Part shown: positions 1 to 64,000 of the stretch, piece after piece
How the letters are laid out: each line of letters opens with the position of its first letter
Numbering within the stretch: the first letter of the stretch is position 1
Source: a virus
Lineage: Duplodnaviria; Caudoviricetes
Length of the DNA: 64,000 nt
Strand: one strand, 5' to 3'
IMG/VR virus record: IMGVR_UViG_3300014204_013734
Span: 288,001 to 352,000 of that record
Position numbers and translations under genes: made by a program
Notes under the pieces: generated by a model
What the model saw: the letters and a program-made list of their open reading frames with translations, nothing else
What the model was told of the DNA's origin: nothing
Database searches by the model: none

Positions 1-2
1 AC

Positions 3-254
3 GGAAAACCCGCCCGTTACGACCTGAACACGTTGGAAATCACGGGTTCGTGGAAAGTAGCGTTGGGACGCCGCGGATACCGACGATTATTGACGGAAAA
101 GTCATGGTCAACCAAGAAGGCCGCCAAGGAAGCTGCCGGGAAATACCTTGAAAACCATGGCGTTTGGGATTCCGCAATCGTTGTCAGCCAAGCGGAAGTC
201 GTTGCGCAACGTTACCTGGAAAAAAGGGCTACGGTATGTCCTACAGGGAAATAG
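3..254 (+). CDS. Hypothetical protein, 5'-partial; carries VAQRYLEKRA tag
   Basis: Frame is open from the window edge to TAG at 254; C-terminal VAxRYL motif is shared with other ORFs. Confidence 0.55.
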   Translation, partial: GKPARYDLNTLEITGSWKVALGRRGYRRLLTEKSWSTKKAAKEAAGKYLENHGVWDSAIVVSQAEVVAQRYLEKRATVCPTGK

Positions 255-907
255 CCGAAAATGCCATTCATAGACTGAAACGGTTGGTGCCTGACGTGTC
301 ATTCACCACGGTTTCCAACAACATGCGACAAACTTCGGCCTACTTCTACGCTAAGAAAACGGAAGATGAAGATGAAGCCCTGAAAATTAGGGTCAGCAAC
401 CACGATCCTGTTTACAATTTTGATCTGTCTTTTCAAATTCCGACCGGTTCGGATCCGGATGAGGCAACGGATTTTCTGGTTGAAAAACTGGCCCCAATCC
501 TAAAAAAATGGAATGGGAATAAAAACGACCCTTTCCTAAAGAAGCTTCTGACAAGGTCAATTCAATTGGGCAAACACTATGAACTCAAGGAGCCTGAAAC
601 CATCACCCTGGATTTGCGACGGACGAAGGACCCCAAAAGTGACCGGGCCGAAGAAGTAATTCGAAAAGATCGCCTGGATGTTGATTGGGACCGATTAGGC
701 AAAGATAGGGAACGTTGGCGAGTCGTGCGGATGACTAACGACTTGGGTTTAGCTTACGACACCGGTTTGCGGGGCAATATGATTGGTCTGCACGACTGGC
801 AACTGCTGGAAGTAGCGGAAAGACTGTTCAAACCGATGACCATCCGGACCAGCAGCTTGAATGTGGCGCGTAGGTGGCTCCGTTATCTTGCTGACCGGAA
901 AAATTGA
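236..907 (+). CDS. Hypothetical protein with C-terminal VARRWL tag
   Basis: ATG at 236 in the 164..907 frame; IRVSNH motif; ends LNVARRWLRYLADRKN. Confidence 0.7.
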   Translation: MSYREIAENAIHRLKRLVPDVSFTTVSNNMRQTSAYFYAKKTEDEDEALKIRVSNHDPVYNFDLSFQIPTGSDPDEATDFLVEKLAPILKKWNGNKNDPFLKKLLTRSIQLGKHYELKEPETITLDLRRTKDPKSDRAEEVIRKDRLDVDWDRLGKDRERWRVVRMTNDLGLAYDTGLRGNMIGLHDWQLLEVAERLFKPMTIRTSSLNVARRWLRYLADRKN

Positions 908-967
908 TGGAAGACGGATTCAGACTTCTTCTTGGTTGCATATTTGTTCTTGGCTGCATGGCTGCTC

Positions 968-1312
968 CTATCTGGTGGTTTGGACGGAAACCGTCATAAA
1001 CATGTCTTCAAATCGTTTCGGGGGTTCTTCCCCCGGCAGAAGCCGAAGGGCTTCCGTAATGTCTTTGATGTCAACAGTCAAGGATTTCTTGACAGTCCAT
1101 TGGCGATAAGTCATTGCCTTGGTTTTGAACCGTCGGGACCACTTTGTTCCGACCACTTTGTCTACTTCCGCCATCTGAGTTCCATTTTCAATCCAACTAA
1201 TGAAATCGCCCGCTTGCACACCAGCTAAGGACCCGAAGTCGGGACTTCCCTTTTTCCCTTTTTCAAAAAGGACTTGAAATTTCCCTTTGGTGCGGACGGG
1301 GTCATCGTTCAT
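968..1312 (-). CDS. Hypothetical protein
   Basis: 114-aa ORF with ATG; upstream GCGGGGTAAAGT motif is shared with the 1844..2083 gene. Confidence 0.6.
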   Translation of the reverse strand: MNDDPVRTKGKFQVLFEKGKKGSPDFGSLAGVQAGDFISWIENGTQMAEVDKVVGTKWSRRFKTKAMTYRQWTVKKSLTVDIKDITEALRLLPGEEPPKRFEDMFMTVSVQTTR

Positions 1313-1395
1313 GAAAAGGAACCCTTTTTAAGACACGAAAAACGGGTCCCCTTTTCCAGAGGACCCGTTTACTTTACCCCGCGTTGTAGACCAGT

Positions 1396-1506
1396 TCACT
1401 CCGGGACCGTGTCCTTGACGCAGCGGGTGAGACCGCCGCCGGACAGGGAATTCAAACTGACGGCGGCATTAGTGTAGTTCAGGTTCCACACGAATCCAGA
1501 CACGTC
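1396..1506 (-). repeat. Orphan copy of the lipoprotein 3' end (DGR variable-region-like, copy A)
   Basis: 93/111 nt identical to 2211-2321, ungapped and in frame, ending at the same stop codon. Confidence 0.85.
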
Positions 1507-1624
1507 GGAAAACCATATACCATAACCTGTTCTTCCTTCAAGTCTTTCAGAGCCCTTTTTCGGAAGGCTTGACATCTTCAACCCGATGTGTCATATTATG
1601 AACATCCTGAACACGGAGGTTGTG

Positions 1625-1870
1625 ATGACGACCACCCTTTCGCAGAAAAAAGTGAAAGATGCTTTGAAGCACAAACTTATCCAGTGCCCCGTATGCGGAA
1701 AAGAACATGATTTTGAAGTCTTGGAAACTATTGTCCCGGACATTCCAGACGTGAAGGTGAAAGGTGCCTTGAAAAAAGGCCGCCCTTTGGTTCAAGTGGT
1801 GTGCCGGAAATGCTACCACGTCATGCTTTTTGACGCCCACAGCTTAGGGGTTAAACTGATACCGGGCTGA
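1625..1870 (+). CDS. Small zinc-ribbon protein
   Basis: CPVC...CRKC pairs; GGAGG upstream of ATG 1625. Confidence 0.65.
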   Translation: MTTTLSQKKVKDALKHKLIQCPVCGKEHDFEVLETIVPDIPDVKVKGALKKGRPLVQVVCRKCYHVMLFDAHSLGVKLIPG

Positions 1871-2083
1871 AAAATAGGTATCGCCCGACTTGATCGTCAC
1901 TTCCGGGGCGTTCCCGCAAAGTTCAAAAACGACGTTCTTTACCGAATGCAGTTGTTCACGATCGGTATCCGGCGAATATTCAATGGTTAGTTTTGAAACC
2001 TTGATCACCAGAACATCTTCGTCTTCTGACTTTTTCGGTTTGGGTTCCACTTGGGCGAAGGAATAGGGAGTTGACAGTTTCAT
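1844..2083 (-). CDS. Hypothetical protein
   Basis: 79-aa ORF with ATG and AAGGA RBS. Confidence 0.5.
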   Translation of the reverse strand: MKLSTPYSFAQVEPKPKKSEDEDVLVIKVSKLTIEYSPDTDREQLHSVKNVVFELCGNAPEVTIKSGDTYFSARYQFNP

Positions 2084-2210
2084 AAACGGTTCCTTTCGTT
2101 AATGTCCTCCCGTCCCTCCCCCGTTCACTTTACCCCGCTTCCTATGACCATTAGACAAAAAAGCCCTTCCCGTGAAGGAAGGACCCTCGTTGCCCATATG
2201 ATCGGTGCCG

Positions 2211-2321
2211 TCACTCCGGGACCGTGTCCTTGACACAGCGGACCAGACCGCTGTTGGACAGGGAAACCCAACCGATGGCGGAATCGGTGTGGTTCAAGCT
2301 CCACACGAATCCAGACACGTC
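2211..2321 (-). repeat. DGR variable-region-like segment (copy B)
   Basis: Differs from copy A at 15 first/second codon positions and only 3 third positions. Confidence 0.75.
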
Positions 2322-3296
2322 CGACACGGGCGTGGAAGAAAGGTAACGGGTCTGGCAGCCGCCTTCAAGTTCTTCCGGCATGTAACAACCGTCCGTCGGT
2401 CCCTGAAAGGCCGGACACGAACAGGATTCAACGGAATAACCGCATTCGTACCGGGCATTGCATTCGTTGGTGATCGGGCAGGATCCCTCGGGTTCCGTAT
2501 TGGGGCAACCGCTGACCAGTGACCGCAATTCGTCAATGGTCGGCAACCGCCACACACCGACCGTGGTGCCGTAGTTCAGGTTGTAGCAGAAGTCAATCGC
2601 CTCCTGCGGGGTCATGCCGCTGTCGGGATAGCGCATCCAGGTGAGGCCGGATTCGGTATCGGTCCACATGCTGGCCGGTTGGTGTTCACAGGTATCGGAA
2701 GTCGGGTCGCAGATGTCGGTGGTCAGGATGTCACCATCGTCACAGGGGTCAGTTCCGGCTACGCAACCAAGCGTGATGTCACAGATTTCAGTGCCATTGC
2801 AGAAATCACCGTCGGCACATCGGTCGTCCTGAAGGACTCGGATGCAACCGAAAACGGGGTCGCAAACGTCACCCGTGCAGGCAATCCCGTCGTCACAGTC
2901 AAGAAGTTCCCCAGCTCGGCAGAAACCGTCATTCCAGCAGGTTTCAATACCGTTGCAAGGGTTGCCGTCGTCACAGTCGGAATCGTCGCCGCAAGGAAGA
3001 TATTCGGATTCGTCCGTGTTTTCAGTAACATCGCTGTTTTCCGGGTTGTCGGTCTGGTCGCTGTTTTCGGTTTCCTGCCCGTCGGCCAGATCGGATTCCT
3101 GTTCGTTTTCGTTTTCGTTGAATTCGGTCACGTCCCCGGATTCGGTCACGTCACCTTCCAACCCTTCCGTATCGGTTTCCGCGTCGCCGTCGGTTTCCGT
3201 GTCTTCCAGGTACGTCCCAAACGTCAGGTTGGAACCGCAACCCGACAGAACGAGGACGACCAGCACCAGCACTGTCAAAAGATTCGTTTTCTTCAT
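2211..3296 (-). CDS. Lipoprotein with acidic linker, Cys-rich CDDG repeats and C-terminal DUF1566/Lcl (C-type lectin fold) domain; probable DGR target
   Basis: Signal peptide with lipobox LSGC; CDDGNPC/CDDGIAC repeats; WTDTESGLTW, WRLPTIDELRSL and VRCV motifs. Confidence 0.85.
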   Translation of the reverse strand: MKKTNLLTVLVLVVLVLSGCGSNLTFGTYLEDTETDGDAETDTEGLEGDVTESGDVTEFNENENEQESDLADGQETENSDQTDNPENSDVTENTDESEYLPCGDDSDCDDGNPCNGIETCWNDGFCRAGELLDCDDGIACTGDVCDPVFGCIRVLQDDRCADGDFCNGTEICDITLGCVAGTDPCDDGDILTTDICDPTSDTCEHQPASMWTDTESGLTWMRYPDSGMTPQEAIDFCYNLNYGTTVGVWRLPTIDELRSLVSGCPNTEPEGSCPITNECNARYECGYSVESCSCPAFQGPTDGCYMPEELEGGCQTRYLSSTPVSDVSGFVWSLNHTDSAIGWVSLSNSGLVRCVKDTVPE

Positions 3297-3348
3297 TTTC
3301 GTCTCCTTTTTATCTGGCGGGATTCATTCCCGTCGTTTCATGTATAGA

Positions 3349-3376
3349 CTACCGGGGGCATTTTAATTCCAAGCCG
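3349..3376 (-). promoter_or_regulatory. Bipartite motif CGGCTTGGAA-N12-CGGTAG, upstream of the lipoprotein
   Basis: One of six copies with identical spacing; divergent pair with 3399-3426. Confidence 0.8.
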
Positions 3377-3398
3377 GAAAACGAACGAACCAATCTCC

Positions 3399-3426
3399 CG
3401 GCTTGGAAAAATCTTTGATTCGGTAG
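3399..3426 (+). promoter_or_regulatory. Bipartite motif CGGCTTGGAA-N12-CGGTAG
   Basis: One of six copies; 40 nt upstream of ATG 3466. Confidence 0.8.
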
Positions 3427-3465
3427 TTGCCGTGGGGACGAATAAACACGAAAGGTTCATTTGGC

Positions 3466-3999
3466 ATGGCTACTTTAACCTTGGCAGATGCGGAACGTAT
3501 TGCTTCCAAAACCCGTCCGTGGGCGGTGCGATTGGAAAACCCCAATCTTCAGCAGTATTGGCAGGCCACCGGGCGCGGTCTTGGTGAACAGCTTGAAATC
3601 GGGAGTGGGGGCTTTGGGTCCGTTCCGACCACATGTTTGGTCACGTGGACCCAGTTCCGGGTTGAAGTAGCTGACAAATTGGCAAACGGGTTTGTCTGGG
3701 CTGATACGCCCTATTTTCGTATGTCTTCGGACAACCTTGCCAAGGTGATTGGCCAAAGCACGCCCCCAACACAGCCCCCGCCATCAACATCGGCGTCTTT
3801 ACTTGCACTTCCCGTTCCGTTGAACCAGATTCGGTCCCTTCGGGTTGTTCGGGAAGGAACTGTCCTCAAGGGCTTTGACGCCCTGGACGAAAATGGGGTC
3901 GTTGTCGTCCGTTTCAACGAAACCGAGGGACGAGCCTTCGCGCAGAACCACAACTTGGATATCGTTTGGGTTTCGTCCAAAACGGGTAGGGTGCTTTAG
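3466..3999 (+). CDS. Hypothetical protein with degenerate WGR-like N-terminal domain
   Basis: VRLE...QYW...IGSGGFG...DKLANGF follows the WGR pattern; Pro/Thr linker. Confidence 0.55.
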   Translation: MATLTLADAERIASKTRPWAVRLENPNLQQYWQATGRGLGEQLEIGSGGFGSVPTTCLVTWTQFRVEVADKLANGFVWADTPYFRMSSDNLAKVIGQSTPPTQPPPSTSASLLALPVPLNQIRSLRVVREGTVLKGFDALDENGVVVVRFNETEGRAFAQNHNLDIVWVSSKTGRVL

Positions 4000-4009
4000 G
4001 AGGACACCT

Positions 4010-4747
4010 ATGATTCTGCAAATAGTCAGTGATATCCATGCTGAATTCCATAAGGATCTTGGCATATCCTTCATTGAAGAGTTGAAGAAGGCGGGGGACG
4101 CCGATGTCCTGATTATTGCTGGAGACCTAGCTCCGCCTAAGGACGCTTTTAGGATTGTTCCAGCTTGTTGTGACGTATGGCCCAAAGTCATCCTGGTTTT
4201 GGGGAATCATGAATTTTACGGGTCTGATCGTCGGACCGTATTGGCCAGTTTCAGGAAGCTGGAAAAAGAGTTCCCTAACCTGCACGTACTGGATGACCAG
4301 ACTGTCACCATGGAAGGGCAACGATTTGTCGGAAGCACTCTTTGGTTTGAAGACACTCCTGATGCACGTATCCGGGCCGGTCATTTTTCAGACTTTGGCG
4401 ATATCAAGGGGTTGGGAGGATGGGTGTGGGAGGCCAACCGAAAATCCAAGATTTTCCTTCGGAAAACCGTCCGTCCCGACGATGTGGTGATCACGCATCA
4501 TATCCCGACATCCATGGGATCAGCATCCTATTGGACAGGGTCGTTCCTCCAACCCTTCTTCGTCTGCCCAATGGACAAAGTAATCGTTGAAAACAGACCA
4601 AAATTGTGGGTCTATGGGCACACGCATGATTCCCACGATTTTACGCTTTGCGAAACCCGATTCATTTGCAATCCTTTCGGATATGCAAATCATCCCAAAC
4701 TGCTTCCGAACCCGGATTTTGACTGGGGGAAGTTCGTTGACGTGTGA
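4010..4747 (+). CDS. Calcineurin-like metallophosphoesterase
   Basis: SDIH, AGD, GNHE, THH and GHTH motifs. Confidence 0.9.
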   Translation: MILQIVSDIHAEFHKDLGISFIEELKKAGDADVLIIAGDLAPPKDAFRIVPACCDVWPKVILVLGNHEFYGSDRRTVLASFRKLEKEFPNLHVLDDQTVTMEGQRFVGSTLWFEDTPDARIRAGHFSDFGDIKGLGGWVWEANRKSKIFLRKTVRPDDVVITHHIPTSMGSASYWTGSFLQPFFVCPMDKVIVENRPKLWVYGHTHDSHDFTLCETRFICNPFGYANHPKLLPNPDFDWGKFVDV

Positions 4748-4820
4748 CGGTTTTCGTTCTATGCCTTTCCCCTTGCGGAAGAAGGTGTGGTTAGTTTAAG
4801 CCTATTGAGGAGACCGAAAG

Positions 4821-5303
4821 ATGGACAAAGCACGTATTACCAAACTGGCGAATGATAACCCGAAGATGCGGGCGAAACTTGTTCCTTTCCTGAAGAAAGC
4901 TGCCCAACCGGGATCCTATGAAGACAACGGCAGAGAACTGAAGTCGAAAGACTTTGGTTTGGCACTAAATCTCATGAATCAGACGGCGAATCACTTGGTC
5001 CAACGCTTACTGCAAAGTATCCATACGGATGGGCTTAAGAAAGAAACTTCCCCTATCGGTTGGGTTTTGGAATTCACGTTGGCCAGGAAAGACGGGGCAC
5101 CCCAGAATTTCACTGTCTGGCTTCCCTTGGAAATGTTTCGTCACTTTTATAGGGGGAACTTGAAAGGAAGAATTTCGGTGAGGGCCCCCCAAAAGGCTTA
5201 CGATATCCCGTCCCTGGAAGATGTTCTTAACGATCTTGGTCCGAAGGACCTTGGGGATTTCATCTTTGATAAGATCATGATGCTCCTGAACAAAGGGATG
5301 TAA
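4821..5303 (+). CDS. Hypothetical protein with N-terminal KLANDNPKMRAKLVPFLKKA module
   Basis: GAGGAG RBS; module is also present in 56839..57807. Confidence 0.7.
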   Translation: MDKARITKLANDNPKMRAKLVPFLKKAAQPGSYEDNGRELKSKDFGLALNLMNQTANHLVQRLLQSIHTDGLKKETSPIGWVLEFTLARKDGAPQNFTVWLPLEMFRHFYRGNLKGRISVRAPQKAYDIPSLEDVLNDLGPKDLGDFIFDKIMMLLNKGM

Positions 5304-5310
5304 CGATCCC

Positions 5311-6081
5311 ATGCGGAAACGGACACAGTTGACGAACACCCGGGGGCTTCTTATGACTCCCGATATGGCGGAAGCCATCCTGAAGTTGGAAAAGGCGTCC
5401 GGGGCCGCTAAGTGGAAACTCGTCCTGTCCGGGCCAAAATCCGGTACGGACGAAGGTGATCCTCTGTCCTTGGCCCCGGCCGGTCGCGAAGTCCGCATGT
5501 CCCTTGTCAGGAATGATGTTAAGGACCCCCAGGTTGCCCTACACGCCCTTTGGGGGTTTGCCGTGCCCCTCGGGTTCACCCCGTGGCTCCGATGGCCTGT
5601 GGCGGGTTCCGGGGACCAAAGATTCTTTTTTCTCGGCCCTTGGAAAATGGTCGGGGATCGGCTCATGGCCGAAGGCCGTGGGCATTTAGCATGGCCTTCC
5701 ATGTGTGCGTCGGCACAGGCGGATGCCGGGGTTTGGAAGGGATCGGATTCGGACAAACGATTCGTCCAGGCGCAACTCCACCGTCTTGGAAAGAACTGTG
5801 GTCCGGTTGACGGAATTATCGCCGAACGGACCCTTGAAGCTATTGCTTCTTTAGGTTTTGGCCAGGAACCTTTCTTGAAAGTAGCGGACCGATTACGGGC
5901 TTTGGAAACTCCGGCGCCGTCCCCCGCTGCTCGTAAGACGGGTCATCTGTCCCTTCCCGGTTGGAACCTGGTCTTATCCGCTTTCGGGGGCGTCAAGGCC
6001 GTTCAGGGCAACCAAGGGGCTATCCTAACGGTAGACGGGCCAGGTCGTCTTGTGGTAGACGTTGAAGGCGGAACCAAGTAA
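5311..6081 (+). CDS. Protein with peptidoglycan-binding-like domain
   Basis: VQAQLHRLG-x-CGPVDGIIAERTLEAI resembles PG_binding_1. Confidence 0.6.
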   Translation: MRKRTQLTNTRGLLMTPDMAEAILKLEKASGAAKWKLVLSGPKSGTDEGDPLSLAPAGREVRMSLVRNDVKDPQVALHALWGFAVPLGFTPWLRWPVAGSGDQRFFFLGPWKMVGDRLMAEGRGHLAWPSMCASAQADAGVWKGSDSDKRFVQAQLHRLGKNCGPVDGIIAERTLEAIASLGFGQEPFLKVADRLRALETPAPSPAARKTGHLSLPGWNLVLSAFGGVKAVQGNQGAILTVDGPGRLVVDVEGGTK

Positions 6082-6629
6082 TGGAATGGGCAGAAGAAAA
6101 AAAACTGCTTCGGGACGTGGCTTCTGATTGGGAAAAGGTTATACTGTCCCAGGGCAAACCCATTCTTCGTGTCTTGACCCTTTCTGCCACCAAAGCGGGT
6201 CTACCTACGGCCTCTTTGCAATACCTGTATTTCGTCTTCTATGACCGATCTCGGGATTGGGGACTGGCGCCCGACGCCAAAACTTCATTGTCCATCGGTA
6301 GGGAAATCACAATAGCGGCCGGAGTGACTCCCGCATGGTCCAGGTCCGGTATCGTTCTTCCCGGTGGAGGGGGCGAAAACGCCCTTGATAAGGCATTCAA
6401 GGAAACCGCCCGATGGGAACAGACGGATATGGCCAAAGTTCTTCTTGATGCTTTGAACAGCACCCTTGCTGTTCACGGCAAGGAAGTTGAAAAAACACAT
6501 CCCGAATTGAAATCCGGAGATGGGTCCTTTTACCTTCGGCACCGGTTTTGGGAAATCCTCGCTACGAACCCGAATGAATTCCATCTCGGGTCTCTCATGA
6601 GCCGTATCGTTTTCCACTTCTTCACCTGA
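6081..6629 (+). CDS. Hypothetical protein
   Basis: 182-aa ORF coupled to upstream gene by TAATG overlap. Confidence 0.65.
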   Translation: MEWAEEKKLLRDVASDWEKVILSQGKPILRVLTLSATKAGLPTASLQYLYFVFYDRSRDWGLAPDAKTSLSIGREITIAAGVTPAWSRSGIVLPGGGGENALDKAFKETARWEQTDMAKVLLDALNSTLAVHGKEVEKTHPELKSGDGSFYLRHRFWEILATNPNEFHLGSLMSRIVFHFFT

Positions 6630-6695
6630 CCTTTTCGGGTATCTAACTGCTAGGGGGGGTTTGATCCGTACCAAATACATGCAGAGGTGCCGCTG

Positions 6696-9600
6696 ATGTC
6701 TTCCGATCAAATGACAAAGGTGTTGGAACGTCTCAAATCAATCCGGGAACGAACGGACCTTACACTCAGGAAGACCAAACACCTGAAGGACACGTTCACC
6801 GGGTTTGATGGAACAGAACATCCTTTGTCCTTGCGCTATTATCAGGTACAAGGCGTTCTCCATCTGGTCATGATGAAACGGTTCATTATTGGTGATGACA
6901 CGGGATTAGGGAAGTGTTGCCGATGCACCGGTAAGGTCCTTACGAATGAAGGTCTGGTAGCACTGGGGGATTTGGCGCCTTCAGGTGTCGTTTTGAAACC
7001 GGACACCTTTTACGACATGACCCGTCCTGTGAATGTGTGGACGGGGCGCAGGTGGGCTAGGATCAAGAAGTTTTATTTCAGCGGGATGCGCCCCGTCAAG
7101 AAAGTAGTGACCCGACGGGGTTATGAAACGGTTGCAACTTTGGTTCACCCCTTGAAAGTCCGGCGTCCTGGTGGGAATGTTTTCATTGAAACGCGGAATT
7201 TGACAATCGGAGATTACGCCTGTTTGGATAGAAGTCCTGTTCCGTTCCCCCAAGAGGAACCTTCGGTCCCGGTTCCCGACAAAGACCTCTTTCAATCAAA
7301 TGCAATCATCTATCCCGTCCCTGACAGAATGAACCCTGATTTGGCAAGCTTGCTTGCTTACGTGGTCGGGGAAGGTTGTACGAACGGTCGTTTGTCGATT
7401 TCCATAGCACAAAGCCTTGAAAAAAATCCCGAAATCCACCAACACATCAGGGATCTTTGCCTGAAATTGTTTGGTTGGAACAAAGATGGAAACTACAAGA
7501 TTCACGACATGGGTGTCAAGATTTCCAGTGTTTACCTTAGGTCCTATTTCCAGGGTTTGGGAGTAGGTGAATGCTTGGCGGAATCCAAACGGGTTCCGGA
7601 AGTCGTGTTCAGAAGTACGAAGGAATCCGTGCGGGCGTTTCTCAGGGCTTTTTTTGATGGGGAGTGTTCCTTCACTGGGGGGGTTTTGGAAATCAACAGT
7701 GCTTCCGAACAACTACTCCGTGAAGTGCAGTTACTTCTTCTCCGATTTGGAATTCTGTCGTCAAGAAACAAAAAGAAAGTCAAAGGACGGCAACACACTT
7801 ATTGGCGTTTGGCTTTGTGCGGGGAGGATGCCCGTGTTTTCGCCAAGGAAATTGGCCTTCTGACACCGAGAAAACAAGCTGGTTTGGATTCTATGTTGTG
7901 CAAGAAACCAAACCCCAACTTGGATGTTGTTCCGTTCATGCAGAATTCTTTGGATGATTTCAGGAATAATCTTTTAGAAGTAACAAGCAAGATGGGGGCA
8001 AACAAAAACAGAAAGGGAAGTGGAATCAAGCAGTTTGGGTTTTCCGTTGAAAAAGGGCTCAACAATGTCCGCAATTGCGGTCGCAATCCATCCTACGATT
8101 TTCTTCAAGGGTTGTTGGAAATAGCGGATGAAACGGGTGCGATTCGTTCGGAAGGATTCCGAAATATTCAGGATTTGTGTAACACCCATTTCTTTTACGA
8201 CCCTATTGTTGAAATTTCCGACGGGGAAGAAATGGTAGCTGACCTTGAAATCGACGATGATGAACATGCTTTCGTTTCCGATGGTTTCATGAACCACAAC
8301 ACGATTGAAGCCATTTCCTCCCTTTGTTGCATTTGGGAAACGGAACCGGATCGGAAGGTGATCATCCTCACGACGAAATCTGCAACCAAACAGTGGGCGG
8401 CGGAATTCAACAAGTTCACCCAGGGCGTAAAGGTTATCATCGGTTCCGGGTCTCCGATGCAGCGCAAGGCTACCCGTGATCTGTTTGTGAAAAGTTCTGG
8501 TCCGACCGTATTGATAATGGGTTACAGGGCTGCTGTCCAGGACTTCACGCATCTCCAGCATTTCAAGGGATTCATCTTCATATTGGACGAGGCCTCTGCG
8601 TTTAAGTCCCCAAAAACCCAGGTGCATCAGGCGGTTGCCTACATGTCATCCAACGCCGACCGGGTTTGGGGATTGACGGCTACCCTTCTGAAAAACCATT
8701 TGATGGAAGGTTACGGCATTTACCGTGTCGTCGTTCCAGACCTTTTCCAAATGACTCCGAACCAATTCATGCTTTACTACTGCTTGGTTCGGATGCAAGC
8801 ACTCCCCAAGAGCAGACGTCAAATCCCTGTTATTGTCGGGTATGCTCCCGCCAAGGTGCAGGAATTCAAGGAAGCTATCGCCCCCTATTTCCTTGGGCGT
8901 CCCAAATACGAAGTTGCATCAGAACTCCCGTCCCTCGTGTCACAGACGGTTGAAGTGGACATGACGGATGCACAGGAGGAAAAGTACGCGGATGCTTTGG
9001 CCGGCCTTCTTGAAATCGGCACGGGATCGGAAGCCGTGGCCAAGGAAACCACGAAACTGTCCGCCCTTTCGTATTGCCAGGAAATCGTGGATGATCTTAG
9101 CTTGATTGACGCCCTTGTAGACGGGTCCCCTAAACTTGATACCTTGATTGATCTTTTGACCGAAGGCGATTTGGATGGGGAAAAGGTCATTGTTTTCAGT
9201 CGGTTCAGCAAGATGATAAACCTCATCATGGCCCGGTTAGCTAAGGAAAAGATCAAGTCCGTCAGGATTACGGGGTCGGAAAATGAAAACGCCCGTGAAC
9301 AAGCAATGAAAGTTTTTCAAGACCAGTCTTCCGATACGCGTGTCATCTGCATTACGTCGGCTGGTTCGGAAGCGGTCAATCTCCAGGCAGCGAAAGCGGT
9401 TATCTGCTACGATTCCCCTTGGTCGGCCGGTGATCTCATTCAGCTTGTCGGTCGGATGATCCGCATAGGGTCGACGCATGACAAATGTCACGTCATCCAC
9501 TTGTTGGGACGTAGCACAAAAGGAAAGACCATCGACCACCGTGTCATGGAAGTTCTTGGCAAGAAGATGGCTTTGATTGAAACCGTTCTTGGGAAGCGTT

Positions 9601-9701
9601 TCAAGGACGATGGGGAAATGGCAACGGTGTCCGTAGGTAACGACATTTCCGATTTGTTCACCGTCTTGCGTCAAGATGCGAAGGATTCAAAAAAAGGGTA
9701 G
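6696..9701 (+). CDS. SNF2-family (SF2) helicase/ATPase, intein-containing
   Basis: LRYYQ Q-motif; DDTGLGK|T Walker A interrupted by intein; DEAS, LTAT, GSEAVNLQ and QLVGRMIRIG motifs; GAGG RBS before ATG 6696. Confidence 0.92.
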   Translation: MSSDQMTKVLERLKSIRERTDLTLRKTKHLKDTFTGFDGTEHPLSLRYYQVQGVLHLVMMKRFIIGDDTGLGKCCRCTGKVLTNEGLVALGDLAPSGVVLKPDTFYDMTRPVNVWTGRRWARIKKFYFSGMRPVKKVVTRRGYETVATLVHPLKVRRPGGNVFIETRNLTIGDYACLDRSPVPFPQEEPSVPVPDKDLFQSNAIIYPVPDRMNPDLASLLAYVVGEGCTNGRLSISIAQSLEKNPEIHQHIRDLCLKLFGWNKDGNYKIHDMGVKISSVYLRSYFQGLGVGECLAESKRVPEVVFRSTKESVRAFLRAFFDGECSFTGGVLEINSASEQLLREVQLLLLRFGILSSRNKKKVKGRQHTYWRLALCGEDARVFAKEIGLLTPRKQAGLDSMLCKKPNPNLDVVPFMQNSLDDFRNNLLEVTSKMGANKNRKGSGIKQFGFSVEKGLNNVRNCGRNPSYDFLQGLLEIADETGAIRSEGFRNIQDLCNTHFFYDPIVEISDGEEMVADLEIDDDEHAFVSDGFMNHNTIEAISSLCCIWETEPDRKVIILTTKSATKQWAAEFNKFTQGVKVIIGSGSPMQRKATRDLFVKSSGPTVLIMGYRAAVQDFTHLQHFKGFIFILDEASAFKSPKTQVHQAVAYMSSNADRVWGLTATLLKNHLMEGYGIYRVVVPDLFQMTPNQFMLYYCLVRMQALPKSRRQIPVIVGYAPAKVQEFKEAIAPYFLGRPKYEVASELPSLVSQTVEVDMTDAQEEKYADALAGLLEIGTGSEAVAKETTKLSALSYCQEIVDDLSLIDALVDGSPKLDTLIDLLTEGDLDGEKVIVFSRFSKMINLIMARLAKEKIKSVRITGSENENAREQAMKVFQDQSSDTRVICITSAGSEAVNLQAAKAVICYDSPWSAGDLIQLVGRMIRIGSTHDKCHVIHLLGRSTKGKTIDHRVMEVLGKKMALIETVLGKRFKDDGEMATVSVGNDISDLFTVLRQDAKDSKKG
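6915..8300 (+). mobile_element. Intein (462 aa) with LAGLIDADG homing endonuclease, in helicase Walker A
   Basis: Starts at Cys after GK, ends HN|T; LLAYVVGEG and FLRAFFDGE motifs. Confidence 0.92.
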
Positions 9702-9713
9702 TGTGATTGATAG

Positions 9714-10607
9714 ATGGACGGAGGTGACACTTTGGACGAATGGAAAGAGTATCCTGAGGGAGACGGACATCCTACGTGTCCTCGCTGTCACGGGCGCGGG
9801 GTCGTTTCCTTGCCGAAAGAACTACGGCCCCGGATTGCTGTCGGTGAACTGACACAAATATGTACCTGTGTTCTGGCCAGGGACATCATGGCAAATTTGG
9901 AACGTGGATGGCGAGGTTTGTCCAAAGCAGCGGTGATAAAAACATCCCCCCTTGTGGGGATGGAAAAAAAGAACCTTCGCATTACGGCATCCGCAAAGGC
10001 CATTAAAGAACATTTGAAACACGTTGCGTCCCGAATGGGGACCCGTTGGGGATTTCTTGTCATCAGCGATGCTACCATGATGGATGCTTGGTTATCCAAA
10101 GGTATTGCAAGGATTTACGATGCTGACGTAGAAGAAATGCGGTCATCTGATTCCAGGGGCGGGTTTGAAAAAAGTCCTTACGATGCTCTTTCCGAACTGG
10201 TAGAACATCCGCCTTTACTGATTGTGGTCCTCGGAGTCAAAGCAGCCCGCAATTCTGCCATGGCGGAAGTTCTTCTTGAAGCTTTGACGCTTAGGGATTT
10301 TGCAGGTCGGCCTACTTGGTTGGTAGATCAGCCAGTACATCCTTTTGCTGAGGGGCATTTGTCTTGGAGTTCTTCCGTGGAATCGTGGTTGGAACCTTGG
10401 GAAAAAGTAGTCCTGAGTCGTCCTGCCCTAACCCCAAGCACAAGTACTGTCATTCGACCTGGTAAACCCCAGACGTTTGTTATGGGTCGTGAACCGATTG
10501 TTCAACTTTCTGAACCTCCCGCAGTAACTTGGGAACAAGCCGAATTGACAAAGATGAAGGAATCCGACAAGAAAAAGTGGAGAAAGAGGAAAGGGAAACA
10601 GGAATGA
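9714..10607 (+). CDS. Zn-binding, degenerate DnaC/IstB-like helicase-loader candidate
   Basis: CPRCHG...CTC N-terminus; lies between the two helicases; no intact Walker A. Confidence 0.5.
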   Translation: MDGGDTLDEWKEYPEGDGHPTCPRCHGRGVVSLPKELRPRIAVGELTQICTCVLARDIMANLERGWRGLSKAAVIKTSPLVGMEKKNLRITASAKAIKEHLKHVASRMGTRWGFLVISDATMMDAWLSKGIARIYDADVEEMRSSDSRGGFEKSPYDALSELVEHPPLLIVVLGVKAARNSAMAEVLLEALTLRDFAGRPTWLVDQPVHPFAEGHLSWSSSVESWLEPWEKVVLSRPALTPSTSTVIRPGKPQTFVMGREPIVQLSEPPAVTWEQAELTKMKESDKKKWRKRKGKQE

Positions 10608-13498
10608 AGACGCTGCTTCGATCGGTTTTCATATCTGCAGCTTCCGACAATAAGGATCTGTTTTTTAGAAATTATCTGAATCTGGTGGATTCAGGTTTGG
10701 GGTTTGACATTGCCGAAGATGTAATCATTTGGGAATTCATCAAGGATTTTGTTCGGGCGCACAACCATATCCCTGATGTGACGACGATCCGAACCCATTT
10801 TGCACACAAGCAAGAAGACGGCATCCTGAACCGTATTGCGGTTTTGGAAAACCTGCCGGCGTATACTCAGGGCGATTTTGATGTCCGGTTGAATGCCAAG
10901 GCAGACGAACGTCGAGTGCGAGAAGTGTCGGAACTTCTCAAAGACGCAAGCGTCATCGTGTCAAGCGGATTGGAAATCCGTGAAGGACGCGACAAGAAGA
11001 TGCTCAAAGGTCCCATTGACGCCATCCATCACATCTTGGGTCAAAGCCACGGGATCGTGTCTCCTGTCGTGGGATCGCGTCTGTCCGGTGAAGTCACAAC
11101 GGACGGAGTAGATTTCATCAAGACCTATGAAAAGGTAGAAGCAGACCCCTTGGCCGGTATCGGTCAACACACCGGTTTGACACAGATGGATGCGGCACTA
11201 AATGGCGCAAAAAGATACGAATTGTGGACACATGCGGCATTCACTGGCCATATGAAAAGTACGATGCTGCTTAACTGGGCATACAACCAAGCCGTCTACT
11301 TTTTGCATGACAGCCTGATATTTTCCCTTGAAATGCCTTACAAGCAGTGCCGAAATATCCTGTATGCAATCCATTCTTCGCACGAAAAATTCCGGTACAT
11401 CCGATATTGCCTTGGGCTTCAGACGGATCCCTTCGGAACGGTCGGGTTGCCGTATGAAGGTATTCGTGACGGCGATCTGCCTTCGTGGCACAAGAATGCA
11501 AAGCGCTTCTTGTTTGAATGGGTAATCCCCGATTTCAATGGGAAACGAGTAGAAGTTGACTTCCATCCTGATACGGGGCAGCCCCTTATGGATTCAAAGT
11601 CGGGGAAGGCTTTTACGTTTACTCGTGATGGGAATGGGGATCCTTATCCCGACCCGTCAAATTATGGCCGGATACACATTGAAGTTGCGGACCCTGACAA
11701 GTCGGACTTCAGTATTGCTGACATGCGTCACAAGGCGGAACTGATCTATTCAAAACGGCCCTTTTCTCTTCTGTTCGTTGACCACGTTTCTCTAATGTCC
11801 CCCCGCAAATGGGTGTCCAACAGAACGGACCGGGACAACGAAATCATCCGTGACCTGAAGAAATTGGCAATGTCGTTCAACCGAGGGGAAGGGATGGCGG
11901 TAGTGGGTTTGTTCCAGATCAACCGTGACGGTTTCAGGACGGCCCTGAAGATGAAAGAGAAAACGGGAACAGCACGATATGATCTGACTAACCTAGCTTA
12001 CGCGAACGAATGTCTGCTGTACAACACACCAATAGGGACCGACAAAGGGTTGATTCCGATTGGAAAGATGAAAGCCGGATGTAAGGTGTGGTCTTCTTCC
12101 GGATGGAAGGAGGAAGTGAAAGAAGTCTTTGACCAAGGGGTCCGCCGCATTTGGAAGGTCACAAATGACCGACATGCCTGTCTAGAAGCGACGGATACAC
12201 ACAAGGTTCGTATCCTGACGGAAGAAGGCGTTCAATGGGCGGAAGTGCGGAATCTCAAGCCAGGAGATTTTCTGGTTGGTTCAGAATATCAGTTTGCTGA
12301 AACAATTCCTTCAATCCCGGAATGGAACGGGCGGACGAAACCTGACGAAAATTTGGCATGGTTGATCGGGGCGTGGGATGGGGACGGCACAGTAAGGAAA
12401 TACGGGGTTGCCTTCACCGGCAACCGCAAGGAAACCGTATTGGAAAAGCGGTTGCTGAACACCTTGAATGAAATACACGGGCGTCAAGCTAAGCACTACC
12501 ATTTCCTGAGTCGACCCGGTTCCTTTGACATGGAAGCCGGTGACAAGCACTTCAAGTCATGGTGGGACGGTATTGCCGCTCCAAGGGGGGAAAAAGTTCC
12601 GGAAGTCATCCTGCAATCCCCAGGCAGCCTTGTCATTGCTTACTTGCAGGGTCTTTTTGACGCTGATGGATGGATCAATTCCCAAGGGGTTGTTGGGATA
12701 TCGTCTAAGCATGAAGAATTCATGAGGCAAGTACAGTTGCTGTTGACTTGCTTGGGTATTGATTCCTGTCTGAACAAGAAGATGGTGATCTTGAAAAAGA
12801 CCGGCAAGCAGTATCCCTGTTGGACGGTTCATGTCCGGGGACCCTGGTCCAGGGTTGGGTTTAGGGACTTGATTGGGTTTACGGAACCTTGGAAACAGGA
12901 ACAGTTGGAAAGGTTCACCTGCAGGACTTCAAGATTGGACAGGTCGGGGAATGTTCTTCCTCTGCTGAATCTGGTTTCTGGTTTGGCGAACGAATTCCTT
13001 CCGGTCAAGCATCAATTTGACAAAATTTTCCGAAGGAATCAGAAAAAAGGTACGGTCCCTGAAAGTACCGCGAGACGGGTCCTGAAAGCCGTGACGGATC
13101 AAGGGATTGACAATGACCGTGTCCGATTCCTGGAAAGTGCCTTGAACGACATGATGTTGAGCCGTGTCGTTTCCGTTGAAGATACGGGGCAGGATGATAG
13201 GGTATTTGACATTGAAGTCGGGGGGGATCATGAATACCAATCAGGTTCGTTCCTTTCCCATAACTGTGAGAGGTCTTCCGACATTGTGACAGCGTCTTGG
13301 TTGGATCCTGAATTGGCGAAGTCCAACCGAGTCCAGTTTCAGTGTCTCAAGTCTCGCGACCAGAAGCCGTTTGAAATTTTCCTTGGGCGTGTAGAATGGC
13401 CCTGCCGAAGAATCCTGACTTGCTTTGACATCGTCATGGAACGTACGACCGAATCCGGAGGAAGTGTTGATGACGACCTTTCAAAGATCGATGTCTGA
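10604..13498 (+). CDS. dnaB: Replicative DnaB-like helicase, intein-containing
   Basis: AFTGHMKST Walker A, FSLEM, LFVDH, LKKLA, QINR, E-R-SSDIV and KSRD motifs; ATGA overlap at 10604. Confidence 0.88.
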   Translation: MKTLLRSVFISAASDNKDLFFRNYLNLVDSGLGFDIAEDVIIWEFIKDFVRAHNHIPDVTTIRTHFAHKQEDGILNRIAVLENLPAYTQGDFDVRLNAKADERRVREVSELLKDASVIVSSGLEIREGRDKKMLKGPIDAIHHILGQSHGIVSPVVGSRLSGEVTTDGVDFIKTYEKVEADPLAGIGQHTGLTQMDAALNGAKRYELWTHAAFTGHMKSTMLLNWAYNQAVYFLHDSLIFSLEMPYKQCRNILYAIHSSHEKFRYIRYCLGLQTDPFGTVGLPYEGIRDGDLPSWHKNAKRFLFEWVIPDFNGKRVEVDFHPDTGQPLMDSKSGKAFTFTRDGNGDPYPDPSNYGRIHIEVADPDKSDFSIADMRHKAELIYSKRPFSLLFVDHVSLMSPRKWVSNRTDRDNEIIRDLKKLAMSFNRGEGMAVVGLFQINRDGFRTALKMKEKTGTARYDLTNLAYANECLLYNTPIGTDKGLIPIGKMKAGCKVWSSSGWKEEVKEVFDQGVRRIWKVTNDRHACLEATDTHKVRILTEEGVQWAEVRNLKPGDFLVGSEYQFAETIPSIPEWNGRTKPDENLAWLIGAWDGDGTVRKYGVAFTGNRKETVLEKRLLNTLNEIHGRQAKHYHFLSRPGSFDMEAGDKHFKSWWDGIAAPRGEKVPEVILQSPGSLVIAYLQGLFDADGWINSQGVVGISSKHEEFMRQVQLLLTCLGIDSCLNKKMVILKKTGKQYPCWTVHVRGPWSRVGFRDLIGFTEPWKQEQLERFTCRTSRLDRSGNVLPLLNLVSGLANEFLPVKHQFDKIFRRNQKKGTVPESTARRVLKAVTDQGIDNDRVRFLESALNDMMLSRVVSVEDTGQDDRVFDIEVGGDHEYQSGSFLSHNCERSSDIVTASWLDPELAKSNRVQFQCLKSRDQKPFEIFLGRVEWPCRRILTCFDIVMERTTESGGSVDDDLSKIDV
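12011..13264 (+). mobile_element. Intein (418 aa) with LAGLIDADG homing endonuclease
   Basis: CLLYNT start, SHN|C end; LIGAWDGDG and LQGLFDADG motifs. Confidence 0.92.
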
Positions 13499-13730
13499 AG
13501 TATCGTTGGAAAATGGCGGCGTCATTGTCAAGCTGCATATGGAAGAAGCCTTAAAGATTGATCAGCTCAAGGGTTTGATGGTTCGGTATGGTTGGGACGA
13601 TGGAATCAAGAAAGCGGTAGAAGTGCTTTTCGTAGACATTGAAAAACAGGTTGGCAAAGAAATCCAGGAAGCACTTCACCGAAGCGTCCTTGACGGGACG
13701 ATCTCGTTTGACAGGAAAGACATTCCATGA
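13491..13730 (+). CDS. Hypothetical protein
   Basis: Short ORF overlapping both neighbours. Confidence 0.55.
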   Translation: MSEVSLENGGVIVKLHMEEALKIDQLKGLMVRYGWDDGIKKAVEVLFVDIEKQVGKEIQEALHRSVLDGTISFDRKDIP

Positions 13731-14461
13731 ATACCATTCCTGACGAATTGAAGGATTGGTTCAAGACATTGATTTCTCCCCCGGATGCCGAAGCCTTCAT
13801 CATTTCCAATTTGGAATCTGTTGACTTAGCTTCATGGCCCGATGAAAGCCATGTCGGGCTAATCGTCAGAGGGACCCCGACCGAAGCGCAATCCAAGGAA
13901 TTGCTTAGGGTGTTGAAACCGGGCGGGCACCTGATCTTGATTGCCCCTGACACGGAACCGACCGGGCATACAGGAACTTGCCGGATTGAAGATGCAGGTT
14001 TTGAAATCAGGGATTCCGTCCTGCTGGTGGATAGCCCGGAAGGGTTCTATTATGTCCCGAAGGCATCACGGGCCGAACGGGAAGCCGGGTGTTCAAACAT
14101 AGCCCCGAAACAACGGGATGAGGCTAGGAAAGAAGGAAACCCTGGCGGGGTTCATTCGGTCAGGAACTTTCACCCCACCATAAAACCTTCTGCGCTTATG
14201 GAAAAGCTGTTGGGGGACGGGAAGAATGGTGACAGTCCCATTCTTGACCCTTTCATGGGCAGCGGGTCCACGGGTATCGCCTGTGTCAAGACTGGGCATG
14301 ATTTTGTAGGGATTGACATGGAACCGGATTACGTGGGTATTGCGACGGCCCGTATCCGATATTGGGATGGGGAAACCGGTTTGGTTGAACGGTCCGTCAC
14401 GACGGAACAGGAACCCGAACTTGAAAAAACGGATTCCTTAAATGACATTTTCGGATGGTGA
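13727..14461 (+). CDS. Amino-(N6A/N4C) DNA methyltransferase, SAM-binding (C-terminal) module; catalytic DPPY absent
   Basis: RVLKPGG, FYYVPKASRAERE, NFHPTIKP and ILDPFMGSGSTG motifs; no (D/S/N)PPY. Confidence 0.8.
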   Translation: MNTIPDELKDWFKTLISPPDAEAFIISNLESVDLASWPDESHVGLIVRGTPTEAQSKELLRVLKPGGHLILIAPDTEPTGHTGTCRIEDAGFEIRDSVLLVDSPEGFYYVPKASRAEREAGCSNIAPKQRDEARKEGNPGGVHSVRNFHPTIKPSALMEKLLGDGKNGDSPILDPFMGSGSTGIACVKTGHDFVGIDMEPDYVGIATARIRYWDGETGLVERSVTTEQEPELEKTDSLNDIFGW

Positions 14462-14477
14462 AAAAGGAGGTAACGAA

Positions 14478-15311
14478 ATGACCAACAACACCCTTGCTAA
14501 AGATGTAGCACAGCACAAACGGGCCGTGTCCGTTTTTCTGTCCTTCTTGATCGGGAATCTTGAGGATCGGGCGAAAACGCACGATGACAGTAAGCTGTCT
14601 CCAGAAGAATTCAATGTTTACGATCAGGTTGGCCCGAGTTTGAAAGCAGCAGCGTTCGGGTCGGAAGAATACAAGGCAGGTTTAGCCCAATTAGGGTCGG
14701 CTTTGGCCCATCATTACGCTACCAACCGACACCATCCGGAATACTTCAAGCCCAAGAACGGCAAACCCGGCGGTATTCCTGCCATGGATTTGGTAGATGT
14801 TACTGAAATGTTGTGCGATTGGGTCGCGTCAGCCTTGGCTAAAGGCAATGATCCGTTGAAGGGTATGACTGAGGTTCTGTTCCCAAAATATCGGGTAGAT
14901 GGGGATCTTCAGGCTATCTTGTCAAACACTGTCAAATCTTTGCTTGAAGATGTTGCGAATCAGCCGGATAAGAAAAGATCCACAACCGAGGGTCCTTGGG
15001 AAGCTGAAATGCAAGACCCCACAACGTGTGAACATCCCACATGGGAAATTTCTCCAAAGGATGATCCGACGCAGACCATATGTGTCCTGTCTTCCTGCCA
15101 GGAAGGCAATCTTGAAGCAACGGCAAAATTGATAGCCCGTGCCCCGGTTTTGGAAGCGGAAAACAAAGCTCTTCGGGAGTCTCTTCGGGAAATGGTAGAA
15201 GACTTGGAGGAATGCGGGTCCCTGCCGGGTAGTGATGGACATCCTTACTGGAGGGCCCGTGTTTTGTTATACGGTGAAGAAGGACGAGTTCCAGGTAATA
15301 AAGGGGAGTGA
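14478..15311 (+). CDS. HD-like (DUF5662-type) domain protein with C-terminal extension
   Basis: HDDSK, HHYATNRHHPE and EMLCDW motifs; GGAGG RBS. Confidence 0.75.
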   Translation: MTNNTLAKDVAQHKRAVSVFLSFLIGNLEDRAKTHDDSKLSPEEFNVYDQVGPSLKAAAFGSEEYKAGLAQLGSALAHHYATNRHHPEYFKPKNGKPGGIPAMDLVDVTEMLCDWVASALAKGNDPLKGMTEVLFPKYRVDGDLQAILSNTVKSLLEDVANQPDKKRSTTEGPWEAEMQDPTTCEHPTWEISPKDDPTQTICVLSSCQEGNLEATAKLIARAPVLEAENKALRESLREMVEDLEECGSLPGSDGHPYWRARVLLYGEEGRVPGNKGE

Positions 15312-15314
15312 ACC

Positions 15315-15974
15315 ATGGAAAGCAAATCGACGGTTCTAAGTTTAGACGATTTTCTGACCCAGCAAACAACATCCCCCGATACGAAAGCAATGGAACTTGC
15401 TTACAAGACTTCCTGCGAAGATGCCGGCCGTGCCAAACGTGATATGGCCATCAATGAAGGATGGAATACGGTGTGGGGATGTCTGTTTGAAGCATACCTG
15501 AAATTTTCTCGGTTCGTTGTTGAAAGGAGCACTCCTGTTGGAGTAACCCTCTTTGTCCACCGTCAAATGGCGGTCAGGGAAATCCCGGATATCATTGCTT
15601 ACCTAGCCAGAGCCTATTCCGACCCTTCCTGCCGGCAACAGGAAAAACCTGACAACTACGGTTTGCACAAGGCCTTGAATATGGCGACAGCCATAATCAC
15701 CAAAACATCAGCCGCGTCCCAAATGGTTGGGGATCAGTGCATTCTGCCTGGGTGGGACGAACCGGCACAAGCAGTCGTCCAAGCGTTTTCTTCTTTGCGG
15801 CAGCAGATTACGATTACAGGGGCAGGAACGGACGAAGGGTCTACCAGCGTAACCCTCAATGAAAAGTATGTCCTTGATGCCATTCCCATGATGATTGCAC
15901 GTCTTTCTCGCGCCTATGCCTTGCTTTCTAAAGCCGAAGATGTGGTGGAAACGGCTAAAACGGTAACGCCATGA
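15315..15974 (+). CDS. Hypothetical protein with internal duplication
   Basis: Two GW...IPxxIAxLxRAY units. Confidence 0.65.
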   Translation: MESKSTVLSLDDFLTQQTTSPDTKAMELAYKTSCEDAGRAKRDMAINEGWNTVWGCLFEAYLKFSRFVVERSTPVGVTLFVHRQMAVREIPDIIAYLARAYSDPSCRQQEKPDNYGLHKALNMATAIITKTSAASQMVGDQCILPGWDEPAQAVVQAFSSLRQQITITGAGTDEGSTSVTLNEKYVLDAIPMMIARLSRAYALLSKAEDVVETAKTVTP

Positions 15975-17731
15975 ATGGTGAATTTCCGTCTGTTTTTGAG
16001 CATCCTTTGAAGGTAATTCACCTGTTCGCCGGAGCTGGGGGCGGTATCCTGGGGGACTTGATCCTTGGTCACGAATGTGTTGCTGCCGTAGAGATTGAAC
16101 CCTTCTGCCAACGGGTGTTGAAGGAGCGCATTGTGGACGGGGCATTGCCGGATTTCCCCATCCACGATGATGTCAGGACGTTCCAAGGCAAACCGTGGAA
16201 GGGTAAGATTGACATGATTTCAGGGGGCTTCCCCTGCACCAATATTTCCTTGGCAGGAAAAGGGGAAGGGCTTTCGGGACCACAAAGCGGACTCTGGTTT
16301 GAATTTGCACGGATCATTTCCGAAGCGGAACCCAAGTTCGTGTGGATTGAAAACGTTCCAGCCCTTCGGGGCCGCGGATTAACCGTCGTGCTCGGAAACC
16401 TCCATGACCTGGGCTACAACGCCCGGTGGGGGGTTATGTCCGCTGCTGATGCCGGAGCTCCGCATCTTCGCAAACGTTTTTGGATACTGGCGTGGCGTCA
16501 AGGGGTCGGGAAAGTGTCCGGCGAACCTGCCGCAAAATGGGATTCAAAGGCGAAGTCATGGAGGATCATCCGATCTTTTGATGGGACATCAATCTCTTAT
16601 GGAGAAGCCTTTCCGGTTTGGGGGGTGATGCGTAACGGTGGATTATTCCATCCGCCAATTCCGGAATTCGGTGCTTTCAACGGTGTTTCCTGGCCAACCC
16701 CGAGGTCCGGTAAGGTTTCGGACGAAAACGCAGAATCCTGGATGAAACGGCATGAGGAAGGCAAGGTGTCAACCCCGCCATTGGCTTTGGCCGTGAAGAT
16801 GGCAGACGGGAAAGAACCCTTTCCAACCCCGACGAAGTCCATGGCGACCGTACAGGACATGGAACAGGCAAGGTTTGCGGGAAACGATCCGAAGCGTCCG
16901 AAATACGCGGATGCCTTGAATTCATTTCCGACCCCTAGAGCAACCGATGCCGACCGGGGCGGTAGGGGAGACTTGATCCAGGCAGTTCGGGGGAACGCCA
17001 ATTCCCATCATAGTTCGTGGCCAACCCCTCGGGCGTCCCAAGGGGGTCCTGATTTCGCCCGGGAAGACCGGCCGGAATCAGGTGGTGACGATCTGGCAAC
17101 TGCAGTAGCCCGCGAGGAATTCGGGACGCCTACCGCCAACATGAAGGAAGCATCTGATTCTGAAACATGGCCAACGCCAACGTCTCGTGATTGGCGTTCG
17201 GGAAAAGCAAGTCAGGCTACTTTAAACAAGAATAGCCGTCCCTTGAGTGAAATTGTTGAAAAGCGACTCCAGGAAGAAGCATCCGATCCTTCAAGTTGGC
17301 CAACCCCGCGGGCATGTTCCGCCATTGCGGCGACTTTGACGGAAAACAACCTAGACCCCAGATTATTTCCGAACCTGGAAACTGTGGTGACAAGGTCCGA
17401 CCCGAAAAACATGCTCGGCGGGCAACTTAACCCTGATTGGGTAGAATGGCTGATGGGTTGGCCTATTGGATGGACCAACCTGGACCCCCTGAACATGGAA
17501 TGGTTTGAAATGTGGAAAAAGGGGACAGGTCCTTGGACGCAAGGGGGTTGGTGGGACGAAGACCCGTCCAAGACCGGTTTCGCTCCCAGGGTCGCTAGGG
17601 ATGTTTCGGATCGTGTCCGACGGTTGGCGGCACTTGGCAACGGACAGGTTCCGGCGACCGTTGCCTTGGCTTGGATCACGCTTGCAACAATGCAGGAATC
17701 CACGGATTTAGACACTTTTTTCGGGTGGTAA
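15971..17731 (+). CDS. C5-cytosine DNA methyltransferase with seven (W/F)PTP-type repeats
   Basis: LFAGAGG, GGFPC, ENV, HLRKR and LGNGQV motifs; LNPDWVEWLMG. Confidence 0.9.
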   Translation: MNGEFPSVFEHPLKVIHLFAGAGGGILGDLILGHECVAAVEIEPFCQRVLKERIVDGALPDFPIHDDVRTFQGKPWKGKIDMISGGFPCTNISLAGKGEGLSGPQSGLWFEFARIISEAEPKFVWIENVPALRGRGLTVVLGNLHDLGYNARWGVMSAADAGAPHLRKRFWILAWRQGVGKVSGEPAAKWDSKAKSWRIIRSFDGTSISYGEAFPVWGVMRNGGLFHPPIPEFGAFNGVSWPTPRSGKVSDENAESWMKRHEEGKVSTPPLALAVKMADGKEPFPTPTKSMATVQDMEQARFAGNDPKRPKYADALNSFPTPRATDADRGGRGDLIQAVRGNANSHHSSWPTPRASQGGPDFAREDRPESGGDDLATAVAREEFGTPTANMKEASDSETWPTPTSRDWRSGKASQATLNKNSRPLSEIVEKRLQEEASDPSSWPTPRACSAIAATLTENNLDPRLFPNLETVVTRSDPKNMLGGQLNPDWVEWLMGWPIGWTNLDPLNMEWFEMWKKGTGPWTQGGWWDEDPSKTGFAPRVARDVSDRVRRLAALGNGQVPATVALAWITLATMQESTDLDTFFGW

Positions 17732-17734
17732 AGA

Positions 17735-18322
17735 ATGAAACAAGAAGAAATTTATAAGGCTATGCGGGCTAGGTTTGCAACGGTTCTGGACGGATTCGTC
17801 GGTCAACGTTTGGAACCCCGTACCGTGCGTCAGATCAAACAAACCCTACAGGCTACTCTTTCCAGGATGATTGACGAAGGTCTTATTAACTTCCCCGTAC
17901 CAAATTGGCAACTGCGTGTGTACGAAAATGAAGGAAGCCTGGAAATCGTTTTTGGGGATCCAGATGAAAACCTACCGAAGAAAGGAACGGAGATGTTTTT
18001 GGACGAATACCAAGACAAGGCAAAAGTCACGGCTTTTTATCCTCGCAGATGGGCTAACCTGAATTATCCGACACTTGGACTGTGCGGGGAAGCTGGGGAA
18101 TTCGCCAACAAGGTGAAGAAGATTGAACGGGATCATGGGGGTGTTCTGACCGACGCTGTTCGGCAAGCCCTCAAAGAAGAACTGGGAGACGTGCTTTGGT
18201 ACGTGGCCATGTGCGCTGATGAACTTGGGCTTACTTTGTCGGATGTAGCGGAAACCAACGTGGCCAAGTTAGCATCCCGATTGGCACGGGATCAGATCAA
18301 GGGTGAAGGGGACCAGAGATGA
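17735..18322 (+). CDS. MazG-like NTP pyrophosphohydrolase with N-terminal extra domain
   Basis: GLCGEAGE...EELGDVLWY...NVAKL. Confidence 0.85.
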   Translation: MKQEEIYKAMRARFATVLDGFVGQRLEPRTVRQIKQTLQATLSRMIDEGLINFPVPNWQLRVYENEGSLEIVFGDPDENLPKKGTEMFLDEYQDKAKVTAFYPRRWANLNYPTLGLCGEAGEFANKVKKIERDHGGVLTDAVRQALKEELGDVLWYVAMCADELGLTLSDVAETNVAKLASRLARDQIKGEGDQR

Positions 18323-18984
18323 AAAAACCTTATCAACACATTAAGGTGCAGAAATTTTTGGATGACCAAAGTCAACGCCTGGAAACGGGGGCGGTTTGTG
18401 TAAATTTGGACTGGCCAGGTTTATTTATCCGGGGGGATAGTTGTCATGGATTCCTGATGCGTATTTTGGAACATCTTCAATGTGTTCTTGAAGGAGGAAA
18501 TGCAATTATGACCTGTCAACCTTTGTTGGAACTGGTTCATTTGCTGGACTCTCCAGTGCACTACGGGCCTGAATATGGACAATACGTTTCGCGTTTTTTG
18601 GAAGAACTGGACAATCGTTTTTCAATGTCCGATGACCCTAAGAAACCCTTGTATGATCCAAAAAGGGTGTCGGAAAGGGCTTTGTCGGAATTGGAAGCTA
18701 AGTTCAGGGAAGCCCTTTCAGGTATGCTTGATAAGACCTGGAATAACGCTTCCGAAGAAGAACTGAACGACTTTCTTAAGAAAGTCGTCATTGAATTCAT
18801 TGATAAGGATTTCCTTCCTTGGTGGTCTCTTCCAACAATCAAATGGGAAGTTGTAGCTTCTGAAGGATGGTCTTCTTTGAAATTCAATTTCCGCATACCG
18901 GGGAAATCTGACAAATTCTTCATTCAACCTTTCAAAAAGGAAAAAGACGGAAATGACCACGGAAGAGTTGGGACCCCATGTTAG
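18319..18984 (+). CDS. Hypothetical protein
   Basis: ATGA-coupled ORF; DWPGLFIRGD motif. Confidence 0.6.
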   Translation: MKKPYQHIKVQKFLDDQSQRLETGAVCVNLDWPGLFIRGDSCHGFLMRILEHLQCVLEGGNAIMTCQPLLELVHLLDSPVHYGPEYGQYVSRFLEELDNRFSMSDDPKKPLYDPKRVSERALSELEAKFREALSGMLDKTWNNASEEELNDFLKKVVIEFIDKDFLPWWSLPTIKWEVVASEGWSSLKFNFRIPGKSDKFFIQPFKKEKDGNDHGRVGTPC

Positions 18985-19256
18985 AAACCGGGGCATGTTT
19001 GATTTCCAGGACCGGCATGCGGTTAACCCAGGTTCCGAAGATAGATTGCACTACTTCCATCAAAGCTGGGAAAACGATTGGACGCGTCCACGTATGGCTT
19101 CTGGAAAATGCCGTTCTGCAGGCGGAAGCTTTGAATGACGAATGGGTGTCATCCATGTTTTCAAAGTGGGAAGCAAAACGGTTGACTGATGCCGATGTGG
19201 AAACCTTAAACGATTGGTTGTTTGATCCTGAATTTGGACAAGGAAACAGGGCATGA
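18978..19256 (+). CDS. Hypothetical protein
   Basis: 92-aa ORF overlapping both neighbours. Confidence 0.55.
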   Translation: MLETGACLISRTGMRLTQVPKIDCTTSIKAGKTIGRVHVWLLENAVLQAEALNDEWVSSMFSKWEAKRLTDADVETLNDWLFDPEFGQGNRA

Positions 19257-20503
19257 CACAGAAACTCGTCCTCAGACTCGGCAATTGTGTCGAAGTTATG
19301 CGGACTTTAGAGGAGGGAAGTGTAGGGGGGGTCGTAACTGACCCCCCCTACTAGTTGAATGGGATATCGTTCATGGGTAGAAAATGGGACACCGTGGATG
19401 AAAACAATACGCCAGTTCAGGAAGATTCGTCCAATGATGTTGAGCCAGAAGGGGTGTTCCTGGAACATGTCCATGCGCAGCAGGCATGGCACCTAGCCTG
19501 GCTCAAGGAAGCGTTCCGCGTCCTGAAGCCGGGCGGGGTCATTAAAGCATTCAGTGCGACCCGAACATTCCACAGGCTTGTTGCCGCCATGCAGGAAGCT
19601 GGTTTTGTTGATGTCAGGCTTCAAGCTTGGGTCTACGGATGTCTGTCGGAAGACACTGAAATTTTGGTCCGTCAGGGTAGTAGGGAAGAATGGATCCGGT
19701 ATCCGGGAGATGAAGCTATTCAGGGTTTGGAAACGCTTTGTTTTGATATGACAACAGGTCTGCGGTGGGAACGTATCCTTGAAGGGTTTTCCTATGACTA
19801 CGACGATATTGCTTTTCATCTAAAGGGTCCCCGTACTGACCAATTGGTATCAAAGAACCATAGGTGTTTGTTGATGGGGGCCGAAGGCAAGATGCAATTT
19901 GAATTGGCGGAAAATCTTCCTTCGTCCGTGATCATTCCTATCATTCCGGATTGGGTGCAACCGGTGCAGGAAGGGGATAACATCCTGTGGGGTGTAGCGG
20001 ACGTGAAACCCGTGTATTATACGGGTACCGTCTGGTGCGTGAAAGTTCCTACGGGGGCGTTCGTAGCCCGTAGGAATGGGAAAATCTTCATCACCGGGAA
20101 CAGTGGGTTTCCAAAATCATTAAGCATTTCTAAGGCTTTGGACAAGAAACAAGACAATGATCTTAAACGGGAAGTACGAAGAGCCGCAGTAGCAGCAGTT
20201 CAAGAAGCCGGGTTGTTTCTGCCGTCCAATTCTTTGTGGGATTGGACGGTTGGCGAACATGGTCCTGGGGATACATGGTGGAAAAAGTTTCAAGAAACAC
20301 TCCCAGGGCTTACGGACGAAAACAGAGAAAAGATTGAAGGTGCTATTGTGGCTACGGTTCAGAAAACAGCGGGTTGGTTTACTAGGAAGGATATTTACGA
20401 AGTACGGGCCCCTGCTTCTGCGAATTCTAAAAAGTGGTCCAAATACGGAACGGCCGTGAAACCGGCTTGGGAATCCATCGTCGTTGGGAGGAAACCGGAA
20501 TGA
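19253..20503 (+). CDS. Amino-MTase catalytic (N-terminal) module with in-frame TAG at 19352-19354 and a mini-intein
   Basis: ATG 19253 (ATGA overlap) reads GNCVEVM...VTDPPY*LNGISFMGRKWD; RVLKPGG; WVYG|SGFPKS; ends KPAWESIVVGRKPE with no FxGxG motif. Confidence 0.8.
19640..20101 (+). mobile_element. Mini-intein (154 aa, no endonuclease)
   Basis: CLSEDTEIL start, SKNHR block B, VWCVKVPTGAFVARRNG...TGN|S end. Confidence 0.88.
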
Positions 20504-20889
20504 GCAAGTCCATGACCGAAACTGAAATTTGCCGCAAGATTGCTCTTTATGACCCTGAAATCAATCTTCCAGTACGGTGTCTTGAGTTGAATCTCAGCGT
20601 CTTGGCAAATGCCTTTTGGCGGATAGAATGCTACAACAACGCTGTCGTGGCAATAAGTGCTTGCCATGATACAATGGTTTTGCTCCGTGAACTGCTTTCC
20701 GATGATTTCCTGGAAAGGTCTCCCGAAGGGGTTGATCTGCTTTGGGGGGCTTCTTTGGTGGAATGTACGACCATTCCCGAAGGCCAAATCTGGATGATCG
20801 GGGATCAGGAATCCCCTGCGGCTGTTACCTTCATCCAATTCAGTAATCCGAGGGAAGAAACTCTCGGGCTGTCGTATTCATTGAACTGA
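20500..20889 (+). CDS. Hypothetical protein
   Basis: ATGA-coupled ORF. Confidence 0.55.
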   Translation: MSKSMTETEICRKIALYDPEINLPVRCLELNLSVLANAFWRIECYNNAVVAISACHDTMVLLRELLSDDFLERSPEGVDLLWGASLVECTTIPEGQIWMIGDQESPAAVTFIQFSNPREETLGLSYSLN

Positions 20890-20911
20890 ACGGGGAAGAA
20901 ACCTTCTGACC

Positions 20912-21421
20912 ATGATCCTCGCCATCACAGGACACCGACCCCAAAAATTGGGCGGATACAAGGACAACCCAACCCGGAAAATCGTGCAGGCGGCGATGTC
21001 CCAGGCGTTCCTTGACCTGAAACCCGAAAAGATCATTACAGGCATGGCCCTTGGGGTTGACCAGTGGGCGGCGGCTTTGGCCGTCAGACACGGCATTCCG
21101 TTCATTGCGGCCATCCCCTGTCTTGAACAGGAAACGGTTTGGAATTCCGATGTCCAAGACCGTTATTGGCAAATCCTCAAGCTTGCTTCCGAAGTAGTAG
21201 TTGTGACCCAAACGCCATACAATCCGACTGTCATGGCTAAACGAAATCTTTGGATGCTTGATCGGGCTGATGCCGTATTGGCTATTTGGGACGGCAGCAG
21301 AGGCGGGACAGGTCATTGTGTTGCCGAAGCATTGAAGCGAAACATCCCTGTGCATCGTATTCTTCCCGAAACAGGGGAACGAATCATAATGCTTGTCGGA
21401 AAACCCGTTCCGAGGAATTAG
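20912..21421 (+). CDS. SLOG-superfamily (YspA/DUF1273-like) protein
   Basis: AITGHRP, GMALGVDQW, RNLWM and WDGSRGGT motifs. Confidence 0.88.
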   Translation: MILAITGHRPQKLGGYKDNPTRKIVQAAMSQAFLDLKPEKIITGMALGVDQWAAALAVRHGIPFIAAIPCLEQETVWNSDVQDRYWQILKLASEVVVVTQTPYNPTVMAKRNLWMLDRADAVLAIWDGSRGGTGHCVAEALKRNIPVHRILPETGERIIMLVGKPVPRN

Positions 21422-21424
21422 GTG

Positions 21425-22609
21425 ATGGGAAAATACACGGTCCGACGAAGATGTGGCCATGAAGAAGAATTGAACCTGTATGGGCATATAGAAGAACGGG
21501 ACCGTCGTCGTGACTACGAAACAGGGCTGTTGTGCGCCCAGTGTTACAAACTGAAACTGGAAGAAGACCGTCGTAAAGCCAGCGAAGCAGCGGCGTTGGA
21601 GGGCAAGGAAAAGGGTTTGCCGGACCTTGTCGGCACCGAAAAACAGATTGCCTGGGCATTACGTATCCGTCGTTCTGTTTGTGAAGACCTTGCTAGTGCG
21701 GAATCCTGGGTTTTGGGTGAACGTGAAAAAAGGAGTCTGTCGGAAGAAGATACCTGCCTTCGGTTAAAGGAACTGTCCAACATTCGCGAACAGAATTCCG
21801 CTTCCTGGTGGATAAATGAATTCAAGGAACTTGATCTATTGTCCTGGCACGCAATGCGAAATTATCTGAAAGACCGATTTGAAAAGACACAACATGACCA
21901 AGAACTGAAAATGCTTCATGAATCTGAAGAGTCTATTCGTGAAGATCAGGATTTGCTTCGGCCTTCCAGCCCAGTCACCAACGCGGTAGTGGAAATCACG
22001 TCTTCAAATGACACTATTTGCCTACGACTGCCCGAATTCAACGATACGTTCATAACCGTAACTAAGAAGCTTCATTTCGGATGGGATAAAATGAAGTTTT
22101 TTTGGAAACGAACGCTTGATGAACGTTCCCTTCCTATGCAAGACCGCGTAGCTGAAACGGGGGCCGTTTTGTTGGCTTCTGGTTTCATGATCCGTGTTGA
22201 CCGCAGTGTGGTTCCTTTGATTGTTTCCGGAAATTATGAACGTGAAACGACGAAATGGGTGACGAAAGGAGGTCGGAATTTCCGTATTACTTGGAGGGAA
22301 GACGACGGAAATTTCAACACCTTATTGAATCAAATCAGGGGCTACAAACAAAACCGTAAGTTTGCGTGTTGCGTTCACATTCCGTCAAATCAGTGGGAAC
22401 TTGTGCTGGATTTTGCCGAACAACACGGATTCAAAATTGGGGAGGAAGCAAAGAAATTTGCCGAAAGAATTGCGCATGATTTCAAATCTTCCCTGGTTGT
22501 GGACATCAAATTGAATGAAAAAATTGTTGTCGGTCCGGTCGGGGGCCCGCCTAAAGCGTTGATCGTTCCAGAAACGGTAGACGTGGACGATGAATTTAAG
22601 GACAACTAG
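21425..22609 (+). CDS. Hypothetical phage protein (CGH...CAQC; GTEKQIAWA motif)
   Basis: 394-aa ORF directly upstream of the second SNF2 helicase. Confidence 0.7.
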   Translation: MGKYTVRRRCGHEEELNLYGHIEERDRRRDYETGLLCAQCYKLKLEEDRRKASEAAALEGKEKGLPDLVGTEKQIAWALRIRRSVCEDLASAESWVLGEREKRSLSEEDTCLRLKELSNIREQNSASWWINEFKELDLLSWHAMRNYLKDRFEKTQHDQELKMLHESEESIREDQDLLRPSSPVTNAVVEITSSNDTICLRLPEFNDTFITVTKKLHFGWDKMKFFWKRTLDERSLPMQDRVAETGAVLLASGFMIRVDRSVVPLIVSGNYERETTKWVTKGGRNFRITWREDDGNFNTLLNQIRGYKQNRKFACCVHIPSNQWELVLDFAEQHGFKIGEEAKKFAERIAHDFKSSLVVDIKLNEKIVVGPVGGPPKALIVPETVDVDDEFKDN

Positions 22610-24005
22610 TCAACTTCTTCCCCACCAAAAGGAAGCAGTAGCGAAGCTTTCCGGGACACGCATCGGTGCCCTTTTCATGGAAATGGGCACTGGGAAAACA
22701 AGGACCACCATAGAACTGGTTTCCTTGCGGCAAGAACGGATTGATCGTTGCGTTTGGTTCTGCCCTGTTTCCTTGAAAACCACAATTGCCGCTGAAATAC
22801 GGAAACACACCAACGCGGTAGATTCCGACATTCACGTTTTTGACCATCGAACATCTAAGCGGGATATGCCCGATGCGCAATGGTACGTGATCGGCATTGA
22901 AAGCATGAGCAAGTCGATGCGTATTATTTTCGCCGCAAGTGCCCTCATCACTGAAAAAACTTTTGTTGTGGTTGATGAATCCAGTTACATCAAAGGATAC
23001 AGTTCTTTGAGAACGCGGAGGTTAACTGCTCTTGCTGAACAAGCTCAGTACAGATTGATTCTTACGGGAACTCCAATCAGCCAGGGTGTCGTCGACCTAT
23101 TTGCACAGATGCGGTTTCTTTCACCTAAAATCCTTGGCTATCGCAGTTTCTTTAGTTTCGCTGCCAACCATCTTGAATATTCAAAAAAGTATCCAGGCAT
23201 GATCGTGCGCAGCCACAACCTTGACTACCTTGCTGCCAAGATCAAACCGTACGTTTATCAGGTGACGAAGAAGGAATGCCTCACGTTGCCGCCGAAATTG
23301 CACGAATCCTATTACTTCGATATGACCGGGCGGCAAACGGAAGCCTATGACCGAGCCAAATGTGAATTACTGATGGATATCCCTGATGAAGAAGTTACGT
23401 CATGGGTGATTTTCAAGTTGTTTTCGGCTTTGCAGTCCATCACATGTGGGTTTTGGAATCGTCGTACCCCTGAGGGCATTGTTGAAGAACGTTATCCCCA
23501 TGGAAGAATCAAACTTCTTATGGACGTAGTCAATAGGATTCCGAAAGACGAAAAGGTCATCGTTTGGGCCAAGTATCATTATGATATTGAAGGGATTGTT
23601 TTGGATTTGGAAAACCGATGGGGACCGGGATCTTGTGCGGTTTACACGGGCAAGAAGTCCGAACGGGAACGGGTAGAGGAAATTTCTAAATTCAGGAATG
23701 ATGCCCGCTTTTTCGTTGCTACGCCATCGGCCGGAGGGCATGGGTTGACCTTGAACGAAGCTCACCATGTCGTCTTTTACAACAATGGATTCAAGTTTTC
23801 GGAACGTCTCCAGGCCGAAGACCGCTGTCATCGTATCGGGCAGGGATGTCCGGTTACGTATGTGGATATTCTGTGTTCAGGATCAATAGACGAACGCATC
23901 AAAGAAGCCTTGGACGCAAAAGAAAACGTGGTTGACAGATTCAAAAGGGAATTGGATATGGTCAAGCGTTCGGGTATACGTAAAAGGTTGCTGGAAATTC
24001 TCTGA
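22590..24005 (+). CDS. SNF2-family helicase (second copy)
   Basis: MEMGTGKT, DESS, LTGTP, GLTL and QAEDRCHRIGQ motifs. Confidence 0.92.
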   Translation: MNLRTTSQLLPHQKEAVAKLSGTRIGALFMEMGTGKTRTTIELVSLRQERIDRCVWFCPVSLKTTIAAEIRKHTNAVDSDIHVFDHRTSKRDMPDAQWYVIGIESMSKSMRIIFAASALITEKTFVVVDESSYIKGYSSLRTRRLTALAEQAQYRLILTGTPISQGVVDLFAQMRFLSPKILGYRSFFSFAANHLEYSKKYPGMIVRSHNLDYLAAKIKPYVYQVTKKECLTLPPKLHESYYFDMTGRQTEAYDRAKCELLMDIPDEEVTSWVIFKLFSALQSITCGFWNRRTPEGIVEERYPHGRIKLLMDVVNRIPKDEKVIVWAKYHYDIEGIVLDLENRWGPGSCAVYTGKKSERERVEEISKFRNDARFFVATPSAGGHGLTLNEAHHVVFYNNGFKFSERLQAEDRCHRIGQGCPVTYVDILCSGSIDERIKEALDAKENVVDRFKRELDMVKRSGIRKRLLEIL

Positions 24006-24018
24006 ATCGGAAAAGGAT

Positions 24019-24681
24019 GTGGCATTGGGCAAAATTTTCCTTTACGGGGACAGTTGGGAACGGTATCCGATTACGGAAGGGGCAGAATGGACGGACCCCG
24101 GCACCGGATCCGTGGTTGCCGTGTCTGACATCCGCAATCCCCTGCCGAAGTTTATGGTTGGGGCGGAAATGGTCTATTCCGACCCTCCCTGGGACCTGAA
24201 CAACATCAATGCCTTCCTTACGAAAGCGGGAAGGGCTGATTACGTTGACAGATTTCCTTCCTTCTTGGACGTTTTCTTCAACCGACTCAGGGAAATTCAC
24301 CCGAAGGTGTGTTACCTTGAAATGGGGGTAAAAAACGCAGCTTTGGTCAGGGAACATTTGAAACAGGATTTTGCTTCCGTTCAGGAATGGCCCATTCTGT
24401 ATTACCGCAAGCATCCGTGCTTCCTGTTCAGGGGAGGACCGACACCGGTAGAAATGGACTTTTCCGGCCTGGACGACTCGGAAACCCCGTTCACGGCGAT
24501 CATTTCCGAATGTCCGGTATCGGTAGCCGACTTGTGCACCGGAAGGGGTCTGACAGCCGTAGCAGCATTCAAGGCGAACGTTAGGTTCTTCGGCACTGAA
24601 ATCAACCGGCGCCGTTTGGCCGTGGCCTTGGACAGGGTGAATAGGATAGGGGGGGCCTATGCGCCGCGTCCAATTCCTTAA
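24019..24681 (+). CDS. Small amino-methyltransferase-like protein
   Basis: YSDPPW catalytic-like motif and DLCTGRG SAM-binding motif; start is GTG 24019 or TTG 24025. Confidence 0.7.
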   Translation: MALGKIFLYGDSWERYPITEGAEWTDPGTGSVVAVSDIRNPLPKFMVGAEMVYSDPPWDLNNINAFLTKAGRADYVDRFPSFLDVFFNRLREIHPKVCYLEMGVKNAALVREHLKQDFASVQEWPILYYRKHPCFLFRGGPTPVEMDFSGLDDSETPFTAIISECPVSVADLCTGRGLTAVAAFKANVRFFGTEINRRRLAVALDRVNRIGGAYAPRPIP

Positions 24682-25435
24682 AGACACCGCAAAAGCCATT
24701 CTTCCCGAACTCCCTTCTGGAACCTTGGTCCTGCACAGAAAGGGGTTTGATTACGGGATTCCTGAAATCCCTGGTGCGGAATACATGGATTTCCTTGAAT
24801 ACAAAACCAAATATCCGGCTCTGAATCCCCCGGCTATCGTCATGGTCGGACTCAACCGCATTATTACACCCGGCAACCGCTGCGATATGGTCAACGAATA
24901 CCTACAGACCATGACGCCGAACCTGCCTAAGATATGCCTTGACACAGCCCCGTTCCTTGGGGAACCTTGGCGTCTGTGGTTCCATTATTCCGTTGCCGGA
25001 TCCGGGCGTTTCGGTATCTCTTACAGCTATGCTTTAGAAACGGAATGGGAACATTGGTTCCATAGGGACGTGCCGGACTGCCGGTTGTCGGCTTCCAACA
25101 TCAGGATGCTTCTGACCGATACGGTTTCGGATTTGGATCTTCTGAAAACGACGTTCCACTTCATAGAACCATCTCCCGACGAAGAGGATTGGTACAATGA
25201 AGTGAAGAAGCAGGCGTTTGAACGGCACAGCACTCCGAAGATGCTGGTCAACACGCTCCTGGCGGCCGTTAACCGTCGCTTCGGACTGAAAGTGTCATAC
25301 GACAGCTACCTGGAAAACAAGGAAGTCGAGCTCCTGGATTTGGGTGTGTATCGTTTTGTGGCGGAAGAGGCTGTCCGGAGGATGGACATATACAACGAGG
25401 TCGTCCGTCATGGGCACGAAAACCTACCTGGATAA
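24659..25435 (+). CDS. Hypothetical protein in the IbrAB-like cassette
   Basis: 258-aa ORF overlapping both neighbours. Confidence 0.65.
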   Translation: MRRVQFLKDTAKAILPELPSGTLVLHRKGFDYGIPEIPGAEYMDFLEYKTKYPALNPPAIVMVGLNRIITPGNRCDMVNEYLQTMTPNLPKICLDTAPFLGEPWRLWFHYSVAGSGRFGISYSYALETEWEHWFHRDVPDCRLSASNIRMLLTDTVSDLDLLKTTFHFIEPSPDEEDWYNEVKKQAFERHSTPKMLVNTLLAAVNRRFGLKVSYDSYLENKEVELLDLGVYRFVAEEAVRRMDIYNEVVRHGHENLPG

Positions 25436-26489
25436 AAATGTGCTTGATGCTGCTCGCGAACGAATCGCGATGCTGTTTGATAACTTTGAAGCAATCAATG
25501 TTTCAATTTCCAGCGGTAAGGATTCCTGTGTCCTTTACACGTTGTGCGTGCAGGAAGCCGTTCGCCGGGGGCGTAAGATCACGGCGTTTTTCCTGGATCA
25601 GGAAGCGGAATATGAAGCCACTGTAGACGTGATGCAACGCATGATGCAGCATCCGAATATCATTCCCCAGTGGTATCAAGTTCCCATCTACATGACCAAT
25701 GCTACCAGCTACAGCGATTATTTCCTTTACGCTTGGGGGCCCGGTGAGAAATGGATGCGCGAAAAGGATCCGATGGCCATCCATTCCATTGACGAGGAAT
25801 ACGAAAAACGGTTCTACGGATTCCTTGACTGGTACGAAAAAAGAAATACTAATGCCGCCTATCTGGTTGGGTTGCGTGCCGATGAATCCGTCACGCGTTA
25901 CCGGGCGGTGACCAAATATCCCGGCTGGAACGGGATACGTTGGGGCACGATGAACGGGGAAGTCAAACGCTTTTATCCGATCTATGATTGGACGGTTTAC
26001 GATGTCTGGCATTTCATCTACGAATTTGATGTCCCTTACAACAAGATTTACGATTTGATGTTCATGGATGGCCAAAGCATTTACAAAGGCATGCGGGTGT
26101 CAAACCTCGTGCATGAAAAAAGCTTTCACTGTTTGGTGGATCTTCCTCGGTACGAACCGGAAACTTACGATAAGCTCTGCCGCCGTATCGGGGGGATAGC
26201 TACCGCAGCCCGTTATGCGGCTGAAAAAACCGTGTTCAACAACGGCACCTTGCCTAGCCATTACAAGTCGTGGTTGGAGTTTCGGGATTTCCTGTTGGCA
26301 AACATCCCTGAAGAAGAACACAGGGAACGGTTCGCTGCCCGTTTTGCAAAGCAGGATGCGAACGAAAAGATGTATCAGGGCCAAGTCGGTCAACTGCTCA
26401 TCAATGATTACGAAAACAGCCGTCCGTTTGACACCAAAGTTGCCGAGCGAGTTCGGAGATTGAAGGAAAAATGGAATCAACTCTTGTGA
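25410..26489 (+). CDS. PAPS-reductase-like PP-loop protein (IbrA/YbdN type)
   Basis: NVLDAARERI, SSGKDS, FLDQEA, GLRADES and YPIYDW motifs. Confidence 0.85.
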   Translation: MGTKTYLDKNVLDAARERIAMLFDNFEAINVSISSGKDSCVLYTLCVQEAVRRGRKITAFFLDQEAEYEATVDVMQRMMQHPNIIPQWYQVPIYMTNATSYSDYFLYAWGPGEKWMREKDPMAIHSIDEEYEKRFYGFLDWYEKRNTNAAYLVGLRADESVTRYRAVTKYPGWNGIRWGTMNGEVKRFYPIYDWTVYDVWHFIYEFDVPYNKIYDLMFMDGQSIYKGMRVSNLVHEKSFHCLVDLPRYEPETYDKLCRRIGGIATAARYAAEKTVFNNGTLPSHYKSWLEFRDFLLANIPEEEHRERFAARFAKQDANEKMYQGQVGQLLINDYENSRPFDTKVAERVRRLKEKWNQLL

Positions 26490-26986
26490 GCGAAAAGTTC
26501 GCGGACACGGATTCAATCGTCATTTGGCAGACAAGACTTGTGAAGATGGAAGACCTTGTCGCCAACGACTACAATCCGAACCGGATGCCAACCACAGAGA
26601 TGAAACTCCTGGAAATGTGCATCCGTAAGTTTGGGTTTCTCTTTCCGTTGATTGTATGCCCGGATCAGGGGAAGTACAGAATTGTGGACGGCTATCACAG
26701 GTACGAAGTGCTGAAACGCATGGCCGTCAAAGTGGTGTCCGCAGTGGTGTTGGACATCCCCTACCACGAAGCAGTGCAGCTTACCGTGCTGATGAACCGC
26801 ATCAAGGGCATGCACCAGGTGGAAGGCATGGCGGATTTGATCGTCAAGCTTGAAGATTTGGGCGTTGCCGATCAGGAAATCTGTGTGAATCTCGGCATGG
26901 AGGTTGAAGAATACCTCCGATTGAAGCAGCAACTTGGTATCGCCCATGCCTTTAGGGATCACCAGTATTCAAAATCGTGGGAATGA
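26471..26986 (+). CDS. ParB/sulfiredoxin-like protein (IbrB/YbdM type)
   Basis: ANDYNPN, IVDGYHR and NRIKGMH motifs. Confidence 0.85.
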   Translation: MESTLVSEKFADTDSIVIWQTRLVKMEDLVANDYNPNRMPTTEMKLLEMCIRKFGFLFPLIVCPDQGKYRIVDGYHRYEVLKRMAVKVVSAVVLDIPYHEAVQLTVLMNRIKGMHQVEGMADLIVKLEDLGVADQEICVNLGMEVEEYLRLKQQLGIAHAFRDHQYSKSWE

Positions 26987-27504
26987 ATATGCTTGTTGCT
27001 ACCATTGCCAGGAAACCGATTAGTATGACCGTCGTCGACAACGTGTTGGTACACGGGGTCGGTGGGTTCAACATAGACGATTGCCGGATAACCCCGACCG
27101 GGGAACGTCTAGGCGGCGGGGATGAATCGGCAGAATCCATTGACGGAAAGTGGTCTGGTTGGAGCCGTCCTTGGATGCACGATCCTGCCAAGGTGTTCAA
27201 GGTAGCATCGGAAGTACGAGACAAGGTTGAAAAAGCCACGACCTTGGGACGTTGGCCCGCTAATGTCATCTTGATTCATTTACCAGAGTGCCGTGAACAG
27301 GGAAATGGGACCGTGTGGGAATGTGCTGAAGGGTGTCCGGTCGCCTACTTGAATCAGACTGTCGGGATCACCAAAAGTGGGAGCATTGATTCATGGAGGG
27401 AAGGGGTGCCTGGTCCTGTGTATGGCCATCCTTCGGCCCGTCAAGTCACATTCCAAGGAGATGCCGGGTTTGTGTCCCGGTTTTTCAAGCAGGTCAAACG
27501 ATGA
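26983..27504 (+). CDS. Stand-alone middle module 1 of an amino-MTase
   Basis: ARKP...NVLVHGVGGFNIDDCRI...GRWPANV...SRFFKQV. Confidence 0.75.
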   Translation: MNMLVATIARKPISMTVVDNVLVHGVGGFNIDDCRITPTGERLGGGDESAESIDGKWSGWSRPWMHDPAKVFKVASEVRDKVEKATTLGRWPANVILIHLPECREQGNGTVWECAEGCPVAYLNQTVGITKSGSIDSWREGVPGPVYGHPSARQVTFQGDAGFVSRFFKQVKR

Positions 27505-27989
27505 TCGTCGCTACGCTGGCCAGAAAGCCTTTGCGGGGAACCATCCTTGACAACATTATGTTATATGGGGTCGGGGCTTTGAACATCAACGATTGCAGGA
27601 TAGGTACAGACCCGATTGTCGTCCAGGGGGGCGGTGGCGCCGCTTGGGATACTGATGGGAACAAAGTCGGACGCCCGATGGGGGAGATCAATGAAGCACG
27701 TATCGGAAGGTTTCCCGCCAATCTTGTCCTTGTTCACCAAGAAGGGTGCACACGTGCCGGAATTGCGAAGGTGAAAGGAAGTGGCCATTGGATTTCAGCC
27801 GGAGATTCAAAGGGTGTAGTGTGGGGGAAAGGGTTCCATCAGGAACAATCCGATTTCGGGAATGTTCTTGCTGATTCCGAAGGGTTGGAAACTGTTGATG
27901 TATGGGTTTGCACCGTTGGATGTCCCGTTCCTGAAATGGATCAACAAAGTGGGGTTTCTCGTTTTTTCAAGCAGGTGAAGGGGGATTGA
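27501..27989 (+). CDS. Stand-alone middle module 2 of an amino-MTase (paralogue)
   Basis: ARKPLRGT...GVGALNINDCRI...GRFPANL...SRFFKQV. Confidence 0.75.
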   Translation: MIVATLARKPLRGTILDNIMLYGVGALNINDCRIGTDPIVVQGGGGAAWDTDGNKVGRPMGEINEARIGRFPANLVLVHQEGCTRAGIAKVKGSGHWISAGDSKGVVWGKGFHQEQSDFGNVLADSEGLETVDVWVCTVGCPVPEMDQQSGVSRFFKQVKGD

Positions 27990-28780
27990 TGATGGAACGG
28001 AAACTTGGCGGATTCAGACCGGAACCTTTAGACCCGAAACATTGGACGTTTTCCGACAAGTTGAAGCCCCGCTTGTGCGCATTGAGGGAAGATGACGTGG
28101 ACCTTCGTCCCTTCTCTTCCCCCCGACACGACCAACAATGGACGAATTCCTGTGTAGCCAATGCAGTCATTAAAGCATTGGAAATCAAACGGATCATGAA
28201 GTTCGGGCATGCAGCGCATGTCGACCTGTCCCGCCTCGCTGTTTACTTCCTTGCTCGGGAACTGATGTTCCCCCAGGAAACGTCACAGGATGCTGGAACT
28301 TACGTATCCCTTGCGTGTGATGTCCTGCGGCGGTGGGGCGTTTGCACCGAAGAAGCTTGGCCATTTGACCTTAATAAGGTGTTCTCACCTCCCCCTTGGG
28401 GAGCCATGCGACAGGCACATGTCAACCGGATTGCAGCGTTCTACAGGCTTGATTCAGGTGTTTCCAGGGCTCGTCTGGTGGAAGATGTCATCCGTTGCCT
28501 TCGGGCGGGTAACCCCGTCGTTTACGGGACTGCAATTGGCCAGAACTGGTTTGATTACAAACCGGACCAAGTGTTGACGACCCCCAAGGACATGAAAGAT
28601 ATGGTAGGTCGGCATGCTACTGTTCTGGTCGGGTTTGCAAATGGCAGGTTCATCGGAGAAAACAGTTGGGGACCGAATTGGGGTTCCAATGGGTTCTACT
28701 GGATGGATCCTGGGTATATAACCTGGAAGGAATCCTGCGATTTTTGGACAATCACGGCCCCTTGGCAGGAGGTCAAATGA
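27989..28780 (+). CDS. Papain-like C1 cysteine peptidase
   Basis: DQxxTNSCVANA, GRHATVLVG and ENSWG motifs. Confidence 0.88.
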   Translation: MMERKLGGFRPEPLDPKHWTFSDKLKPRLCALREDDVDLRPFSSPRHDQQWTNSCVANAVIKALEIKRIMKFGHAAHVDLSRLAVYFLARELMFPQETSQDAGTYVSLACDVLRRWGVCTEEAWPFDLNKVFSPPPWGAMRQAHVNRIAAFYRLDSGVSRARLVEDVIRCLRAGNPVVYGTAIGQNWFDYKPDQVLTTPKDMKDMVGRHATVLVGFANGRFIGENSWGPNWGSNGFYWMDPGYITWKESCDFWTITAPWQEVK

Positions 28781-29052
28781 CGAAATTTCTTTTCCTGGCC
28801 AGTGTTTTCATGATCCTTGCGGCCTGCAAGACGTTGCTACCTATCCCCATTGAACCAGAGGACACGAACATGTGCCCGGCCGCCTGCCAGCGGCTTCAAC
28901 AATTGGGGTGCCCTGAAGGGGAACCCCTTCCTGACGGGTCCTCTTGTGAATCGTTCTGCGTTGAAACACAGAAGTCAGGGCACGCCTTGGACCCTTCCTG
29001 CATCAGGGGCATTGAAACTTGTGCCGAACTGGCGACGAAGTGCGGACAATGA
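28777..29052 (+). CDS. Small Cys-rich lipoprotein
   Basis: Signal peptide with lipobox LAAC; eight further Cys. Confidence 0.75.
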   Translation: MTKFLFLASVFMILAACKTLLPIPIEPEDTNMCPAACQRLQQLGCPEGEPLPDGSSCESFCVETQKSGHALDPSCIRGIETCAELATKCGQ

Positions 29053-29435
29053 ACTTCGGAAAATTCCAAATCGAACCAGAAAGTATCCTCGGAGAGGACA
29101 ACCTGTTTGCGGTCATCCTAGATGATTATCCTGTCTCCCCAGGCCATTCTCTCGTGGTTGTCAAAAGGGAAGGGGCGGCAGCCCTTTCAAATTTGTCTGA
29201 GGAAGAATTCTCGCGTTTGTGGCATTGGGTTCGGTGGTGCGAGGACCATTTGGAACGAACGTTGCAACCGAAACCAGATGGATTCAACATCGGTTTGAAC
29301 GACGGACCTGCCGCCGGACAGACTGTTCCGCAACTTCACGTCCACGTTATTCCCAGGTACGTTGGTGATGTTGCCGATCCCCGTGGGGGTGTCCGGTTTG
29401 TGATTCCTGACAAAGCAAGGTATTGTAAAAAATGA
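29049..29435 (+). CDS. HIT-family nucleotide hydrolase
   Basis: PVSPGH and AGQTVPQLHVHVIPR motifs. Confidence 0.9.
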   Translation: MNFGKFQIEPESILGEDNLFAVILDDYPVSPGHSLVVVKREGAAALSNLSEEEFSRLWHWVRWCEDHLERTLQPKPDGFNIGLNDGPAAGQTVPQLHVHVIPRYVGDVADPRGGVRFVIPDKARYCKK

Positions 29436-30430
29436 AACTACTTCTGACCGAAGATCAAATTAGGACCCGGCAGGCGTACCCTCTTGACCTGAAAATCCAG
29501 ATCAGCTTGAAGCGGATTGAAGATTGGCGGGAACATCACGGGGGCCTAATTTCCGTGTCGTATTCGGGCGGTAAGGATTCAGCGGTCTTGCTTCATTTGG
29601 TCAGGTCCCTTTATCCCGACACCCCTGCGGTATTTTGTGACACCGGATTGGAATATCCTGAAATCCGGCATTTTGCTATGGACACCCCCGGAGTTGTAGT
29701 CCTCCGTCCAAAAATGAACTTTCATGAAGTAGTAGAGAAGCACGGTTGGCCTATCGTTTCAAAGAGGGTGGTGCAATACATATATGAAGCCGGGACATAT
29801 CAGGAAGGTTCTAAGACCTGGATTCGCCGTATGACTGGAACATCTTCGTCTGGAAAAACAACCGCTTTGGGAAAGATCCCGAATAAGTGGATGTATTTGG
29901 TTCCTCTTGTCCGATCCGGGGTTTTGAAAGTGAACTACCGTTGTTGCCACATTATGAAAAGAGGCCCCATTCAAAAATATGTCAAAGAAACTGGACGGTT
30001 CCCTTATGTCGGAACGACGGCAGCAGAAAGCAAGGACAGGGAATTGTCTTGGAAGATATTCGGATGCAACGCCTATGACAGCAAGAATCCTACATCAAGA
30101 CCCCTGATGGCGTGGACGGAACAGGACATTCTTCAATACATCAAACGGGAAGGATTGAAGATTGCTTCGGTTTACGGGGATATCGTAGAAGATGATGAAG
30201 GAAACCTTTCATTGACTGGTGCAAAACGAACCGGTTGCATGTTCTGCATGTTTGGCGTTCACCTGGAACATAGCCCCAACAGATTTGAACGGATGAAGAA
30301 AACACACCCCAAGCAGTGGGACCACATTACGCGTTACATGGGCGGCGGCAAAGTTCTTGATATTCTCGGGGTTCCTTGGGGCGACCCGGACAAACCAACC
30401 TTGTTTGATATCCTCGGAGTAGAGGACTGA
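29432..30430 (+). CDS. PAPS-reductase-family protein (phage type, Cys cluster)
   Basis: SYSGGKDS, DTGLEYPE, CC and RTGCMFC motifs. Confidence 0.88.
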   Translation: MKLLLTEDQIRTRQAYPLDLKIQISLKRIEDWREHHGGLISVSYSGGKDSAVLLHLVRSLYPDTPAVFCDTGLEYPEIRHFAMDTPGVVVLRPKMNFHEVVEKHGWPIVSKRVVQYIYEAGTYQEGSKTWIRRMTGTSSSGKTTALGKIPNKWMYLVPLVRSGVLKVNYRCCHIMKRGPIQKYVKETGRFPYVGTTAAESKDRELSWKIFGCNAYDSKNPTSRPLMAWTEQDILQYIKREGLKIASVYGDIVEDDEGNLSLTGAKRTGCMFCMFGVHLEHSPNRFERMKKTHPKQWDHITRYMGGGKVLDILGVPWGDPDKPTLFDILGVED

Positions 30431-31038
30431 TGTCGGATTCCAGGTCAAAACATCGGGCGGAACGGATCAAGAAGGAACTTAGGATAGCTCAGGTTCTTTT
30501 TGATTTGGGTTATCCCATCCGTCCCGACGCGGGAGACCGGGAAGAACAATTTCCGTGTGATTTGCATGGTGACGGACGAGACGGCAAGCCTTCCGCCCGT
30601 GTTTATCCGGAATCTGATTCTTGGTACTGTTTCGGTTGCAACCGAACCAGGGATGCTATTGAGACCGTCAAGGAAAAGAAAGGTCTTGGTTTTGTCGCTG
30701 TCCTGGATTGGTTGGAAAAGAAATACAACCTTCCCCCTCTTCCGTGGGAAGACGATGAGGGATACGAACGAAAACAATCGGTCAAAGACGAAGTCTTTGA
30801 CCGATTGAACCAGTCAGGTACGTTTGACAGTGATCGGAAATCACTGGAATCCCTTTTGGACGGTCTGACAAAAGACCGCCTGTTGCCGTTGGAAGTTATC
30901 CTGAACTTCTGGGAAGCTTTTGACAAATTGACGTGGTTCGTGTCCGAAAAGCGTGTTTCGGAAACAGTTGGGAGGGCAACCTTGGTCGGCTTACGAAACC
31001 GAATCCTTGAAGTCCTTAAGGAAAACCGTGGCACTTGA
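30430..31038 (+). CDS. CHC2 primase zinc-finger protein without TOPRIM domain
   Basis: CDLH...PSARV...WYCFGC...DAI. Confidence 0.8.
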   Translation: MSDSRSKHRAERIKKELRIAQVLFDLGYPIRPDAGDREEQFPCDLHGDGRDGKPSARVYPESDSWYCFGCNRTRDAIETVKEKKGLGFVAVLDWLEKKYNLPPLPWEDDEGYERKQSVKDEVFDRLNQSGTFDSDRKSLESLLDGLTKDRLLPLEVILNFWEAFDKLTWFVSEKRVSETVGRATLVGLRNRILEVLKENRGT

Positions 31039-31471
31039 ACGGATACAGCGATTCAACCTTTCAGGGAAGGGTTGGGAAGACGTCCCGGTCTTGCGTCCTA
31101 TACCGAATGGGAATGATCCCTGGGGGGTCCTGGCGCCGCTCAAGGGGACTGATTTTGAAGGACTGCTTCCTGTCGTGTCAGGGGAAGTTTGGTCACATGC
31201 TCTTCACGGACATCTGGCCCCCCTCATGCGACAGATCGGAAGACCCCCGGATGCACTCTTCAGGTTCATTCCTCAATCCTTTCTGAAATGTGCAGAAAGC
31301 AAAACGTGTGGGACCCACGACCTGAAAATCTGCTTGCCTGGACCAAAGACACCCAATTGCTGGATTCCGTTCGGGGTAGATGCAGGAGTAGCTCCCGCCA
31401 TCATTGAAATCGTACTGGCTTGGAGGGACGGCAGACATGTCGTGATCGTTGCCGGTGAAGAATTTCTGTGA
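31028..31471 (+). CDS. Hypothetical Cys-containing protein
   Basis: GTG start overlapping the zinc-finger gene; four clustered Cys. Confidence 0.6.
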   Translation: MALERIQRFNLSGKGWEDVPVLRPIPNGNDPWGVLAPLKGTDFEGLLPVVSGEVWSHALHGHLAPLMRQIGRPPDALFRFIPQSFLKCAESKTCGTHDLKICLPGPKTPNCWIPFGVDAGVAPAIIEIVLAWRDGRHVVIVAGEEFL

Positions 31472-31514
31472 TTTGGGGTAGTATGACTGTGAAGCTTAAA
31501 CGGGAAGGTTCCAT

Positions 31515-34433
31515 ATGACAACAGAAGAAATGGCTTTTGACGAACAACTGGGAAACCGAGCAAAGAAACGTCCATGGATGGACCAAAAGACGTTTATCCT
31601 TGGAACTTCCGACAATATAGAAGAAATTATCGACAAGTGCATCGCGTCAGGCCGTTATGGTATTGACCTGGAAACGAGTGGCCTTGACAACCGCATTTTC
31701 AACAACGGGGGAACGTTCAGAACCGTAGACCAAATTGCAGGGATGTGTTTGTCCCCTGACGGTGTGATAGGAGCATACATTCCGCTTCGTCATGCTAAAA
31801 TGGCCATTGACGGAAGCAGGATTCCGATGGCTTGTAATGTGCCTTCAACTGTGTTCGACAAAGCCTTTCGCAGGCTTATTGAAGCCACGGATGCCGGAAA
31901 GACCGTAGCGGTTTTCCATAATGGGAAGTTTGACCAGGAATTCCTTCAATTCAACGGAGGAGAGCCCTGGGGGGAATGGGACAAGGCGCAGATCTGGGAC
32001 GATACGATGATTCTGGCCCATCTTTCGAATTCTCGTAAACGTCAGATCGGCCTTAAACCTTTGGCGAAGGAATTCCTTGACATTGAAATGATTGAACTGA
32101 AGGAACTCTTTCCCGACGAAAATTCCGTAATGGATTTTTCCAAGTTGGACCCGAGGAAGAAGGAAACCCTGTGGTATGCCTGCGGAGATGCCATCTGCAC
32201 CCGGCTTCTTTATGACATCTTGTCCCCGGAAATCTTGGACCCTGTTGACGGGTCTGACCAGAAGGGCATTTATCGGATCGAAAAAGCGTGCGTTGCAGCG
32301 ACACGATGGATGGAACGTAACCGAATCCACATCAACCGGAAAAAGGTTTCCGAATTGATCCAAGTTGGCCACAAAGAATGGTTTGAATCTGTAATGGCGG
32401 TTTACGCCGAAGCTGAAAAGCTTCTCGGACGGGATGTTATGCCCGGATTTTTTAAGGTGCTCAAGGAAAGTTTTTCTGACGATCCTTCCAATATGATTGC
32501 GGACCAAATCAAGCGGGCTAGAAGCAACGGGGAAAGACTTTATCCGGATCCCATCGGCAGAATCCAGATGAAGGACAAAGACTACCCCCTTGTTTACGAC
32601 ATCAATTCGCCTAAGCAGTTGGGTCCGATGTTTGAAGAAATTGGTGTAGAAGGTCTGAAGGAAACAAAAAAATCCGGACAGATTGCTACCGCCAAAGCTG
32701 ACTTGGAACGAATCATTGAAGAAGCGGGGGATCAATTCCCCTTTATGAAAAAGATCCGTCGATTCAGGGAAGTGTCCAAGGCGTTATCCACATTCCTTTA
32801 TCCGATGATGCTGGATTCCGACCCCCGGGATGATACGATGCGTATCAATTTCCGGGGGCAAAAAGCTGATACGGGCAGATTTTCAACCCCAGCTAGAGAA
32901 AGTGTAGACCTGGACACTTTTGGAAAAAACAGGGAACGGATGGAAGGTTGGCCTTTAGTAAATATACAGGCTGTACCAAGGGCTGGAGGTAAGGACCGAC
33001 CGGAATGTATGACCCGTATTCGTGAGTGCATTTCTGCTAGGGCTAATGATGTATATATCGCAGCAATTGACTTTAGCGGCGTTGAATTACGCCTCATCAC
33101 GAACATCTCCTTGGAACCCAAGTGGATCCATGAATTTTTCCACTGTTCCGGTTGCGGCAGGGTGTTTGACCGCGGAGATGGAAAAACAACTCCAGAAGCC
33201 CCGCCTCCCCGATGCCCGAATTGCGGGTCGGATAAGATTGGTGATATCCACACCCTGACGGGCTTGTCCGTCTACGGGCAAGACGCTACCAGCAGGGATA
33301 ATTGGAAGGAATTACGAGGGTTTGCAAAATCTTTGAATTTTGCTATGTCTTACGGAGGAGGTGGTTCCGCCGCCCAACGGGCGGTTGGTGTTGACAAGCA
33401 CGAAGGTGCCCGTCTCAAGAGGCAATTTGACGGCACCTATTACGGTCTTAAGGCGTGGTGGGAACAGCAGCACGCTTTTGCCCGTCAGCGTGGTTGGGTT
33501 AAGACGGCTTTCGGACGTAAATATCCCGTCCCGGATATCACCAGCACGGATGGTTTTTTCCGTTCCAAAGCGGAACGAAACGCGGTCAACGGACCAATTC
33601 AAGGTTCATCGGCGGACATCACAAAATTATCCATGGCTCTTGTTTACAAGGAATGCAAGGCGCGAGGGTGGCTTGACCGGGTGCGCATGATCATAACCAT
33701 GCACGACGAACTCGTGTTTGAAATCGAGGCAGCACTTCTTGAGGAAGCCATCAAGACCATCGTCCCTCTCATGACCCGTAATTCAATGATCCTGGGTCGA
33801 AACTGGCCAGTTCCCTTGACAGCAGACGTGGAAATAGGTCATGATTGGTCTGTGCCGTGGGATCTTAACGCGATGACCTACAAGGAGGTCCGATTCATTG
33901 GGGACAAGAAATACAAGGACAAAGACAAGTTTCCCGCCGGTTCTGATTGGGATTCCGTCTCTTCTTGGCCGAACCAGTTGAAACCCTGGTTTGCTGCCGC
34001 TAGAGGCGAAGTCCCGACCCCGCTGGCTGTAGCGTCGTCTGAATCATTTTCTCCTGAACCCCTGCCGATTCAGACCGCAGACGACGGTGTAGTTGTTCCG
34101 TCGTCTGCGGTACCCGCCCCATCAGAGGTAGTGACAGCACCGCCGCAACAACAAACTAATCCTGTTCCTGCCAAGACAATGGATGACGGTTTGCCGAATG
34201 TTGCGCCGGGGGAAATCTACGAATTTCGTCTTGGGCGGGAATTAGCCCTGGACGTAGCCTTGCGGTTAGCTGATGTTCTGAATCGGTCCCGAAATGGCGG
34301 GACCAGGATTTTCAAGCTGTTGACGCGGGAAGGCGTACCCTTGAATGACTGGCAGGATATGTATGGGAAAGGTCCCATTCTTGTCAATCACCTCCAATTC
34401 TACTTCTTGGCTCACGAACATGGATTGACTTGA
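31515..34433 (+). CDS. polA: Family A DNA polymerase with 3'-5' exonuclease
   Basis: DLETSG, HNGKFD, TGRFS, DFSGVELR (motif A), RGFAKSLNFAMSYG (B) and MHDEL (C). Confidence 0.93.
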   Translation: MTTEEMAFDEQLGNRAKKRPWMDQKTFILGTSDNIEEIIDKCIASGRYGIDLETSGLDNRIFNNGGTFRTVDQIAGMCLSPDGVIGAYIPLRHAKMAIDGSRIPMACNVPSTVFDKAFRRLIEATDAGKTVAVFHNGKFDQEFLQFNGGEPWGEWDKAQIWDDTMILAHLSNSRKRQIGLKPLAKEFLDIEMIELKELFPDENSVMDFSKLDPRKKETLWYACGDAICTRLLYDILSPEILDPVDGSDQKGIYRIEKACVAATRWMERNRIHINRKKVSELIQVGHKEWFESVMAVYAEAEKLLGRDVMPGFFKVLKESFSDDPSNMIADQIKRARSNGERLYPDPIGRIQMKDKDYPLVYDINSPKQLGPMFEEIGVEGLKETKKSGQIATAKADLERIIEEAGDQFPFMKKIRRFREVSKALSTFLYPMMLDSDPRDDTMRINFRGQKADTGRFSTPARESVDLDTFGKNRERMEGWPLVNIQAVPRAGGKDRPECMTRIRECISARANDVYIAAIDFSGVELRLITNISLEPKWIHEFFHCSGCGRVFDRGDGKTTPEAPPPRCPNCGSDKIGDIHTLTGLSVYGQDATSRDNWKELRGFAKSLNFAMSYGGGGSAAQRAVGVDKHEGARLKRQFDGTYYGLKAWWEQQHAFARQRGWVKTAFGRKYPVPDITSTDGFFRSKAERNAVNGPIQGSSADITKLSMALVYKECKARGWLDRVRMIITMHDELVFEIEAALLEEAIKTIVPLMTRNSMILGRNWPVPLTADVEIGHDWSVPWDLNAMTYKEVRFIGDKKYKDKDKFPAGSDWDSVSSWPNQLKPWFAAARGEVPTPLAVASSESFSPEPLPIQTADDGVVVPSSAVPAPSEVVTAPPQQQTNPVPAKTMDDGLPNVAPGEIYEFRLGRELALDVALRLADVLNRSRNGGTRIFKLLTREGVPLNDWQDMYGKGPILVNHLQFYFLAHEHGLT

Positions 34434-34434
34434 T

Positions 34435-34812
34435 ATGCTGCAACCAATCAGAGTGAACTTCAAAGGATCTGATGTAGACGCTATATGCGTCCATTGGAAA
34501 ACATTCCCTATTCCGTCTGCAATCATGGCCAAGGCAGAAGACATCAGTGTGGATGATCTGTACCGGAAGGGGACCATTACGCCATCAGAATGGCAGAGGG
34601 CACAGTTCTGGGTTCATAACTGCGGAAAGTACCGGATGGACTCCGCTTGCGGGGGTTGTCCTCATATTCGGTTGATTGAAGAACGTAATCACCTGATTGT
34701 TTTGGTTACGCCGGACGGTAAGACGGCTGTTCCTGTCGTAGATTCCACAACAATAGAAGCTCTGACAAGATACAGGCAGACGGCTCCGACATCGTTCAAG
34801 CAAGGAGCGTGA
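34435..34812 (+). CDS. Hypothetical protein
   Basis: ORF directly after polA; CGGC motif. Confidence 0.6.
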   Translation: MLQPIRVNFKGSDVDAICVHWKTFPIPSAIMAKAEDISVDDLYRKGTITPSEWQRAQFWVHNCGKYRMDSACGGCPHIRLIEERNHLIVLVTPDGKTAVPVVDSTTIEALTRYRQTAPTSFKQGA

Positions 34813-34815
34813 ACT

Positions 34816-35028
34816 ATGGAACCAAAAGACATTGTCGTTCTCATCATTTCCCTTTTCACGGCTTTAGGGGTGTTTGGGGTGTTTTGGATGAACCGTTTCT
34901 TCGGAATTCCGGTGACCCGTTGTGACAGTTGCGGGAAATGGGTTCCTTTTTGGAAATTGCATAAGGTGGAATACCCATTAGCTTTTGCTCTGCTGTGCCC
35001 CGAATGCAAAGAGAAGGTAGGGAAATGA
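34816..35028 (+). CDS. Small membrane protein with zinc ribbon
   Basis: N-terminal hydrophobic helix; CDSC...CPEC. Confidence 0.6.
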   Translation: MEPKDIVVLIISLFTALGVFGVFWMNRFFGIPVTRCDSCGKWVPFWKLHKVEYPLAFALLCPECKEKVGK

Positions 35029-35657
35029 ACGATTTCCTTGAAGCTTGTATCAGCGATATCGGGACCAAGAAGGATTATCCCGCTTTTCAGAGCACCTTCT
35101 GCAACCGTTGCCGGAACCGAGAATGTGTCCACGCCAAGTGGGCGGCCGACAAGTTTGCCGTCCGTGTCGCGGTGCAACCGGACCGGATGTTACATCCGCA
35201 ACAGGCGGACCCAACAAACCCAAAATACGCCCAATTGACCGATTTTGTGGATAATTTGCGGGAAGCAATGCGTCTTGAAATTGCTGACCGACGAAGGGAT
35301 TGGGAAGTGCCGGAAATCCCTATCCTTGACGGTCGTGATGATATGGCGAATCCTGAAGTCACCCGTGTTGTTGACAATGCGGTTCGCACCTTGGCACAAG
35401 CCAAGAATCCTGACTGCATCCTTCCCGATCTTGAAAGTAAAGTTCCTGAGAAACCCGTACCGCCAAAAACAAATCAACAAACCCCGGTGCCCAAGGCTCC
35501 AACCAAACCAGGGATGGGCAACACCCCGGTAAAGGACGGTGTAATGGTCGGTGGTGGTCGTAAGGTTCAATCTGAACCAGAAGACCCTTGGGAACCAAAG
35601 AAAAAAATTGATATCGTGGAATCAGGGGCGAAGATCACGCTTGGAGGAAAGAAATGA
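35025..35657 (+). CDS. Hypothetical protein (FCNRCRNREC; Pro-rich tail)
   Basis: ATGA-coupled ORF. Confidence 0.65.
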   Translation: MNDFLEACISDIGTKKDYPAFQSTFCNRCRNRECVHAKWAADKFAVRVAVQPDRMLHPQQADPTNPKYAQLTDFVDNLREAMRLEIADRRRDWEVPEIPILDGRDDMANPEVTRVVDNAVRTLAQAKNPDCILPDLESKVPEKPVPPKTNQQTPVPKAPTKPGMGNTPVKDGVMVGGGRKVQSEPEDPWEPKKKIDIVESGAKITLGGKK

Positions 35658-36757
35658 ACCAGATACCTACTGAATTGTTTCCCCTTTTGTCCTTGATGAC
35701 AAAAATCTTGGTTAAAGAAGCCCCAGGGATGGGGATTATCATGGAAAAGGCTAAGGGGGGGCAACTGTCTGAAGCGGAAGCGTTTCAGGAAATGGTCAAG
35801 TTGGTTGAATCTACTCCGGGATTGAAGAAGCGGTTGGAATCCATGGCGGGTCCTTTGCAGACCAGGATGCAGACGCCACAGCAGAACATGTTGTTCCAAC
35901 CCAAACCAAAGGGCCTTCCCGGGTTGAATCCGCTTTTCGTCGGAGCCCTTGCGGAAAAGTTGCAGTTTGACGGGGACATCCCGGAACTGAGGACAGGGCC
36001 TTTGCCTGAAGGTGTTTCCCCTGCCGTTCCCGTTGATACGGATGCCAGAAATCCGGTTGCTTTGGGAATGATGCTTGGCCAGGCATCTGAAGAAGTCAAG
36101 ACTCTCATTGAACAGCACGAAACGGAACGTCGCACTGCTATTGAAGCGGTAGCGGCCAGTGACGGGACCAATCTGTCTTTGCTTAAAAAGCACGCCGATT
36201 TGGTAGCGGCAGGACCGAATGCGGCAAGGGACGTTGCCTTGTGGGGATCCCAGGAAACGGATATGCCATCTTACAGGCGCGGAATGCCTGTTCCGGCACG
36301 TCAGGTAACGACTCCGCAGGGGAAGGATATTGCTACGGTTGCGAAAGAACGGGCCAAGGAAATGACTTGGAAATTCTTTTCGACGACCGCCGGGCGCCGG
36401 ACAGTTGTCCACACGATTGGGATGTTGGTGTCAAAACGGTTGGCGGAACAAGGTATCCACGCTGCATGGAAAGGTGTAGGCAAGAGCATGGACGGCGAAG
36501 TAGTAGCAGCACACCTGTGGAAGGTAAATCTGTCCGGTCCTGGGAATTCCCAGGAAAACTTCGCAATGGTTGATACGGCCGCCGCCGCCTTGGCGGTCGG
36601 GTTGCTCCGCAAACTTGGGGACCAAAGGCCAGAAGGTTTGCAAATTGAAGTGTCTACCGTGGACGCCGTAGCTGACCGAGAAGTCGGGTGGGAAGCCCGT
36701 CTGGTTGCCCCCAAACCGAAAGCATGTCTTGATTTCAATGCCGGAGCAGGAATCTGA
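35654..36757 (+). CDS. Hypothetical protein
   Basis: 367-aa ORF with GGAGG RBS. Confidence 0.7.
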   Translation: MNQIPTELFPLLSLMTKILVKEAPGMGIIMEKAKGGQLSEAEAFQEMVKLVESTPGLKKRLESMAGPLQTRMQTPQQNMLFQPKPKGLPGLNPLFVGALAEKLQFDGDIPELRTGPLPEGVSPAVPVDTDARNPVALGMMLGQASEEVKTLIEQHETERRTAIEAVAASDGTNLSLLKKHADLVAAGPNAARDVALWGSQETDMPSYRRGMPVPARQVTTPQGKDIATVAKERAKEMTWKFFSTTAGRRTVVHTIGMLVSKRLAEQGIHAAWKGVGKSMDGEVVAAHLWKVNLSGPGNSQENFAMVDTAAAALAVGLLRKLGDQRPEGLQIEVSTVDAVADREVGWEARLVAPKPKACLDFNAGAGI

Positions 36758-36768
36758 AAGACAAACCT

Positions 36769-37011
36769 ATGAAAATATGGACTTTTCGACTATTGTCCGG
36801 CCCTTGTTTCCAGATGTCTTTGCCCGGTAATCCAGCACTAGACTTCAGGGGATCACTGACCGTTTGGAAACTGGTTGGTTCCAAGGAATTGGCGGATTCT
36901 GCTGAAGCCATCATGAGGAATCTTGGAGTTCAGGTTGATGTCTTCACGGAAGAAGAAACGGAAGAACAAATAGCTGAACGGGAACGTCTTTTGTCAGGAG
37001 TTTTGGAATAA
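36769..37011 (+). CDS. Hypothetical protein
   Basis: 80-aa ORF continuing the operon. Confidence 0.5.
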   Translation: MKIWTFRLLSGPCFQMSLPGNPALDFRGSLTVWKLVGSKELADSAEAIMRNLGVQVDVFTEEETEEQIAERERLLSGVLE

Positions 37012-37059
37012 CCTATCTATTTTTTCAGTAGTAGGTAGTCTTAAACAGGAGGGTTACCT

Positions 37060-37899
37060 ATGGACAAGAATCAATTGAAAGAAGAGATTGCAAAGAAGGC
37101 AGCGGCAACCGGCAGGAAAACCTTGACGGCATCGCAGCGTTCCGATTTGGTGACCGCCATCAAGTTAGCCCGAGGGATGGAACTTGTTGCGGAAACTACT
37201 GTGAACCAACTTCCTGGGTTTTCTCCGATGCAGCTTCGGTCGCACCTGGATCACTTATCGGAAATCGCCCATGAAATCAAGATCATGGAAGAACGACTCG
37301 GAGACGAGCTGAAAAAACTGAAGAATCTCGAAAAAGAGGAAAAGGCCGGTTTGGAATTGCTGAAGAAGGCCGGGGAGCAGATGACTGAAAAAGGCCAGTA
37401 CATTGCCGAAACTGACAAGGCAATTCTGAAATTCACTGCCTACGCACAAGGGAAATCGCCGGGCCTTGAACAAATGTTGGCGTCGTCTGCCAAGGCAAAA
37501 CCGGGAGAAAAAGCCGGAGATCTGTTCCTAAGGGTCGCTAACCAGTACGGAGAAGAACTGGCAAAAGGGGTTATGGGAATCATTGAAACATGCAAGGCTG
37601 ATCTGACCCATGCGGCCAACTGTGTCCGTGGGCTTCAGGTTGTCAGTAAGACGGCAAGTTTGGATCCCAGGATTGTGAAGAATGCGGGTCTGGCGGAAAC
37701 TGTAGTTTCCATCAAAGAATGGCTTTCTGGAAAGACGGATTCCCTGGTGACCCGCATCATGGGATTTGCGGGCGGGATTGAAAAATGGTTCAAAGGATTC
37801 GTGGAACGAACCAAACTGGTGAAAAAGTCCAAAGATTCCGTTGAAAACGCCATTAGTAACTTGCAAAAGGCTGCTGAAAAACTTCTTGCGTCCGCCTGA
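37060..37899 (+). CDS. Helical protein with KKAA/KTAS/KNAG sites; possible virion protein
   Basis: AGGAGG RBS; coiled-coil composition. Confidence 0.7.
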   Translation: MDKNQLKEEIAKKAAATGRKTLTASQRSDLVTAIKLARGMELVAETTVNQLPGFSPMQLRSHLDHLSEIAHEIKIMEERLGDELKKLKNLEKEEKAGLELLKKAGEQMTEKGQYIAETDKAILKFTAYAQGKSPGLEQMLASSAKAKPGEKAGDLFLRVANQYGEELAKGVMGIIETCKADLTHAANCVRGLQVVSKTASLDPRIVKNAGLAETVVSIKEWLSGKTDSLVTRIMGFAGGIEKWFKGFVERTKLVKKSKDSVENAISNLQKAAEKLLASA

Positions 37900-37928
37900 A
37901 ATTCTGATTCTTTGTTTGGAGGTTTGTC

Positions 37929-38258
37929 ATGGCTACGGCTACGGAATGGTGGTACGACGACAGTGGAACGAATACCTTGAAGGGTGTTGAAGACGACCCT
38001 GACAACCCCATCATTCTTGACGACACTTACATCGTGCAGTTTATTTGTACGGTTCCCGCTGCTTTGGAGTCTTTTAATCGGATAGTCCCCAACATGTTGC
38101 CGGAAGAACAACTCCGTCTGAATGCCTTAGCCGCCGGGATCCCAAAGTACGAGTATTCCGACCCCCGAACCGACACTGACGAATTCCAAAATCGTTGGAA
38201 TCGGTCCGGAATCCACACTACCGGTCCAAATGGCGGGGGTTGCCCGTTCCCACGGTAA
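37929..38258 (+). CDS. Hypothetical protein
   Basis: GGAGG RBS. Confidence 0.6.
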   Translation: MATATEWWYDDSGTNTLKGVEDDPDNPIILDDTYIVQFICTVPAALESFNRIVPNMLPEEQLRLNALAAGIPKYEYSDPRTDTDEFQNRWNRSGIHTTGPNGGGCPFPR

Positions 38259-38272
38259 TGGAGGTAGAAAAC

Positions 38273-38569
38273 ATGACCCCTAATGAAAGCCCGTTTAAAA
38301 GCCGGAAATTCATAGCTTTTCTGGTTGCCGATATTGGTTGGAAAGCCTTGATGATGACCCTGATGTTGACCGGGAGCAATATGTTCGACCAAGCCGTATT
38401 GATCGCCATGATCCTGACCAACGGGTTTGTAGAAGTTGGGTTCATTCTTGGCCAGACTTTCATCGACCGTTACGTGAAGATCGCACAAATTGCGGTCGGG
38501 GATGGAAGCAAGGTTGAAGTACCAGTTCCGAAAGGTCTGGTTATTACCCCCAAGGAACCCAACGCATGA
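38273..38569 (+). CDS. Holin-like small membrane protein
   Basis: KSRKF followed by two hydrophobic segments; GGAGG RBS. Confidence 0.55.
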   Translation: MTPNESPFKSRKFIAFLVADIGWKALMMTLMLTGSNMFDQAVLIAMILTNGFVEVGFILGQTFIDRYVKIAQIAVGDGSKVEVPVPKGLVITPKEPNA

Positions 38570-38760
38570 AAAAGAAAATGCAAACCCGAGCTAAAAAGAC
38601 ATTCCTGGCGGGCCGGAAGGAATTTGAAAAACCAGTTATTTCCCCGGTCATTTTGGAAGCAGCAAAAGAATGGTGTGAAACGCCCATTGAAGAACGCAAC
38701 GCTTTCGTTCGGGATCTTGCCCGAGAAGTGAATTCCAAACGTTACCCGACCGGCATTTGA
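38566..38760 (+). CDS. Hypothetical protein
   Basis: ATGA-coupled short ORF. Confidence 0.45.
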   Translation: MKKKMQTRAKKTFLAGRKEFEKPVISPVILEAAKEWCETPIEERNAFVRDLAREVNSKRYPTGI

Positions 38761-39257
38761 TTATGCTCCAGATGCAGGTTTGCAAATACATCCCGGACAA
38801 ACTGTATGGATTCCTGATCTTTCCGGAAACGGAACGACAAGTGTTTTTTCATCTTGGTTCGTTTGATCCGGGTATGCTTCAAGTCAGTCCTGATGCTTGC
38901 AAGGCATGCCCGAAGAACGGTTTAGGTTGTTCTTGGCCAAACGTTCCGTTACCCCCAATTCTTGGGGAAACTGTTGACGTAGACATTGATCTGGACGGAA
39001 ACACCCGAGAAGAAAAGCCCCCAAAGGCCAACAAAGTTCTTCGGGTCAATTCCCCTACCGTCCTTTCGGGAAAAGTCACTACGTTTGATGGCCAGTTAGG
39101 GTATGGTTTCTTGGTGGATGAAACGGGCAAGTCACACTACCTCCACCGGAGTGAAGTACTGGAAGGTAGGATGCCGCTGCCTGGACAGTCCGTCATGTTC
39201 TGCGCCGGTTTGAGGCAAGGACGATCCCGGGCGTGTCATGTGAAATTGTGTACGTGA
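38757..39257 (+). CDS. Tandem cold-shock (OB) domain protein
   Basis: YGFL...VFFH and GKVTTFDGQLGYGFL...YLH RNP-like motifs. Confidence 0.75.
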   Translation: MIMLQMQVCKYIPDKLYGFLIFPETERQVFFHLGSFDPGMLQVSPDACKACPKNGLGCSWPNVPLPPILGETVDVDIDLDGNTREEKPPKANKVLRVNSPTVLSGKVTTFDGQLGYGFLVDETGKSHYLHRSEVLEGRMPLPGQSVMFCAGLRQGRSRACHVKLCT

Positions 39258-39273
39258 CAGAAAGAAAAAGAAC

Positions 39274-39942
39274 ATGAAGACTACCAAAACCGGTCCTGAA
39301 ATCCCGTCTGGAGCCCCGGACACAAATCCCTTTGGCGGGAAGAACCCTATTGGGCTTTACGTCCCCATGTCCGATGACGAACAGGAAGTCCTGTTTCGGC
39401 TCGTTTCCGAAGAAAACATTGTCCTGATCATCCACGGTTGGGGACGACTTGACCGTCCGCGGGTGCAATTCGGCGACCATCGGGTCAGGATTGACTTCCG
39501 TTTGGATTTCAAGGCTCCAGAAAAGCCTATGGAAGTCCGATTCTTTGACTTGGAGCTCAAGACCCGGATTGAAGACTTTTCCCTTTTCAAGAAACGGATG
39601 GCGGTTTCCGCCAACGGGAATCCGATAATTGTCCAGGCAGGGATGTTCCTTGAAATGTCATGGGATATCGCAATTGACCACATGGAACCGGCCCTCGTCA
39701 AGGCATTGAAGCCAGGGGCATTCGGGTTTACTTCTCGGCGCCTTGACAAGGACACGGGAGCCCGCACCTTAAGGGGAAACATGAAAGTCAGTCCCCAACA
39801 GGATTGGATGCTCCGAATTCTGGAACAAGGGGCTTCCAAAGTTCAAACCGCCGACGCTAAACAGGTGTTTGAAGCTACCAAAGCGTCCGGGGCGGAAATC
39901 AAAGAAGTCAATGGCAAGCTTATCACCCCCGACCTGAATTGA
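39274..39942 (+). CDS. Hypothetical protein
   Basis: 222-aa ORF. Confidence 0.7.
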   Translation: MKTTKTGPEIPSGAPDTNPFGGKNPIGLYVPMSDDEQEVLFRLVSEENIVLIIHGWGRLDRPRVQFGDHRVRIDFRLDFKAPEKPMEVRFFDLELKTRIEDFSLFKKRMAVSANGNPIIVQAGMFLEMSWDIAIDHMEPALVKALKPGAFGFTSRRLDKDTGARTLRGNMKVSPQQDWMLRILEQGASKVQTADAKQVFEATKASGAEIKEVNGKLITPDLN

Positions 39943-39976
39943 ATTTTACAAGACACTTTGTCGGGAGGAAACCGGC

Positions 39977-40396
39977 ATGCTTCTGAATGCAAACATGAAA
40001 CGGAGACGGTTGGCAGCGACAGTTGCCAAAGTGGCGGCTATTTGGGGGGAACGGTTGAACGTTCATGATCCCGAATTCAACCTTCGGGAAATCGCCAAAC
40101 AGCTTGCCCTGTTGGAAGAACACTTGTTTCATCCCGGCAAATTGTGCCCCGATTGCGTCAGGAAGCACCTTTTGACCGTTGAAGCTTTGGCTGACGAAAC
40201 CGTGTCCCTCGTGGAAGATGCTGATTCCGGTCTGCATTTCCGTGAACTTGGACGGGAACTGTCCGAACAAGCCAAACAATGGGTTGAACGGTTCAACAGC
40301 GGTGAACCTGTGGAAGGCATCGGAGAAGAAGTTCGGAAAGCCCGAAAAGGTTTGGTGAAGCAGGTTCCTGACCCAAGGCGGGAAATCCCAGAATGA
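39977..40396 (+). CDS. Hypothetical protein with KVAAIW tag and H/CxxC motif
   Basis: GGAGG RBS; LLEEHL...CPDCVRKH. Confidence 0.7.
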   Translation: MLLNANMKRRRLAATVAKVAAIWGERLNVHDPEFNLREIAKQLALLEEHLFHPGKLCPDCVRKHLLTVEALADETVSLVEDADSGLHFRELGRELSEQAKQWVERFNSGEPVEGIGEEVRKARKGLVKQVPDPRREIPE

Positions 40397-40467
40397 CCAA
40401 ACGTGAACGTAAGGACTAATACATTCAGTCCAGTTCAGCGGCATTTGAAAAACGTGAAGAGGAAACC

Positions 40468-40734
40468 ATGACATCTTTGAAAAAGGGCTGCAAACAGCTT
40501 TTAAGCCGCATTGATACGGAATTGGCTGAAATTCAATTCACAAAAGACAACCTTGACGAATACGTAGAAATAGACGTGGATTATTTCAAGGAAATTTGTG
40601 ACCCGTTGGATGATTTTGAAGTAAAGGCCGTCACTACCTATTTGCGCACAGAAAAGCTGAAAACCCTTGACCAAGCGAAGGACCGTTTTGAGTCCCTTAG
40701 GGACGTGATTACGGACGCTTTGGCTGAGGACTGA
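40468..40734 (+). CDS. Hypothetical protein
   Basis: GAGGA RBS. Confidence 0.6.
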   Translation: MTSLKKGCKQLLSRIDTELAEIQFTKDNLDEYVEIDVDYFKEICDPLDDFEVKAVTTYLRTEKLKTLDQAKDRFESLRDVITDALAED

Positions 40735-40738
40735 AAAG

Positions 40739-41329
40739 ATGTCCGAACATTCAGGACGGTTAGAAGTCGTGGTTGGCCCTATGTTCAGCGGGAAAACGGA
40801 AACGTTGATCCACCGCTTGAAACGAGCCGCTTTGGCAAACCATCCTCTTTTAACGTTCAAGCCTTCCTTTGACAATCGGTGGAACGCCCCTGAAGAAATC
40901 AGAACGCATTCCAGGGAAAGCTTCCCTGCTACCCCGGTCCCAGCAGATAACCCTGAATCCATCCTGGGGTTGTTGAAGGACGGTATTGCCGTTATTGGCA
41001 TTGACGAAGTTCAATTCTTTTCCCCAGGCATCGTCGGGGTTTGTGACAAACTTGTCAAGGATGGTTTCCGGGTAATCGTTTCGGGTTTGGATATGGACTA
41101 TGCCGGGTGTCCGTTTGGATCGGTTCCCGAATTGATGGCAACCGCCGAAAAAGTTGACAAGCTCACGGCGGTTTGTACGATTTGCGGGGAACCTGCTACC
41201 AGGACACAACGGTTGGTCGTGTCCACGAATCTGATAGACATCGGGGCGGACGACAAGTACACCGCCCGATGCCGAAAACACTGGAACATACCGGAGGAAC
41301 CTGATGTCCGACGAAAAGAAACCTCTTGA
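40739..41329 (+). CDS. tdk: Thymidine kinase
   Basis: GPMFSGKT, DEVQFF, GLDMD and CTICG...ARCR motifs. Confidence 0.93.
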   Translation: MSEHSGRLEVVVGPMFSGKTETLIHRLKRAALANHPLLTFKPSFDNRWNAPEEIRTHSRESFPATPVPADNPESILGLLKDGIAVIGIDEVQFFSPGIVGVCDKLVKDGFRVIVSGLDMDYAGCPFGSVPELMATAEKVDKLTAVCTICGEPATRTQRLVVSTNLIDIGADDKYTARCRKHWNIPEEPDVRRKETS

Positions 41330-42242
41330 ACTTTGCTACATCTGCACTCCTTATCGGGGCGCCGACGAACTTGAAATAGAACAAAACATCCTTGATGCCA
41401 GGAAGCTGGCCATCAAAACGGTCAAGGAAACCGGCTGGTTTCCCATTAGCCCGGTTCTGAACACCGCTTTCTTTCACCACTACGAAGGAAACGTCCTACC
41501 GACCGGAATGATTGAATTCTGGCTTGAAGGCACCTTTGCGCTTTTGGAACACTGCAATTGCCTCGTTGTGTCTGATGACATGCGGTGGACCCGGTCAACA
41601 GGATGTTTGAACGAACTGAAACGGGCCATTGCTTTAGCCCGTGAAGGCAAGATGAAGATTCGGGTCGGATCCGACATGATTGCTGACCTGAACGCCTTTG
41701 AAAAGGCGGTAGACGAAAAACGGGAAGGATCCCCGTTCAACAAAAGGACAGCTCCCGCATCTGGCGCCGTCCTTCGGGAAATCCCGTCCAAACCATGGGC
41801 CCAAGACGAATCGTGGTTGGACCAATTAGCTATAGAAATTGCTGTCAAGGCACATGCCGGGCAAATTGACAAGTGCGGGCAACCTTACATCTTCCATCCC
41901 ATAGCCGTTGCTGCAACGTTCAGGACTACTCTGGAACGTGTTGTGGCCATCTTGCATGACGTAGTGGAAGACACGGATGTCACCCAAGCCATGATTACCC
42001 ATACGTTTCCTGCCCTTGTTTCCGATGCTGTGGACGCAATCACGCACCGGAAAGGGGAACCCCATGAGGATTACCTGAAGCGGTGCGTGGCCAACCCGAC
42101 CGCCAAGGCTGTCAAGTTGGCTGATGTTATCCACAATATGGGTCGTTTGCCTGAATTGGCGGATGAAACAGAAAGAGAACGACTTAGGGAAAAATACCGG
42201 AAATCCTTGAGTTTTCTTGCCGGTGCCAGCGTGGTAGAGTAA
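41304..42242 (+). CDS. Fusion: DUF4406/deoxyribosyltransferase-like domain plus SpoT/Mesh1-type HD hydrolase
   Basis: N-terminal YICTPY...STGCLNE; C-terminal AHAGQxDKxGxPYxxHP, LHDVVEDT and VKLAD. Confidence 0.8.
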   Translation: MSDEKKPLELCYICTPYRGADELEIEQNILDARKLAIKTVKETGWFPISPVLNTAFFHHYEGNVLPTGMIEFWLEGTFALLEHCNCLVVSDDMRWTRSTGCLNELKRAIALAREGKMKIRVGSDMIADLNAFEKAVDEKREGSPFNKRTAPASGAVLREIPSKPWAQDESWLDQLAIEIAVKAHAGQIDKCGQPYIFHPIAVAATFRTTLERVVAILHDVVEDTDVTQAMITHTFPALVSDAVDAITHRKGEPHEDYLKRCVANPTAKAVKLADVIHNMGRLPELADETERERLREKYRKSLSFLAGASVVE

Positions 42243-42883
42243 TGAAGCGTGGCAAATTTATTGTCCTTGAAGGGATAGACGGTTCCGGGAAGACTTCCCA
42301 AATGAAGTTGCTTGTTGGCCGTCTGAAAGCTACAGGGCGGCAAGTCGTAAGCACGGCAGAACCTTCAACGGGTCCGATTGGGGCGTTACTTCGGTTAGCT
42401 TTGTCCAAGCGAATCGTCCGACCGAACAAAGTCAGTGGTTCCGTACCCTTGACTTCCGATACGTTAGCTTTGTTGTTCACGGCCGACCGGATGGACCATT
42501 TGGCATCATTCATTGATCCTGCCCTTGCCGAAGGGAAGGATGTAGTCTGTGACAGGTATGCTTTGGGCACGTTGGCTTACCAATCATGGTCTGATGAGGA
42601 CCAGGGATGGATCAAGGGACTCAACTTACGTGCCCAGCACCCAGACATGACCATCTTTCTATCGCTTCCCGTGGAAATGGCCTTGAAGAGAATATCCGGA
42701 CGGGGAAATCTGGATATATTTGAAAATCAGGAAGTTTTGGAACGGGTCGTCTTGAACTTCCGAACCGCCCTATCCGATGCTATGGCGGACGGGCAGGAAA
42801 TAGCGGTCGTGAATGGAACCGATCCTGTGGAAACGGTTGCTGACAACGTTTGGTGGAATGTTGAGAGGATTCTCCAACCATGA
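42242..42883 (+). CDS. tmk: Thymidylate kinase
   Basis: EGIDGSGKT, LLFTADR and CDRY...AYQ motifs. Confidence 0.93.
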   Translation: MKRGKFIVLEGIDGSGKTSQMKLLVGRLKATGRQVVSTAEPSTGPIGALLRLALSKRIVRPNKVSGSVPLTSDTLALLFTADRMDHLASFIDPALAEGKDVVCDRYALGTLAYQSWSDEDQGWIKGLNLRAQHPDMTIFLSLPVEMALKRISGRGNLDIFENQEVLERVVLNFRTALSDAMADGQEIAVVNGTDPVETVADNVWWNVERILQP

Positions 42884-44082
42884 AAGTTGAAACCGTTTTT
42901 GCGCCCGTCGGCGATGACCCCCCGAAGGCAACCCTTCTTTATGGGGCTGATGTCAGGGATACCTTAAAAACGATCCCTGACAAGTCCGTACAGGTTATTT
43001 GTACTTCGCCCCCTTACTGGGGTCTCCGTGATTACGGGGTTCAGCCAACGATCTGGGGTGGGGACGAAAAATGTGACCACGATTGGGAAGAAACGTTTTG
43101 CCGTAAGTGTGGTGCTTGGATGGGAACCTTGGGTCAGGAACCACATCCCAAGGACTTTGCCGCCCATGTCGTGGAAATCATGGAAGAAGCCCGCCGAGTC
43201 CTTCGAGATGATGGCACACTTTGGCTTAACCTTGGTGATACCTATGCGGCGAACAAATCCTGTCAAGTTCCTTCTACCAAATGGGGGGCTGCGGCCCCGC
43301 AACTTGCCGGAAAAATGTCCGTTCCAGAAGGATTCAAACCAAAGGATCTTGTCGGTGTTCCTTGGAGGGTTGCCTTTGCCCTTCAGGACAAGGGTTGGTG
43401 GTTAAGATCTGATATCATTTGGTCAAAACCAAATGGGCTCCCGGAATCGGTCACGGATCGTCCGACTAAAGCCCACGAATACGTTTTTCTGTTCACAAAA
43501 AAACCGCATTATTTTTACGATCCGGAAGCCATTCGGGAACGCCAAAACGATTCATCCGGGCACAGCCGTCGATCAGTTTGGCCTGTTTTAACACAACCTT
43601 TTGAAGGGGCACACTTCGCTACATGGCCACCCGACCTCGTTCGTTTGATGGTGAAGGCCGGGTCAAGTGAAAAAGGATGCTGCCCGACATGCGGGGCTCC
43701 GTGGAAACGGGTTGTAAGGAGAGGTGAAGAACCTGAATTCCGGTATTTGAATACCAAGGCAGAACGTGACGCAAACCAAGTGCCCAACCAACCTGTTAAA
43801 AAGAGACTGCCACAAAAAATCAAGACACGAAACACCTTGGGATGGGAACCTACTTGCAACTGCCCAGCAGCAGATCCTGTCCGTTGTGCCGTTATGGACA
43901 TCTTTTCAGGGTCTGGAACCACCGGGATGGTAGCACTTCAAGAAAACCGAAATTACATAGGGATTGACCTAAACGAACAGTACTTGGAAATGGCGAAGGC
44001 ACGAATCACAGGGGAACGTGCACCTTCTAAATCTTCTGACCAAAGCAACGGTGTTCTGGACCTGTTTTCGGAAAAACCATGA
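42880..44082 (+). CDS. Beta-class amino (N4C/N6A) DNA methyltransferase, intact
   Basis: TSPPYW, IIWSKPN, HFATWP and DIFSGSGTT motifs. Confidence 0.92.
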   Translation: MKVETVFAPVGDDPPKATLLYGADVRDTLKTIPDKSVQVICTSPPYWGLRDYGVQPTIWGGDEKCDHDWEETFCRKCGAWMGTLGQEPHPKDFAAHVVEIMEEARRVLRDDGTLWLNLGDTYAANKSCQVPSTKWGAAAPQLAGKMSVPEGFKPKDLVGVPWRVAFALQDKGWWLRSDIIWSKPNGLPESVTDRPTKAHEYVFLFTKKPHYFYDPEAIRERQNDSSGHSRRSVWPVLTQPFEGAHFATWPPDLVRLMVKAGSSEKGCCPTCGAPWKRVVRRGEEPEFRYLNTKAERDANQVPNQPVKKRLPQKIKTRNTLGWEPTCNCPAADPVRCAVMDIFSGSGTTGMVALQENRNYIGIDLNEQYLEMAKARITGERAPSKSSDQSNGVLDLFSEKP

Positions 44083-45146
44083 CCCCCAAAGTGGTTTCCC
44101 TCTTCAGCGGGGCCGGGGGCATGGACCTTGGGTTCATCCAAGCAGGGTTCAATATCGTTTGGGCTATTGATCAAGACAAAACAGCCTGTGCTACCTACCG
44201 AAACAACATCGGACCTCACATTGTTCAAGGGGACATCCGGGACATTGACGCTTCAACCATCCCCGATTGCGACTTAATCATTGGAGGGCCTCCTTGCCAA
44301 GGATTCAGTCCTTCAGGAAAGATGGACCCCAAAGACCCCCGATCACGCCTATTGTGGGAATTCTTCCGAATTGTAACCGCTAAGCACCCCCGTTGGTTCG
44401 TGATGGAAAATGTCCCGAATCTCGGCAAGAGCCCGAAATTCAGCATCTTATTGGATAACCTGCTTTCTGCTTTTCAGGAAGCAGGTTGGAACACCCGCTT
44501 TCAAATCCTGAATGCTTCCCAGCACGGAGTCCCACAAGCCAGGGAACGATTCTTTTTGATCGGTACTTTGGATGATCCGGGGAAGATTTCTTTCCCCGAA
44601 CCGGAAAACAGCTTCATTTCTGTTCGGGAAGCCCTTCGGGGATTGCCCCCACCCGGCCAAGGCATCAACCAACCTGTTGATCCGGCAGTCATCAAAGTGG
44701 CTAAAAACCCCCAAATAGAAAAAACTCCTTATATGGGGTTGATTTTCAATGGTAGGTGTGGCCGCCCCCTTGATCCTGACCGTCCTTCCGGAACCGTATT
44801 GGCGGAAGGCCAAGTTCCTATTGTGGATCAAAAATTGATTGACGACCCGACGGCTGAAAGTTGGATCGTCAAGCTTCATGCCTCCTTGTCCGTTGGTAAA
44901 GGTATCCCTGGGGAAATCCCTTCGGAAATCAGACGCGTGACTTTTCGGGAATTGGCCAGGCTTCAGGGATTTCCCGACAATTTCAAATTTTCCGGCCCTA
45001 GGACCGAACAACAAAGGCAAATCGGTAATTCAGTTCCCCCACCGTTGGCCAAGAAAATTGCGGAAAGCATATTGGCAGGTATGTCAGGGCCTGCCAAAAC
45101 CCATAAAAAAGGTTTGTTTGGAGTCCTTTCCGAAGAGAATCCATAA
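44079..45146 (+). CDS. C5-cytosine DNA methyltransferase
   Basis: LFSGAGG, GGPPCQGFS, ENV, PQARER and QIGNSV motifs. Confidence 0.93.
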   Translation: MTPKVVSLFSGAGGMDLGFIQAGFNIVWAIDQDKTACATYRNNIGPHIVQGDIRDIDASTIPDCDLIIGGPPCQGFSPSGKMDPKDPRSRLLWEFFRIVTAKHPRWFVMENVPNLGKSPKFSILLDNLLSAFQEAGWNTRFQILNASQHGVPQARERFFLIGTLDDPGKISFPEPENSFISVREALRGLPPPGQGINQPVDPAVIKVAKNPQIEKTPYMGLIFNGRCGRPLDPDRPSGTVLAEGQVPIVDQKLIDDPTAESWIVKLHASLSVGKGIPGEIPSEIRRVTFRELARLQGFPDNFKFSGPRTEQQRQIGNSVPPPLAKKIAESILAGMSGPAKTHKKGLFGVLSEENP

Positions 45147-45592
45147 CAAAAACAAATTCTTACAAAAACCCCCTGAAACCACGGGTTTTCCGACCTTTTT
45201 GTTTGGGCTTGTTTTCATGCAATGCACATCCAAAAAGGGGATTTGGGGTGAGTTAGGGATAACGGCCGGAAGATGGGGAAAGGCACTTTTCCGCATGTTT
45301 TTTGGGTAAAACAGAAGTTCTCTGCGGAGTAGTTGTAGGGTATAGGGAAAATCCGTATGCAGGGAAAATCTCTAAACTTGGCTAGGCTGATTTCCGGGCT
45401 GTTTTTGGCCTTTTGGGGAGGAAATCTGTCAAACTTTGACGACCAACGTGTTGAAAGGATTTAGGTTTTTTCAAACCCCCGTTAAACCCTGGGGTTTCTT
45501 TAGGGTTTAGTTAAAAGTGGGGTTTTAGGGTAGAGTTTGGGGTAGAGTTTGGGGGATTGGTTCCAAAAAATTTCCACAAAGAGAGGTAAAAC
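45147..45592 (+). other. Long G/T-skewed intergenic region with several hairpins and a GGGTAGAGTTTG tandem (candidate ncRNA or origin)
   Basis: No convincing ORF; stems such as TTCTCTGC/GCAGGGAA and GGGAAAG/CTTTTCC rely on G-U pairs on the + strand. Confidence 0.4.
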
Positions 45593-46756
45593 ATGATTAT
45601 CGTCAGACCCCCCAACGGTGTTCCCCCAACGACTTTTTCTAGTTCCCTCTTTCTGGCCGGTCCTTCCCCGAGAACGGCAGGTGTTCCGGATTGGCGCCAG
45701 GAAGCCCTCACTATCTTGGCGGAATTGGGGTGGGATGGGGTTGTGTTCGTTCCGTTGCCGGAGACCATCACGGATACTGTAAATTACGACAACCAAGTGG
45801 AATGGGAACAAAAGATGATGGGGATGTCCGATATGATCGTCTTTTGGATTCCTCGTGACCTTGAAAAACTGCCTGGATTCACGACGAATGTGGAATTTGG
45901 GATGTGGATGAAATCCGGCAAAGTTGTCTTGGGGTTCCCTCCAAAAGCACCCAAAATGCGTTACTTGGAAACATTGGGGGGATGGGAAGGAATGCCGGTT
46001 TTCAATACTTTGGCAGATACCTTGTTTAACGCTGTCTATTCCGTTGGGTTAGGGGCGGAACGGATAGGCGGTGAACGGGAAGTGCCTTTGCAGATTTGGA
46101 ACCTGCCTGCATTCCAAGGATGGTTGACGGCACAGAAAAAGGCCGGAAATAGACTTGACGGGGCGAAAACCATCATGACTTTTCGTCCTAACAAGAAACG
46201 TTTGTTTTTGTTCGCCTTACATGTTGATGTGTTCGTGGAATCTGAAAACAGGAGCAAAAACAATGAGATTGTGATTTTCAGGCCAGACATTTCTACCATC
46301 GTTGCCTGGTCCAAACCCGTGTCTGGAATGTCCGTTTTGGATATCAAAGTTGTGATCGTCAAGGAATTCAGGTCGCCGGCATCCGTAGGGGATTGTTTCA
46401 TTCGGGAAGTCCCAGGAGGTTCGTCAATCAAAACCGGGGAAGAACCGACAGTTGTAGCGGCGCATGAATTGGAAGAGGAAACCGGTTTGGCCATTGATGC
46501 GAACAGACTCGTCCCCATAGGGTCTAGGCAGGTAGCTGGGACTTTGGCAGCCCATCGGGCGCATGCTTATGCCGTGGAACTGGACTCCGGGGAAATGGAT
46601 GCGTTGGCGGCGGACATGTCAGTTCATGGTGTAGAAGAAGACACGGAACGTACCTTCGTTGAAGTTAGGACGGTACGGGAACTTCTCCAGGAACCTTTGA
46701 CTGATTGGGCCAACTTGGGGATGATTTTCGCCGCAGTTCGTGGTTTCGCGCATTGA
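45593..46756 (+). CDS. Fusion: nucleoside 2-deoxyribosyltransferase-like domain plus Nudix hydrolase
   Basis: LFLAGP...WR...QVEWE...TTNVEFG; Nudix box GG-x-E...AAHELEEETGL. Confidence 0.85.
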   Translation: MIIVRPPNGVPPTTFSSSLFLAGPSPRTAGVPDWRQEALTILAELGWDGVVFVPLPETITDTVNYDNQVEWEQKMMGMSDMIVFWIPRDLEKLPGFTTNVEFGMWMKSGKVVLGFPPKAPKMRYLETLGGWEGMPVFNTLADTLFNAVYSVGLGAERIGGEREVPLQIWNLPAFQGWLTAQKKAGNRLDGAKTIMTFRPNKKRLFLFALHVDVFVESENRSKNNEIVIFRPDISTIVAWSKPVSGMSVLDIKVVIVKEFRSPASVGDCFIREVPGGSSIKTGEEPTVVAAHELEEETGLAIDANRLVPIGSRQVAGTLAAHRAHAYAVELDSGEMDALAADMSVHGVEEDTERTFVEVRTVRELLQEPLTDWANLGMIFAAVRGFAH

Positions 46757-46769
46757 AAGAAAAAGAAAC

Positions 46770-46797
46770 CGGCTTGGAATGAAGAGGTTATGGGTAG
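46770..46797 (+). promoter_or_regulatory. Bipartite motif CGGCTTGGAA-N12-GGGTAG
   Basis: One of six copies. Confidence 0.8.
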
Positions 46798-46837
46798 TCC
46801 TTTTGTGGATAGGATGTTTTTACGAAAGGACTACCAC

Positions 46838-47047
46838 ATGACGGATTGTATGGGCACGGCTGAAAAAATTGAAAAACAATCCCTTCCGACGGATTTTCCT
46901 TCGTCTTCTCAGGAGGATTGGGAACTGGGACTTCGGTCCCTGATTGAAGTAGGGGATGGTTGGAAGCTTCCGGGGTGGTTCAGTCACCGGCTTCCACATT
47001 TAATGGACGCTGGGATCGTGAGGATCCTTCGGGATAAACTGGCATAA
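46838..47047 (+). CDS. Hypothetical protein
   Basis: AAGGA RBS, downstream of the motif. Confidence 0.5.
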   Translation: MTDCMGTAEKIEKQSLPTDFPSSSQEDWELGLRSLIEVGDGWKLPGWFSHRLPHLMDAGIVRILRDKLA

Positions 47048-47493
47048 TGAACACCCGCCAACGTCTAGACGATTGGGACTGGCGTGCCCTCAAGGACAAA
47101 ATCCGAGGGGGAGAACCAGAAGGCACTTCAGGGTTTGAACGTCGTTTGCGCCGGATCAAGGAACGAGAAGGTCCGAGTGAAATGGACAAGGTCCGTTGGG
47201 TACACGCATATGCTGCGGAACTTGCCCAACACCTTGGCGTCCCGTTAGTTCTGCTACCTGTGGTCTTACCTCATATCCCTGAAAACGTAAGTTTTCCGAT
47301 CCTTGCCGTGGACAAAACGTTATGCCGGGGTTGCTGGGGAAACCCAATCAAATTCCGGCTGCTTTCTGGCCCCGGACCGGATGATGTCTTGTTTGAGACC
47401 GAAAAGATGACCAAACACTTGTCAGTTCCAGAAAAAGTTCCGTTTGATCAGGCAACCATCATTGCCATGAGACAGGCCCTTAAACATGAATAA
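47047..47493 (+). CDS. Hypothetical protein
   Basis: TAATG-coupled ORF. Confidence 0.55.
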   Translation: MNTRQRLDDWDWRALKDKIRGGEPEGTSGFERRLRRIKEREGPSEMDKVRWVHAYAAELAQHLGVPLVLLPVVLPHIPENVSFPILAVDKTLCRGCWGNPIKFRLLSGPGPDDVLFETEKMTKHLSVPEKVPFDQATIIAMRQALKHE

Positions 47494-48388
47494 GCCAGGA
47501 TTCTTGACTACCCTTGCCATTGGAGACGCCTTCGGGGCGTGTTTTGAAGGTCTTCCTGCCAGGAACGACGATGCCGCCCCCATCAAATTGGAAGGGTATC
47601 CCAAGAACCCCCGATGGAAAACCCTTGGGGGCGGTCGGTACACAGACGATGCACAAATGAGTTTGGGGTTGGCCGAATTCCTGATTGCGACCCCCGACTT
47701 AAAGACGGCGACCCCTGTCTCCCTTGCCAACTACTTTGTCAAAGCTTATCAGCGGGACCCCAGGGGCGGGTACATGCCCGGTTTCAGGAGTTTGTTGGAA
47801 TCCTGTGCTGACGGTTCCGATTTTCTTGCTCGTATCCGTCCCCACAGTGACAAATCCGGCGCCGCCATGAGGGCGGGTGTCTGTGGGTTCTTTTCGGACC
47901 GGAACGATGTGGTTGACCTTGCCATGTGGCAAGCATCCCTAACCCATGCAACATTGCCGGGGATGGTTTCCGCGGCTGTGTCGGCTCTCATGGTCTGGTA
48001 TTGTCGGGAAGGGGTGGACCCGGTTGATATTCCTGCGGAAATTGACGGTATGTTCCCTGGTTTCGGGTTGAATGAACCTTGGGAAGGGTTTGTCCCAAAC
48101 TTGGGTATCCCGGTCGTCAGAGCAGCCCTGACCGCTTTATGTGCCGGAACACAATCGGACATTTTATCCGCCGCCGTGGGGTTCGGTGGGGATGTGGACA
48201 CGGTTGCCGCCGTTGTCATGGGCCCTGCCGCCATGCACCCGGACATCGTTTCTGATCTCCCCGCCGCCCTGATTGACGGGTTGGAAAACGGGCCTTTTGG
48301 GCTGGATTTCCTCAAGGCTTTGGACGAAAAGTTGTTGGCCCGGTTCGGCATTGGCCATGATGACTTGGTTGTCGGATCTCAGCAATGA
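47486..48388 (+). CDS. ADP-ribosylglycohydrolase (DraG/ARH family)
   Basis: AIGDAFG, YTDD, GAAMR, LTH and GGDVDT motifs. Confidence 0.9.
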   Translation: MNKPGFLTTLAIGDAFGACFEGLPARNDDAAPIKLEGYPKNPRWKTLGGGRYTDDAQMSLGLAEFLIATPDLKTATPVSLANYFVKAYQRDPRGGYMPGFRSLLESCADGSDFLARIRPHSDKSGAAMRAGVCGFFSDRNDVVDLAMWQASLTHATLPGMVSAAVSALMVWYCREGVDPVDIPAEIDGMFPGFGLNEPWEGFVPNLGIPVVRAALTALCAGTQSDILSAAVGFGGDVDTVAAVVMGPAAMHPDIVSDLPAALIDGLENGPFGLDFLKALDEKLLARFGIGHDDLVVGSQQ

Positions 48389-48397
48389 CAGACCGCT

Positions 48398-48670
48398 ATG
48401 TTTACGCCCTTGGTAGGGGATGCTTGGAAGGGGGTCACGCTCCAAAAAGTGTTTACCTCAAAAAAGGAAGCTGCTCGCGAACTTAGGGACCGACTTAGCT
48501 TAAGCTGGTCAAGAAATCGCATTGTTCTTCCTAACCCTATCGGTTGTCGTGTGATACGGATGAAAATTTCCCGGCACTATTCCATCCCTGGAATGAACAA
48601 GGCCATAACGTCTGGAAACAACTTGCTTTCACACGAAGAATTTTCTCGGTTCCGCGGAAAGGTGTTGTAA
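48398..48670 (+). CDS. Hypothetical basic protein
   Basis: 90-aa ORF filling the gap before the next motif copy. Confidence 0.4.
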   Translation: MFTPLVGDAWKGVTLQKVFTSKKEAARELRDRLSLSWSRNRIVLPNPIGCRVIRMKISRHYSIPGMNKAITSGNNLLSHEEFSRFRGKVL

Positions 48671-48671
48671 G

Positions 48672-48699
48672 CGGCTTGGAAACCGTTTCGTTCCGGTAG
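48672..48699 (+). promoter_or_regulatory. Bipartite motif CGGCTTGGAA-N12-CGGTAG
   Basis: One of six copies. Confidence 0.8.
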
Positions 48700-48724
48700 T
48701 CAGGGGGTGAAAGGAAGGTGTACC

Positions 48725-48931
48725 ATGCGCAATGACACTATCACGATCCAGACGAAAAATCCGAACGACCCTGACGGGACGGTTTGTGCCCTGGTCGTGG
48801 ACAGCGACCAGGAAGCCATCCAGCGGTGGTGTCTCACCGGCAAGGATGCCATGATCCTGATGCAGGCCCTCATGGCGTGTTTGTCGGGAACGGCACCGAC
48901 CGTCAACGAAGTTGAAGTGACCGTCTTTTAA
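48725..48931 (+). CDS. Hypothetical protein
   Basis: AAGGAAGG RBS, downstream of the motif. Confidence 0.55.
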   Translation: MRNDTITIQTKNPNDPDGTVCALVVDSDQEAIQRWCLTGKDAMILMQALMACLSGTAPTVNEVEVTVF

Positions 48932-49025
48932 GGCGCATGCCTGGGCAGTCCAGTACCTTTCTCAGTTGAATTCCTGATCGTTTTCGTTGATTGCTTTATA
49001 GCCCTCCCGATGGTGGAGGTGCTAA

Positions 49026-51074
49026 ATGCCTAGCTTTATCAAAACCCCTGCCGACGAAAAACTTTGGGACCGTGCAAAACAACTTGCCGAAGAGCAAGGT
49101 CACAAGGAAGATTGGCCTTACGTGACCGGCATCTATAAGCGGATGCACGGCGGCAAAGTAGCCTTCTCCCAAGAAGACTTCAAAGAAGACCTCAAGAACT
49201 TAGCTTCCTTCATAGCTTCCAAAACGGGTCTGAAAGATTGGGAAATTGAAAACGACAGGATCAATTTCCGCGTTTCGGACAAGAATTTCACCATGGTCGT
49301 TGAAAGTTCAAAGATCAAAAAACTTTCTTATCTTGTGGATGGTATTTACCTCCGGATGGTTTTCAGCCAGGGGTTTAAACATCCTTTCTTTAATATCCTA
49401 GTGAGAACTTTGTTTGAAAAAAAATTCTATCAAACCCCTACCCCTCGTGAAGCAAAGCAGGAAAAGACTTCCTTTGAAGGCATCACCGATTCTGAATACG
49501 CAAAACTTCATGACAGTGCCCTCAAGGCAGGAAACGCCGCCATGAAGGCTGTGACCGAATGGCTCCAAACAGACAAAGGGAATGAAGAAAAGTTTGCCCT
49601 CTTGAAAAAGAAGTTTGCTTCTTTTTTGACAAAATGGGGGACAGGGGACAAGATCGGGAATGTGTCCAACGTTGTAGTCATGTCCAGGAATTATCAGGCT
49701 GGCCTCGCCAATCCCGTTGAAATAGGGGTTGTTCTCAACAAAGCGGAAATCAGGAAGGCATTTGAAGACGATAAACCTTGGCCTACCATCAGACTTTTCC
49801 AACTGGTGTGGAAGAACAAGGACACTGGGGAAATCAAGAAATCCACCTTAGCTGAAACCCCCAATATGCTGTATCGGTTGTCCAAACGAACGAACGTGTT
49901 TGATGAACCTGTAAAGGCCATCAAAGAATTCAACGTTGACATCGTCGGGGCCTGGTTGGAAAACCTCGGGTACACGGACGGCAAAGAACAAGGTCTGAAC
50001 GCTTTCAAGAAGACTTTCGGGTCGTCCTTCACATCTTCAAAATCATCAGCGGTCCTTTCCACCTGGTCAGACATTCCTGGGTTAGTTGGTCAAAAGCTGG
50101 TCAAGGTTTCACCCCCGCCGTTGGATCCTGATTGCGGGACGACGTTGACGTTTGAAGATGGCACGGAAGTGTTTGTCCACACGGATGCCTGTCATGGCAT
50201 GACAGAAGAAGAACGCATCATGTGGGATTCGGCCCAAGATGACTGGTACGGGATGAAAGAAGAACTCGGTGCAAAGAAAGCCTGCTGGATCAACGACCCC
50301 TGGGATATGTCCAAACTCGTCGGGGCGAAGGTTGTGTCCCTGGATAATGCCGTTCCCGAAGGGGTTGTCATCCGATTTGACAACGGGGTTGAAGTCAGGG
50401 CACATTTTGACGGGGTACGGAAGACCGCAAGAGGCAAATCCAGATATCAGTTTGAAAAAGGTGTAGCAGAAGGCAAGAAACTTCCAAGCACCGAAGAAGA
50501 ATTTAAACATCGGCAGAACGTGGCCCGGCGGGTCCTAAAACTGGTGAAATCCGACGAAGCAATTCTGGTCAAGTTCATTGCTGATCCGGGACAGGATCCG
50601 AAAATAGTCAAACACATCCTATCGGAGATTGACAACATAGCCTTCGCGCTTGGAGTCATTCAGGGAATGGCCTCAGTCTGGAGGTCGGCTTCCATGGCCA
50701 GGAAAGGGTCAGATCTGATCTGGGATAGGTTTGACGAAGGCGTGGAAAGTGCACAAGTGGTTTCAAGGTCGGAATTTGAGTATCAACGGAAAGTGGCCAA
50801 GATGTTTCTTAAGCTGTTCAGGGAAAAACTTGCTACCCTCAGCAGTCACATTGCAGACCCGGAAGAAGAACCCATGATTGCGTTGCAGTTCTTGGACGCC
50901 GCTTCCGATTTGGCATATTTTCTTGGAGATCTTCACGGGATGACACGGAAGGTGAAGATGGCGAAATCTATCCGTAAAGTAGCCCAGGAATGGGAAGCTT
51001 TGCGCACCCACCCCTTGACTGTACGGGAGATTGCTATCAAATGGATGGAAAGAAACCTGTGGAGAATGACATGA
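49026..51074 (+). CDS. Mosaic multi-module protein with two internal duplications (putative virion cargo polyprotein)
   Basis: GGAGG RBS; modules joined by KVAF/KKAC/KTAR/KMAK; C-terminal KVAQEW and EIAIKW tags. Confidence 0.75.
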   Translation: MPSFIKTPADEKLWDRAKQLAEEQGHKEDWPYVTGIYKRMHGGKVAFSQEDFKEDLKNLASFIASKTGLKDWEIENDRINFRVSDKNFTMVVESSKIKKLSYLVDGIYLRMVFSQGFKHPFFNILVRTLFEKKFYQTPTPREAKQEKTSFEGITDSEYAKLHDSALKAGNAAMKAVTEWLQTDKGNEEKFALLKKKFASFLTKWGTGDKIGNVSNVVVMSRNYQAGLANPVEIGVVLNKAEIRKAFEDDKPWPTIRLFQLVWKNKDTGEIKKSTLAETPNMLYRLSKRTNVFDEPVKAIKEFNVDIVGAWLENLGYTDGKEQGLNAFKKTFGSSFTSSKSSAVLSTWSDIPGLVGQKLVKVSPPPLDPDCGTTLTFEDGTEVFVHTDACHGMTEEERIMWDSAQDDWYGMKEELGAKKACWINDPWDMSKLVGAKVVSLDNAVPEGVVIRFDNGVEVRAHFDGVRKTARGKSRYQFEKGVAEGKKLPSTEEEFKHRQNVARRVLKLVKSDEAILVKFIADPGQDPKIVKHILSEIDNIAFALGVIQGMASVWRSASMARKGSDLIWDRFDEGVESAQVVSRSEFEYQRKVAKMFLKLFREKLATLSSHIADPEEEPMIALQFLDAASDLAYFLGDLHGMTRKVKMAKSIRKVAQEWEALRTHPLTVREIAIKWMERNLWRMT

Positions 51075-52213
51075 CGAACACATCAAAGAAAATAGGCACG
51101 GAAAAGATTCCCGGCGGTTTAGCCAAAGGAATGAAACCTTCCGACTTTGACCCTGCCGCTTTGGCCAAAGGAACTAGGGTCGAAATGGAACACACGGATG
51201 ACCCTGCCATAGCTAAAGAAATCGCATCCGATCATCTTACTGAAGACCAACGTTACTACGATAAATTGGAGCAAATGGAGAAGAAAGCAGTCAACAAAGT
51301 AGCTGATAAATGGCTGCAAAAGATGGCGGCCGAAGTCGGCACCGACACGGCAACCATTTGGGCCCTTGCCCCTGAAAGTCTTGCACGTCTGTTCAGGAAC
51401 AATGGTTGGATGGGTTTGTTTCACAAAACGTACACCAACAAGCAAGGTTCTGAAATTGACTTTTCCTTGCTGGATCAGGGTATCCGGGAACATGGGGGAG
51501 CGGTGTTCCTTACCGGTGGGGACGGCATCTACGACATAACCATCCCGACACAAGCAGGGGAAATGCCTATCGTCAGGGAAGATGGGTTCCTGCCCCCTTA
51601 CGGGACACCAACTTACGGTGAAGACAAAACGGTTCAAAAAGAATCCTTGCGTGATGCCTTGGCAGCTTACGCCCATGACACTTGGAGCCGATGGGTACGG
51701 TACCAATTCACTATCGGGAAAAAAAACCTAGACGGCAGCTTTACGATTCCGCCAGACAAAGTGGCCCGGTGGGACCGTCAAATGAACACCCCATTCGACG
51801 AATTACCGCCGGATGAAACCCCTTCAGATTACGAGGAAGCCGATAAGATATTGGCCATCCTATACCGCCCCAAAACAGGGTTCAACAGGTCAGCACAGAT
51901 GACTTGGCGTGTAGACCAAGCCAAACTAAGGTCCAAGCTCCCGTCCCTTGTCAAGGCCGTGACGGACATGATCAACAAGGCTAAAATCCCGTTTGATCTT
52001 CTCCAGAAAACGACCTTCTTCCGGGAACTGGCGCCGGAACATCTTCCCCAGGAACGGTTGGAAAACACCGTATGGGTGAAGGGTAATGGGGTGTTCCCCC
52101 AAGGGGAGGATTCCGAAGTCCTGTTTGACTATTTCATGCAAGTCTGTGCGGCCATCAACGAAGAGCTCCTTGAAAAGGGTGTCATTGGCCCGAAGACACG
52201 GAGAGACCGATGA
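51071..52213 (+). CDS. Multi-module protein with N-terminal DUF5661-like domain
   Basis: GGLA...KGTRVEMEHT...EIASDHLTE..YY; KVADKWLQKMA tag; ATGA overlap. Confidence 0.75.
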   Translation: MTNTSKKIGTEKIPGGLAKGMKPSDFDPAALAKGTRVEMEHTDDPAIAKEIASDHLTEDQRYYDKLEQMEKKAVNKVADKWLQKMAAEVGTDTATIWALAPESLARLFRNNGWMGLFHKTYTNKQGSEIDFSLLDQGIREHGGAVFLTGGDGIYDITIPTQAGEMPIVREDGFLPPYGTPTYGEDKTVQKESLRDALAAYAHDTWSRWVRYQFTIGKKNLDGSFTIPPDKVARWDRQMNTPFDELPPDETPSDYEEADKILAILYRPKTGFNRSAQMTWRVDQAKLRSKLPSLVKAVTDMINKAKIPFDLLQKTTFFRELAPEHLPQERLENTVWVKGNGVFPQGEDSEVLFDYFMQVCAAINEELLEKGVIGPKTRRDR

Positions 52214-52422
52214 AGAAGTGGTGGATCACCGGGGACACCTATGATATCCAGGATTCAATCAAACGAGCTTTTCGGGGCACTTGGTTTGACAAAGCCCGGA
52301 AAGGTTGGGTGATTGAAAAGGATTCCCCGAAAAGCATCCTACAATTCTTGGAAGGATTCCCCCGGCAACATTTGACCGTCCTGGACGAAGACGGAAAGCC
52401 CATCAGTTTGTCCAAATACTGA
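52210..52422 (+). CDS. Small hypothetical protein (TYDIQDSIK...WFD...KGW)
   Basis: ATGA-coupled ORF. Confidence 0.55.
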   Translation: MKKWWITGDTYDIQDSIKRAFRGTWFDKARKGWVIEKDSPKSILQFLEGFPRQHLTVLDEDGKPISLSKY

Positions 52423-52430
52423 AATCCTGA

Positions 52431-52763
52431 TTACAGGTTGAAGAGTCCCTTGATTTTCTTGACGTATGCCTGGGGGTCGGGTTTGCGTGACGGTTCTCGG
52501 TAAGGGTTCAAACTTGCCCAATTTGCCCCTTCCATAAAAGCGTAGACGAATCGTTCCAAGGTTTCCAAACCCTCTTCGTTGAGTGCCTCATCCTTCTGGA
52601 TTTCAAATTTCAAAACCTCATCATCAGAAAGGGTAACGTGAAACACGCACCCTTTCGTTAGTTCGGGCCACCGTTTCTTGAATGCTTTTACGGCAGCTTT
52701 CCCCCATTCAGGCCATTCCGCAGATTTGGTTTTGTTGGTCGCCGACCAGGAGAAGCAGGTCAT
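52431..52763 (-). CDS. Hypothetical protein
   Basis: Last gene of the minus-strand cluster. Confidence 0.6.
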   Translation of the reverse strand: MTCFSWSATNKTKSAEWPEWGKAAVKAFKKRWPELTKGCVFHVTLSDDEVLKFEIQKDEALNEEGLETLERFVYAFMEGANWASLNPYREPSRKPDPQAYVKKIKGLFNL

Positions 52764-52769
52764 GCGATT

Positions 52770-52946
52770 TCATTCCTGCCCGTCATTATCCCAATTTCCG
52801 CAACCAAAATCGGTTGCCTTGACCGGTGTCGGGTTTTTTTGATCTTCTTTTCCTGGTTCTTGTCCTTTGTAAGGGCACCATCCGTTAACGTCATTTTCGG
52901 AAAAGATGAACGCAAGACACGTTCCGCAAGTTTTTTCAGAATTCAT
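52770..52946 (-). CDS. Small 4-Cys protein (58 aa; below the ORF-track cut-off)
   Basis: Hand translation MNSEKTCGTC...GWC...FGCGNW; GAGGAGG RBS. Confidence 0.6.
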   Translation of the reverse strand: MNSEKTCGTCLAFIFSENDVNGWCPYKGQEPGKEDQKNPTPVKATDFGCGNWDNDGQE

Positions 52947-52961
52947 GTTCCTTCCTCCTCT

Positions 52962-53726
52962 TTAAGCGATTTTGAACAGCATCCGGATGCGATCAGGATC
53001 AATCACGATTCCGGCAGTCTTGGCGGCATCCCCGGCTTCCTTGCCAACCTTCAAATCAGGCAAGGCTTCCGGTGAGATTTGGTAACGTGTGTACAAACCG
53101 ATTGGCAACATAGCCCTAATTACATCCTTCGCGGCAGACTTCGGTTTCTTCCGATTCGTCCAGGGAGAAGATTTTTCCAACACCTTTTCCCCGAGCTTGA
53201 CCCCATCAAGGTAAATGGCGCCGGGTTGGGGGGAACGGGGATCGTCGGGACGGGCAGCTCCAACATACACCTTGACCCCTTTGACGGGCACTCCGTTCAC
53301 CTTGAGGGGTTCCCAAACGGGATCAGGAAGGTCCGAACGGTCGTCCCAACTGTCTTTTGACCCGCTGTCTTGGAGAACGCGCCGGAACTGTTCCTGGATT
53401 TCCTGGATGGCTACCGCCGCATCCTGGATTGTCATGTCGGCATGTCCGGCGTCCAGGGTCGCTTGGGCAATGTCCTGAATGAAATGAGGGCTTTTCGCCA
53501 TCAGATCTTCCAGCTTCCGTTCGGACCGTTCAACCAGGGCCTTGTATTGGAACCCTGCCCAAACAAGGACGTGGACCAGATCGTCCCCGTACACCTGCCG
53601 GTCGCTGGCTTTGCCCCGTTCAACGCCCTTCTTGCGGACGACTACGGATACCAAGGTTCCTTGACCGGAATCCCCGATTTCCGAAAGTGTTCCGGCAAGT
53701 CCTGAATGCAATGCGTTCGTTTCCAT
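52962..53726 (-). CDS. Hypothetical protein
   Basis: 254-aa ORF with GAGG RBS. Confidence 0.7.
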   Translation of the reverse strand: METNALHSGLAGTLSEIGDSGQGTLVSVVVRKKGVERGKASDRQVYGDDLVHVLVWAGFQYKALVERSERKLEDLMAKSPHFIQDIAQATLDAGHADMTIQDAAVAIQEIQEQFRRVLQDSGSKDSWDDRSDLPDPVWEPLKVNGVPVKGVKVYVGAARPDDPRSPQPGAIYLDGVKLGEKVLEKSSPWTNRKKPKSAAKDVIRAMLPIGLYTRYQISPEALPDLKVGKEAGDAAKTAGIVIDPDRIRMLFKIA

Positions 53727-53744
53727 TTTTTCACCTCGTGAAAG

Positions 53745-54440
53745 TCACTTCTGACCACCTGTTTCCAGACGGGCAACTTGTTCCAAACCTATTTTGATTC
53801 GTTCCTCTTCTTTGCCAGGGGCACACACAACTACCCAATCCCAATCGTTGTCACACCAAGCAAACGCTGCCGCCCGGTCCGTCGTCGTGAACATCGGAAT
53901 GTTAAGAACCGGGTCCGTTATGACCCGGTAGCAGATGAACTGTTTGCCGTCCGGGCGTTCCCATACGGAATGGGTTATCTTGACATGCAAGGCTTTTGTC
54001 CCGGTATCCAGAGAAACCAAGAACCTAGCCGAATGGAGATGGGCTTGCCCATTTTCATCCTTGACAGCCATTGTCCAAAACCGGTTGACGGGCCAAGCCC
54101 CTTCTTTCATCAAACGGATTTTGGTTTCAATGCGGTTTTCCTTGACTTTATTATCCTGCTTGTCGAACCACATTTGTTCAACGCAGGATTGCTTGTTTCT
54201 GCATGCCCGGATCACGACGGACATGATCGGAGGCCAAAACAGGATCATAGCCAAAAACACCAGTAGGTGTTTCCACCATATAGGGGGTTCTGACGATATT
54301 TCATCAGATAGCAGCCGTTGCATATCCAACACGTAAGCCGGATTTCTAATCGCAGCCGCGATTTCCATCAGGATAAATAGAACCAGGGTCAGTGCCCCCA
54401 ACCCAACCCATGCAATCAATGCCGTCGACAAAAAACTCAT
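53745..54440 (-). CDS. Membrane protein (two N-terminal TM segments)
   Basis: GGAGG RBS before ATG 54440; hydrophobic stretches. Confidence 0.65.
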   Translation of the reverse strand: MSFLSTALIAWVGLGALTLVLFILMEIAAAIRNPAYVLDMQRLLSDEISSEPPIWWKHLLVFLAMILFWPPIMSVVIRACRNKQSCVEQMWFDKQDNKVKENRIETKIRLMKEGAWPVNRFWTMAVKDENGQAHLHSARFLVSLDTGTKALHVKITHSVWERPDGKQFICYRVITDPVLNIPMFTTTDRAAAFAWCDNDWDWVVVCAPGKEEERIKIGLEQVARLETGGQK

Positions 54441-54485
54441 GTGCAACCTCCAGTAAGAACCCCTTCTTTCAATACCCAAAACAGT

Positions 54486-54689
54486 TCAGATATCTTCGTC
54501 CTGATCTGTATCTTCCTGATCCGTTTCTTCTTCTTCCAGAAGTTCCTCAGATTCGTCTTCCATTTCTCGTTCCCGTGTGGCTTCCCTTAGACGCCGTGCT
54601 GTCGTTTCGTGGGGGCCGGCCTTGCGTCGTTTTGAAGGAACAACGTAAGGATTCCGGGGCTTTGAAGTGGGAACGTGAAGTCGCTTCAT
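54486..54689 (-). CDS. Small protein with basic N-terminus (KPRNPY...RKAGPH) and acidic tail
   Basis: ATGA-coupled to the NYN gene. Confidence 0.6.
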   Translation of the reverse strand: MKRLHVPTSKPRNPYVVPSKRRKAGPHETTARRLREATREREMEDESEELLEEEETDQEDTDQDEDI

Positions 54690-55591
54690 GAAGGAATTCC
54701 TTCATCAGAGTCACTCTTTGTTTCTTCAACGGCAGGTTCTGCATATTCCGTCGGCGGTGTCGGCGGCGCATCCGAATGTTCGGTTTTGGAAATAAAAACC
54801 AGGTTCTTTCCGGTAGGGGTTTCCTGGATTTCCACAATCCCCTTAAGCTGGAGCCGGTGGAGGGTTGCAATCCTCTTTTGACCGTCCCTTAGACGGCCGT
54901 TGGCAAAAACCCATTTGGATATGAAGTACCCAACACTTACAAAGGGAAATCTGGCCATTGCATTCTTCAACTCTGAAATAAAGATTTTTTCGTCCAAGGC
55001 GTTTTGCTCTGCTTCATCAAGCGTTTCCGTTTCAGGTCGGAAAATAATCTGTGCGGGTTCAAATGCGGCCGCTTGTCCTTTAACAGCTTCTTCCAAGGCG
55101 AGACAACCGTAAGCCGCCTGCCTGATTCTTGCGGACGTACCGTTTGCCCAAACGGCAGCCCATCCGGTTTTTCCAAAGATACGGATGGCATCCAACGCTG
55201 GAGCCATGTCAGCATCTCCCGACACGACAATGGCGGCATCATAGAGGTCCAACGCAGCCATTCTGACGATGTCGGCCACCATGGTCGTGTCAACTTCCTT
55301 TTCCACAACCTTTTCGTGAGCTTTCCCACATTCCGGGCACCACACGGTGCCTGTTTTCAGTGGAAATCTGCTGACAAAGAACCCTTCCAGCTTTTCCATG
55401 TCGTCTAAAGACACATCAATGCCCGTTCCGGGCACCGTTCCCAGGTAGTATCGGGCTTCGACCAACCGGGTCCCTCCAATTTTCTTTACGAGAAAATCCG
55501 CTAATTGAGCCCAGTCCAGTAAACCCCCATGCACTTCGCCTTTGCTAAGATGATGGAAATTTTGTCCATCGATGAAAATGGCGACTCTCAT
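54686..55591 (-). CDS. NYN (LabA/DUF88, PIN-like) ribonuclease with CxxC insert and possible C-terminal wHTH
   Basis: IFIDGQN, EKEVDT and VSGDADM motifs. Confidence 0.88.
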   Translation of the reverse strand: MRVAIFIDGQNFHHLSKGEVHGGLLDWAQLADFLVKKIGGTRLVEARYYLGTVPGTGIDVSLDDMEKLEGFFVSRFPLKTGTVWCPECGKAHEKVVEKEVDTTMVADIVRMAALDLYDAAIVVSGDADMAPALDAIRIFGKTGWAAVWANGTSARIRQAAYGCLALEEAVKGQAAAFEPAQIIFRPETETLDEAEQNALDEKIFISELKNAMARFPFVSVGYFISKWVFANGRLRDGQKRIATLHRLQLKGIVEIQETPTGKNLVFISKTEHSDAPPTPPTEYAEPAVEETKSDSDEGIPS

Positions 55592-55644
55592 TAGAAACCG
55601 TTCCTTTCTTAATTAAGACTAAAAACCAATCTTTCCCGCCTAAA

Positions 55645-55672
55645 CTACCCGAAACCATCTCGTTCCAAGCCG
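55645..55672 (-). promoter_or_regulatory. Bipartite motif CGGCTTGGAA-N12-GGGTAG
   Basis: One of six copies; divergent pair with 55684-55711. Confidence 0.8.
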
Positions 55673-55683
55673 GAAAAAAGTTA

Positions 55684-55711
55684 CGGCTTGGAATTCTATC
55701 GGAACCGGTAG
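55684..55711 (+). promoter_or_regulatory. Bipartite motif CGGCTTGGAA-N12-CGGTAG
   Basis: One of six copies. Confidence 0.8.
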
Positions 55712-55758
55712 TATGGGGTAGTTGCTACCGAAGGTAAGAATTTTTAGGAGGAAAGACC

Positions 55759-56703
55759 GTGAACTTCAATATCCAAGAACATACGATCTTCCGGTGTCTG
55801 TCCGGCAGTCACGCCTACGGCATGGCAACCCCTGAATCGGACGAGGATTTCAGGGGCGTGGCCATTCCGCCGAAGGAATACTTCCTCGGCTTCATGCAGC
55901 GGTTTGAACAGTCGGAATCGAAGCCCAGTCCGGGGCATGATGTTCCCGACGAAGTCATCTATGACATCCGAAAGTTTGTCTCCCTGGCGGCGGACAACAA
56001 CCCGAACGTCATGGAACTTTTGTTCATGCCCGAGGACACCATTGTCCATTCCACTCCGTGGTGGGAACGTCTGACGGCAATCAGGGAATCCTTCCTATCC
56101 ACCAGGGTCCGGTATACCTATGGTGGATATGCCGTGGCACAACTCAAGAGGATCCGGCAGCATCGGAACTATCTGCTGAATCCTCCGAAGAAACGGCCGG
56201 AACGGTCCGACTTTGGGCTCCCCGAAAACCAAGCTTTCGTCGATTTCAAGACCAAGGTGGAAGAAGCGAACAAGGCGGGGCTGGATGCCAGGGCCCTGTT
56301 CGGGGAGGACATCCAAAAGGAAGCACGGTATAACCGTGCCATGGCCGACTTCCATTCTTGGGAAACCTGGAAAAAGAACCGCAACCCGAAACGGGCCGAA
56401 CTGGAAGCCAAGTTTGGCTATGATTCAAAGCATGCGGCTCATTTAGTACGTCTCATGCGACAGGGTTGTGAAATCCTGGAAACCGGTAAGGTGTTTGTCC
56501 GGCGCCCTGATGCCGAAGAACTCCTGGCCATCCGTCGTGACGGCATCTGGTCTTATGACCAGTTGGTTGCCTACGCGGAAGAAATGGAAGCCCGTCTTTC
56601 CAAGATTTACGACGAAAAACTGTCCCCGCTTCCTGCGAATCCTGACCGAAAACGGATTGACGACACCGTCGTCGGAATCGTGTCGGATTTCCTGGGCTTG
56701 TAA
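55759..56703 (+). CDS. Pol-beta superfamily nucleotidyltransferase (YcgL/RlaP-like)
   Basis: GSHAYG...SDEDFRGV, NPNVME and GYDSKHAAHLVRL motifs. Confidence 0.88.
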   Translation: MNFNIQEHTIFRCLSGSHAYGMATPESDEDFRGVAIPPKEYFLGFMQRFEQSESKPSPGHDVPDEVIYDIRKFVSLAADNNPNVMELLFMPEDTIVHSTPWWERLTAIRESFLSTRVRYTYGGYAVAQLKRIRQHRNYLLNPPKKRPERSDFGLPENQAFVDFKTKVEEANKAGLDARALFGEDIQKEARYNRAMADFHSWETWKKNRNPKRAELEAKFGYDSKHAAHLVRLMRQGCEILETGKVFVRRPDAEELLAIRRDGIWSYDQLVAYAEEMEARLSKIYDEKLSPLPANPDRKRIDDTVVGIVSDFLGL

Positions 56704-56705
56704 TC

Positions 56706-56751
56706 ACTTTGGGGGTATTTTTGCCAGTACTGGCAAGAATACCCCCAAAGT
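56706..56751. repeat. 46-bp loopless palindrome (one mismatch)
   Basis: ACTTTGGGGGTATTTTTGCCAGT|ACTGGCAAGAATACCCCCAAAGT. Confidence 0.9.
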
Positions 56752-56838
56752 AGTCAATTATGGTTTTATTCGTTCCCCATTGGTGAAAGCACTGGCCGTT
56801 GTAAGGCCAATGGACACTTTTGGTGAGAAGGAAAAACC

Positions 56839-57807
56839 ATGAAATCCGAAGCCGCATTCAATCCCAAAGACATTGGCACGATCAAACCGCCCGCCCGCAT
56901 CGACCAAGAAGACGCTTGGCTTCTTGAAGACGTTGACCAACGTTGGTTTTCCGAAATGGAAAAGCTGTTCCACAAGGAAGCCGGTCTTCTGGGACGGGTT
57001 TCCAAATTAGCGGCCGACCGGCCCGAACTTCGGTCAAAGTTGGTCCCCTTTATCAAGATGGCAGGAATGACCGTCCCTGAAAGGTTTGCTTCCTTGAAGA
57101 AACTGGCCCACAAGCCCATCCTTGAAAAGACGGGTCTTACACCTCGTGCGGTTTCACAAGGGTTAGCGTTCATGGTCTACAACATCGACCAGGGAAGCAA
57201 CAAATCCAAGTTTTACGAAGGGCTTATCCTTGAGTCAGGGGGTGGGTTTAGGTTGATTCGGCGTTGGGGCGCCTTGACCGATTCCGCAGCGACGGGACGC
57301 ATTGACGGAGCGCAATTTGATGAAGACCCGCGGTTCCTGTTTTCGTCCCTTGGGACGGCGAAACGAGAACTTGCCGCCCATTTTGCTAAGCGCGTTTCCC
57401 ATGGCTACATAGACGCTTTCGGTCCTGAAACCCCTGTCAAAGGACAGTATCCGATTGGCCTGTCCAGGGATGTGGGTTTTGGATGGAACACACAGTCTAT
57501 CACCCGGTGTATTCCACAACTGAAGATCCTGATGAACTATTTCAGGGCGGCTCATGACGAAGTGAGAGAAACCGGAAAATCCGATCTCATCCAAGGCATC
57601 TTGGCAAAGGCCGTCAGAACGGTGAAGGAGGTCGCCCATGCTGACAGCAGCATGGCCCAATTGCTTATCAAGATGATGAAAAAACCCCTCCAGAGGGTCA
57701 AGGGCGACAAACGATTCATTCCTGATTTTGAAGGCCGTGCCCTTGCTATGGAACTTGAAGCAATCATCAGTTACCTGGACAAACAGATGTCTTTGTGCCG
57801 GGATTGA
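56839..57807 (+). CDS. WGR-domain protein with KLAADRPELRSKLVPFIKMA module
   Basis: NKSKFYE...LIRRWGAL matches the WGR pattern. Confidence 0.7.
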   Translation: MKSEAAFNPKDIGTIKPPARIDQEDAWLLEDVDQRWFSEMEKLFHKEAGLLGRVSKLAADRPELRSKLVPFIKMAGMTVPERFASLKKLAHKPILEKTGLTPRAVSQGLAFMVYNIDQGSNKSKFYEGLILESGGGFRLIRRWGALTDSAATGRIDGAQFDEDPRFLFSSLGTAKRELAAHFAKRVSHGYIDAFGPETPVKGQYPIGLSRDVGFGWNTQSITRCIPQLKILMNYFRAAHDEVRETGKSDLIQGILAKAVRTVKEVAHADSSMAQLLIKMMKKPLQRVKGDKRFIPDFEGRALAMELEAIISYLDKQMSLCRD

Positions 57808-57833
57808 CCTTTCAGGTAAAGGAAGGTTGAAAA

Positions 57834-58691
57834 ATGGCTATGCCCGCGACCGTCAAGTTGTTGGTGATTGATGATGACGCCGAAGACCGCCGCTTGGTCC
57901 ACGACTGGCTAGACGATGCGGATCGGGTCAACTTCAGCGTAGAGGAAGCGTCTACGGCGGAAGAGGGCCTGGAAAAGATGGAAAAAGGCCGGTATGACGT
58001 GGTCCTCCTGGACTATCGTATGCCGGAAAAGGACGGGTTCTGGGTCCTGGAAAGGATGCGTGCCCTTCGTTTGCAAGTCCCTGTTGTCATTGTCACCAGT
58101 CACGGGGACCGTAATGTCCAGACGCAAGCGTTTGAACTTGGCGTTGCGGACTACCTGGAAAAGGGTGCTTTCACTCCTGAACTCCTTGAACGCACTTGTC
58201 TCTATGCCATTGGCCTGAATGAACGGAAAATTTCCGAAACTTCCGGCCCCGGCGTCGGGGTTCTCATGGAACAGTTGGTATCCTTGACCCGTGATTCTGT
58301 CAAGGCCCAGTCTGATACGGCCCAGGAAATCCGGGAAATGCGCCGGGAACTGGCGTCAGGATTTGCATCGGTCAAGGAACAAGCGTCTGAACACGATAAA
58401 AACTGCCAGGACAGGAATACGGCGGTCGTCGGAAAAATAGAAGAACGGGATGCTCCGAAGGGCAAATGGCTTCTGGATTGGATTGCGGTTCACCCGCTTG
58501 CAACCCTGATTCTTGCCCTTATCCTTCTGGCTTCTATTCTCGCACTTGGAGTATTGATTCCCTTGTGGGCGGAACACGTCACGGCGGACCAACTCAAAGT
58601 GTTGAAAGGTTGTGGGATGTTGCTCTTTTTTCCCGTAATGGGATGGGAAGTACACAATGAATCTGACGGAAACGGATCGCAAGGAACTTGA
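57834..58691 (+). CDS. Receiver-domain protein fused to a coiled coil and C-terminal TM segments
   Basis: IDDD, LLDYRMP, VTS and YLEK receiver motifs; hydrophobic LATLILALILLASILALGVLIPLW. Confidence 0.85.
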   Translation: MAMPATVKLLVIDDDAEDRRLVHDWLDDADRVNFSVEEASTAEEGLEKMEKGRYDVVLLDYRMPEKDGFWVLERMRALRLQVPVVIVTSHGDRNVQTQAFELGVADYLEKGAFTPELLERTCLYAIGLNERKISETSGPGVGVLMEQLVSLTRDSVKAQSDTAQEIREMRRELASGFASVKEQASEHDKNCQDRNTAVVGKIEERDAPKGKWLLDWIAVHPLATLILALILLASILALGVLIPLWAEHVTADQLKVLKGCGMLLFFPVMGWEVHNESDGNGSQGT

Positions 58692-60330
58692 ACTTCACAA
58701 GGCGCTTATTGAATTGGGTGGACGCCTTATCAGGAACACGATATCCTTGGAAGAAATGGCATGGTTGGTATTAACCCCGGTCATGCGGTTGACGGGAACT
58801 ACCGTCGGATTTGTGTCCTACATCGACCCGGAAACCAAGGAAAATGTAGGATTCCTGAACGCCCCTGGAATTGCAGCTTGCGTAGAACAGAACCAAGGCA
58901 GAATGGTCTTTCGGTTTCCAACCGGCAAGGACGACCCCTTGTGGGGTTTTAGTCAACCGGATACCCGTACAGGTTTTTTCACAAACAAACCCGTCAAGCA
59001 CCAGATATCTAAAAACATCCCTTCCGTCGTTCGTTTTCCCATTGACAATTTCCTTTCCGTTCCTGTCGTAGCCGGTAGCAACCTGTTAGGCCACGTTGCC
59101 TTGGCTAATAAAAAAGGCGGCTTTTCAAACGAAGACATCCGAATCGTCAACCTGTTAGGGGAACTTTACGGTTTGGCTTTAGACCGCAAATTCTACGAAC
59201 AGGCCTTATTGGATGCCGAACACAAGGCAACGGAAAAGCTGAATCATAGGTTCAGGGCATTCATGGAAGCGACTCCCGACCGGTTGCACATCATCTCTTC
59301 AGACGGGGTTTTCCTTGAATCCCACCGGGGAGCCCTTCCCTTCGTGGAGAGTGATCCCTCTAAATATATTGGCAAGACCCTGCATGATTTGTTTCCTGCT
59401 GATGCCGACAAGATGCTGGACAAAGTCCGGGAAGCATTGGCCATGGACGGGACACCGATCATTTGGGAATACACAATATCCCAACTGCCTGATCATGTTT
59501 TTGAAGGCCATCTCATCAAATGTGGTCCTGATGAAGTAATGACCGTCATCAGAGAAGTCACCCAAGCGAAACAGTTGCAGTCCGATCTTGAACGCAAAGT
59601 CGAAGAACGGACTTTGGAACTCAGCCTATCCAATCAAGCGTTGCAGTCCTTCGCCTATGCAGCGTCACACGACCTTCGGGAACCGTTGAACAAGATACGG
59701 GCATATGGGGAACGGTTTGAACGTACACACCCCAACCTAGATGAAAAAGGCAAGGAATACATCGGTGTCATGGTCACGGCGGCCGAACGCCTGGCCCAGT
59801 TGGTAGAGGATCTATTGGTATATTCCAAGGCGGGCGGGAAAGATGAAGCATCCCCGGTTAAAATCCCCCTAAACAGGCTTATTGAAGAAACCTTGGGGGA
59901 TCTTGACGAATCCGTCAAGAATTCCGGCGCCATCGTAGAAGTCGGGGATCTTCCAACGGTTGAAGGTCACGCTGGAACCTTGCGGGCCGTTTTTCAGAAC
60001 GTCTTGTCAAATGCTCTAAAATTCCATAAAGTGGGACAACCCCCGAAAGTTCTGGTGTCGGGAAGGGTAGACGGTAGTATGGCATTCGTGTCTATACAGG
60101 ACAATGGAATCGGTTTTGATCCGGCATACAAGGAAAAAATCTTCGCTATTTTTAACAGGCTTCACACCCGGTTTGAATATCCGGGTACAGGAATAGGGTT
60201 GGCCCTTTGTCGAAGGCTGTTGGCCCAATGCGGCGGAACCGTAACGGCGGACGCCAGACCCAATGAAGGAGCTGTTTTCACGATCCAAATCCCGCTCAAA
60301 TTCTCCTCTGCATTTCCAAAAGGAACCTGA
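58657..60330 (+). CDS. Sensor histidine kinase (GAF-PAS-HisKA-HATPase_c)
   Basis: AASHDLREPL H-box; NALKF, DNGIG and GTGIGL; FLSVP...LANK GAF end. Confidence 0.92.
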   Translation: MNLTETDRKELELHKALIELGGRLIRNTISLEEMAWLVLTPVMRLTGTTVGFVSYIDPETKENVGFLNAPGIAACVEQNQGRMVFRFPTGKDDPLWGFSQPDTRTGFFTNKPVKHQISKNIPSVVRFPIDNFLSVPVVAGSNLLGHVALANKKGGFSNEDIRIVNLLGELYGLALDRKFYEQALLDAEHKATEKLNHRFRAFMEATPDRLHIISSDGVFLESHRGALPFVESDPSKYIGKTLHDLFPADADKMLDKVREALAMDGTPIIWEYTISQLPDHVFEGHLIKCGPDEVMTVIREVTQAKQLQSDLERKVEERTLELSLSNQALQSFAYAASHDLREPLNKIRAYGERFERTHPNLDEKGKEYIGVMVTAAERLAQLVEDLLVYSKAGGKDEASPVKIPLNRLIEETLGDLDESVKNSGAIVEVGDLPTVEGHAGTLRAVFQNVLSNALKFHKVGQPPKVLVSGRVDGSMAFVSIQDNGIGFDPAYKEKIFAIFNRLHTRFEYPGTGIGLALCRRLLAQCGGTVTADARPNEGAVFTIQIPLKFSSAFPKGT

Positions 60331-60335
60331 AACCC

Positions 60336-60779
60336 ATGCCTGAAACCGCCCCTTTAGTCATTTTCGCTGAAGACGACCTTGAAGATTGGGACCTCATCAA
60401 GGAAGTTCTGGAAGAATGTGAAGAGTGCCGATCCGGCGCCCTCAAATATGAACACGTGGTTGATGGGGTCGCCCTGATGGAACGGTTGACCAATCCCGTA
60501 CCTCAAAAACCAGACATGGTGATGCTGGACCTCAAGATGCCAAAGAAAGATGGTGCGGAATCCTTGGAAGAAATCCGGGCAAATCCGGAACTCAGACACA
60601 TTCCGGTCATTATTCTGACCACTTCCCGTTTGGAAGCCGACATCTTTGAAGCTTATCACCGCGGGGCAAATTCCTATGTTGTAAAACCAGTAACGCACGA
60701 CACCATTAAACAAGCACTCCACGATATTCAGTACTATTGGACTAAAGTAGCCGTTAAGCCATCCAAAAACCATGCCTGA
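60336..60779 (+). CDS. Single-domain response regulator (Rcp1-like)
   Basis: AEDD, LDLKMP, LTTS and GANSYVVKP motifs. Confidence 0.92.
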   Translation: MPETAPLVIFAEDDLEDWDLIKEVLEECEECRSGALKYEHVVDGVALMERLTNPVPQKPDMVMLDLKMPKKDGAESLEEIRANPELRHIPVIILTTSRLEADIFEAYHRGANSYVVKPVTHDTIKQALHDIQYYWTKVAVKPSKNHA

Positions 60780-61254
60780 AATGAAGGTTCGTGTTGCCGC
60801 CCGTTGGGTAGGGAAATCAGCAAAGATTCCCGAAGTGGTATACGTGGCGATCTTTCTCCCACCAATGGAAAGTGCCCGTCTGGTCAAGAAATTTGGCAAG
60901 ACACACCCCACTTTTTTAGCCAAACACATGACAATATGGTTTCATGAAGACGGCAGTAAACTTGACTTGGTGAACATGCCTTTTGGAAAAACGATCCCCT
61001 TGAAGATCGTCGGACACGGGGAAAATGACAGGGTCCAAGTAGTTGTAGTGAAACCCCCTGCCGGATTCAAACCCAAAGCAGGTCGTGTGCCCCACATCAC
61101 CATGTCCCTCGCCCCTGGAGCATCCGCCAAAGAATCCAATGCTCTGTTAGCCAACCCAGAAAACATTGTCTGGGAACAAGGGTTACTGACCGTGGAAGGG
61201 AAGTTAGGTTGGTGGGATGGGGAAAGAGAACGGTTTGACTCTCCAAACGGGTAA
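60772..61254 (+). CDS. 2H phosphoesterase with N-terminal RVAARW tag
   Basis: Two HxT motifs: HMTI and HITM. Confidence 0.75.
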   Translation: MPEMKVRVAARWVGKSAKIPEVVYVAIFLPPMESARLVKKFGKTHPTFLAKHMTIWFHEDGSKLDLVNMPFGKTIPLKIVGHGENDRVQVVVVKPPAGFKPKAGRVPHITMSLAPGASAKESNALLANPENIVWEQGLLTVEGKLGWWDGERERFDSPNG

Positions 61255-61309
61255 TCTTCCTACAGGGCAATCCGAATCAGGATTTCCATGAACATATGAG
61301 GTTAACAGC

Positions 61310-61966
61310 ATGTTAACAAGGGATCAAGTTAAGGAACGTATCCATTACCAGAAGGAATCCCTCACCAAATGTCGCAAAGAAATTCCAATCCTTTGCAAGG
61401 AAGCCGCTACAGAAAAAAACGTTTTTAAAAGTAGGGAGTTGGAACACGAAGCAGCACTTAAACAAGGCGGAAAAGGGGTTGTAGGACAAGAACATCGGGA
61501 ATTTCTTCTTGTTTACGCGTGGATGAGAAACCGTCGTTATCGAACTGTGGAACGACGGACGGCAATTGACAACATAGCTGACCGTTTTCTGGCAGAACGT
61601 TCCTTGGAAAAACTTGTACAGAGAGTTGTGCGACACCTATCTGTCGATCGCGAAGTTATCTGGTTTTGGATGACTTTTGATTTCCCTCCAAAGGATATTC
61701 TGGAAGGAAAGGCTTCGTTCATGGTGGCGGAAATCGCGAAGAAAAAGATGGAGGAAGCGGAAAAAGACGTCCAAGAAGCTGAAAAACATTTGGCTAGAGC
61801 CGAAGCACACTTTGTTGCGGAAAAAGCCAGATTGGAAGCCAGTATCGAATGGGCTCAGGAAAACCTGAAAAAAGCAACCGCTGAAGCAACGTACCGCATC
61901 AAGGCTTTCGCTGAAATCAAAGCTGCCGTCGGGAATACAATTCAATCGGGTGTGGTGAAAGGGTAA
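61310..61966 (+). CDS. Hypothetical helical protein, paralogue 1
   Basis: HREFLLVYAWMRNRRYRTVERRT plus coiled coil. Confidence 0.7.
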   Translation: MLTRDQVKERIHYQKESLTKCRKEIPILCKEAATEKNVFKSRELEHEAALKQGGKGVVGQEHREFLLVYAWMRNRRYRTVERRTAIDNIADRFLAERSLEKLVQRVVRHLSVDREVIWFWMTFDFPPKDILEGKASFMVAEIAKKKMEEAEKDVQEAEKHLARAEAHFVAEKARLEASIEWAQENLKKATAEATYRIKAFAEIKAAVGNTIQSGVVKG

Positions 61967-61973
61967 TTTCAGT

Positions 61974-62633
61974 ATGAAACCGGAAGAATTGAAGAAAGAC
62001 ATTAAGTCCTTAACCGTGTCCCTCATTGAATACCGCAAGAACATCAGGAAATTGATCCTTGAGGCCCGGCAGGAGGAAAAGACCGACGCTGATCGGAATA
62101 TCTTACGCGAACGGGCACAAAAGGCTAAGACCAATAAGGATTACTATGGTAGGAAACAGCGTCATCTTCTTCTGGCCTGTGCCTGGTTGCGTAATTACCG
62201 CTACAGGACCGTAGAAGGACGAACGCTGGCCGACAAGGTAAAGGATCCCTGGGAAGCCCGGATGATACGAGAAAACCTTGCGGAAGCCGTTTCTAATCTA
62301 CTCCCTGTTGGAAGACAGGAAGTGCTTACCTGGATGACGGTAGACCTTGAACCTCGGGAAGTTGAACGGAAGCTGTACCTTGAAGCTTTTGAGAAAGCTG
62401 AAAAAGAAGTAGCGGAAACTTCCGGAGAAACAGAATTCGCCCAGTGGTTTTTATGCGAAGTGACTACCTTTGTCAAACAATTGGAAAACAAAGGCGAAGA
62501 ATCTTTCGTTCTGAATTTGGCCAGAAAACAGAAGGAAAAAGCGGCTAAGACATTAGAAAAAACGAAGGCCCTTCTGGCGGGTAAGCAGAGGGCAAGGGAC
62601 CGTGCAAAAGAAGTTGTTTTCCGGGTAGATTAG
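61974..62633 (+). CDS. Hypothetical helical protein, paralogue 2
   Basis: QRHLLLACAWLRNYRYRTVEGRT plus coiled coil. Confidence 0.7.
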   Translation: MKPEELKKDIKSLTVSLIEYRKNIRKLILEARQEEKTDADRNILRERAQKAKTNKDYYGRKQRHLLLACAWLRNYRYRTVEGRTLADKVKDPWEARMIRENLAEAVSNLLPVGRQEVLTWMTVDLEPREVERKLYLEAFEKAEKEVAETSGETEFAQWFLCEVTTFVKQLENKGEESFVLNLARKQKEKAAKTLEKTKALLAGKQRARDRAKEVVFRVD

Positions 62634-62648
62634 TTTGGAAGTTGTTCA

Positions 62649-62676
62649 TTGACAATTGTAGTACCCAAGTTAGTTT
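62649..62676 (+). promoter_or_regulatory. Sigma70-like promoter candidate
   Basis: TTGACA-N16-TAGTTT; predicted start coincides with the first stem of the folded leader. Confidence 0.5.
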
Positions 62677-62679
62677 TAC

Positions 62680-62968
62680 GTTCCCAAAGAAATTCCAATC
62701 TGTAGGGAAAAACGTTTGTTGAAGAATCTTAAAGGAAATCCTTTAGATTCGCGTTTTTTCCATAAAACATCAAAATGATCGTACAGATTCAGGAATTGGG
62801 AACTCTAAGGTTCCCTTCCCACAAAAGAAGTAGGTTCGCGTTCCTAATGATTTCCATAGGTTAGGTAAGATTTTGGGTAAAAACCGTTACTTAAAAACCA
62901 AAGGGTTTTTAGGTTCACGTTTTCATCCCAAAAATCTGAATAATAACATAGGTTTGGAATGGGACCCT
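62680..62968 (+). ncRNA. Candidate structured RNA (two nested stem domains) preceding the mini-array
   Basis: 62680-62704 pairs with 62782-62803; inner stems 62706-62714/62752-62761 and 62724-62750; 62808-62819/62956-62968 encloses 62868-62877/62927-62937 and 62892-62911. Confidence 0.55.
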
Positions 62969-63158
62969 CTTTAAAGGGGTCCGAACCCCCTTTACACGTT
63001 GAAAGTTCCCCCACCGCCACCTGCCGGACCTTGCCATGCTTTAAAAGGGGATCAGGTCCTCTTTTACACGTTGAAAGAAAACACGTTGAACAATGGGCAT
63101 TCCAGCCTCAGCTTCGGTCCTTTCAAGGGGGATACAATCCCCCTTCACACGTTGAATT
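62969..63158 (+). CRISPR. Cas-less CRISPR-like mini-array: 3 divergent hairpin repeats (37-39 nt), 2 spacers
   Basis: Repeats at 62969-63005, 63039-63077 and 63120-63158 share CTTT..AAGGGG-loop-CCYCTT..ACACGTTGAA; spacer 2 matches 63533-63559 at 24/27. Confidence 0.75.
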
Positions 63159-63190
63159 AAAAGCAACCCATAATTCCAATTGTCCCAAAG

Positions 63191-63225
63191 AAGTCCCCTG
63201 GTTCAAAACCACGGGGCTTTTTTTT
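63191..63225 (+). terminator. Intrinsic terminator after the mini-array
   Basis: CCCCTGGTT-CAA-AACCACGGGG stem followed by T8. Confidence 0.75.
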
Positions 63226-63286
63226 GGCTATGGTCTTTACCAAAGTGGAGGGGCATCCCTACCTCCCCAACTTAAGGAGTCTTAAA

Positions 63287-63577
63287 ATGCCTATGCAGGA
63301 CCGACAAGTAACAATCCTGGACGTAATTGCTGATACCGATGGGGCAGCTTTCCTCGTAGGAAGGAAAGGGAATTCCCATCTATTTGTCATTACGATCACC
63401 GGGGCGGCTACCGTCAAGATACAAGGCCGACAAAAAAGCGGTGCTTGGAAGGATTTGACTTCTACGGCAGCGAATGCCGAATTGAACGTTGATGATTACG
63501 GTTGGTGGGAATTTAGGGCCGTTTCATCGGCGATGGGAATTCCTGCCACAGCTTCGGTCGTTTGGAGTTGGACCTAA
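63287..63577 (+). CDS. Small beta-rich probable virion protein; contains the spacer-2 match
   Basis: AAGGAG RBS; ATVKIQG...WKDL pattern. Confidence 0.65.
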   Translation: MPMQDRQVTILDVIADTDGAAFLVGRKGNSHLFVITITGAATVKIQGRQKSGAWKDLTSTAANAELNVDDYGWWEFRAVSSAMGIPATASVVWSWT

Positions 63578-63593
63578 GAAAGGCGTTTTGTAA

Positions 63594-64000
63594 ATGACTG
63601 AAATCAAATATCCCCCAAATGAATCGACCCCGACTGCCCACCATACAACCCACGAACCTGGGGGTTTAGACGAAGTGTTTGGCATCCCTGCCGCACCCCA
63701 TGCGGCAAGCCACCTAACAGGGGCGGACCTGCTTCCCGACGCTACTGGAGTAGCCCGAGGGCTCATGTCGGCGGCATTTGCCGGCAAGGTCAATGCCCAG
63801 TTTTTCATTGACCCGAATTCCATCCACGTCGACAAAAACCGAACTGATGTTTATACCGAAGATGGAAGCCCAACATTCCCTTACAAGACCATTCAGGCAG
63901 GTGTAACCCACGCAGAAACGACGGCCACTTCTTCTAATCCTGTTATGGTGATGGTTGAACCAGGTAATTATGACGAAAACGTGGTCATCCACAAAGACGG
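63594..64000 (+). CDS. Probable tail fibre/spike protein, 3'-partial
   Basis: Hand translation gives HAASH, GLMSA and DGSPTFPYKTIQAGV...VEPGNYDENV (start of a pectin-lyase-like beta-helix). Confidence 0.6.
   Translation, partial: MTEIKYPPNESTPTAHHTTHEPGGLDEVFGIPAAPHAASHLTGADLLPDATGVARGLMSAAFAGKVNAQFFIDPNSIHVDKNRTDVYTEDGSPTFPYKTIQAGVTHAETTATSSNPVMVMVEPGNYDENVVIHKD

Follow-up and report, generated by a model that had tools for sequence, protein, structure and literature searches.

The closest described relatives of the genes analyzed here are the one-chain beta-class N6/N4 amino-methyltransferases of phages, such as the actinophage methylases Dorothy gp75 and Akhila gp67 (PF01555, phrog_67; Gosselin et al. 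2023, PMC9957025). These enzymes contain, in a single polypeptide, the motifs DPPY, RVLKPGG, W-YGSGFPKS, KPAxEPxxxARKP, NIDxCR, GRWPAN, SRFF, YxxKAxxxER, HxTxKP and DPFxGSG, and both this order and the intein site are shared with the locus described here. In the window, i.e. the whole 64,000-nt stretch of phage DNA that was analyzed, however, ARKP and the end of SRFFKQV mark the points at which this chain is divided between separate genes, the middle module occurs as two free proteins, and the cofactor-binding piece has gained a second half that lacks DPPY. We denote the pieces N, middle (modules A and B) and C, and a set of such pieces a kit.

In the Type I systems (HsdM2 HsdS1), HsdM comprises an entire catalytic domain of the gamma class, and HsdS contains two recognition domains and a coiled coil. 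As proposed for the kit, recognition resides on a separate, exchangeable subunit with variable regions in a conserved frame, but in the kit the split runs through the catalytic domain, and a module contains a single variable core. The multispecific C5-cytosine methyltransferases of the Bacillus phages SPR, phi3T and rho11s carry their recognition domains in cis, on one chain. The combination of one catalytic core with several recognition domains, such that several motifs are protected, parallels the putative organization of the kit, and the closest parallel is provided by one-chain relatives with 2-4 tandem modules (L009, L011), whereas the window appears to encode an amino-methyltransferase with modules in trans. 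M.AquI and M.EcoHK31I are C5 methyltransferases that consist of two polypeptides, without spare recognition modules; the kit would similarly build a catalytic domain from separately translated polypeptides but comprises amino-methyltransferase pieces plus spare middle modules.

Beta-class enzymes must dimerise, and the recognition domain of one subunit faces the catalytic domain of the other (PMC7544214). In the asymmetric beta-class dimers EcoP15I Mod2, CcrM, METTL3-METTL14 and ciliate MTA1-MTA9 with p1 and p2 (Woodcock et al. 2020, PMC7544214), one unit performs catalysis and the other is catalytically dead or serves recognition, a division of labour like that envisaged for the kit. However, each partner in these dimers is a whole methyltransferase fold, whereas the apparently dead unit of the window amounts to a half-domain joined to that half of the active unit which binds the cofactor; by analogy, the half of C without DPPY might be what is left of a second protomer. 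No description of a split or multi-subunit phage amino-methyltransferase, or of bypassing in methylase genes, was found in literature searches.

Tiling of the dispersed pieces onto the one-chain archetype

All four reported pieces were found in place in the window, on the + strand. When aligned by tblastn with the reference chain, Mycobacterium phage Akhila gp67 (893 aa), the N piece corresponds to aa 10-666 (19262-20497), module A to aa 662-794 (27004-27498), module B to aa 662-749 (27516-27785), and the C piece to two segments, aa 783-878 (14081-14356) and aa 212-255 (13892-14029). The alignment covers all four pieces and bears out the original prediction that they tile a one-chain methyltransferase nearly end to end. 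The N, middle and C motifs are spread over three kinds of gene product (genes starting at 13727, 19253 and 26983/27501) rather than contained in one polypeptide, and the motif order IV, middle, X, I is restored only when the three gene products tile Akhila gp67.

The pieces are not side by side but 5 to 13 kb apart, and their gene order (C, N, middle) differs from the protein order; the whole 381-kb record contains no additional N, middle or C pieces. Start codons overlap upstream stop codons (ATGA or TTGA) at 13727, 19253, 26983, 27501 and 27986, the first four of which accord with the translational coupling of the pieces that had been noted. The gene that overlaps the start of module A encodes a ParB_N-domain protein (26471..26986, +; PF02195, 37.2 bits) and is a neighbor only; ParB-methylase fusions in one chain occur in L012 and L013. 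Joining of the pieces by split inteins or introns was ruled out: the ARKP and SRFF junctions lack intein-like ends, and gene order is not protein order. An apparent joint from 14005 to 20102 in run X3 is not a rearrangement but a low-depth contig with a homologue from another organism.

The C piece (13727..14461; 244 aa), the hub of the kit, consists of a DPPY-less half followed by FYYVPKASRAEREAGC, NFHPTIKP and the SAM-binding motif I (DPFMGSGST). It had been described as lacking DPPY, which is correct, and as supplying the HPTIKP and DPFMGSG segments, but it comprises more than the C-terminal third of the archetype: it includes, in addition, a degenerate version of the catalytic half, in which LIVRGTP replaces DPPY and is followed by RVLKPGG and IEDAGFEIRD. 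Residues 134-206 pass the PF01555 cut-off (67.4 bits against 26.7). The C family is conserved, with a length of ~250 aa and ~95 members (~70 free C pieces and 25 middle+C fusions), none of which contains (D/N/S)PP(Y/F/W); GTPTEEQ is found in its place. Single-protein searches of IMG/VR yielded only distant matches for the C piece and module A. Comparison of C with its closest relative gave a dN of 0.28 and a saturated dS of ~2.4, an estimate limited to C, as close relatives are lacking for N and the modules.

The TRD-like module A (26983..27504, +) contains LVATIARKP, GGFNIDDCRI, GRWPAN, an H-x3-C ... WECAEGCPV segment and SRFFKQVKR before the stop; its true start may be the ATG at 26989. Module B (27501..27989, +) contains IVATLARKP, GALNINDCRI, GRFPAN, CTVGCPV and SRFFKQVKGD, again followed by a stop. 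That the two share the ARKP-SRFFKQV frame around different cores agrees with our comparison, in which they are ~30-35% identical and the variable cores are unrelated. Free middle modules in general span ARKP to SRFFKQVK, with hypervariable cores set in a fixed frame (ARKP, NIDxxRI, GRWPAN, SRFFKQVK, stop). The middle modules have no Pfam or NCBIfam match, their profile has no PDB sequence match, and the model of module B folded on its own was poor (pLDDT 59). The profile matched 12,610 cluster representatives at E<=1e-10; the best 150 of these include 66 free proteins of <=260 aa and 84 longer chains, nearly all of which carry 1-4 modules, with every combination of DPPY and motif I. Tandem modules (2-4) within one polypeptide are found in L009, L011 and L008, and long representatives have 2-4 GRWPxN modules; therefore, several modules can coexist in one molecule.

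The interrupted N gene and its putative intein

The N piece (19253-20503, +) had been considered as one piece covering DPPY onward; the span holds, but it is not one ORF. The first 33 codons (19253..19351) end with DPPY, i.e. motif IV ((D/N/S)PP(Y/F/W), 19340-19351), and an in-frame TAG (19352-19354) comes directly after it. This TAG plus 6 nt (TAGTTGAAT; 19352..19360) forms a 9-nt stretch that homologues lack, a candidate coding gap. Across the stop, the N piece matches that of L014 over the first 47 residues of the latter, the Y-x3-F spacing, invariant in alignment A3, comes back once the insert is skipped, and the frame 3' of the TAG is open for 382 codons, through the intein. Downstream of the gap lie the N-extein part (19361..19639; GISFMGRKWD ... 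RVLKPGG ... WVYG; N-piece profile positions 34-114) and, beyond the intein, the C-extein (20102..20503; profile positions 115-200), which runs from SGFPKS to KPAWESIVVGRKPE and then a stop, an end point conserved in the stand-alone N family. Against PF01555, the N piece scores 18.8 bits, under the cut-off of 26.7.

Immediately before the TAG, the sequence is predicted to form a 12-bp G+C hairpin (19322..19351), the 3' arm of which contains the Pro-Pro-Tyr codons and which ends at the last sense codon; its z-score is -4.16, and none of 200 shuffles was equally stable. Breaks at the same profile position, 34/35, are present in four relatives (L100, L101, L107 and L108). The hairpin design, ending at the Tyr codon, is shared by L100 and L101 (z-scores of -3.97 and -4.08), and the hairpin is missing in L014 and L016, where the N gene is uninterrupted (+1.05 and +0.32). 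Matching codons flank the gap in all three relatives in which it was read, namely L100 (CTT..CTT), L101 (GGC..GGC, a 10-nt shift with a change of frame) and L107 (GAG..GAG), whereas in the window (TAC/TAGTTG/AAT) the take-off codon TAC and the landing codon AAT differ. The gap region has the same sequence in three metagenome runs, and it is likewise unchanged between landfill and groundwater samples collected years apart; no change at the TAG site is listed in a contig that is ~3.5% diverged.

None of the 35 phage tRNAs reads TAG, and stop-codon reassignment was ruled out given that TAG terminates 51 of the 426 long ORFs and that coding density is high with the standard code. Hopping from TAC onto the nearest downstream TAT (19365) was ruled out as well, the resulting frame being in disagreement with the homologues. 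A ribosome hop over the 9-nt gap is plausible because of the breaks at the same position in relatives and the matching codons in the three gaps read, with an imperfect landing codon in the window. As in the T4 gene 60 bypass and in short stop-hops, the stop comes right after the take-off codon, RNA structure flanks the gap and skipping it would restore the protein register, but the T4 gap spans 50 nt rather than 9 and, in the window, the take-off and landing codons are unmatched.

The putative mini-intein (19640..20101, +; 154 aa, CLSEDTEIL ... KIFITGN, then S) is inserted exactly between profile positions 114 and 115, separating WVYG from SGFPKS. The splice residues Cys1, Asn154 and Ser+1 are all present, along with a block-B-like SKNH; the penultimate His is missing, the intein ending in Gly-Asn, and there is no endonuclease domain. 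The insertion site is that of the Akhila gp67 insertion; the two share 90% identity over the last 29 aa (E 7e-16) and resemble each other in the N-terminal block (E 9e-4). The Pfam intein models gave no match at E<=1, and no PDB sequence match was found. An intein at one conserved site in this methylase family has already been published (PMC9957025).

Conservation of the kit and rival explanations

Stand-alone N halves are numerous (418 found); DPPY is located near the start in 109 of the best 120, and nearly all of these 120 end with KPAWEPxxVGRKP plus 0-4 residues. At each of the 12 distinct phage loci with enough flanking sequence (L014, L016, L020, L100, L101, L105-L109, L116 and the window), the N piece lies near C, and 11 of these kits, the exception being L101, contain 1-7 middle modules alongside. 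The relatives hold the pieces adjacent or fused, in many combinations: L014 has adjacent, overlapping middle, C and N genes, and L016 a fused middle+C gene followed by the N gene. Kits differ in their count of free modules, from 1 to 7 against one C, which fits swappable specificity subunits. Conservation of the breakpoints had been proposed as a check: N ends at VGRKP, the module frame is fixed, and the dN and dS of C are as given above, so the outcome favors a split enzyme. The argument against simple decay likewise gains from the fixed ends, co-occurrence and fusions across relatives, and, judging from this pattern of conservation, the pieces do not appear to be products of decay.

Complex prediction, proposed as a check, was applied to a relative's pair of N and middle+C (P0032 plus P0123) rather than to the pair of the window, and the model supports binding of N to middle+C: ipSAE was 0.72 in 3 of 3 runs, a mark that 58 of 80 solved complexes and 2 of 110 mismatched pairs attained, and the best control gave 0.00, although the halves of a split gene can achieve such scores because the model recalls solved structures of one-chain beta-class enzymes. 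The partner pLDDT was 67 and the contact agreement at least 73%. In this model, strand beta4 of N pairs with strand beta1 of C, and the tightest contacts are between the motif I strand of C (residues 346-349) and the strand of N that precedes DPPY (residues 11-14). VIA-align of the AF2 model of middle+C (pLDDT 80) matched each half of C (157-262 and 268-407) to methyltransferase folds separately, and never both as one domain; whole-chain superpositions by Foldseek were poor (TM 0.13-0.17).

We consider it probable that the four genes specify the subunits of a single beta-class DNA amino-methyltransferase, assembled in trans, with A and B conferring different target motifs; the original prediction of a hetero-oligomeric enzyme with swappable subunits is thus supported, albeit not proven. 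It seems unlikely that the enzyme is truly split but that A and B act jointly, for example one per pseudo-protomer, or have a structural or regulatory role rather than serving as alternative specificity subunits. The tandem modules of L009, L011 and L008 and the 2-4 GRWPxN modules of long representatives would be compatible with joint action, but the variation from 1 to 7 free modules against a single C does not suit it, and hypervariable cores in a fixed frame are the expected pattern for exchangeable recognition parts. Quite unlikely, too, is that the kit is broken in this particular phage, with the TAG killing N and the C piece and modules kept for another role or being lost. The in-frame TAG without a suppressor tRNA, the mismatch between landing AAT and take-off TAC, and the scatter of the pieces all point that way; against it stand the 382 open codons past the TAG with the intein splice residues kept, the break position common to L100, L101, L107 and L108, the strong hairpin that ends at the Tyr codon in the window, L100 and L101 and is absent from the unbroken L014 and L016, and the persistence of the identical sequence in landfill and groundwater over years, with no change listed at the TAG in the ~3.5% diverged contig.

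Fragmentation of genes is common in large phage genomes and the N piece falls below the Pfam cut-off, so that unrelated, non-interacting leftovers of decayed methyltransferase genes had to be considered; such an origin, already disfavoured, is very improbable given that every piece belongs to a large conserved family with fixed ends, that the pieces co-occur and are fused in many genomes, and that C shows a dN of 0.28 with a dS of ~2.4. The C piece, with its full-looking set of strands, motif I and a passing Pfam score, might be taken for a complete, active methyltransferase by itself, the other pieces being independent. This is extremely improbable: (D/N/S)PP(Y/F/W), replaced by GTPTEEQ, occurs in none of the ~95 family members, and the halves of the AF2 model do not form one canonical domain.

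Proposed assembly and implications

The same cut points recur in many uncultured phages and, therefore, these genes probably encode a multi-subunit enzyme able to mark more than one DNA motif. Under the proposed mechanism, N would contribute DPPY, the catalytic motif (IV), along with strands beta4 to beta7; for full-length N to be made, the TAG after DPPY would first be passed, most likely by the 9-nt ribosome hop, and the 154-aa intein would then be shed by protein splicing. The C piece would provide motif I and the HPTxKP segment, which make up the SAM pocket, together with the degenerate second half-domain. Placement of N beta4 against C beta1, as modeled for the relative's pair, is the usual neighbor arrangement of the fold, and the degenerate half of C is predicted to pack on the other side of N, so that the active site would be formed by two chains. 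The module opens with a strand (xxATxARKP) that duplicates the final strand of N, its fixed frame encloses a hypervariable, probably zinc-binding core, and the module as a whole takes the position of the target-recognition domain of one-chain enzymes; A and B would therefore give rise to two holoenzymes with different target motifs, shielding the phage DNA from host restriction. Tentatively, and with slightly more doubt than confidence, we envisage a composite N+C core that is re-aimed by the plug-in modules A and B, with the supply of N gated twice, by the hop and by splicing; a few small genes would thereby guard a huge phage genome at several motifs, a modular, combinatorial arrangement without a described counterpart.

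The practice of annotating phage methyltransferases gene by gene leaves such pieces unannotated or "partial", with a risk of misreading them as pseudogenes; as the families are large, with 12,610 cluster representatives for the middle module alone, annotation would be affected widely. With its N gene, the window also provides a small model for studying short ribosome hops and the spread of inteins between distant phages. If the kit works, a Rossmann-fold DNA methyltransferase can be made of three gene products, and the kit would be a natural system in which DNA specificity is swapped on a fixed catalytic core. Huge phages could then resist many restriction systems at little coding cost.

Pieces that tile a one-chain methyltransferase and their genomic setting

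A tblastn search of the whole 381-kb virus record, of which the window comprises bases 288001-352000, with the one-chain amino-methyltransferase of Mycobacterium phage Akhila (gp67, 893 aa) as the query, returned exactly four pieces that tile the query end to end: the N piece (19253-20503, plus strand; gp67 residues 10-666), middle modules A (26983-27504, plus strand; residues 662-794) and B (27501-27989, plus strand; residues 662-749), and the C piece (13727-14461, plus strand; residues 783-878, with a second match to 212-255). More sensitive queries found no further copies of the pieces in the record. The four pieces of the original prediction are real and tile the archetype, but their description missed an in-frame TAG immediately 3' of DPPY in the N gene, a 154-aa insertion that separates WVYG from SGFPKS in the same gene, and a degenerate copy of the catalytic half in the C piece, with LIVRGTP in place of the expected DPPY.

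The same genes are present on a 444-kb contig of an independent ENA assembly. The standard genetic code is in use, with long ORFs ended by TAG, TGA and TAA alike, and coding density is high. Outside the window, two clusters at 49211-86477 of the phage record (G000) contain a total of 35 tRNA genes, none with a CUA, UCA or UUA anticodon. Between 10.5 and 30 kb of the window, genes for DNA replication and modification form a single block on the plus strand, namely an intein-containing DnaB, the C piece, DUF5662, a C5 methylase, MazG, the N piece, a YpsA-like protein, an SNF2 helicase, a DPPW protein, PAPS reductase, a ParB-like protein, middle modules A and B, and a papain-like protease; the starts of the genes in the kit, that is, the set of N, C and middle pieces, overlap the stops of upstream genes.

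Several neighbors have features of their own. The DnaB-type helicase gene (10529-13498) contains a large intein at about 12011-13264 (CLLYNT ... SHN, then C), and its counterpart on the ENA contig has Pfam matches to Intein_splicing and LAGLIDADG_3. In the C5-cytosine methyltransferase (15971-17731), the PF00145 match is confined to the first 193 residues and is followed by an unusual repeat-built C-terminal region, a 390-aa tail with many short (W/F)PTP(R/T) repeats. The 249-aa protein encoded at 23932-24681, with SDPPW, a C-terminal motif-I-like CTGRGLTAV and no Pfam match, possibly represents an amino-methyltransferase that is both small and divergent. Directly upstream of the middle modules, a PAPS-reductase/DUF3440 gene and a ParB_N gene (25344-26986) overlap each other; together with a second PAPS-reductase-like gene 2.5 kb downstream (29432-30430), they possibly form a DNA-modification module beside the methylase parts. 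The papain-family cysteine protease gene (27986-28780; PF00112, E 4e-8) overlaps the stop of module B. The segment 42880-45146 encodes a beta-class methyltransferase that is complete in one chain (SPPY, 400 aa; PF01555, 98 bits) and, directly after it, a C5 methyltransferase; therefore, the phage has other, ordinary methylases too.

Conservation of the pieces and their ends

Sequence comparison places each kind of piece in a conserved family whose ends are fixed. Relatives of the C piece number in the thousands, and the best 120 include approximately 70 free proteins, each about 250 aa long, and 25 middle-module-to-C fusions; among these free and fused members, none contains DPPY, which is replaced by GxIVxGTPTEEQ, and motif I and NFHPTVKP are almost invariant. 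Comparison of the C piece with its closest relative, at 66% identity, gives a dN of 0.28 and a saturated dS of about 2.4. A search with the N piece of a relative, rather than that of the window, returned 418 free N halves; in the best 120, DPPY lies close to the start in 109, and the chain stops 0-4 residues after KPAWEPxxVGRKP in nearly all; the N piece of the window has the same kind of end (VVGRKPE). Free middle modules start with M-x2-ITLARKP and end with GGASRFFKQVK and a stop, and their hypervariable cores frequently contain an H-x3-C ... C-x3-C pattern. The module profile matched 12,610 cluster representatives at E<=1e-10; the best 150 comprise 66 free proteins of at most 260 aa and 84 longer chains, nearly all with 1-4 modules and with every combination of DPPY and motif I.

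Related phages carry these pieces in diverse arrangements. In L014 (a 331-kb contig), middle, C and N pieces are adjacent and overlapping in that order, with more modules after them; L016 (536 kb) encodes a middle+C fusion, then N, then five more modules; L020 combines a single C with six N pieces and six modules; and L100, L105-L109 and L116 contain further mixes. Two to four tandem modules occur in the one-chain relatives L009, L011 and L008. An N piece lies near C in all 12 distinct kits with enough flank, and a module is also present in all except L101. The kit of the window is scattered and minimal, with one C, two modules and one N that carries both the stop-led gap and the intein. The closest relative of its C piece has the same DnaB-C-DUF5662 setting without an adjacent N; therefore, the scattered layout is common to at least one relative.

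Interruptions in the N gene

The insertion in the N piece (19640-20101) begins with Cys, ends with Asn followed by Ser, and sits exactly between profile positions 114 and 115; its last 29 residues are 90% identical to the Akhila gp67 insertion at the same site. Published work describes an intein that occupies one conserved site in this methylase family and spreads between distant phages (PMC9957025). The penultimate His is absent from the window insertion, which had no match in a Pfam search. Insertions at 114/115 are also present in the N pieces of two other huge-phage kits, L105 (N piece at 6157-8076) and L107 (N piece at 12581-14029), and the L107 N piece combines this insertion with a stop-led gap after DPPY, the same pair of interruptions as in the window. 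The profile match of the C pieces of L100 (3906-5858), L108 (9986-11830), L109 (9386-11944) and L116 (8328-10238) is interrupted between positions ~130 and 170 by insertions of roughly 300-390 residues; these may represent inteins that occupy another conserved site.

After DPPY, the N gene reads DPPY-TAG-TTG-AAT-GGG-ATA-TCG-TTC. In homologues, the Y of DPPY is always separated from the F of FMG by three residues, so that taking out the 9 nt TAGTTGAAT restores DPPYGISF. Breaks occur at the same profile position in L100 (CTT-TGA-GGA-CTT), L101 (GGC-TGAATAT-GGC, a 10-nt step that changes the frame), L107 (GAG-TGA-CTT-GAG) and L108. A strong hairpin ends at the Tyr codon in the window, L100 and L101 (z about -4), but not in the N genes of L014 and L016, which are uninterrupted. 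Landfill (2018) and groundwater (2022) runs contain an identical sequence, and a microbial-mat contig diverged by ~3.5% spans the site with no change listed at the TAG. The window codons flanking the gap (TAC and AAT) are mismatched, and a ribosome hop over it is a plausible reading, yet a weaker one than for the relatives; possible alternatives are readthrough, inactivation, or termination with a restart at the adjacent TTG.

Predicted assembly of the enzyme

The complex of the L016 middle+C fusion (P0032) and N protein (P0123), folded with an alignment for each, reached an ipSAE of 0.72 in all three runs, compared with 0.00 for the best of three controls, with a partner pLDDT of 67 and contact agreement of at least 73%; 58 of 80 solved complexes reach the benchmark mark, as do 2 of 110 mismatched pairs. 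This pass may in part reflect solved structures of one-chain beta-class enzymes that the model has memorized. Predicted contacts are tightest between the motif I strand of C (346-349) and the strand preceding DPPY in N (11-14), the normal beta1-beta4 pairing of the fold; in the DPPY-less half of C, the helix that follows beta5 (241-250) is in contact with its counterpart in N (78-83). When middle+C is modeled alone with AF2 (pLDDT 80), residues 157-262 and residues 268-407 each match methyltransferase folds, but only as separate units, which fits a cofactor-binding half that would be open to receive N.

Dimerization is obligatory for beta-class enzymes, and it places the recognition domain of one subunit opposite the catalytic domain of its partner (PMC7544214); because of this, we infer that a second, recognizing protomer may survive as a remnant, formed by the DPPY-less half of C and a module. 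The first strand of every module repeats the last strand of N, and C lacks that strand, which makes it plausible that a module would dock onto C through strand insertion.

We found no description in the literature of a split or multi-subunit phage amino-methyltransferase, nor of bypassing in methylase genes. The original prediction of a hetero-oligomeric enzyme from separate pieces is supported by the test proposed with it, breakpoint conservation and non-neutral evolution, given the fixed ends and the dN and dS of the C piece, and swapping of specificity by the modules is consistent with the data.

Follow-up and report, generated by a model that had tools for sequence, protein, structure and literature searches.

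In the 381-kb genome of a giant phage, the gene for the N-terminal half of a beta-class N6/N4 DNA methyltransferase carries an in-frame TAG stop codon right after the codons of its catalytic motif, DPPY, and the coding sequence continues nine nucleotides later. We argue that this junction is best read as a programmed ribosomal hop of 9 nt over TAG TTG AAT, which would be aided by the refolding of an upstream hairpin, and on comparative sequence evidence we give this reading an even chance of being right. The interruption is found in at least 121 distinct junctions of related genes. It is conceivable, at a little less than an even chance, that these relatives make up a large family, found in nature, of programmed hops that are very short (3-17 nt) and carry the ribosome past a stop codon at one fixed site after DPPY, with a pull from the hairpin in a subset that includes the copy described here. 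Taken by itself, a hop in the family is rated somewhat higher than a hop in this copy.

The interrupted methyltransferase gene

The window, the stretch of 64,000 nucleotides that was analysed, covers bases 288001-352000 of the 381-kb IMG/VR phage record; the parts of the interrupted gene described below all lie on its + strand. The upstream frame (19253-19354) starts at ATG 19253 and has 33 codons (MTQKL...VVTDPPY) that read MTQKLVLRLGNCVEVMRTLEEGSVGGVVTDPPY, followed by TAG at 19352-19354. A match to PF01555 (N6_N4_Mtase) that is obtained across the break suggests that this short frame codes for the N-terminal strand and the catalytic motif IV (DPPY) of the enzyme. After the coding gap TAG TTG AAT (19352-19360), the sequence goes on as GGG ATA TCG TTC ATG GGT in the same frame as the upstream ORF. 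The resumed frame (19361-20503), which begins with this GGG codon for glycine, runs for 380 codons (GISFMGRKWD...VVGRKPE, then a stop) and codes for the remainder of the N-terminal half. When one frame is translated over the break, it reads ...SVGGVVTDPPY*LNGISFMGRKWD, and the original prediction of an in-frame TAG right after DPPY, followed by TTG AAT and by GISFMGRKWD in the same frame, is borne out by both the sequence and its translation.

Read across the break, the product matches PF01555 over profile positions 4-82 only (E = 2.7e-5; 24.7 bits against a cut-off of 26.7), with the DPPY motif present. Homologues retrieved at 1e-60 to 1e-88 carry PF01555, and all close homologues share the C-terminal end ...GRKPE. 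The S-adenosylmethionine-binding motif I is absent from the interrupted chain, which ends at ...GRKPE. A separate C-terminal S-adenosylmethionine-binding part of an N6/N4 methyltransferase is encoded at 13727-14461 (+ strand; PF01555 positions 154-219), and its product is likely the partner of the interrupted N-terminal half. The loci of relatives show the same layout of two genes, one for the N-terminal half and one for the S-adenosylmethionine-binding part. The genome also encodes a second, complete N6/N4 methyltransferase at 42880-44082.

The stop codon after DPPY is real, stable DNA and not an assembly error, because four assemblies and the contigs of three sequencing runs agree. Apart from the IMG/VR record, the break region is identical base for base in three other assemblies (a 444-kb contig in ENA and two JGI metagenomes), as well as in Logan contigs of three runs from two studies, one of landfill and one of groundwater; one low-depth run has a contig break at 19283-19323. 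Gene callers give two ORFs at this locus in all assemblies. Genome-wide recoding of TAG was rejected, in line with what had been claimed from the sequence at the outset, since TAG is an ordinary terminator that ends 65 of the 527 long ORFs of the 381-kb genome, and the standard code (code 11) yields long ORFs over the entire window. A tRNA scan found no tRNA gene in the window and 35 in the whole genome; a suppressor tRNA, which the original prediction had suggested looking for, was not among them. In a protein search of IMG/VR no close relatives were retrieved. As the nearest ones are only ∼45-55% identical, the 9-nt insert is not traceable through close kin.

Stop codons past DPPY in related phage genes

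Eleven of the 120 top-ranking homologues have their first residue exactly at the Met of FMGKxWD. In the contigs of six such homologues and in the window copy, seven loci in all, a stop codon lies 0-1 codon past DPPY. An ORF of 34-50 codons runs up to the stop in the six relatives, and the methyltransferase resumes a few bases on, in any of the three frames. By pattern scans of IMG/VR and JGI metagenomes we collected at least 121 distinct interrupted junctions, in which an insert of 3-17 nt led by a stop is located 0 or 1 codon past DPPY, again in any frame. It should be pointed out that sampling by sequence pattern biases the frequencies given for these junctions, and that kinship among the sequences inflates the counts. 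In a scan without the requirement for a stop, 24 of the 25 non-intact junctions had a stop at the same position, and the intact genes of other spacing had clean in-frame insertions. In-frame insertions of 1-8 residues between DPPY and FMG are tolerated by the family. That homologues normally read DPPYG(I/L)xFMG, as stated in the original prediction, was confirmed by 120 intact controls, in all of which the spacing from Tyr to Phe is exactly 9 nt.

The length of the insert leaves a remainder of 1 on division by three in 55 of the 121 listed junctions, of 2 in 48 and of 0 in 18, with no excess of gaps that stay in frame. Some of the in-frame gaps contain two stops (TGA AGC TGA in L010; TAG TCA CTC TAA in L040). 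Since the inserts fall in all frames without an in-frame excess, and some hold two stops, readthrough is not the common mechanism. Simple +1 frameshifting was likewise rejected as a general mechanism because inserts of 5-17 nt exist; also against it are the stop just upstream in some of the resume frames (e.g. in L024) and the observation that 4-nt inserts always end in C or T.

The codons on the two sides of the insert suggest that the tRNA re-pairs. In the 72 listed junctions with a stop after a Gly, Glu or Leu codon, a matching triplet (first two bases shared) is found ahead of the resumption in 62, at the canonical spacing of the protein. Examples are GGC TGAAT GGC, GGT TAGCATACCAC GGA, GAG TAATAATACCT GAG and CTT TAGTG CTC. 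The junctions GGT TAG GGC and GGT TGA GGC are built exactly like the stop-hops made in the laboratory, where a single amino acid is encoded by 9 nt. In 48 distinct listed junctions, the window's type, the stop directly follows the Tyr codon. The triplet before the resumed Gly codon then ends in C or T in 46 of the 48 and has the form N-A-Y in 37, and 11 of the 14 distinct inserts of this class (which include TGAC, TAAC, TAAT, TGAAC, TGAAT, TAGCTCAC and TAGTTGAAT) end in AY (binomial p = 3e-8). Landing on xAY is what two-of-three pairing with the anticodon GUA of tRNA-Tyr would require. In the window, the candidate take-off codon is TAC (19349-19351), the Tyr codon of DPPY and the last sense codon ahead of the stop, and the candidate landing triplet is AAT (19358-19360). 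The latter fits N-A-Y and would pair with tRNA-Tyr at positions 2 and 3, with a mismatch at position 1. In principle, the matched Gly, Glu and Leu codons that flank the inserts might instead have arisen as target-site duplications when the inserts came in; tRNA pairing accounts more readily for the near-matches of the Tyr class and for Gly pairs that are synonymous rather than identical.

The interrupted genes show the marks of selection on both sides of the stop. The three codons from the landing triplet to the conserved Phe-Met stay coding, with Leu-Glu written by 10 different codon pairs, Ile-Ser by 9 and Leu-Ser by 10. Between interrupted genes the median dN/dS is 0.38, and it is 0.33 for the short upstream frame alone. 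In a clade with a 9-nt gap between two Gly codons, dN/dS is 0.04-0.07 at dS of 0.2-0.5; the gap drifts in this clade (TAGTACCAT, TAGCACCAT, TAGTACCAC, TAGTATCAT), whereas the stop and the two Gly codons around it persist and Leu alternates between CTT, TTG and CTG. These substitution patterns indicate that both reading frames are under purifying selection and that the interrupted genes are not pseudogenes as a class. When interruption is mapped on a tree built from 238 sequences that flank the junction, it takes at least 23 changes, compared with about 74 for shuffled labels. The state is inherited, yet it has been gained or lost many times, and the nearest relatives of the window copy in our sample are almost all interrupted.

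The interrupted state is associated with genes that resemble those of homing endonucleases. Immediately upstream of 18 of the 66 interrupted genes with enough flanking sequence, but of none of 114 intact genes, is a cluster of endonuclease-like ORFs, which can be on either strand (Fisher p = 2.7e-9). The ORFs of the cluster are annotated in PHROG as 'homing endonuclease' and 'HNH endonuclease', with LAGLIDADG in L367 and weak matches to Vsr/MTES_1575; a LAGLIDADG gene is also located upstream in L010-L012. In the window, the neighbouring genes at 18319-18984, 18978-19256 and 20500-20889 have no match in Pfam or PHROG, and a tblastn search with the relatives' cluster gave no match anywhere in the window. 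Either this copy is an orphan, or it has never had a link to an endonuclease. The insert of the T4 mobA/gene 60 cassette guards the site of the element itself (10.1101/2022.08.31.505936; 10.1101/2024.12.09.627546; Bonocora et al. 2011 cited there). The gap past DPPY probably originated in the same style, as an insertion that shields the site from a homing endonuclease.

The upstream hairpin and the proposed hop

The perfect 12-bp hairpin that had been noticed at 19322-19351, ending on the Tyr codon, indeed folds as 12 perfect pairs. It consists of the 5' arm GTAGGGGGGGTC (19322-19333), the loop gtaact (19334-19339) and the 3' arm GACCCCCCCTAC (19340-19351), and the 3' arm is made up of the four codons for Asp-Pro-Pro-Tyr. 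In its context of 111 nt, the fold has z = -3.1 relative to dinucleotide shuffles. A 33-nt segment with the hairpin has a minimum free energy (MFE) of -26.1 kcal/mol compared with a mean of -10.5 (z = -4.9), and none of 200 synonymous-codon shuffles was as stable. Because synonymous re-encodings of the same peptide fold far more weakly, it is the choice of codons that creates the hairpin. The window copy has a Gly residue, where relatives usually carry Ala or Ser, that helps the hairpin.

The structure is not confined to this phage. Many divergent relatives have both the stop and a hairpin, the absence of which from close relatives had been named at the outset as a finding that would speak against the prediction. 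The 33 nt that end at the Tyr codon fold more stably in interrupted genes, with a mean MFE of -10.2, than in 143 intact ones, with a mean of -5.1 (Mann-Whitney p = 0.001). The stable fold is explained by the choice of codons both in the window and in seven or more further lineages, the arms of which differ in sequence. The hairpin goes with gaps of 6-10 nt, and the strength of the helix depends on the size of the shift, as seen in 103 distinct upstream sequences: at shifts of 6-8 nt, 70% have z < -2 and the mean MFE is -15, at 3-5 nt only 11% have z < -2, and at 13 nt or more the helix is weak. The hairpin of the window is among the most stable in the sampled family. In 46 junctions with shifts of 5-10 nt, picked regardless of folding, the codons for Asp, the first Pro and Tyr show compensatory changes at their wobble positions (e.g. 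GGG...CCC to AGC...CCT and the reverse), and the covariation score of the window's 12 pairs is above those of all 500 shuffles and all slid controls. As the sequences are related to one another, this covariation is supportive of a conserved helix rather than conclusive. A second hairpin, 3' of the landing site (19368-19400), was rejected as a special signal; its z is -0.5 when compared with synonymous shuffles, and no difference is seen at this place between genes with and without the interruption.

To account for these features we propose the following course of events. When the Tyr codon TAC occupies the P site, TAG would be in the A site and would be decoded slowly. At take-off the 3' arm of the hairpin would be inside the ribosome, in the E site and the exit channel, and the 5' arm would be just out of the mRNA exit. 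Because the 3' arm would still be inside the ribosome at this stage, the stem needs the mRNA to advance by about the observed distance, and its refolding at the mRNA exit could pull the mRNA forward. The peptidyl-tRNA-Tyr would release TAC and re-pair two of its three bases with AAT. Decoding would then resume at GGG and yield a single polypeptide with the canonical ...DPPYGISFMG... junction. The geometry of the hairpin fits a mechanical role of this kind, which we infer from its position and its conservation.

Of the three outcomes suggested in the original prediction, namely readthrough, a 9-nt hop and stop-restart, the comparative evidence favours the hop and argues against the other two as general mechanisms. 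Several features of the window nevertheless count against a hop there. TTG comes right after the stop, so that restart is possible: the ribosome would terminate at TAG, release a 33-aa DPPY peptide and restart at TTG 19355 or ATG 19373, and the released peptide would associate without covalent bonds with the remaining parts of the methyltransferase, which have genes of their own. We consider this unlikely. It agrees with the position of TTG directly after TAG in the resume frame and with the prediction of two ORFs in all assemblies; moreover, the enzyme is already in pieces (the N-terminal half at 19253-20503 and the S-adenosylmethionine-binding module at 13727-14461), which raises the prior for a further split and so weighs against a hop. 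On the other hand, no Shine-Dalgarno (SD) sequence precedes TTG, and TTG sits at the foot of the 12-bp helix. Across the family, a canonical start (ATG, GTG or TTG in the resume frame) ahead of the conserved G-x-x-F codons is found in only 3 of the 121 listed junctions, of which the window is one; a stop of the resume frame lies just upstream in 21 of the 121, and SD-like cores occur in 7. A restart at Met would free the preceding codons to drift, yet they stay coding with many synonymous variants, so that restart is disfavoured family-wide. It would also give no role to the hairpin or to the full or near match of the triplets for take-off and landing. Another point against a hop in the window is the in-frame gap with no more than one stop, from which readthrough, too, would give a full-length protein. 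Decoding of TAG by a near-cognate or suppressor tRNA would produce DPPY-X-Leu-Asn-GISFMG, with three more residues at the catalytic loop, and insertions of this kind are within the range of 1-8 residues that the family tolerates. We regard this as improbable, in view of the absence of a suppressor among the genome's 35 tRNA genes and the use of TAG to end 65 of 527 long ORFs. Furthermore, in-frame gaps are under-represented among the listed relatives (18 of 121) and some have two stops, and the spacing of six residues that readthrough would give is absent from the sampled intact genes.

That the landing codon of the window is not fully matched (TAC and AAT differ at position 1) counts against a hop and speaks for a gene that is dead or dying. 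The gap can be read as TAGT+TGAAT, in which TGAAT is the commonest 5-nt gap of the listed family, here after four extra bases, and the junction may derive from a GGN-TGAAT-GGN site and could even be decayed. The methyltransferase half would then have been inactivated either by the break as such or by mutation of such a hop site to TAC-TAG-T-TGAAT-GGG, and the second, complete N6/N4 methyltransferase at 42880-44082 fits with such a loss. We consider decay scarcely less improbable than readthrough: the downstream frame of 382 codons, intein included, is open throughout, the class with take-off from Tyr and landing on xAY is a large one with 48 distinct listed junctions, purifying selection acts on the interrupted genes taken as a class, and the window hairpin is among the most stable of the family. 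A switch at the level of DNA, in which the gene would be turned on and off by length changes of the G7/C7 runs or of the palindrome, or by a cruciform, seems very improbable. The homopolymer runs of seven and the perfect palindrome are present, but the phase variation that was originally suggested finds no support, as the four assemblies and the contigs of three runs are identical without indels (at contig level, at which rare variants could escape). A change of length in either run would ruin DPPY and not remove the stop, and the relatives keep the helix with quite different sequences that have no homopolymer runs.

Comparison with known bypassing and features of the resumed frame

If the proposed hop takes place, its mechanism would be translational bypassing, which is already known in kind. 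Only a handful of natural instances of bypassing are known, namely in T4 gene 60 with its homologues, in a single lineage of yeast mitochondria and, as a candidate, in three Streptomyces phage terminases. In T4 gene 60, pairing of the mRNA that leaves the ribosome has been proposed as the driver of forward bypassing (bioRxiv 10.1101/2024.12.09.627546). The present case resembles it in the proposed re-pairing of the peptidyl-tRNA downstream, in a 5' mRNA structure as the proposed driver, in the location of the gap in a conserved phage enzyme gene and in the association with a free-standing homing endonuclease, which is here seen in relatives. The two differ in the enzyme (a topoisomerase there, a DNA methyltransferase here) and in the size of the gap, which is 50 nt in gene 60 but 9 nt in the window and 3-17 nt in the family. 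The gene 60 hairpin is 9 nt upstream of take-off, whereas the 3' arm of ours includes the take-off region. Neither an A-site stem-loop, nor an SD-like GAG, nor a nascent-peptide signal of the KKYK type was identified here; the landing triplet of the window shares two of three bases, and no endonuclease gene adjoins it in the window.

The large terminase gene of Streptomyces phage phiHau3 is closer in size, with two 10-nt (and a related 7-nt) coding gaps and a 5' stem-loop as the proposed stimulator; its bypassing is supported by a junction peptide in E. coli (RNA Biol 2023, PMC10732093). Both cases have short gaps (∼10 nt) in an essential or conserved phage gene and a slow codon in the A site. 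The trigger is a rare UUA sense codon in phiHau3, where a regulatory role is proposed and only three genes are known, whereas here a stop codon is the trigger, at a site that is common to more than 100 genes. Synthetic stop-hops were described in E. coli (Weiss et al. 1987 and O'Connor et al. 1989, as cited in PMC5009743), and according to a 2016 review no natural in-frame stop-hop was known (PMC5009743). The family member with GGT TAG GGC has the same form as these constructs, with matched codons flanking the stop and 9 nt giving one amino acid. The constructs were artificial, of low efficiency and without stimulators, in contrast to natural, conserved sites with a covarying hairpin. The byps of Magnusiomyces capitatus mitochondria (PMC5009743) are likewise many short mobile inserts that are bypassed between matching take-off and landing codons; they are 27-55 nt long and spread over many sites and genes of a yeast mitochondrion, compared with one site in one phage gene family here. 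Our search of the literature on methyltransferase bypassing or natural stop-hops found nothing specific. What would be new with respect to known bypassing is the very short and variable gap, its fixed site past a catalytic motif of a methyltransferase, a hairpin that extends into the take-off region, and how many genes are involved.

If the proposal is right, the gaps would be scars of immunity to homing endonucleases that are made harmless by the translation machinery, and short stop-hops, instead of being a curiosity of the laboratory, would be a way of decoding that recurs in nature. It would also suggest how selfish nucleases can insert in the codons of a catalytic motif without killing the host gene. 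More than 100 gaps that vary in take-off codon, length and hairpin strength would offer a ready-made mutational series for the study of tRNA detachment, mRNA sliding and the force that drives it. The window copy is a convenient test case, in which hop, readthrough and restart differ by the mass of one junction peptide. There is also an effect on annotation, as such genes are now called as an ORF of 33-50 aa and an N-terminally truncated methyltransferase.

The resumed frame contains one more insert, a mini-intein of 154 aa at 19640-20101 (+ strand). It had no intein family match in Pfam, and its assignment rests on the blocks that are seen in it, namely an N-terminal Cys (C1), a TxxH motif (TDQLVSKNH) and a terminal Asn followed by Ser. 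Its sequence runs CLSEDTE...TDQLVSKNH...FITGN|SGFPKS, and the predicted exteins would join WVYG to SGFPKS. The junctions of the intein are the same in 101 of the 120 retrieved homologues.

Gap types and signals at the junctions

A single metagenome contig, L351, carries two interrupted methyltransferase paralogues (112-144 and 1609-1641), which differ in their gaps (GGT TA GGT versus GGC TGAAT GGC), and the upstream hairpin, the stem ending near the take-off codon, is present at both. Gaps of 11 nt share a common word, such as (A/T)ACC(A/T) or ATCA, placed 1 or 2 bases 5' of the landing codon, the triplet just before coding resumes, as in TAGCATACCAC, TGACCATACCT and TAATAATACCT. The hairpin is absent from most junctions with this word, which are those of the related contigs L013, L015/L028, L042, L045, L294, L305, L329, L353, L356 and L369, and the word before the landing codon may represent a second type of signal.

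Exceptions to the junction rule are few: the 8278 region of L060 and the junctions of L359, L354, L331 and L367. The insert in L060 is TTAG and the frame-0 stop comes only three codons further on, while GAC occupies the position of the expected Gly landing codon in L359. Site decay or errors in sequencing may account for these and the other exceptional junctions.

Phage tRNA genes and endonuclease-like neighbours

The phage genome encodes 35 tRNA genes in two clusters outside the window (positions 49211-59189 and 79208-86477 of its contig, G000), including tRNA-Tyr(GTA), three tRNA-Pro and two tRNA-Gly; none of the 35 is a suppressor tRNA.

In several relatives, endonuclease-like ORFs of LAGLIDADG, HNH or endonuclease VII-like, and Vsr/MTES_1575-like types are located directly 5' of the interrupted methyltransferase genes, on either strand. 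Examples are L367:167-1306, L058:2033-2869, L018:7927-8532, L045:13067-13864 and L010:1597-2883, with further cases on other contigs. None was found upstream of the intact methyltransferase genes in our sample.

Methyltransferase genes of the window and a predicted mini-intein

The product of the interrupted gene (19253-20503) ends in GRKPE and corresponds to the N-terminal half alone of a beta-class methyltransferase. Between WVYG and SGFPKS of this half, a mini-intein of 154 aa is predicted at 19640-20101 (from CLSEDTE to FITGN, followed by S). Its insertion site is filled in 101 of the 120 homologues retrieved, some of which have longer inteins of about 340-380 aa that may include an endonuclease domain.

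A separate gene at 13727-14461 matches PF01555 positions 154-219, and a further gene, at 23932-24681, matches positions 185-219 weakly. The window also contains a complete N6/N4 methyltransferase gene (42880-44082) and a C5 cytosine methyltransferase gene (15971-17731). In the C5 enzyme the Pfam match is limited to residues 13-193, and a repetitive, Pro/Thr/Trp-rich tail of ~390 aa with recurring WPTPR/FPTP motifs comes after it.

Follow-up and report, generated by a model that had tools for sequence, protein, structure and literature searches.

The intergenic locus at 62969-63158 (+ strand) behaves like a small CRISPR array and not like a chance repeat. We propose, with a probability of roughly 0.5, that it is a virus-borne mini-CRISPR array for conflicts between closely related phages, read by a putative effector. 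This reading is carried by the anatomy of the array, the turnover of its spacers between strains, the near-matches of spacers to the phage's own genes with their codon-position bias, and the status of the locus as an insertion. The window, which here means the whole stretch of DNA that was analyzed (64,000 nt), belongs to an IMG/VR record of 381 kb. The record has been trimmed; the full phage genome, from landfill and groundwater, measures roughly 444 kb.

The array consists of three hairpin repeats of 37-39 nt with the common 3′ end ACACGTTGAA, separated by spacers of 33 and 42 nt, and the second spacer begins with a duplicated repeat end, all as described in the initial annotation. The repeats recur with periods of 72 and 81 nt, and the locus has the usual properties of a CRISPR array, namely direct repeats of 23-50 nt, regular spacing and unique spacers of similar length. 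Pairwise identity of the repeats is 67-74%, below that of typical arrays. Repeat 1 (62969-63005) has a 3-nt 5′ tail, an 8-bp stem and an 11-nt 3′ tail, CACGTTGAAAG, and is followed by spacer 1 (63006-63038, 33 nt), for which a target was not found. Repeat 2 (63039-63077) has a stem of 11 bp, in which two of the pairs are G.U, and a tail of 11 nt. These G.U pairs are possible only in the + strand RNA, and the repeat folds with -11.1 kcal/mol on the + strand vs. -6.2 kcal/mol on the - strand. Spacer 2 (63078-63119, 42 nt in total) starts with AAA and a second handle copy, ACACGTTGAA (63081-63090), which together form its 5′ part (63078-63090). The remaining core of 29 nt (63091-63119) is a near-copy of 63531-63559. 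In repeat 3, the terminal one (63120-63158), the 3′ end is degenerate, with GAATT replacing GAAAG. All these elements lie on the + strand. The sequence ACACGTTGAA is found four times in the window, where 0.17 occurrences are expected.

Every repeat folds into a hairpin of 8-11 bp, and the hairpins are stronger on the + strand owing to G.U pairs. When both strains described below are pooled, the stem is followed by 11 unpaired nucleotides (CACGUUGAAA plus G or C) in 5/7 repeats. The stem AAGGGG/CCCCUU is largely kept, and its variation consists of G.U wobbles, stem extension and loop changes. The initial annotation held that structure rather than sequence is conserved. The hairpins are indeed maintained, but the claim is only partly right, because the stem sequence itself is largely conserved and true double compensatory changes are few. 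The handle is duplicated in three units. Such duplication, like the divergence of the repeats, is not usual in arrays that actively acquire spacers and might interfere with processing. A 108-aa open reading frame (62959-63285), which gene callers place over the array, is not kept in the sister strain L068 and was rejected. A tRNA scan returned no tRNA.

The array sits in the 3′ UTR of a 219-aa gene without an assigned function (61974-62633, + strand). The product of this gene is 36% identical to that of the preceding 218-aa gene (61310-61966), and the two are paralogues. The 219-aa gene has no Pfam or PHROG match; its PADLOC match to Cas7e (E 0.005) is weak and was judged to be noise. Between this gene and the array lies a leader-like region (62634-62968, + strand), which is AT-rich and strongly folding (-93.9 kcal/mol, z -4.6 on the + strand vs. 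z -3.2 on the - strand). Within it, four weaker units, TAGNTTCRCGTT, are found near 62671, 62742, 62831 and 62908, two of which have an A/U-rich hairpin directly before them, and a 62-nt imperfect palindrome spans 62871-62932. A possible weak promoter, TTGACA-N16-TAGTTT (62649-62676, + strand), can be read from the sequence. The TTGACA hexamer to which the initial annotation assigned a promoter is present (62649-62654), but the best -10 element, TAGTTT, agrees with the consensus at only 3/6 positions, and a consensus promoter scan reported no promoter here. Read-through from the upstream gene is an alternative to an own promoter. Downstream of the array, an intrinsic terminator with an interrupted stem and T8 (63193-63227, + strand) has a folding energy of -20.1 kcal/mol (z -3.3). 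It is a real terminator, as had been proposed, but it is the ancestral terminator of the upstream gene, being positionally homologous to the one that directly follows this gene in array-less relatives. The region continues with a 96-aa gene without an assigned function (63287-63577, + strand) and with the start of a 1876-aa tail-fibre-like gene, which has a PHROG tail-protein match (63594-64000, + strand).

In the sister strain L068, the leader and the trailer are nearly unchanged, and between them stand four repeats with three different spacers; the same allele is present in run X3. The leader of L068 is nearly identical to ours except for three indels and a loop inversion. Variable spacers between conserved flanks are thus observed among strains of this phage. 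The alleles differ by whole repeat-spacer units, a sign of recent turnover. Contigs of DNA runs confirmed the two array alleles, and four independent assemblies, from landfill and groundwater, show no difference at the locus. L068 has exact 11-nt tandem duplications of the handle, matching the AAA + ACACGTTGAA copy found here, and its terminal repeat shares the degenerate form of repeat 3. Relatives at 81% and 73% protein identity keep an orthologous 220-aa gene with a terminator directly after it, and this terminator is the only element in a gap of 100-114 nt. Since these relatives have only a terminator at this place, the leader and the array represent an insertion in the 3′ UTR of the upstream gene. 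The array is also not an essential cis-acting site, because it is absent from relatives that retain both flanking genes.

The content of the spacers relates the array to its neighborhood. The core of spacer 2 is identical at 25/29 positions, on the same strand, to 63531-63559, a segment near the 3′ end of the 96-aa gene, 440 nt downstream. The number of chance hits expected for such a match is 5e-6, and shuffled sequences reach at most 21 identities. With the codon phase counted from the ORF start at 63287, three of the four mismatches (63532, 63538 and 63544) are synonymous third-codon differences, and the fourth (63548) is a Thr/Ser change. Similarly, the last spacer of L068 matches the tail-fibre-like gene at 24/27 positions, about 1.2 kb downstream (3.5e-6 chance hits expected); this near-protospacer has the window coordinates 64287-64313, just beyond the window end. 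Both matches begin right after the last handle copy and stop exactly at the next repeat. Third-codon positions account for 6/7 mismatches (p = 0.007), and the peptide is kept except for the one Thr/Ser change. The mismatches are scattered and include spacer positions 2-3 from the end beside the preceding handle. The codon-position bias and the kept peptide fit allelic divergence or escape, and not the decay of a non-coding copy. Two of the spacers in the two strains thus match the DNA of a mobile element, by way of near-matches to adjacent phage genes.

The remaining spacers, three of five when both strains are pooled, have no target. The best match of spacer 1 in the phage genome is 21/33, which is the chance level, and no peptide-level match was obtained; relatives, the 63 kb missing from the record and GenBank phages gave no match to spacer 1 and likewise nothing for spacers 1′ and 2′. 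No perfect protospacer was found anywhere in the data searched, neither of the two known strains is a target of the other's spacers, and the data contain no relative carrying a perfect target. A scan of IMG/VR with a codon-degenerate protospacer pattern gave 0 hits. A 23/35 match in the relative L061 was rejected; it lies in a non-orthologous gene. Other explanations of the spacer-gene similarity were considered as well. A template/variable-repeat pair of a DGR was dismissed: the mismatches are not adenine-specific, the match covers only 29 nt, and there is no reverse transcriptase gene among the annotated neighbors. An antisense sRNA acting on the neighboring mRNAs does not fit either, since spacers and mRNAs are of the same sense.

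The initial annotation described the unit as Cas-less. This is correct for the window and for the 381-kb record, in which six-frame searches for eight cas families found no gene, but the full phage genome carries cas3 and a type I-E Cascade operon about 36 kb from the mini-array. The operon is without cas1/cas2. It is the only recognizable cas operon of the genome, the cas content of the missing 63 kb being judged from precomputed Pfam hits. The main I-E array of the phage has about 32 repeats, unrelated to those of the mini-array. The I-E repeat is 29 nt long, its stem is CCCCAC/GTGGGG and its 8-nt handle is of the AUGAUCCG type. The mini-array repeats do not fit it: their GGGG/CCCC stem has the opposite polarity, and their tail is different. 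The 381-kb record has three further ACACGTTGAA copies, all without an adjacent hairpin. A weak Cas12f/TnpB zinc-ribbon match at record position 166,029 belongs to a DNA methylase that is split by a LAGLIDADG endonuclease. Between the mini-array and the cas-operon locus, the longest exact matches are 9-12 nt. The 12-nt match (about 0.08 expected by chance) is not a promoter target, because it lies inside the cse2 coding sequence and includes the duplicated handle.

The same phage has a second mini-array, which is I-E-like (record 197,041-197,258) and shows a 25/27 near-match 840 nt away; its spacers are truncated to 12-27 nt. Solitary I-E-like repeats are scattered in the genome. In the two mini-arrays together, 7/9 differences to the neighboring genes are at synonymous sites. 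The main I-E array, with about 30 spacers, has no such near-match.

The search of genome, metagenome and viral collections for a repeat family with this hairpin and handle was negative. No array with the 3′ end of this repeat was present in 185,579 species genomes, JGI metagenomes or IMG/VR, in scans that required an exact handle of 10-13 nt and by which a diverged relative could be missed. In IMG/VR, a consensus hairpin scan gave 0 hits and a paired-handle scan gave 16 unrelated tandem repeats; a scan of genome contigs led to 40 loci, none with a hairpin repeat like that of the mini-array. In the metagenomes, a Bacteroidales repeat of 47 nt that forms large arrays with a period of 76-77 nt (probably type II-C) shares CTTTACACGTTGAAAC and was rejected as cognate. 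Of the 16 bases in common, 13 were forced by the search itself; the hairpin and the 5′ two-thirds are different, and a type II crRNA would require a part that is absent from the mini-array repeats. Rfam returned nothing for the whole window at gathering thresholds and only noise for the locus at E <= 10, with no CRISPR-DR family matching the repeats; this library is too sparse to decide, since the bona fide I-E array of the phage is also unmatched. A full-text literature search for the handle sequence retrieved no CRISPR paper. Neither a cognate cas operon nor a cas-linked array with the same repeat occurs in the collections scanned. The repeats do show the class 1 geometry recognized earlier, in which a hairpin precedes a tail with TTGAAAC/G at its end, but membership in type I-G or another family was not found. 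Because no repeat family emerged from any collection, the link to type I-G and to a host Cas6 stays a resemblance.

In the proposed mechanism, an orphan class-1-like cassette of about 500-560 nt, comprising the leader and the array, entered the genome downstream of the stop codon of the 219-aa gene and ahead of this gene's terminator. As the cassette lies between the stop codon and the gene's own terminator, it would be transcribed from the + strand, either with the upstream operon or from its own weak promoter. Each repeat in this RNA would form a hairpin followed by the 11-nt tail CACGUUGAAA(G/C). We infer that a repeat-specific endoribonuclease of a Cas system encoded elsewhere cuts at the hairpin. 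This system would most likely belong to the host and be distinct from the type I-E of the phage. The resulting crRNA would consist of an 11-nt (or 8-nt) 5′ handle, the spacer and a hairpin at the 3′ end. Because the spacers run in the coding-strand sense, they can pair with DNA only. The putative targets are alleles of the 96-aa and tail-fibre-like genes in closely related co-infecting phages, which the effector would cleave, and the carrier's own copies would escape because they differ at synonymous sites. Such an array would provide superinfection exclusion of near relatives, linking the weapon (the array) to a shield (the recoded allele).

A more speculative version of this proposal, which we regard as unlikely though conceivable, is that the array and the adjacent recoded allele form a selfish RNA-guided 'homing' or poison-antidote cassette. 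A crRNA-directed cut would be made in the unrecoded allele of a rival, a few hundred bases from the insertion site of the array, and recombinational repair with the carrier genome as template would transfer the array to the rival along with the resistant allele. T-even phages have an analogue in their homing endonucleases, from which the cassette would differ in being programmable. If true, homing would account for the clustering of mini-array targets beside the arrays (a question that PMC6858448 does not settle), for the absence of the inserted cassette from relatives, and for the arrangement shared by two unrelated mini-arrays of one phage. Equally speculative is the idea that the orphan repeat serves an effector of an undescribed kind, which may be among the many unannotated proteins of the phage.

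The superinfection-exclusion reading has to be weighed against readings in which the spacers do not guide cleavage. An RNA anti-CRISPR decoy of the Racr kind, the repeats of which would mimic a host class 1 system and absorb Cas6, Cas5 and Cas7 while the spacers are irrelevant, is rather unlikely. It would agree with the lack of a cognate cas gene adjoining the array, with the diverged repeats and their abnormal or duplicated handles, and with the solitary I-E-like repeats of the same phage; moreover, Racrs in phages cover almost all CRISPR types (PMC10651486). A decoy, however, does not need two spacers that are boundary-to-boundary near-copies of adjacent coding sequence with synonymous differences. 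The spacers are also swapped between strains with the flanks retained, and a host repeat to mimic was not found in the collections scanned. The blocking of host Cascade mentioned in the initial annotation fits worse than a guiding role, given the target-like content of the spacers. A regulatory role is a further rival: as crRNA-like RNAs of the CreA/CreR or 'Cracr array' kind, the degenerate repeats and partly matching spacers would direct a Cas effector to binding without cleavage. Such RNAs could repress host cas or defense promoters through spacer 1 and the other untargeted spacers, or tune neighboring phage genes. Degenerate repeats, two or three spacers, imperfect nearby matches and spacers without a viral target are compatible with such a role, as are the truncated spacers of the I-E-like mini-array and the phage arrays of two or three such units in I-C, I-E and I-F (bioRxiv 10.1101/2024.10.29.618823). 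Yet the near-matches are located at a coding 3′ end and inside the tail-fibre-like gene, not in promoters, and their mismatches are scattered at third-codon positions, with no contiguous PAM-proximal match followed by a mismatched distal part. We consider regulation quite improbable.

The locus might also not be RNA-guided at all, being a structured non-coding RNA, a 3′ UTR element, or a DNA site (origin, packaging or regulator-binding) composed of hairpins and 11-nt direct repeats, with the spacer-gene similarity arising by local duplication. The palindrome-rich leader and the tandem 11-nt unit CACGTTGAAAC, the period of which is close to one helical turn, would suit this idea, and a Cas partner is not known. 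Duplication, however, fails to explain a similarity limited to inter-repeat segments in two strains and two genes, and it leaves the synonymous-site differences unexplained. No Rfam family matches, and the element is missing where relatives have both flanking genes. We regard this reading as very unlikely. We assign just as little weight to a decaying, non-functional remnant of an array captured from a former host. The low identity of the repeats, the duplicated or shortened handles, the degenerate terminal repeat, the degenerate repeat-like units reaching into the 'leader' and the failure to find the cognate system in the collections scanned would be expected of a remnant. Against this, both alleles preserve the hairpins and the 11-nt tail although the sequence has changed, partly via G.U pairs, whole repeat-spacer units have been exchanged, and the locus recurs unchanged in the independent assemblies from both environments.

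Knowledge of virus-borne mini-arrays comes chiefly from archaeal viruses and from a small number of prophages, and the reason why their targets adjoin the arrays is an acknowledged open point in the field. Here, a huge phage with its own I-E system carries two further, cas-distal mini-arrays, both of which nearly match neighboring genes, and one of them has a repeat type without a counterpart in about 185,000 species genomes. The locus is therefore a natural test case for weapon-and-shield linkage (or homing) between close phages, and for the existence of Cas machinery that reads the orphan repeat. It also illustrates that arrays of two or three spacers with diverged repeats escape standard array finders, and that provirus trimming of virus records can strip a phage of its own cas operon.

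Among known systems, the repeats resemble those of class 1 (I-C, I-G, I-D, I-B and III, with a tail ending in ATTGAAAC/G) in their length of 36-39 nt, the G:C-rich hairpin, the 11-nt tail, its last seven nucleotides TTGAAAC/G and the degenerate terminal repeat. The hairpin with the fixed tail is seen in five of the seven repeats. Type I-C crRNAs have an 11-nt 5′ handle cut by Cas5d. The present repeats differ in that no sequence relative was found, no Cas5d or Cas6 partner is known, and the 5′ part of the tail is CACG instead of the usual GGA. Like the huge-phage CRISPR-Cas systems of landfill megaphages (PMC12607003), this phage has arrays and a cas operon without cas1/cas2. The mini-array is, in contrast, a second, cas-distal array of another repeat type, and its two spacers fall below the reporting limit of standard array finders.

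Camara-Wilpert et al. (2023, PMC10651486) described Racrs and solitary repeat units, which are also phage hairpin repeat RNAs encoded away from cas genes, and competition for Cas subunits is conceivable for both. A Racr is in most cases a lone repeat that lacks a meaningful spacer, whereas the present locus has three or four repeats and strain-variable spacers, two of them target-like. A Racr would be expected to mimic the repeats of the system it inhibits and to have no functional spacer; the locus does not have this character, its spacers being target-like and a similar repeat family not having turned up in the collections scanned. The 'Cracr arrays' of Liu et al. (bioRxiv 10.1101/2024.10.29.618823) share with it two or three spacers, degenerate phage repeats and Cas proteins encoded elsewhere. 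In those arrays, the PAM-proximal part of the spacer (at least nine bases) matches a host cas or creT promoter, whereas the matches identified here span the full spacer, lie within genes of the phage structural region and differ at scattered synonymous sites.

Medvedeva et al. (2019, PMC6858448) described leader-bearing mini-arrays without cas genes in the portogloboviruses SPV1 and SPV2, with turnover at a fixed position and targets that lie near the array in related viruses, the carrier copy being point-mutated; prophage mini-arrays are cited there from an earlier study. The SPV repeats are those of the host type I-A system, and the sister virus contains perfect targets of the SPV spacers; neither a cognate repeat nor a perfect target was found here, and the repeats of our array have diverged from each other, with a duplicated handle. 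The carrier is also different, namely a roughly 444-kb bacteriophage with its own unrelated type I-E system. The locus nevertheless has the anatomy of such viral mini-arrays (one to three spacers, an intergenic position in a virus, a leader and no adjacent cas genes). As in SPV1 and SPV2, two or three spacers follow a leader, the same site holds different spacers in different strains, and the spacers match sequences near the array, where the carrier's copy here differs at three to four mostly synonymous positions.

The array lies in the 654-nt gap between a 219-aa gene (61974–62633, +) and a 96-aa gene (63287–63577, +), for whose protein relatives were found. It is a real feature, consisting of three repeats, R1 (62969–63005), R2 (63039–63077) and R3 (63120–63158), which are separated by segments of 33 nt (R1–R2) and 42 nt (R2–R3). 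Each repeat folds into a hairpin of 8–11 bp. For R2, the + strand RNA is clearly the more stable (−11.1 kcal/mol against −6.2 kcal/mol on the other strand), owing to two G·U pairs. The motif ACACGTTGAA occurs four times at the locus against 0.17 copies expected in the window, and none of its three further copies in the 381-kb record has a hairpin beside it. When the two strains are pooled, a tail of exactly 11 nt, CACGUUGAAA(G/C), directly follows the stem in five of the seven repeats. The initial annotation held that structure rather than sequence is conserved, which is only partly correct, as the stem sequence is mostly kept as well. The Rfam and tRNA scans returned no match. The sister strain does not keep the 108-aa open reading frame called over the array (62959–63285), a call that is almost certainly spurious.

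This phage was assembled independently four times, from landfill and groundwater, with an identical locus each time. The sister strain (L068), whose array allele also occurs in sequencing run X3, carries four repeats and three different spacers between an almost unchanged leader and trailer. In two of its repeats the 11-nt tail is exactly duplicated in tandem, which corresponds to the duplication of AAA and ACACGTTGAA after R2 of the window. Within the leader, positions 62871–62932 form a 62-nt imperfect palindrome, whose loop, CAAAGG, is inverted to CCTTTG in the sister strain, a hairpin-tip flip. The sequence downstream of the array varies between strains (from 63594 onward, compared with L067, an assembly with the same array), and in L067 the 1876-aa tail-fibre-like gene is called as two (773 and 1078 aa; L067:2089–4901).

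In remoter relatives, with protein identities of 81% and 73%, the two flanking genes are only 100–114 nt apart, and this gap holds nothing but an intrinsic terminator and a ribosome-binding site. The T8 terminator proposed earlier is confirmed at 63193–63227 (−20.1 kcal/mol) and is the positional equivalent of that terminator. The leader and the array were therefore inserted between the stop codon of the 219-aa gene and its terminator, a position that implies transcription of the array on the + strand, with or without a weak promoter of its own. Of the promoter described initially, a weak TTGACA-N16-TAGTTT is present, but a consensus promoter scan reports none. A 15-nt motif, TCCCAAAGAA(A/G)T(T/C)CC, occurs near the left edge of the cassette (62682–62696) and, 501 nt away, just before the ancestral terminator (63183–63197), and a third copy (18/19) lies inside a 218-aa gene (61372–61390). 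These copies may be junction microhomology left by the insertion event.

The 29-nt core of spacer 2 (63091–63119) is identical at 25 positions to the same strand of 63531–63559, the 3′ end of the 96-aa gene, where shuffles reach at most 21 and 5e-6 chance hits are expected in the genome. The last spacer of the sister strain matches the tail-fibre-like gene at 24 of 27 positions (window coordinate 64287, ~1.2 kb downstream; expected 3.5e-6). In both cases, the similarity begins immediately behind the last copy of the handle and ends at the next repeat. Six of the seven pooled mismatches fall at third-codon positions (p = 0.007) and are all synonymous, while the seventh is a Thr/Ser change; thus, the matched spacers look like alleles of coding sequence from a close relative or ancestor, not a decaying local duplicate. 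We consider it about an even chance that the locus is a virus-borne mini-CRISPR array for conflict between close relatives, of the kind published for archaeal viruses (PMC6858448), in a huge bacteriophage. As the spacers have the same sense as the mRNAs, they could only be directed at DNA, and the effector reading the array would most likely be supplied by the host. A recombinant that gained the array without the matching resistant allele would be cleaved; evolution would hence be expected to favor tight linkage of the array and the recoded allele.

For spacer 1 and the first two spacers of the sister strain, neither the whole phage genome nor its relatives nor GenBank phages gave a match. A perfect protospacer was not seen in any of the sequences searched, and neither strain is targeted by these spacers of the other. 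Beside the mini-array for conflict between relatives, two other roles are considered unlikely: a Racr-type decoy (PMC10651486) and, likewise improbable, a viral crRNA-like regulatory array (bioRxiv 10.1101/2024.10.29.618823). It is still more doubtful that the hairpins form a cis element unrelated to CRISPR, or that the locus is the dead relic of an array. Some of these four readings may apply alongside a guide function.

The absence of cas genes noted initially applies to the window and not to the phage, since a type I-E system, its only recognisable one, is encoded outside the record. The latter is a single 381,280-bp IMG/VR entry, labelled provirus and estimated as 72% complete. Exact-protein look-ups also find this phage on an ENA contig of 444,386 bp (k141_2421636), a circular permutation of the record with 63 kb added. 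These 63 kb contain cas3, cse1, cse2, cas7, cas5 and cas6e (L117:5898–13056), directly followed by an I-E array of ~32 repeats (L117:13122–15100), and neither cas1 nor cas2; the phage encodes a complete interference module without these two genes. The operon and array lie ~6–16 kb past the end of the record, trimmed from the IMG/VR entry, and six-frame searches of the 381-kb record for Cas6 (two families), Cas6e, Cas5, Cas7e, RAMPs, Cas1 and the TnpB/Cas12f zinc ribbon gave nothing real. The I-E repeats, with a CCCCAC/GTGGGG stem and a AUGAUCCG-type handle, are unrelated to those studied here; each is slightly diverged, and they differ among themselves in loop and handle. A gene for a 554-aa PARP-domain protein immediately follows the I-E array (L117:15193–16857). 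The same 63 kb also carry ~35 tandem paralogues of 180–220 aa without Pfam hits (L120:8020–20261 and L121:1103–20591), a very large array in which 17 of the 23 L120 ORFs are mutually similar by all-against-all blastp. A 905-aa DNA methyltransferase is interrupted by a LAGLIDADG homing-endonuclease domain (G000:C1:163905–166619; L078:6819–9533). At 57834–60779, the window also encodes a two-component set, conserved in relatives L057–L059, which comprises a 285-aa response regulator, a 557-aa GAF-PAS histidine kinase and a further receiver protein of 147 aa.

A second mini-array, I-E-like, with five repeats and short spacers of 12–27 nt, lies outside the window at G000:C1:197041–197258. Its last spacer matches 25 of 27 positions at 198040 (+), 840 nt downstream, where the mismatches are, in our reading, one third-codon position and one Val/Ile change; another matches 20 of 23 at 196356 (−), ~800 nt upstream. 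The main I-E array, in contrast, has spacers that resemble the phage genome no more than expected by chance. Near-self, near-neighbour spacers thus characterise the two cas-distal mini-arrays. The closeness of targets to virus-borne mini-arrays has been noted as unexplained (PMC6858448). A solitary I-E-like repeat (GTTCCCCAC...GTGGGG) is located directly upstream of a tRNA gene (G000:C1 ~56240–56270, outside the window), perhaps as a decoy for the phage's own Cas6e or as a signal for processing by it.

Exact-motif scans recovered no array combining the hairpin with the tail from IMG/VR, by paired handles or by the consensus hairpin, from 185,579 species genomes or from JGI metagenomes. The only true arrays with the same 3′ motif are built of 47-nt Bacteroidales repeats (period 76–77 nt, spacers 29–30 nt, up to 113 repeats; L106, L088, L111, L047 and others, from metagenome and Bacteroidales MAG contigs), whose 3′ part includes CTTTACACGTTGAAAC, a sequence that recurs unchanged in the tail region of the phage repeat. 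They lack the hairpin, and 13 of the 16 common nucleotides were forced by the search, so the motif was judged a coincidence. The Rfam CRISPR-DR models match neither the array repeats nor the genuine phage I-E array, which makes this test uninformative. The array is of note as an orphan repeat type beside the phage's own type I-E system, in a recurrent, putative weapon-beside-shield arrangement. Class 1 repeats can have a tail ending in TTGAAAC/G, of 11 nt in type I-C; the likeness of the array repeats to these is real in geometry, but falls short of membership.

Follow-up and report, generated by a model that had tools for sequence, protein, structure and literature searches.

A strongly folded candidate leader of a Cas-less CRISPR-like mini-array in a huge phage genome

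Immediately upstream of a short array of degenerate hairpin repeats in the genome of a huge phage, we identified a 289-nt stretch (62680-62968, + strand) whose fold is real and unusual. We tentatively interpret this stretch as the transcribed, folded leader of a Cas-less, virus-borne, CRISPR-like mini-array, one that would act in cis and whose guides would be processed by host Cas proteins; this is the interpretation we favor, and we put its probability somewhat below even. As for what the leader does, our best guess, held with moderate confidence, is that it stabilizes or processes in cis the RNA to which it belongs.

The leader and its fold

The window, that is, the entire 64,000-nt stretch of DNA analyzed here, comprises bases 288,001-352,000 of a 381,280-bp IMG/VR record that represents a huge phage, with CheckV completeness of ~72%; a 444-kb contig of the same phage, k141_2421636, is present in a second assembly, ERZ27247350. 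The folded stretch is carried by a single lineage of this huge phage, which comes from metagenomes of the landfill type; the source communities include landfill sample 3300037067, sample 3300035208, SRR6484787, ERZ27247350 and SRR18595299. When the neighboring proteins were used as exact-sequence queries, four identical copies of the locus were recovered, along with one variant allele, denoted L054, from a sample that is part of a published landfill metagenome study. The + strand is the coding strand for every gene around the folded leader. The features of the locus, in window coordinates, are as follows.

Upstream genes, + strand: in this order, a nucleotidyltransferase, a three-gene two-component signaling cassette, a 160-aa protein, gene A and gene B
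61310-61966, + strand: gene A, helical, paralog of gene B, no family
61974-62633, + strand: gene B (from the ORF list), 219 aa, helical, no family
62649-62676, + strand: weak promoter-like site predicted from the sequence, with TTGACA (62649-62654), a 16-nt spacer and TAGTTT (62671-62676)
62680-62803, + strand: leader domain 1, extended hairpin (124 nt, ~46 pairs) that contains nested stems plus a small side hairpin
62682-62691, + strand: left copy of the 10-nt direct repeat TCCCAAAGAA, found by repeat search, part of the outer stem of domain 1
62804-62968, + strand: leader domain 2, a central long hairpin (core 62866-62940) and an ambiguous closing stem that reaches repeat 1
62967-63005, + strand: repeat 1, hairpin fold with lower stem AAAGGGG/CCCCTTT, loop and tail ACACGTTGAAAG; repeat HMM E 3e-11
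63006-63038, + strand: spacer 1, 33 nt, no match found
63039-63092, + strand: repeat 2, with a different upper stem and loop and the same tail, and an extra tail copy ACACGTTGAA at 63081-63090
63093-63119, + strand: spacer 2, 27 nt, matching the 3' end of gene C (63533-63559) at 24/27 positions, in frame
63120-63156, + strand: repeat 3, terminal, with a degenerate tail (GAATT for GAAAG)
63183-63192, + strand: right copy of TCCCAAAGAA, aligned with the pre-terminator sequence of cassette-less relatives
63195-63225, + strand: intrinsic terminator, a CCCC..GGTT/AACC..GGGG stem followed by T8, common to the cassette and ancestral to the locus
63287-63577, + strand: gene C, 96 aa, no family, upstream of the tail-fiber gene; contains the near-protospacer 63533-63559
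After gene B, + strand: ~650 nt without a credible gene, then gene C, then the tail-fiber gene

The minimum free energy (MFE) of 62680-62968 on the + strand is -86.4 kcal/mol, compared to -60.5 +/- 4.9 kcal/mol for dinucleotide shuffles (RNAfold, 200 shuffles, z -5.25), and 0/200 shuffles match its stability. When 289-nt windows were taken every 300 nt along the 381-kb record and corrected for G+C content, the leader ranked 3rd-4th among the 1271 windows, at -3.45 sd. The initial annotation had described a ~290-nt, extensively base-paired stretch and had called for a comparison with dinucleotide shuffles; this comparison, in which the native sequence is clearly superior, bears the description out. 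The same holds for most of the individual stems that it named: GTTCCCA/TGGGAAC, the AATTCCAATCTGTA arm, GGAAAAACG/CGTTTTTTCC, the GAATCT..AAAGG apical hairpin, AGATTTTGGG/CCCAAAAATCT and TAAAAACC/GGTTTTTA are all present in the MFE structure, and the fold indeed ends, as proposed, at the first repeat (62967).

Of the two domains, the first folds more strongly. Domain 1 taken alone (62680-62803) has an MFE of -41.8 kcal/mol and z -7.0, and it persists in L054, where the tip of the hairpin is shorter by 12 nt. For domain 2, z is -2.4 over 62804-62968 and about -5.9 over the core, 62866-62940. The closing stem of this domain is where the earlier description was only partly retained: in the MFE structure, the 3' strand 62956-62966 pairs with GGTTCGCGTTCC (62832-62843) and not with AGGTTCCCTTCC (62809-62820), although the centroid structure keeps part of the pairing originally proposed. 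Because two similar 5' strands compete for one 3' strand, this stem is ambiguous.

The cassette, its insertion and its repeats

Together with the three degenerate hairpin repeats, the leader makes up a non-coding cassette of ~500 nt, located between the stop codon of gene B and an ancestral terminator. Homologs of gene C (81, 73, 68 and 57% identical) are found on short contigs, with orthologs of B (46% and 30% identity) upstream of them; in these relatives, the B ortholog, the terminator and gene C lie within ~100-115 nt, and both the leader and the array are absent. Terminators homologous to 63195-63225 directly follow the B ortholog in L202-L208, and the relatives' terminator, along with the sequence that follows it, is recognizably homologous to window 63183-63286. 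Given that the relatives carry the same succession of genes and terminator free of the leader and array, the cassette is a lineage-specific insertion, and there is clear evidence of a joint arrival of the leader and the array, in a single insert ahead of the existing terminator. The insert is bracketed by the 10-nt direct repeat TCCCAAAGAA, at 62682 and 63183; because the chance expectation for such a repeat is ~0.2 per region, this bracketing is just suggestive.

Neither A nor B (36% identical to each other) matches any Pfam or PHROG family, Pfam likewise yields no family for the 160-aa neighbor, and a search of the ESM Atlas with protein B retrieves weak coiled-coil look-alikes alone, with TM <0.45. 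The leader itself is not a decayed third paralog of A and B: tblastn of A and B against the region came back empty, and the only similarity is an 18/19-nt patch, between 62682-62700 and gene A at 61372-61390 (E 0.1 genome-wide). Small proteins were rejected as well, as the ORFs of the cassette are not conserved between the alleles: neither a 108-aa ORF at 62959-63285, which is called in public assemblies, nor a ~30-aa ORF within the leader survives in L054, each being destroyed or frameshifted.

No terminator stands between gene B and the leader or at the junction of the leader with the repeats; the only one lies after the array, where a simple scan misses it because the stem contains an internal loop. 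Thus, read-through transcription from gene B into the cassette is to be expected, and co-transcription of the leader with the guides is the natural reading. A scan for consensus promoters across 62400-63400 returned 0 sites, with the TTGACA-16-TAGTTT site failing.

The array consists of three 37-nt units that start at 62967, 63039 and 63120 and have 33 and 27 nt between them; the last unit is followed by 38 nt (63157-63194) that lead to the terminator. In every unit, the lower stem reads AAGGG(G)/(C)CCCTT, the upper stem and the loop vary, and the tail is ACACGTTGAA. What the repeats hold is a hairpin of 7-9 bp followed by an 11-12-nt tail ending in TTGAAAG/C, and not the sequence, such that repeats within one array are just 67-74% identical. 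In both alleles, the makeup is that of a mini-array, with at least two repeats (three in the window, four in L054), unique spacers of ~26-35 nt and a degenerate last repeat. Canonical Cas1-Cas2 acquisition duplicates the first repeat; with within-array identity this low, the present arrays do not look like its products. In type I-C repeats, a hairpin is followed by an 11-nt 5' handle that ends in ..TTGAAAC and is cut by Cas5d. The layout of the array repeats (a 7-9-bp stem and ACACGTTGAAAG/C) recalls this arrangement, presumably as a resemblance only. A profile of the repeat units detects no further units elsewhere in the genome. Standard CRISPR repeat finders may overlook repeats as degenerate as these, and phage genomes probably contain more such arrays than have been counted.

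The position of the leader next to the repeats raises the question of whether it is a trans-acting or scaffold RNA, akin to a tracrRNA or an omega RNA and serving an unrecognized effector, or else an independent small RNA released from the guide transcript, a possibility that we consider quite improbable. Its size (~290 nt), its multiple domains and its location upstream of the repeats on the same strand are reminiscent of some type V tracrRNA layouts, the fold is kept between the alleles, and an effector could be encoded in the 28% of the genome that lies outside the record, given that a 444-kb contig exists. However, the leader contains no tracrRNA-like anti-repeat, the RNAduplex energies against the three repeats being worse than those for shuffled repeats (z +1.1 to +1.9). 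A cmscan of 61500-64000 against Rfam, on both strands and with E up to 5, yielded 0 matches to riboswitches, ribozymes, 6S, Y RNA, GOLLD/ROOL, CRISPR-DR or any other family, so that the family search proposed in the initial annotation came out negative. Cas6, Cas5d, RAMP, Cas1 and the TnpB/Cas12 zinc ribbon (PF07282) are absent from the 381-kb record, which is ~72% complete, and no effector gene (Cas9, Cas12, TnpB or IscB) is found among the neighbors adjoining the leader. Nor are the flanking proteins peculiar to the cassette: since an ortholog of B exists in cassette-less relatives, A and B are not dedicated RNA partners. Furthermore, the leader has no second copy elsewhere in the phage genome and no homolog detectable by blastn among 50,697 phage records or in IMG/VR scans, and a metagenome scan for homologs of the leader or array produced chance matches alone. 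Host arrays with matching repeats were found neither in IMG/VR, the metagenome scan and 802 sampled genomes of two phyla nor among the 120 species-genome matches listed. With no Rfam family, no anti-repeat, no cas or TnpB gene in the 381-kb record and no matching host array found, a scaffold or independent RNA role is unsupported. The earlier proposal of a non-coding RNA co-transcribed with the guides thus survives in part: the stretch is non-coding and folded, abuts the array with no intervening terminator, and keeps its fold in L054, whereas the scaffold-type role attached to it finds no backing.

Several other identities were considered and rejected. The leader does not consist of decayed repeats, given that a profile built from seven repeats finds the array repeats alone within the 701 nt searched, at E up to 50. 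A boxA antitermination site is not indicated, as CTCTTTAA at 62967 is absent from L054. By eye, there is no inverted core site of an integron attC and the 'cassettes' would be merely ~30 nt long; spacers and genes do not differ specifically at adenines and match over just 24-27 nt, unlike in a diversity-generating retroelement; and the neighboring genes, scanned for a retron, contain no RT domain. REP-like units from Smithella, each a hairpin with CTACACGTTGAAC, are dispersed composite repeats rather than arrays and surfaced because the search pattern included the 10-mer CTACACGTTGAAC.

Two alleles and the level at which the fold acts

In L196, L197, L199 and L201, the locus is 100% identical to the window over 701 nt; the presence of the same allele in four other samples argues against a rapid turnover. 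The comparison of different versions therefore rests on two alleles, all that the collections searched contain. The flanking genes of L054 are 99.2-99.7% identical to those of the window, with differences of 0.3-0.8% in genes A, B and C; the fiber gene differs by 3.4%. The leader has diverged faster than the flanking genes, by 3.7% substitutions plus 34 gap columns. In L054, the apical hairpin of domain 1 has lost 12 nt from its tip; 17 nt that include the reverse complement of the adjacent TTCCCTTC are inserted between the domains and create a new hairpin; in domain 2, a 4-nt loop is exactly inverted (AAAG to CTTT) and 5 nt are deleted; and there are a few point changes, one of which, A to G in domain 2, converts an A.C mismatch into a G-C pair.

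These changes leave the leader not less but more stable. The L054 leader has an MFE of -101.3 kcal/mol and z -8.6, and 68 predicted pairs are common to both alleles. Window leaders to which changes of the same kinds and numbers were introduced in simulation (n=400) have an MFE of -73.9 +/- 6.6 kcal/mol; 0/400 reach -101.3 kcal/mol, and 4% are as stable as the original. Because simulated changes never match the stability of L054, the two alleles differ in ways that are far from random with regard to the fold. The structure of the leader is maintained between the alleles, which does not by itself imply a function of the RNA: the changes are typical of template switching at palindromes, so that the kept fold could stem from mutational bias rather than from selection on the RNA.

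This brings up an alternative in which the palindromes act, or arise, at the level of DNA, leaving the RNA fold itself without a function. We regard it as rather unlikely. CRISPR leaders serve as DNA sites for Cas1-Cas2 and IHF. The stretch could, by analogy, be a site that host factors for adaptation or recombination bind or bend, or it could be a neutral AT-rich spacer in which inverted repeats are continually made and reshaped by template switching. Three of the ~6 differences between the alleles (the tip deletion, the loop inversion and the 17-nt reverse-complement insertion) are palindrome-driven events; the leader is more variable than its flanks; its G+C content, 36% compared to ~50% for the genome, is like that of CRISPR leaders; and both strands fold well beyond shuffles, with z of -3.7 to -5.7 for the - strand. 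Nevertheless, the + strand is consistently the stabler one, by 6.5-13 kcal/mol in both alleles, and has about twice the number of G-U pairs, which on the opposite strand are A.C mismatches. Moreover, repeats within the array are too different for recent leader-directed acquisition, the leader is part of a transcription unit and is not preceded by a terminator, and the other Cas-less mini-array of this phage lacks such a leader.

The array differs markedly between the alleles. In L054, it occupies the same position between flanks that are conserved on both sides, and it has four repeats and three wholly different spacers; the 11-nt unit CACGTTGAAAC is duplicated there, and the tail of the terminal repeat is degenerate, as it is in the window. 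Two of the five spacers of the two alleles match genes of the carrier itself. The near-protospacer of spacer 2 in gene C lies 440 nt downstream on the same strand, and the differences are two synonymous changes and one Thr/Ser replacement; spacer 3 of L054 matches the fiber gene of its own genome, ~1.2 kb downstream, at 22/24 positions, with both differences in synonymous third positions. The carrier's own target copies are thus mismatched (24/27 and 22/24), mostly synonymously, and because the same peptide is encoded and the differences are mostly silent, the two spacers seem to have been copied from diverged homologs. The remaining 3/5 spacers have no match in the phage or its relatives, a perfectly matching competitor phage was found neither in IMG/VR scans nor among the relatives, and no reciprocal targeting is seen between the window and L054 alleles. 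The second Cas-less array of the same phage, at ~197,040-197,260 of the record, has degenerate I-E-like repeats and short spacers; no folded leader is found at that array. Its presence suggests that the phage engages host CRISPR systems in more than one way.

These features could also fit a unit that serves as an anti-defense decoy or regulator, an RNA anti-CRISPR (Racr) or a CRISPR-like regulatory anti-CRISPR (Cracr) array, instead of a weapon against other phages, which we consider improbable. In such a case, host Cas proteins would be titrated by the hairpins or redirected by them to promoters of host cas or toxin genes, and the leader would be only the 5' part of the RNA. Degenerate repeat-like units with kept hairpins are features of Cracr arrays, among them I-C and I-E types that have two or three spacers (bioRxiv 10.1101/2024.10.29.618823). 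A match to a host cas promoter or to CreA/CreR is what defines a Cracr. The second array with its degenerate I-E-like repeats and the 3/5 spacers without a target point in the same direction. On the opposite side of the scale, two spacers clearly come from homologs of genes in the structural region of the phage and not from host promoters.

Another possibility, to which we give little credence, is that the leader and array are a self-contained, mobile, RNA-guided cassette for homing or exclusion. In competing phages, the guides would then cut the allelic genes that adjoin the empty site; repair templated by the carrier genome would copy the cassette and the linked fiber-module allele into the competitor, and the leader would be the expression and processing module of the cassette or a scaffold for a non-Cas partner. 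Homing would account for the targets within ~1.2 kb of the array in both alleles, as well as for the 10-nt direct-repeat bracket and the absence of the cassette from more distant relatives.

Under the interpretation that we favor, that of a cis-acting leader of a mini-array, transcription of the cassette, on the + strand, would result from read-through out of the preceding operon, perhaps with a contribution of the weak TTGACA promoter, and the transcript would terminate at the shared terminator, 63195-63225. Cas proteins supplied by the host would cut the repeats, each a hairpin with a tail, and the resulting guides would target variants of the phage's own neighbor genes in competing relatives, with the carrier's own copies of these genes escaping through mismatches. 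The fold would be an RNA module that acts in cis and is neither a guide nor a scaffold: its long double-stranded stems could allow the guide precursor to be detached from the gene B mRNA, for example, through cleavage of the RNase III type, and could shield the new RNA ends from exonucleases.

Significance and relation to known systems

How virus-borne mini-arrays are expressed, matured and renewed is a gap in current knowledge on which this leader bears. A long, highly structured leader that remains folded through rapid rearrangement is unusual. If the fold is functional, it would represent a new kind of cis element for producing guide RNAs from within an mRNA, and a natural design for multiplexed guide cassettes; if it is a by-product of palindrome mutagenesis, the locus would be a clean natural example of that process.

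In the early region of phage T7, RNase III processing hairpins are located between genes of polycistronic transcripts. Similarly to these, the leader includes a long imperfect hairpin that is intergenic and follows a stop codon within a transcription unit, and, by analogy, it could separate and stabilize two RNA products; unlike a T7 R site, it is much larger and consists of two domains, and its cleavage is putative. With the tracrRNAs of types II and V-B/E/F/K and the omega RNAs of TnpB and IscB, the leader shares a structured character in the range of 100-300 nt and a location beside the repeats on the same strand; it differs from them in having no anti-repeat, effector gene or family match.

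Among phage-borne arrays, Cracr and Racr elements are described as multiplexed transcription units of degenerate repeat-like hairpins with 2-3 spacer-like segments, which host Cas proteins process and among which I-C and I-E types occur; Cracr spacers match host cas or toxin promoters (bioRxiv 10.1101/2024.10.29.618823). The phage cassette resembles them in its degenerate repeat-like hairpins with 2-3 spacers and differs in that two spacers of the cassette arrays match homologs of phage genes; a long structured leader, as in the present cassette, is not mentioned in the sections of the preprint consulted. Compact arrays in huge phages that lack genes for adaptation and interference, for which the use of host Cas proteins has been proposed, have spacers that target structural genes of other phages, and where the use of host Cas is proposed, the phage repeats resemble those of the host (Al-Shayeb et al. 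2020, PMC7162821). The present case is similar in that a compact array is carried by a huge phage whose 381-kb record lacks adaptation and interference genes; it is distinct in that the repeats keep a structure and a tail and not a sequence, and in the additional folded leader.

A close parallel is found in SPV1 and SPV2 of Sulfolobales, which carry intergenic, Cas-less mini-arrays with a leader and 1-3 spacers; sister viruses have arrays in the same position with different spacers, mutated self copies of the targets and targets near the arrays (Medvedeva et al. 2019, PMC6858448). The phage cassette shares all these features: it is accompanied by no cas genes in the 381-kb record, has a leader, occupies the same position with different spacers in the two alleles, and is accompanied by mutated self copies and nearby targets. 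In contrast to SPV1 and SPV2, the carrier is a huge phage of bacteria, the repeats within an array are just 67-74% alike, no mutual targeting of the two alleles is seen, and the leader is ~290 nt long and exceptionally folded, a kind of leader not reported for the archaeal cases. Thus, Cas-less mini-arrays of viruses are already known, and what is new here are the large folded leader, the repeats that retain only structure and tail, and the cassette-type insertion.

Duplicated repeat tails and the matched spacers

Some of the hairpin repeats in the array are followed by a tandem double copy of the repeat tail, at 63078-63092 in the window and at 1914-1924 and 1997-2007 in L054, the variant allele of the same locus with four repeats and a rearranged leader. 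The duplicated unit in L054 is an exact 11-nt sequence, CACGTTGAAAC. The second copy of the tail directly precedes both spacers that have a known match, namely, spacer 2 of the window, which matches gene C, and spacer 3 of L054. The latter (2010-2033) matches the tail-fibre gene of the phage itself (L054 3199-3222, equivalent to positions 352,290-352,313 of the complete record, G000, slightly past the window end) at 22 of 24 positions on the same strand, and both mismatches fall on synonymous third codon positions.

Boundaries of the cassette and adjacent genes

The folded leader and the array are flanked by a short direct repeat:

Window 62682-62691 and 63183-63192: direct repeat, 10 nt, TCCCAAAGAA

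Furthermore, over its opening 19 nt, the leader agrees with codons 21-27 of the upstream gene A (61372-61390) at 18 positions. The direct repeat and the gene A-like start of the leader may represent an insertion scar or a trace of recombination. Genes A and B (61310-62633) are tandem paralogues; in L202-L204, relatives without the cassette, one 220-aa orthologue is seen (compared: L202 3732-4394), preceded by a 56-aa gene.

Several public assemblies (L196-L201) also annotate a gene here, a 108-aa ORF (62959-63285) that covers the entire array. The variant allele L054 contains no intact version of this ORF, which is almost certainly spurious.

Other sites in the phage record and repeats in bacterial genomes

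The phage carries a second mini-array outside the window:

G000 ~197,040-197,260: second mini-array, Cas-less, ~90.8 kb before the window start

Its five repeats are type I-E-like but degenerate, read ..TTCCCCAC-loop-GTGGGGATGAACCG and have short spacers between them. A stop codon lies directly 5' of the start of this array, which has no folded leader. In a genome-wide scan, 289-nt windows around G000 190,501, 120,301, 53,401 and 318,601 (the last at window 30,601) matched the leader in over-folding for their G+C content. Only one site in the record, G000 70,316, matches the boxA core GCTCTTTAA exactly; it reads TGCTCTTTAA, as in the rrn boxA of E. coli.

Among bacteria, Smithella sp. M82 (L101, L103) contains dispersed composite REP-like units, each made up of a GTAG-type hairpin and another hairpin; read along one strand, the units show a hairpin followed by CTACACGTTGAAC. 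Bacteroidaceae and Prevotellaceae MAGs (L073, L076, L109, L139, L148 and others) contain many tandem 22-nt repeats per genome, ..caACACGTTGAAAcc..aaa, which share a 12-mer with the phage repeat tail, lack the hairpin and are probably unrelated to the phage repeats.
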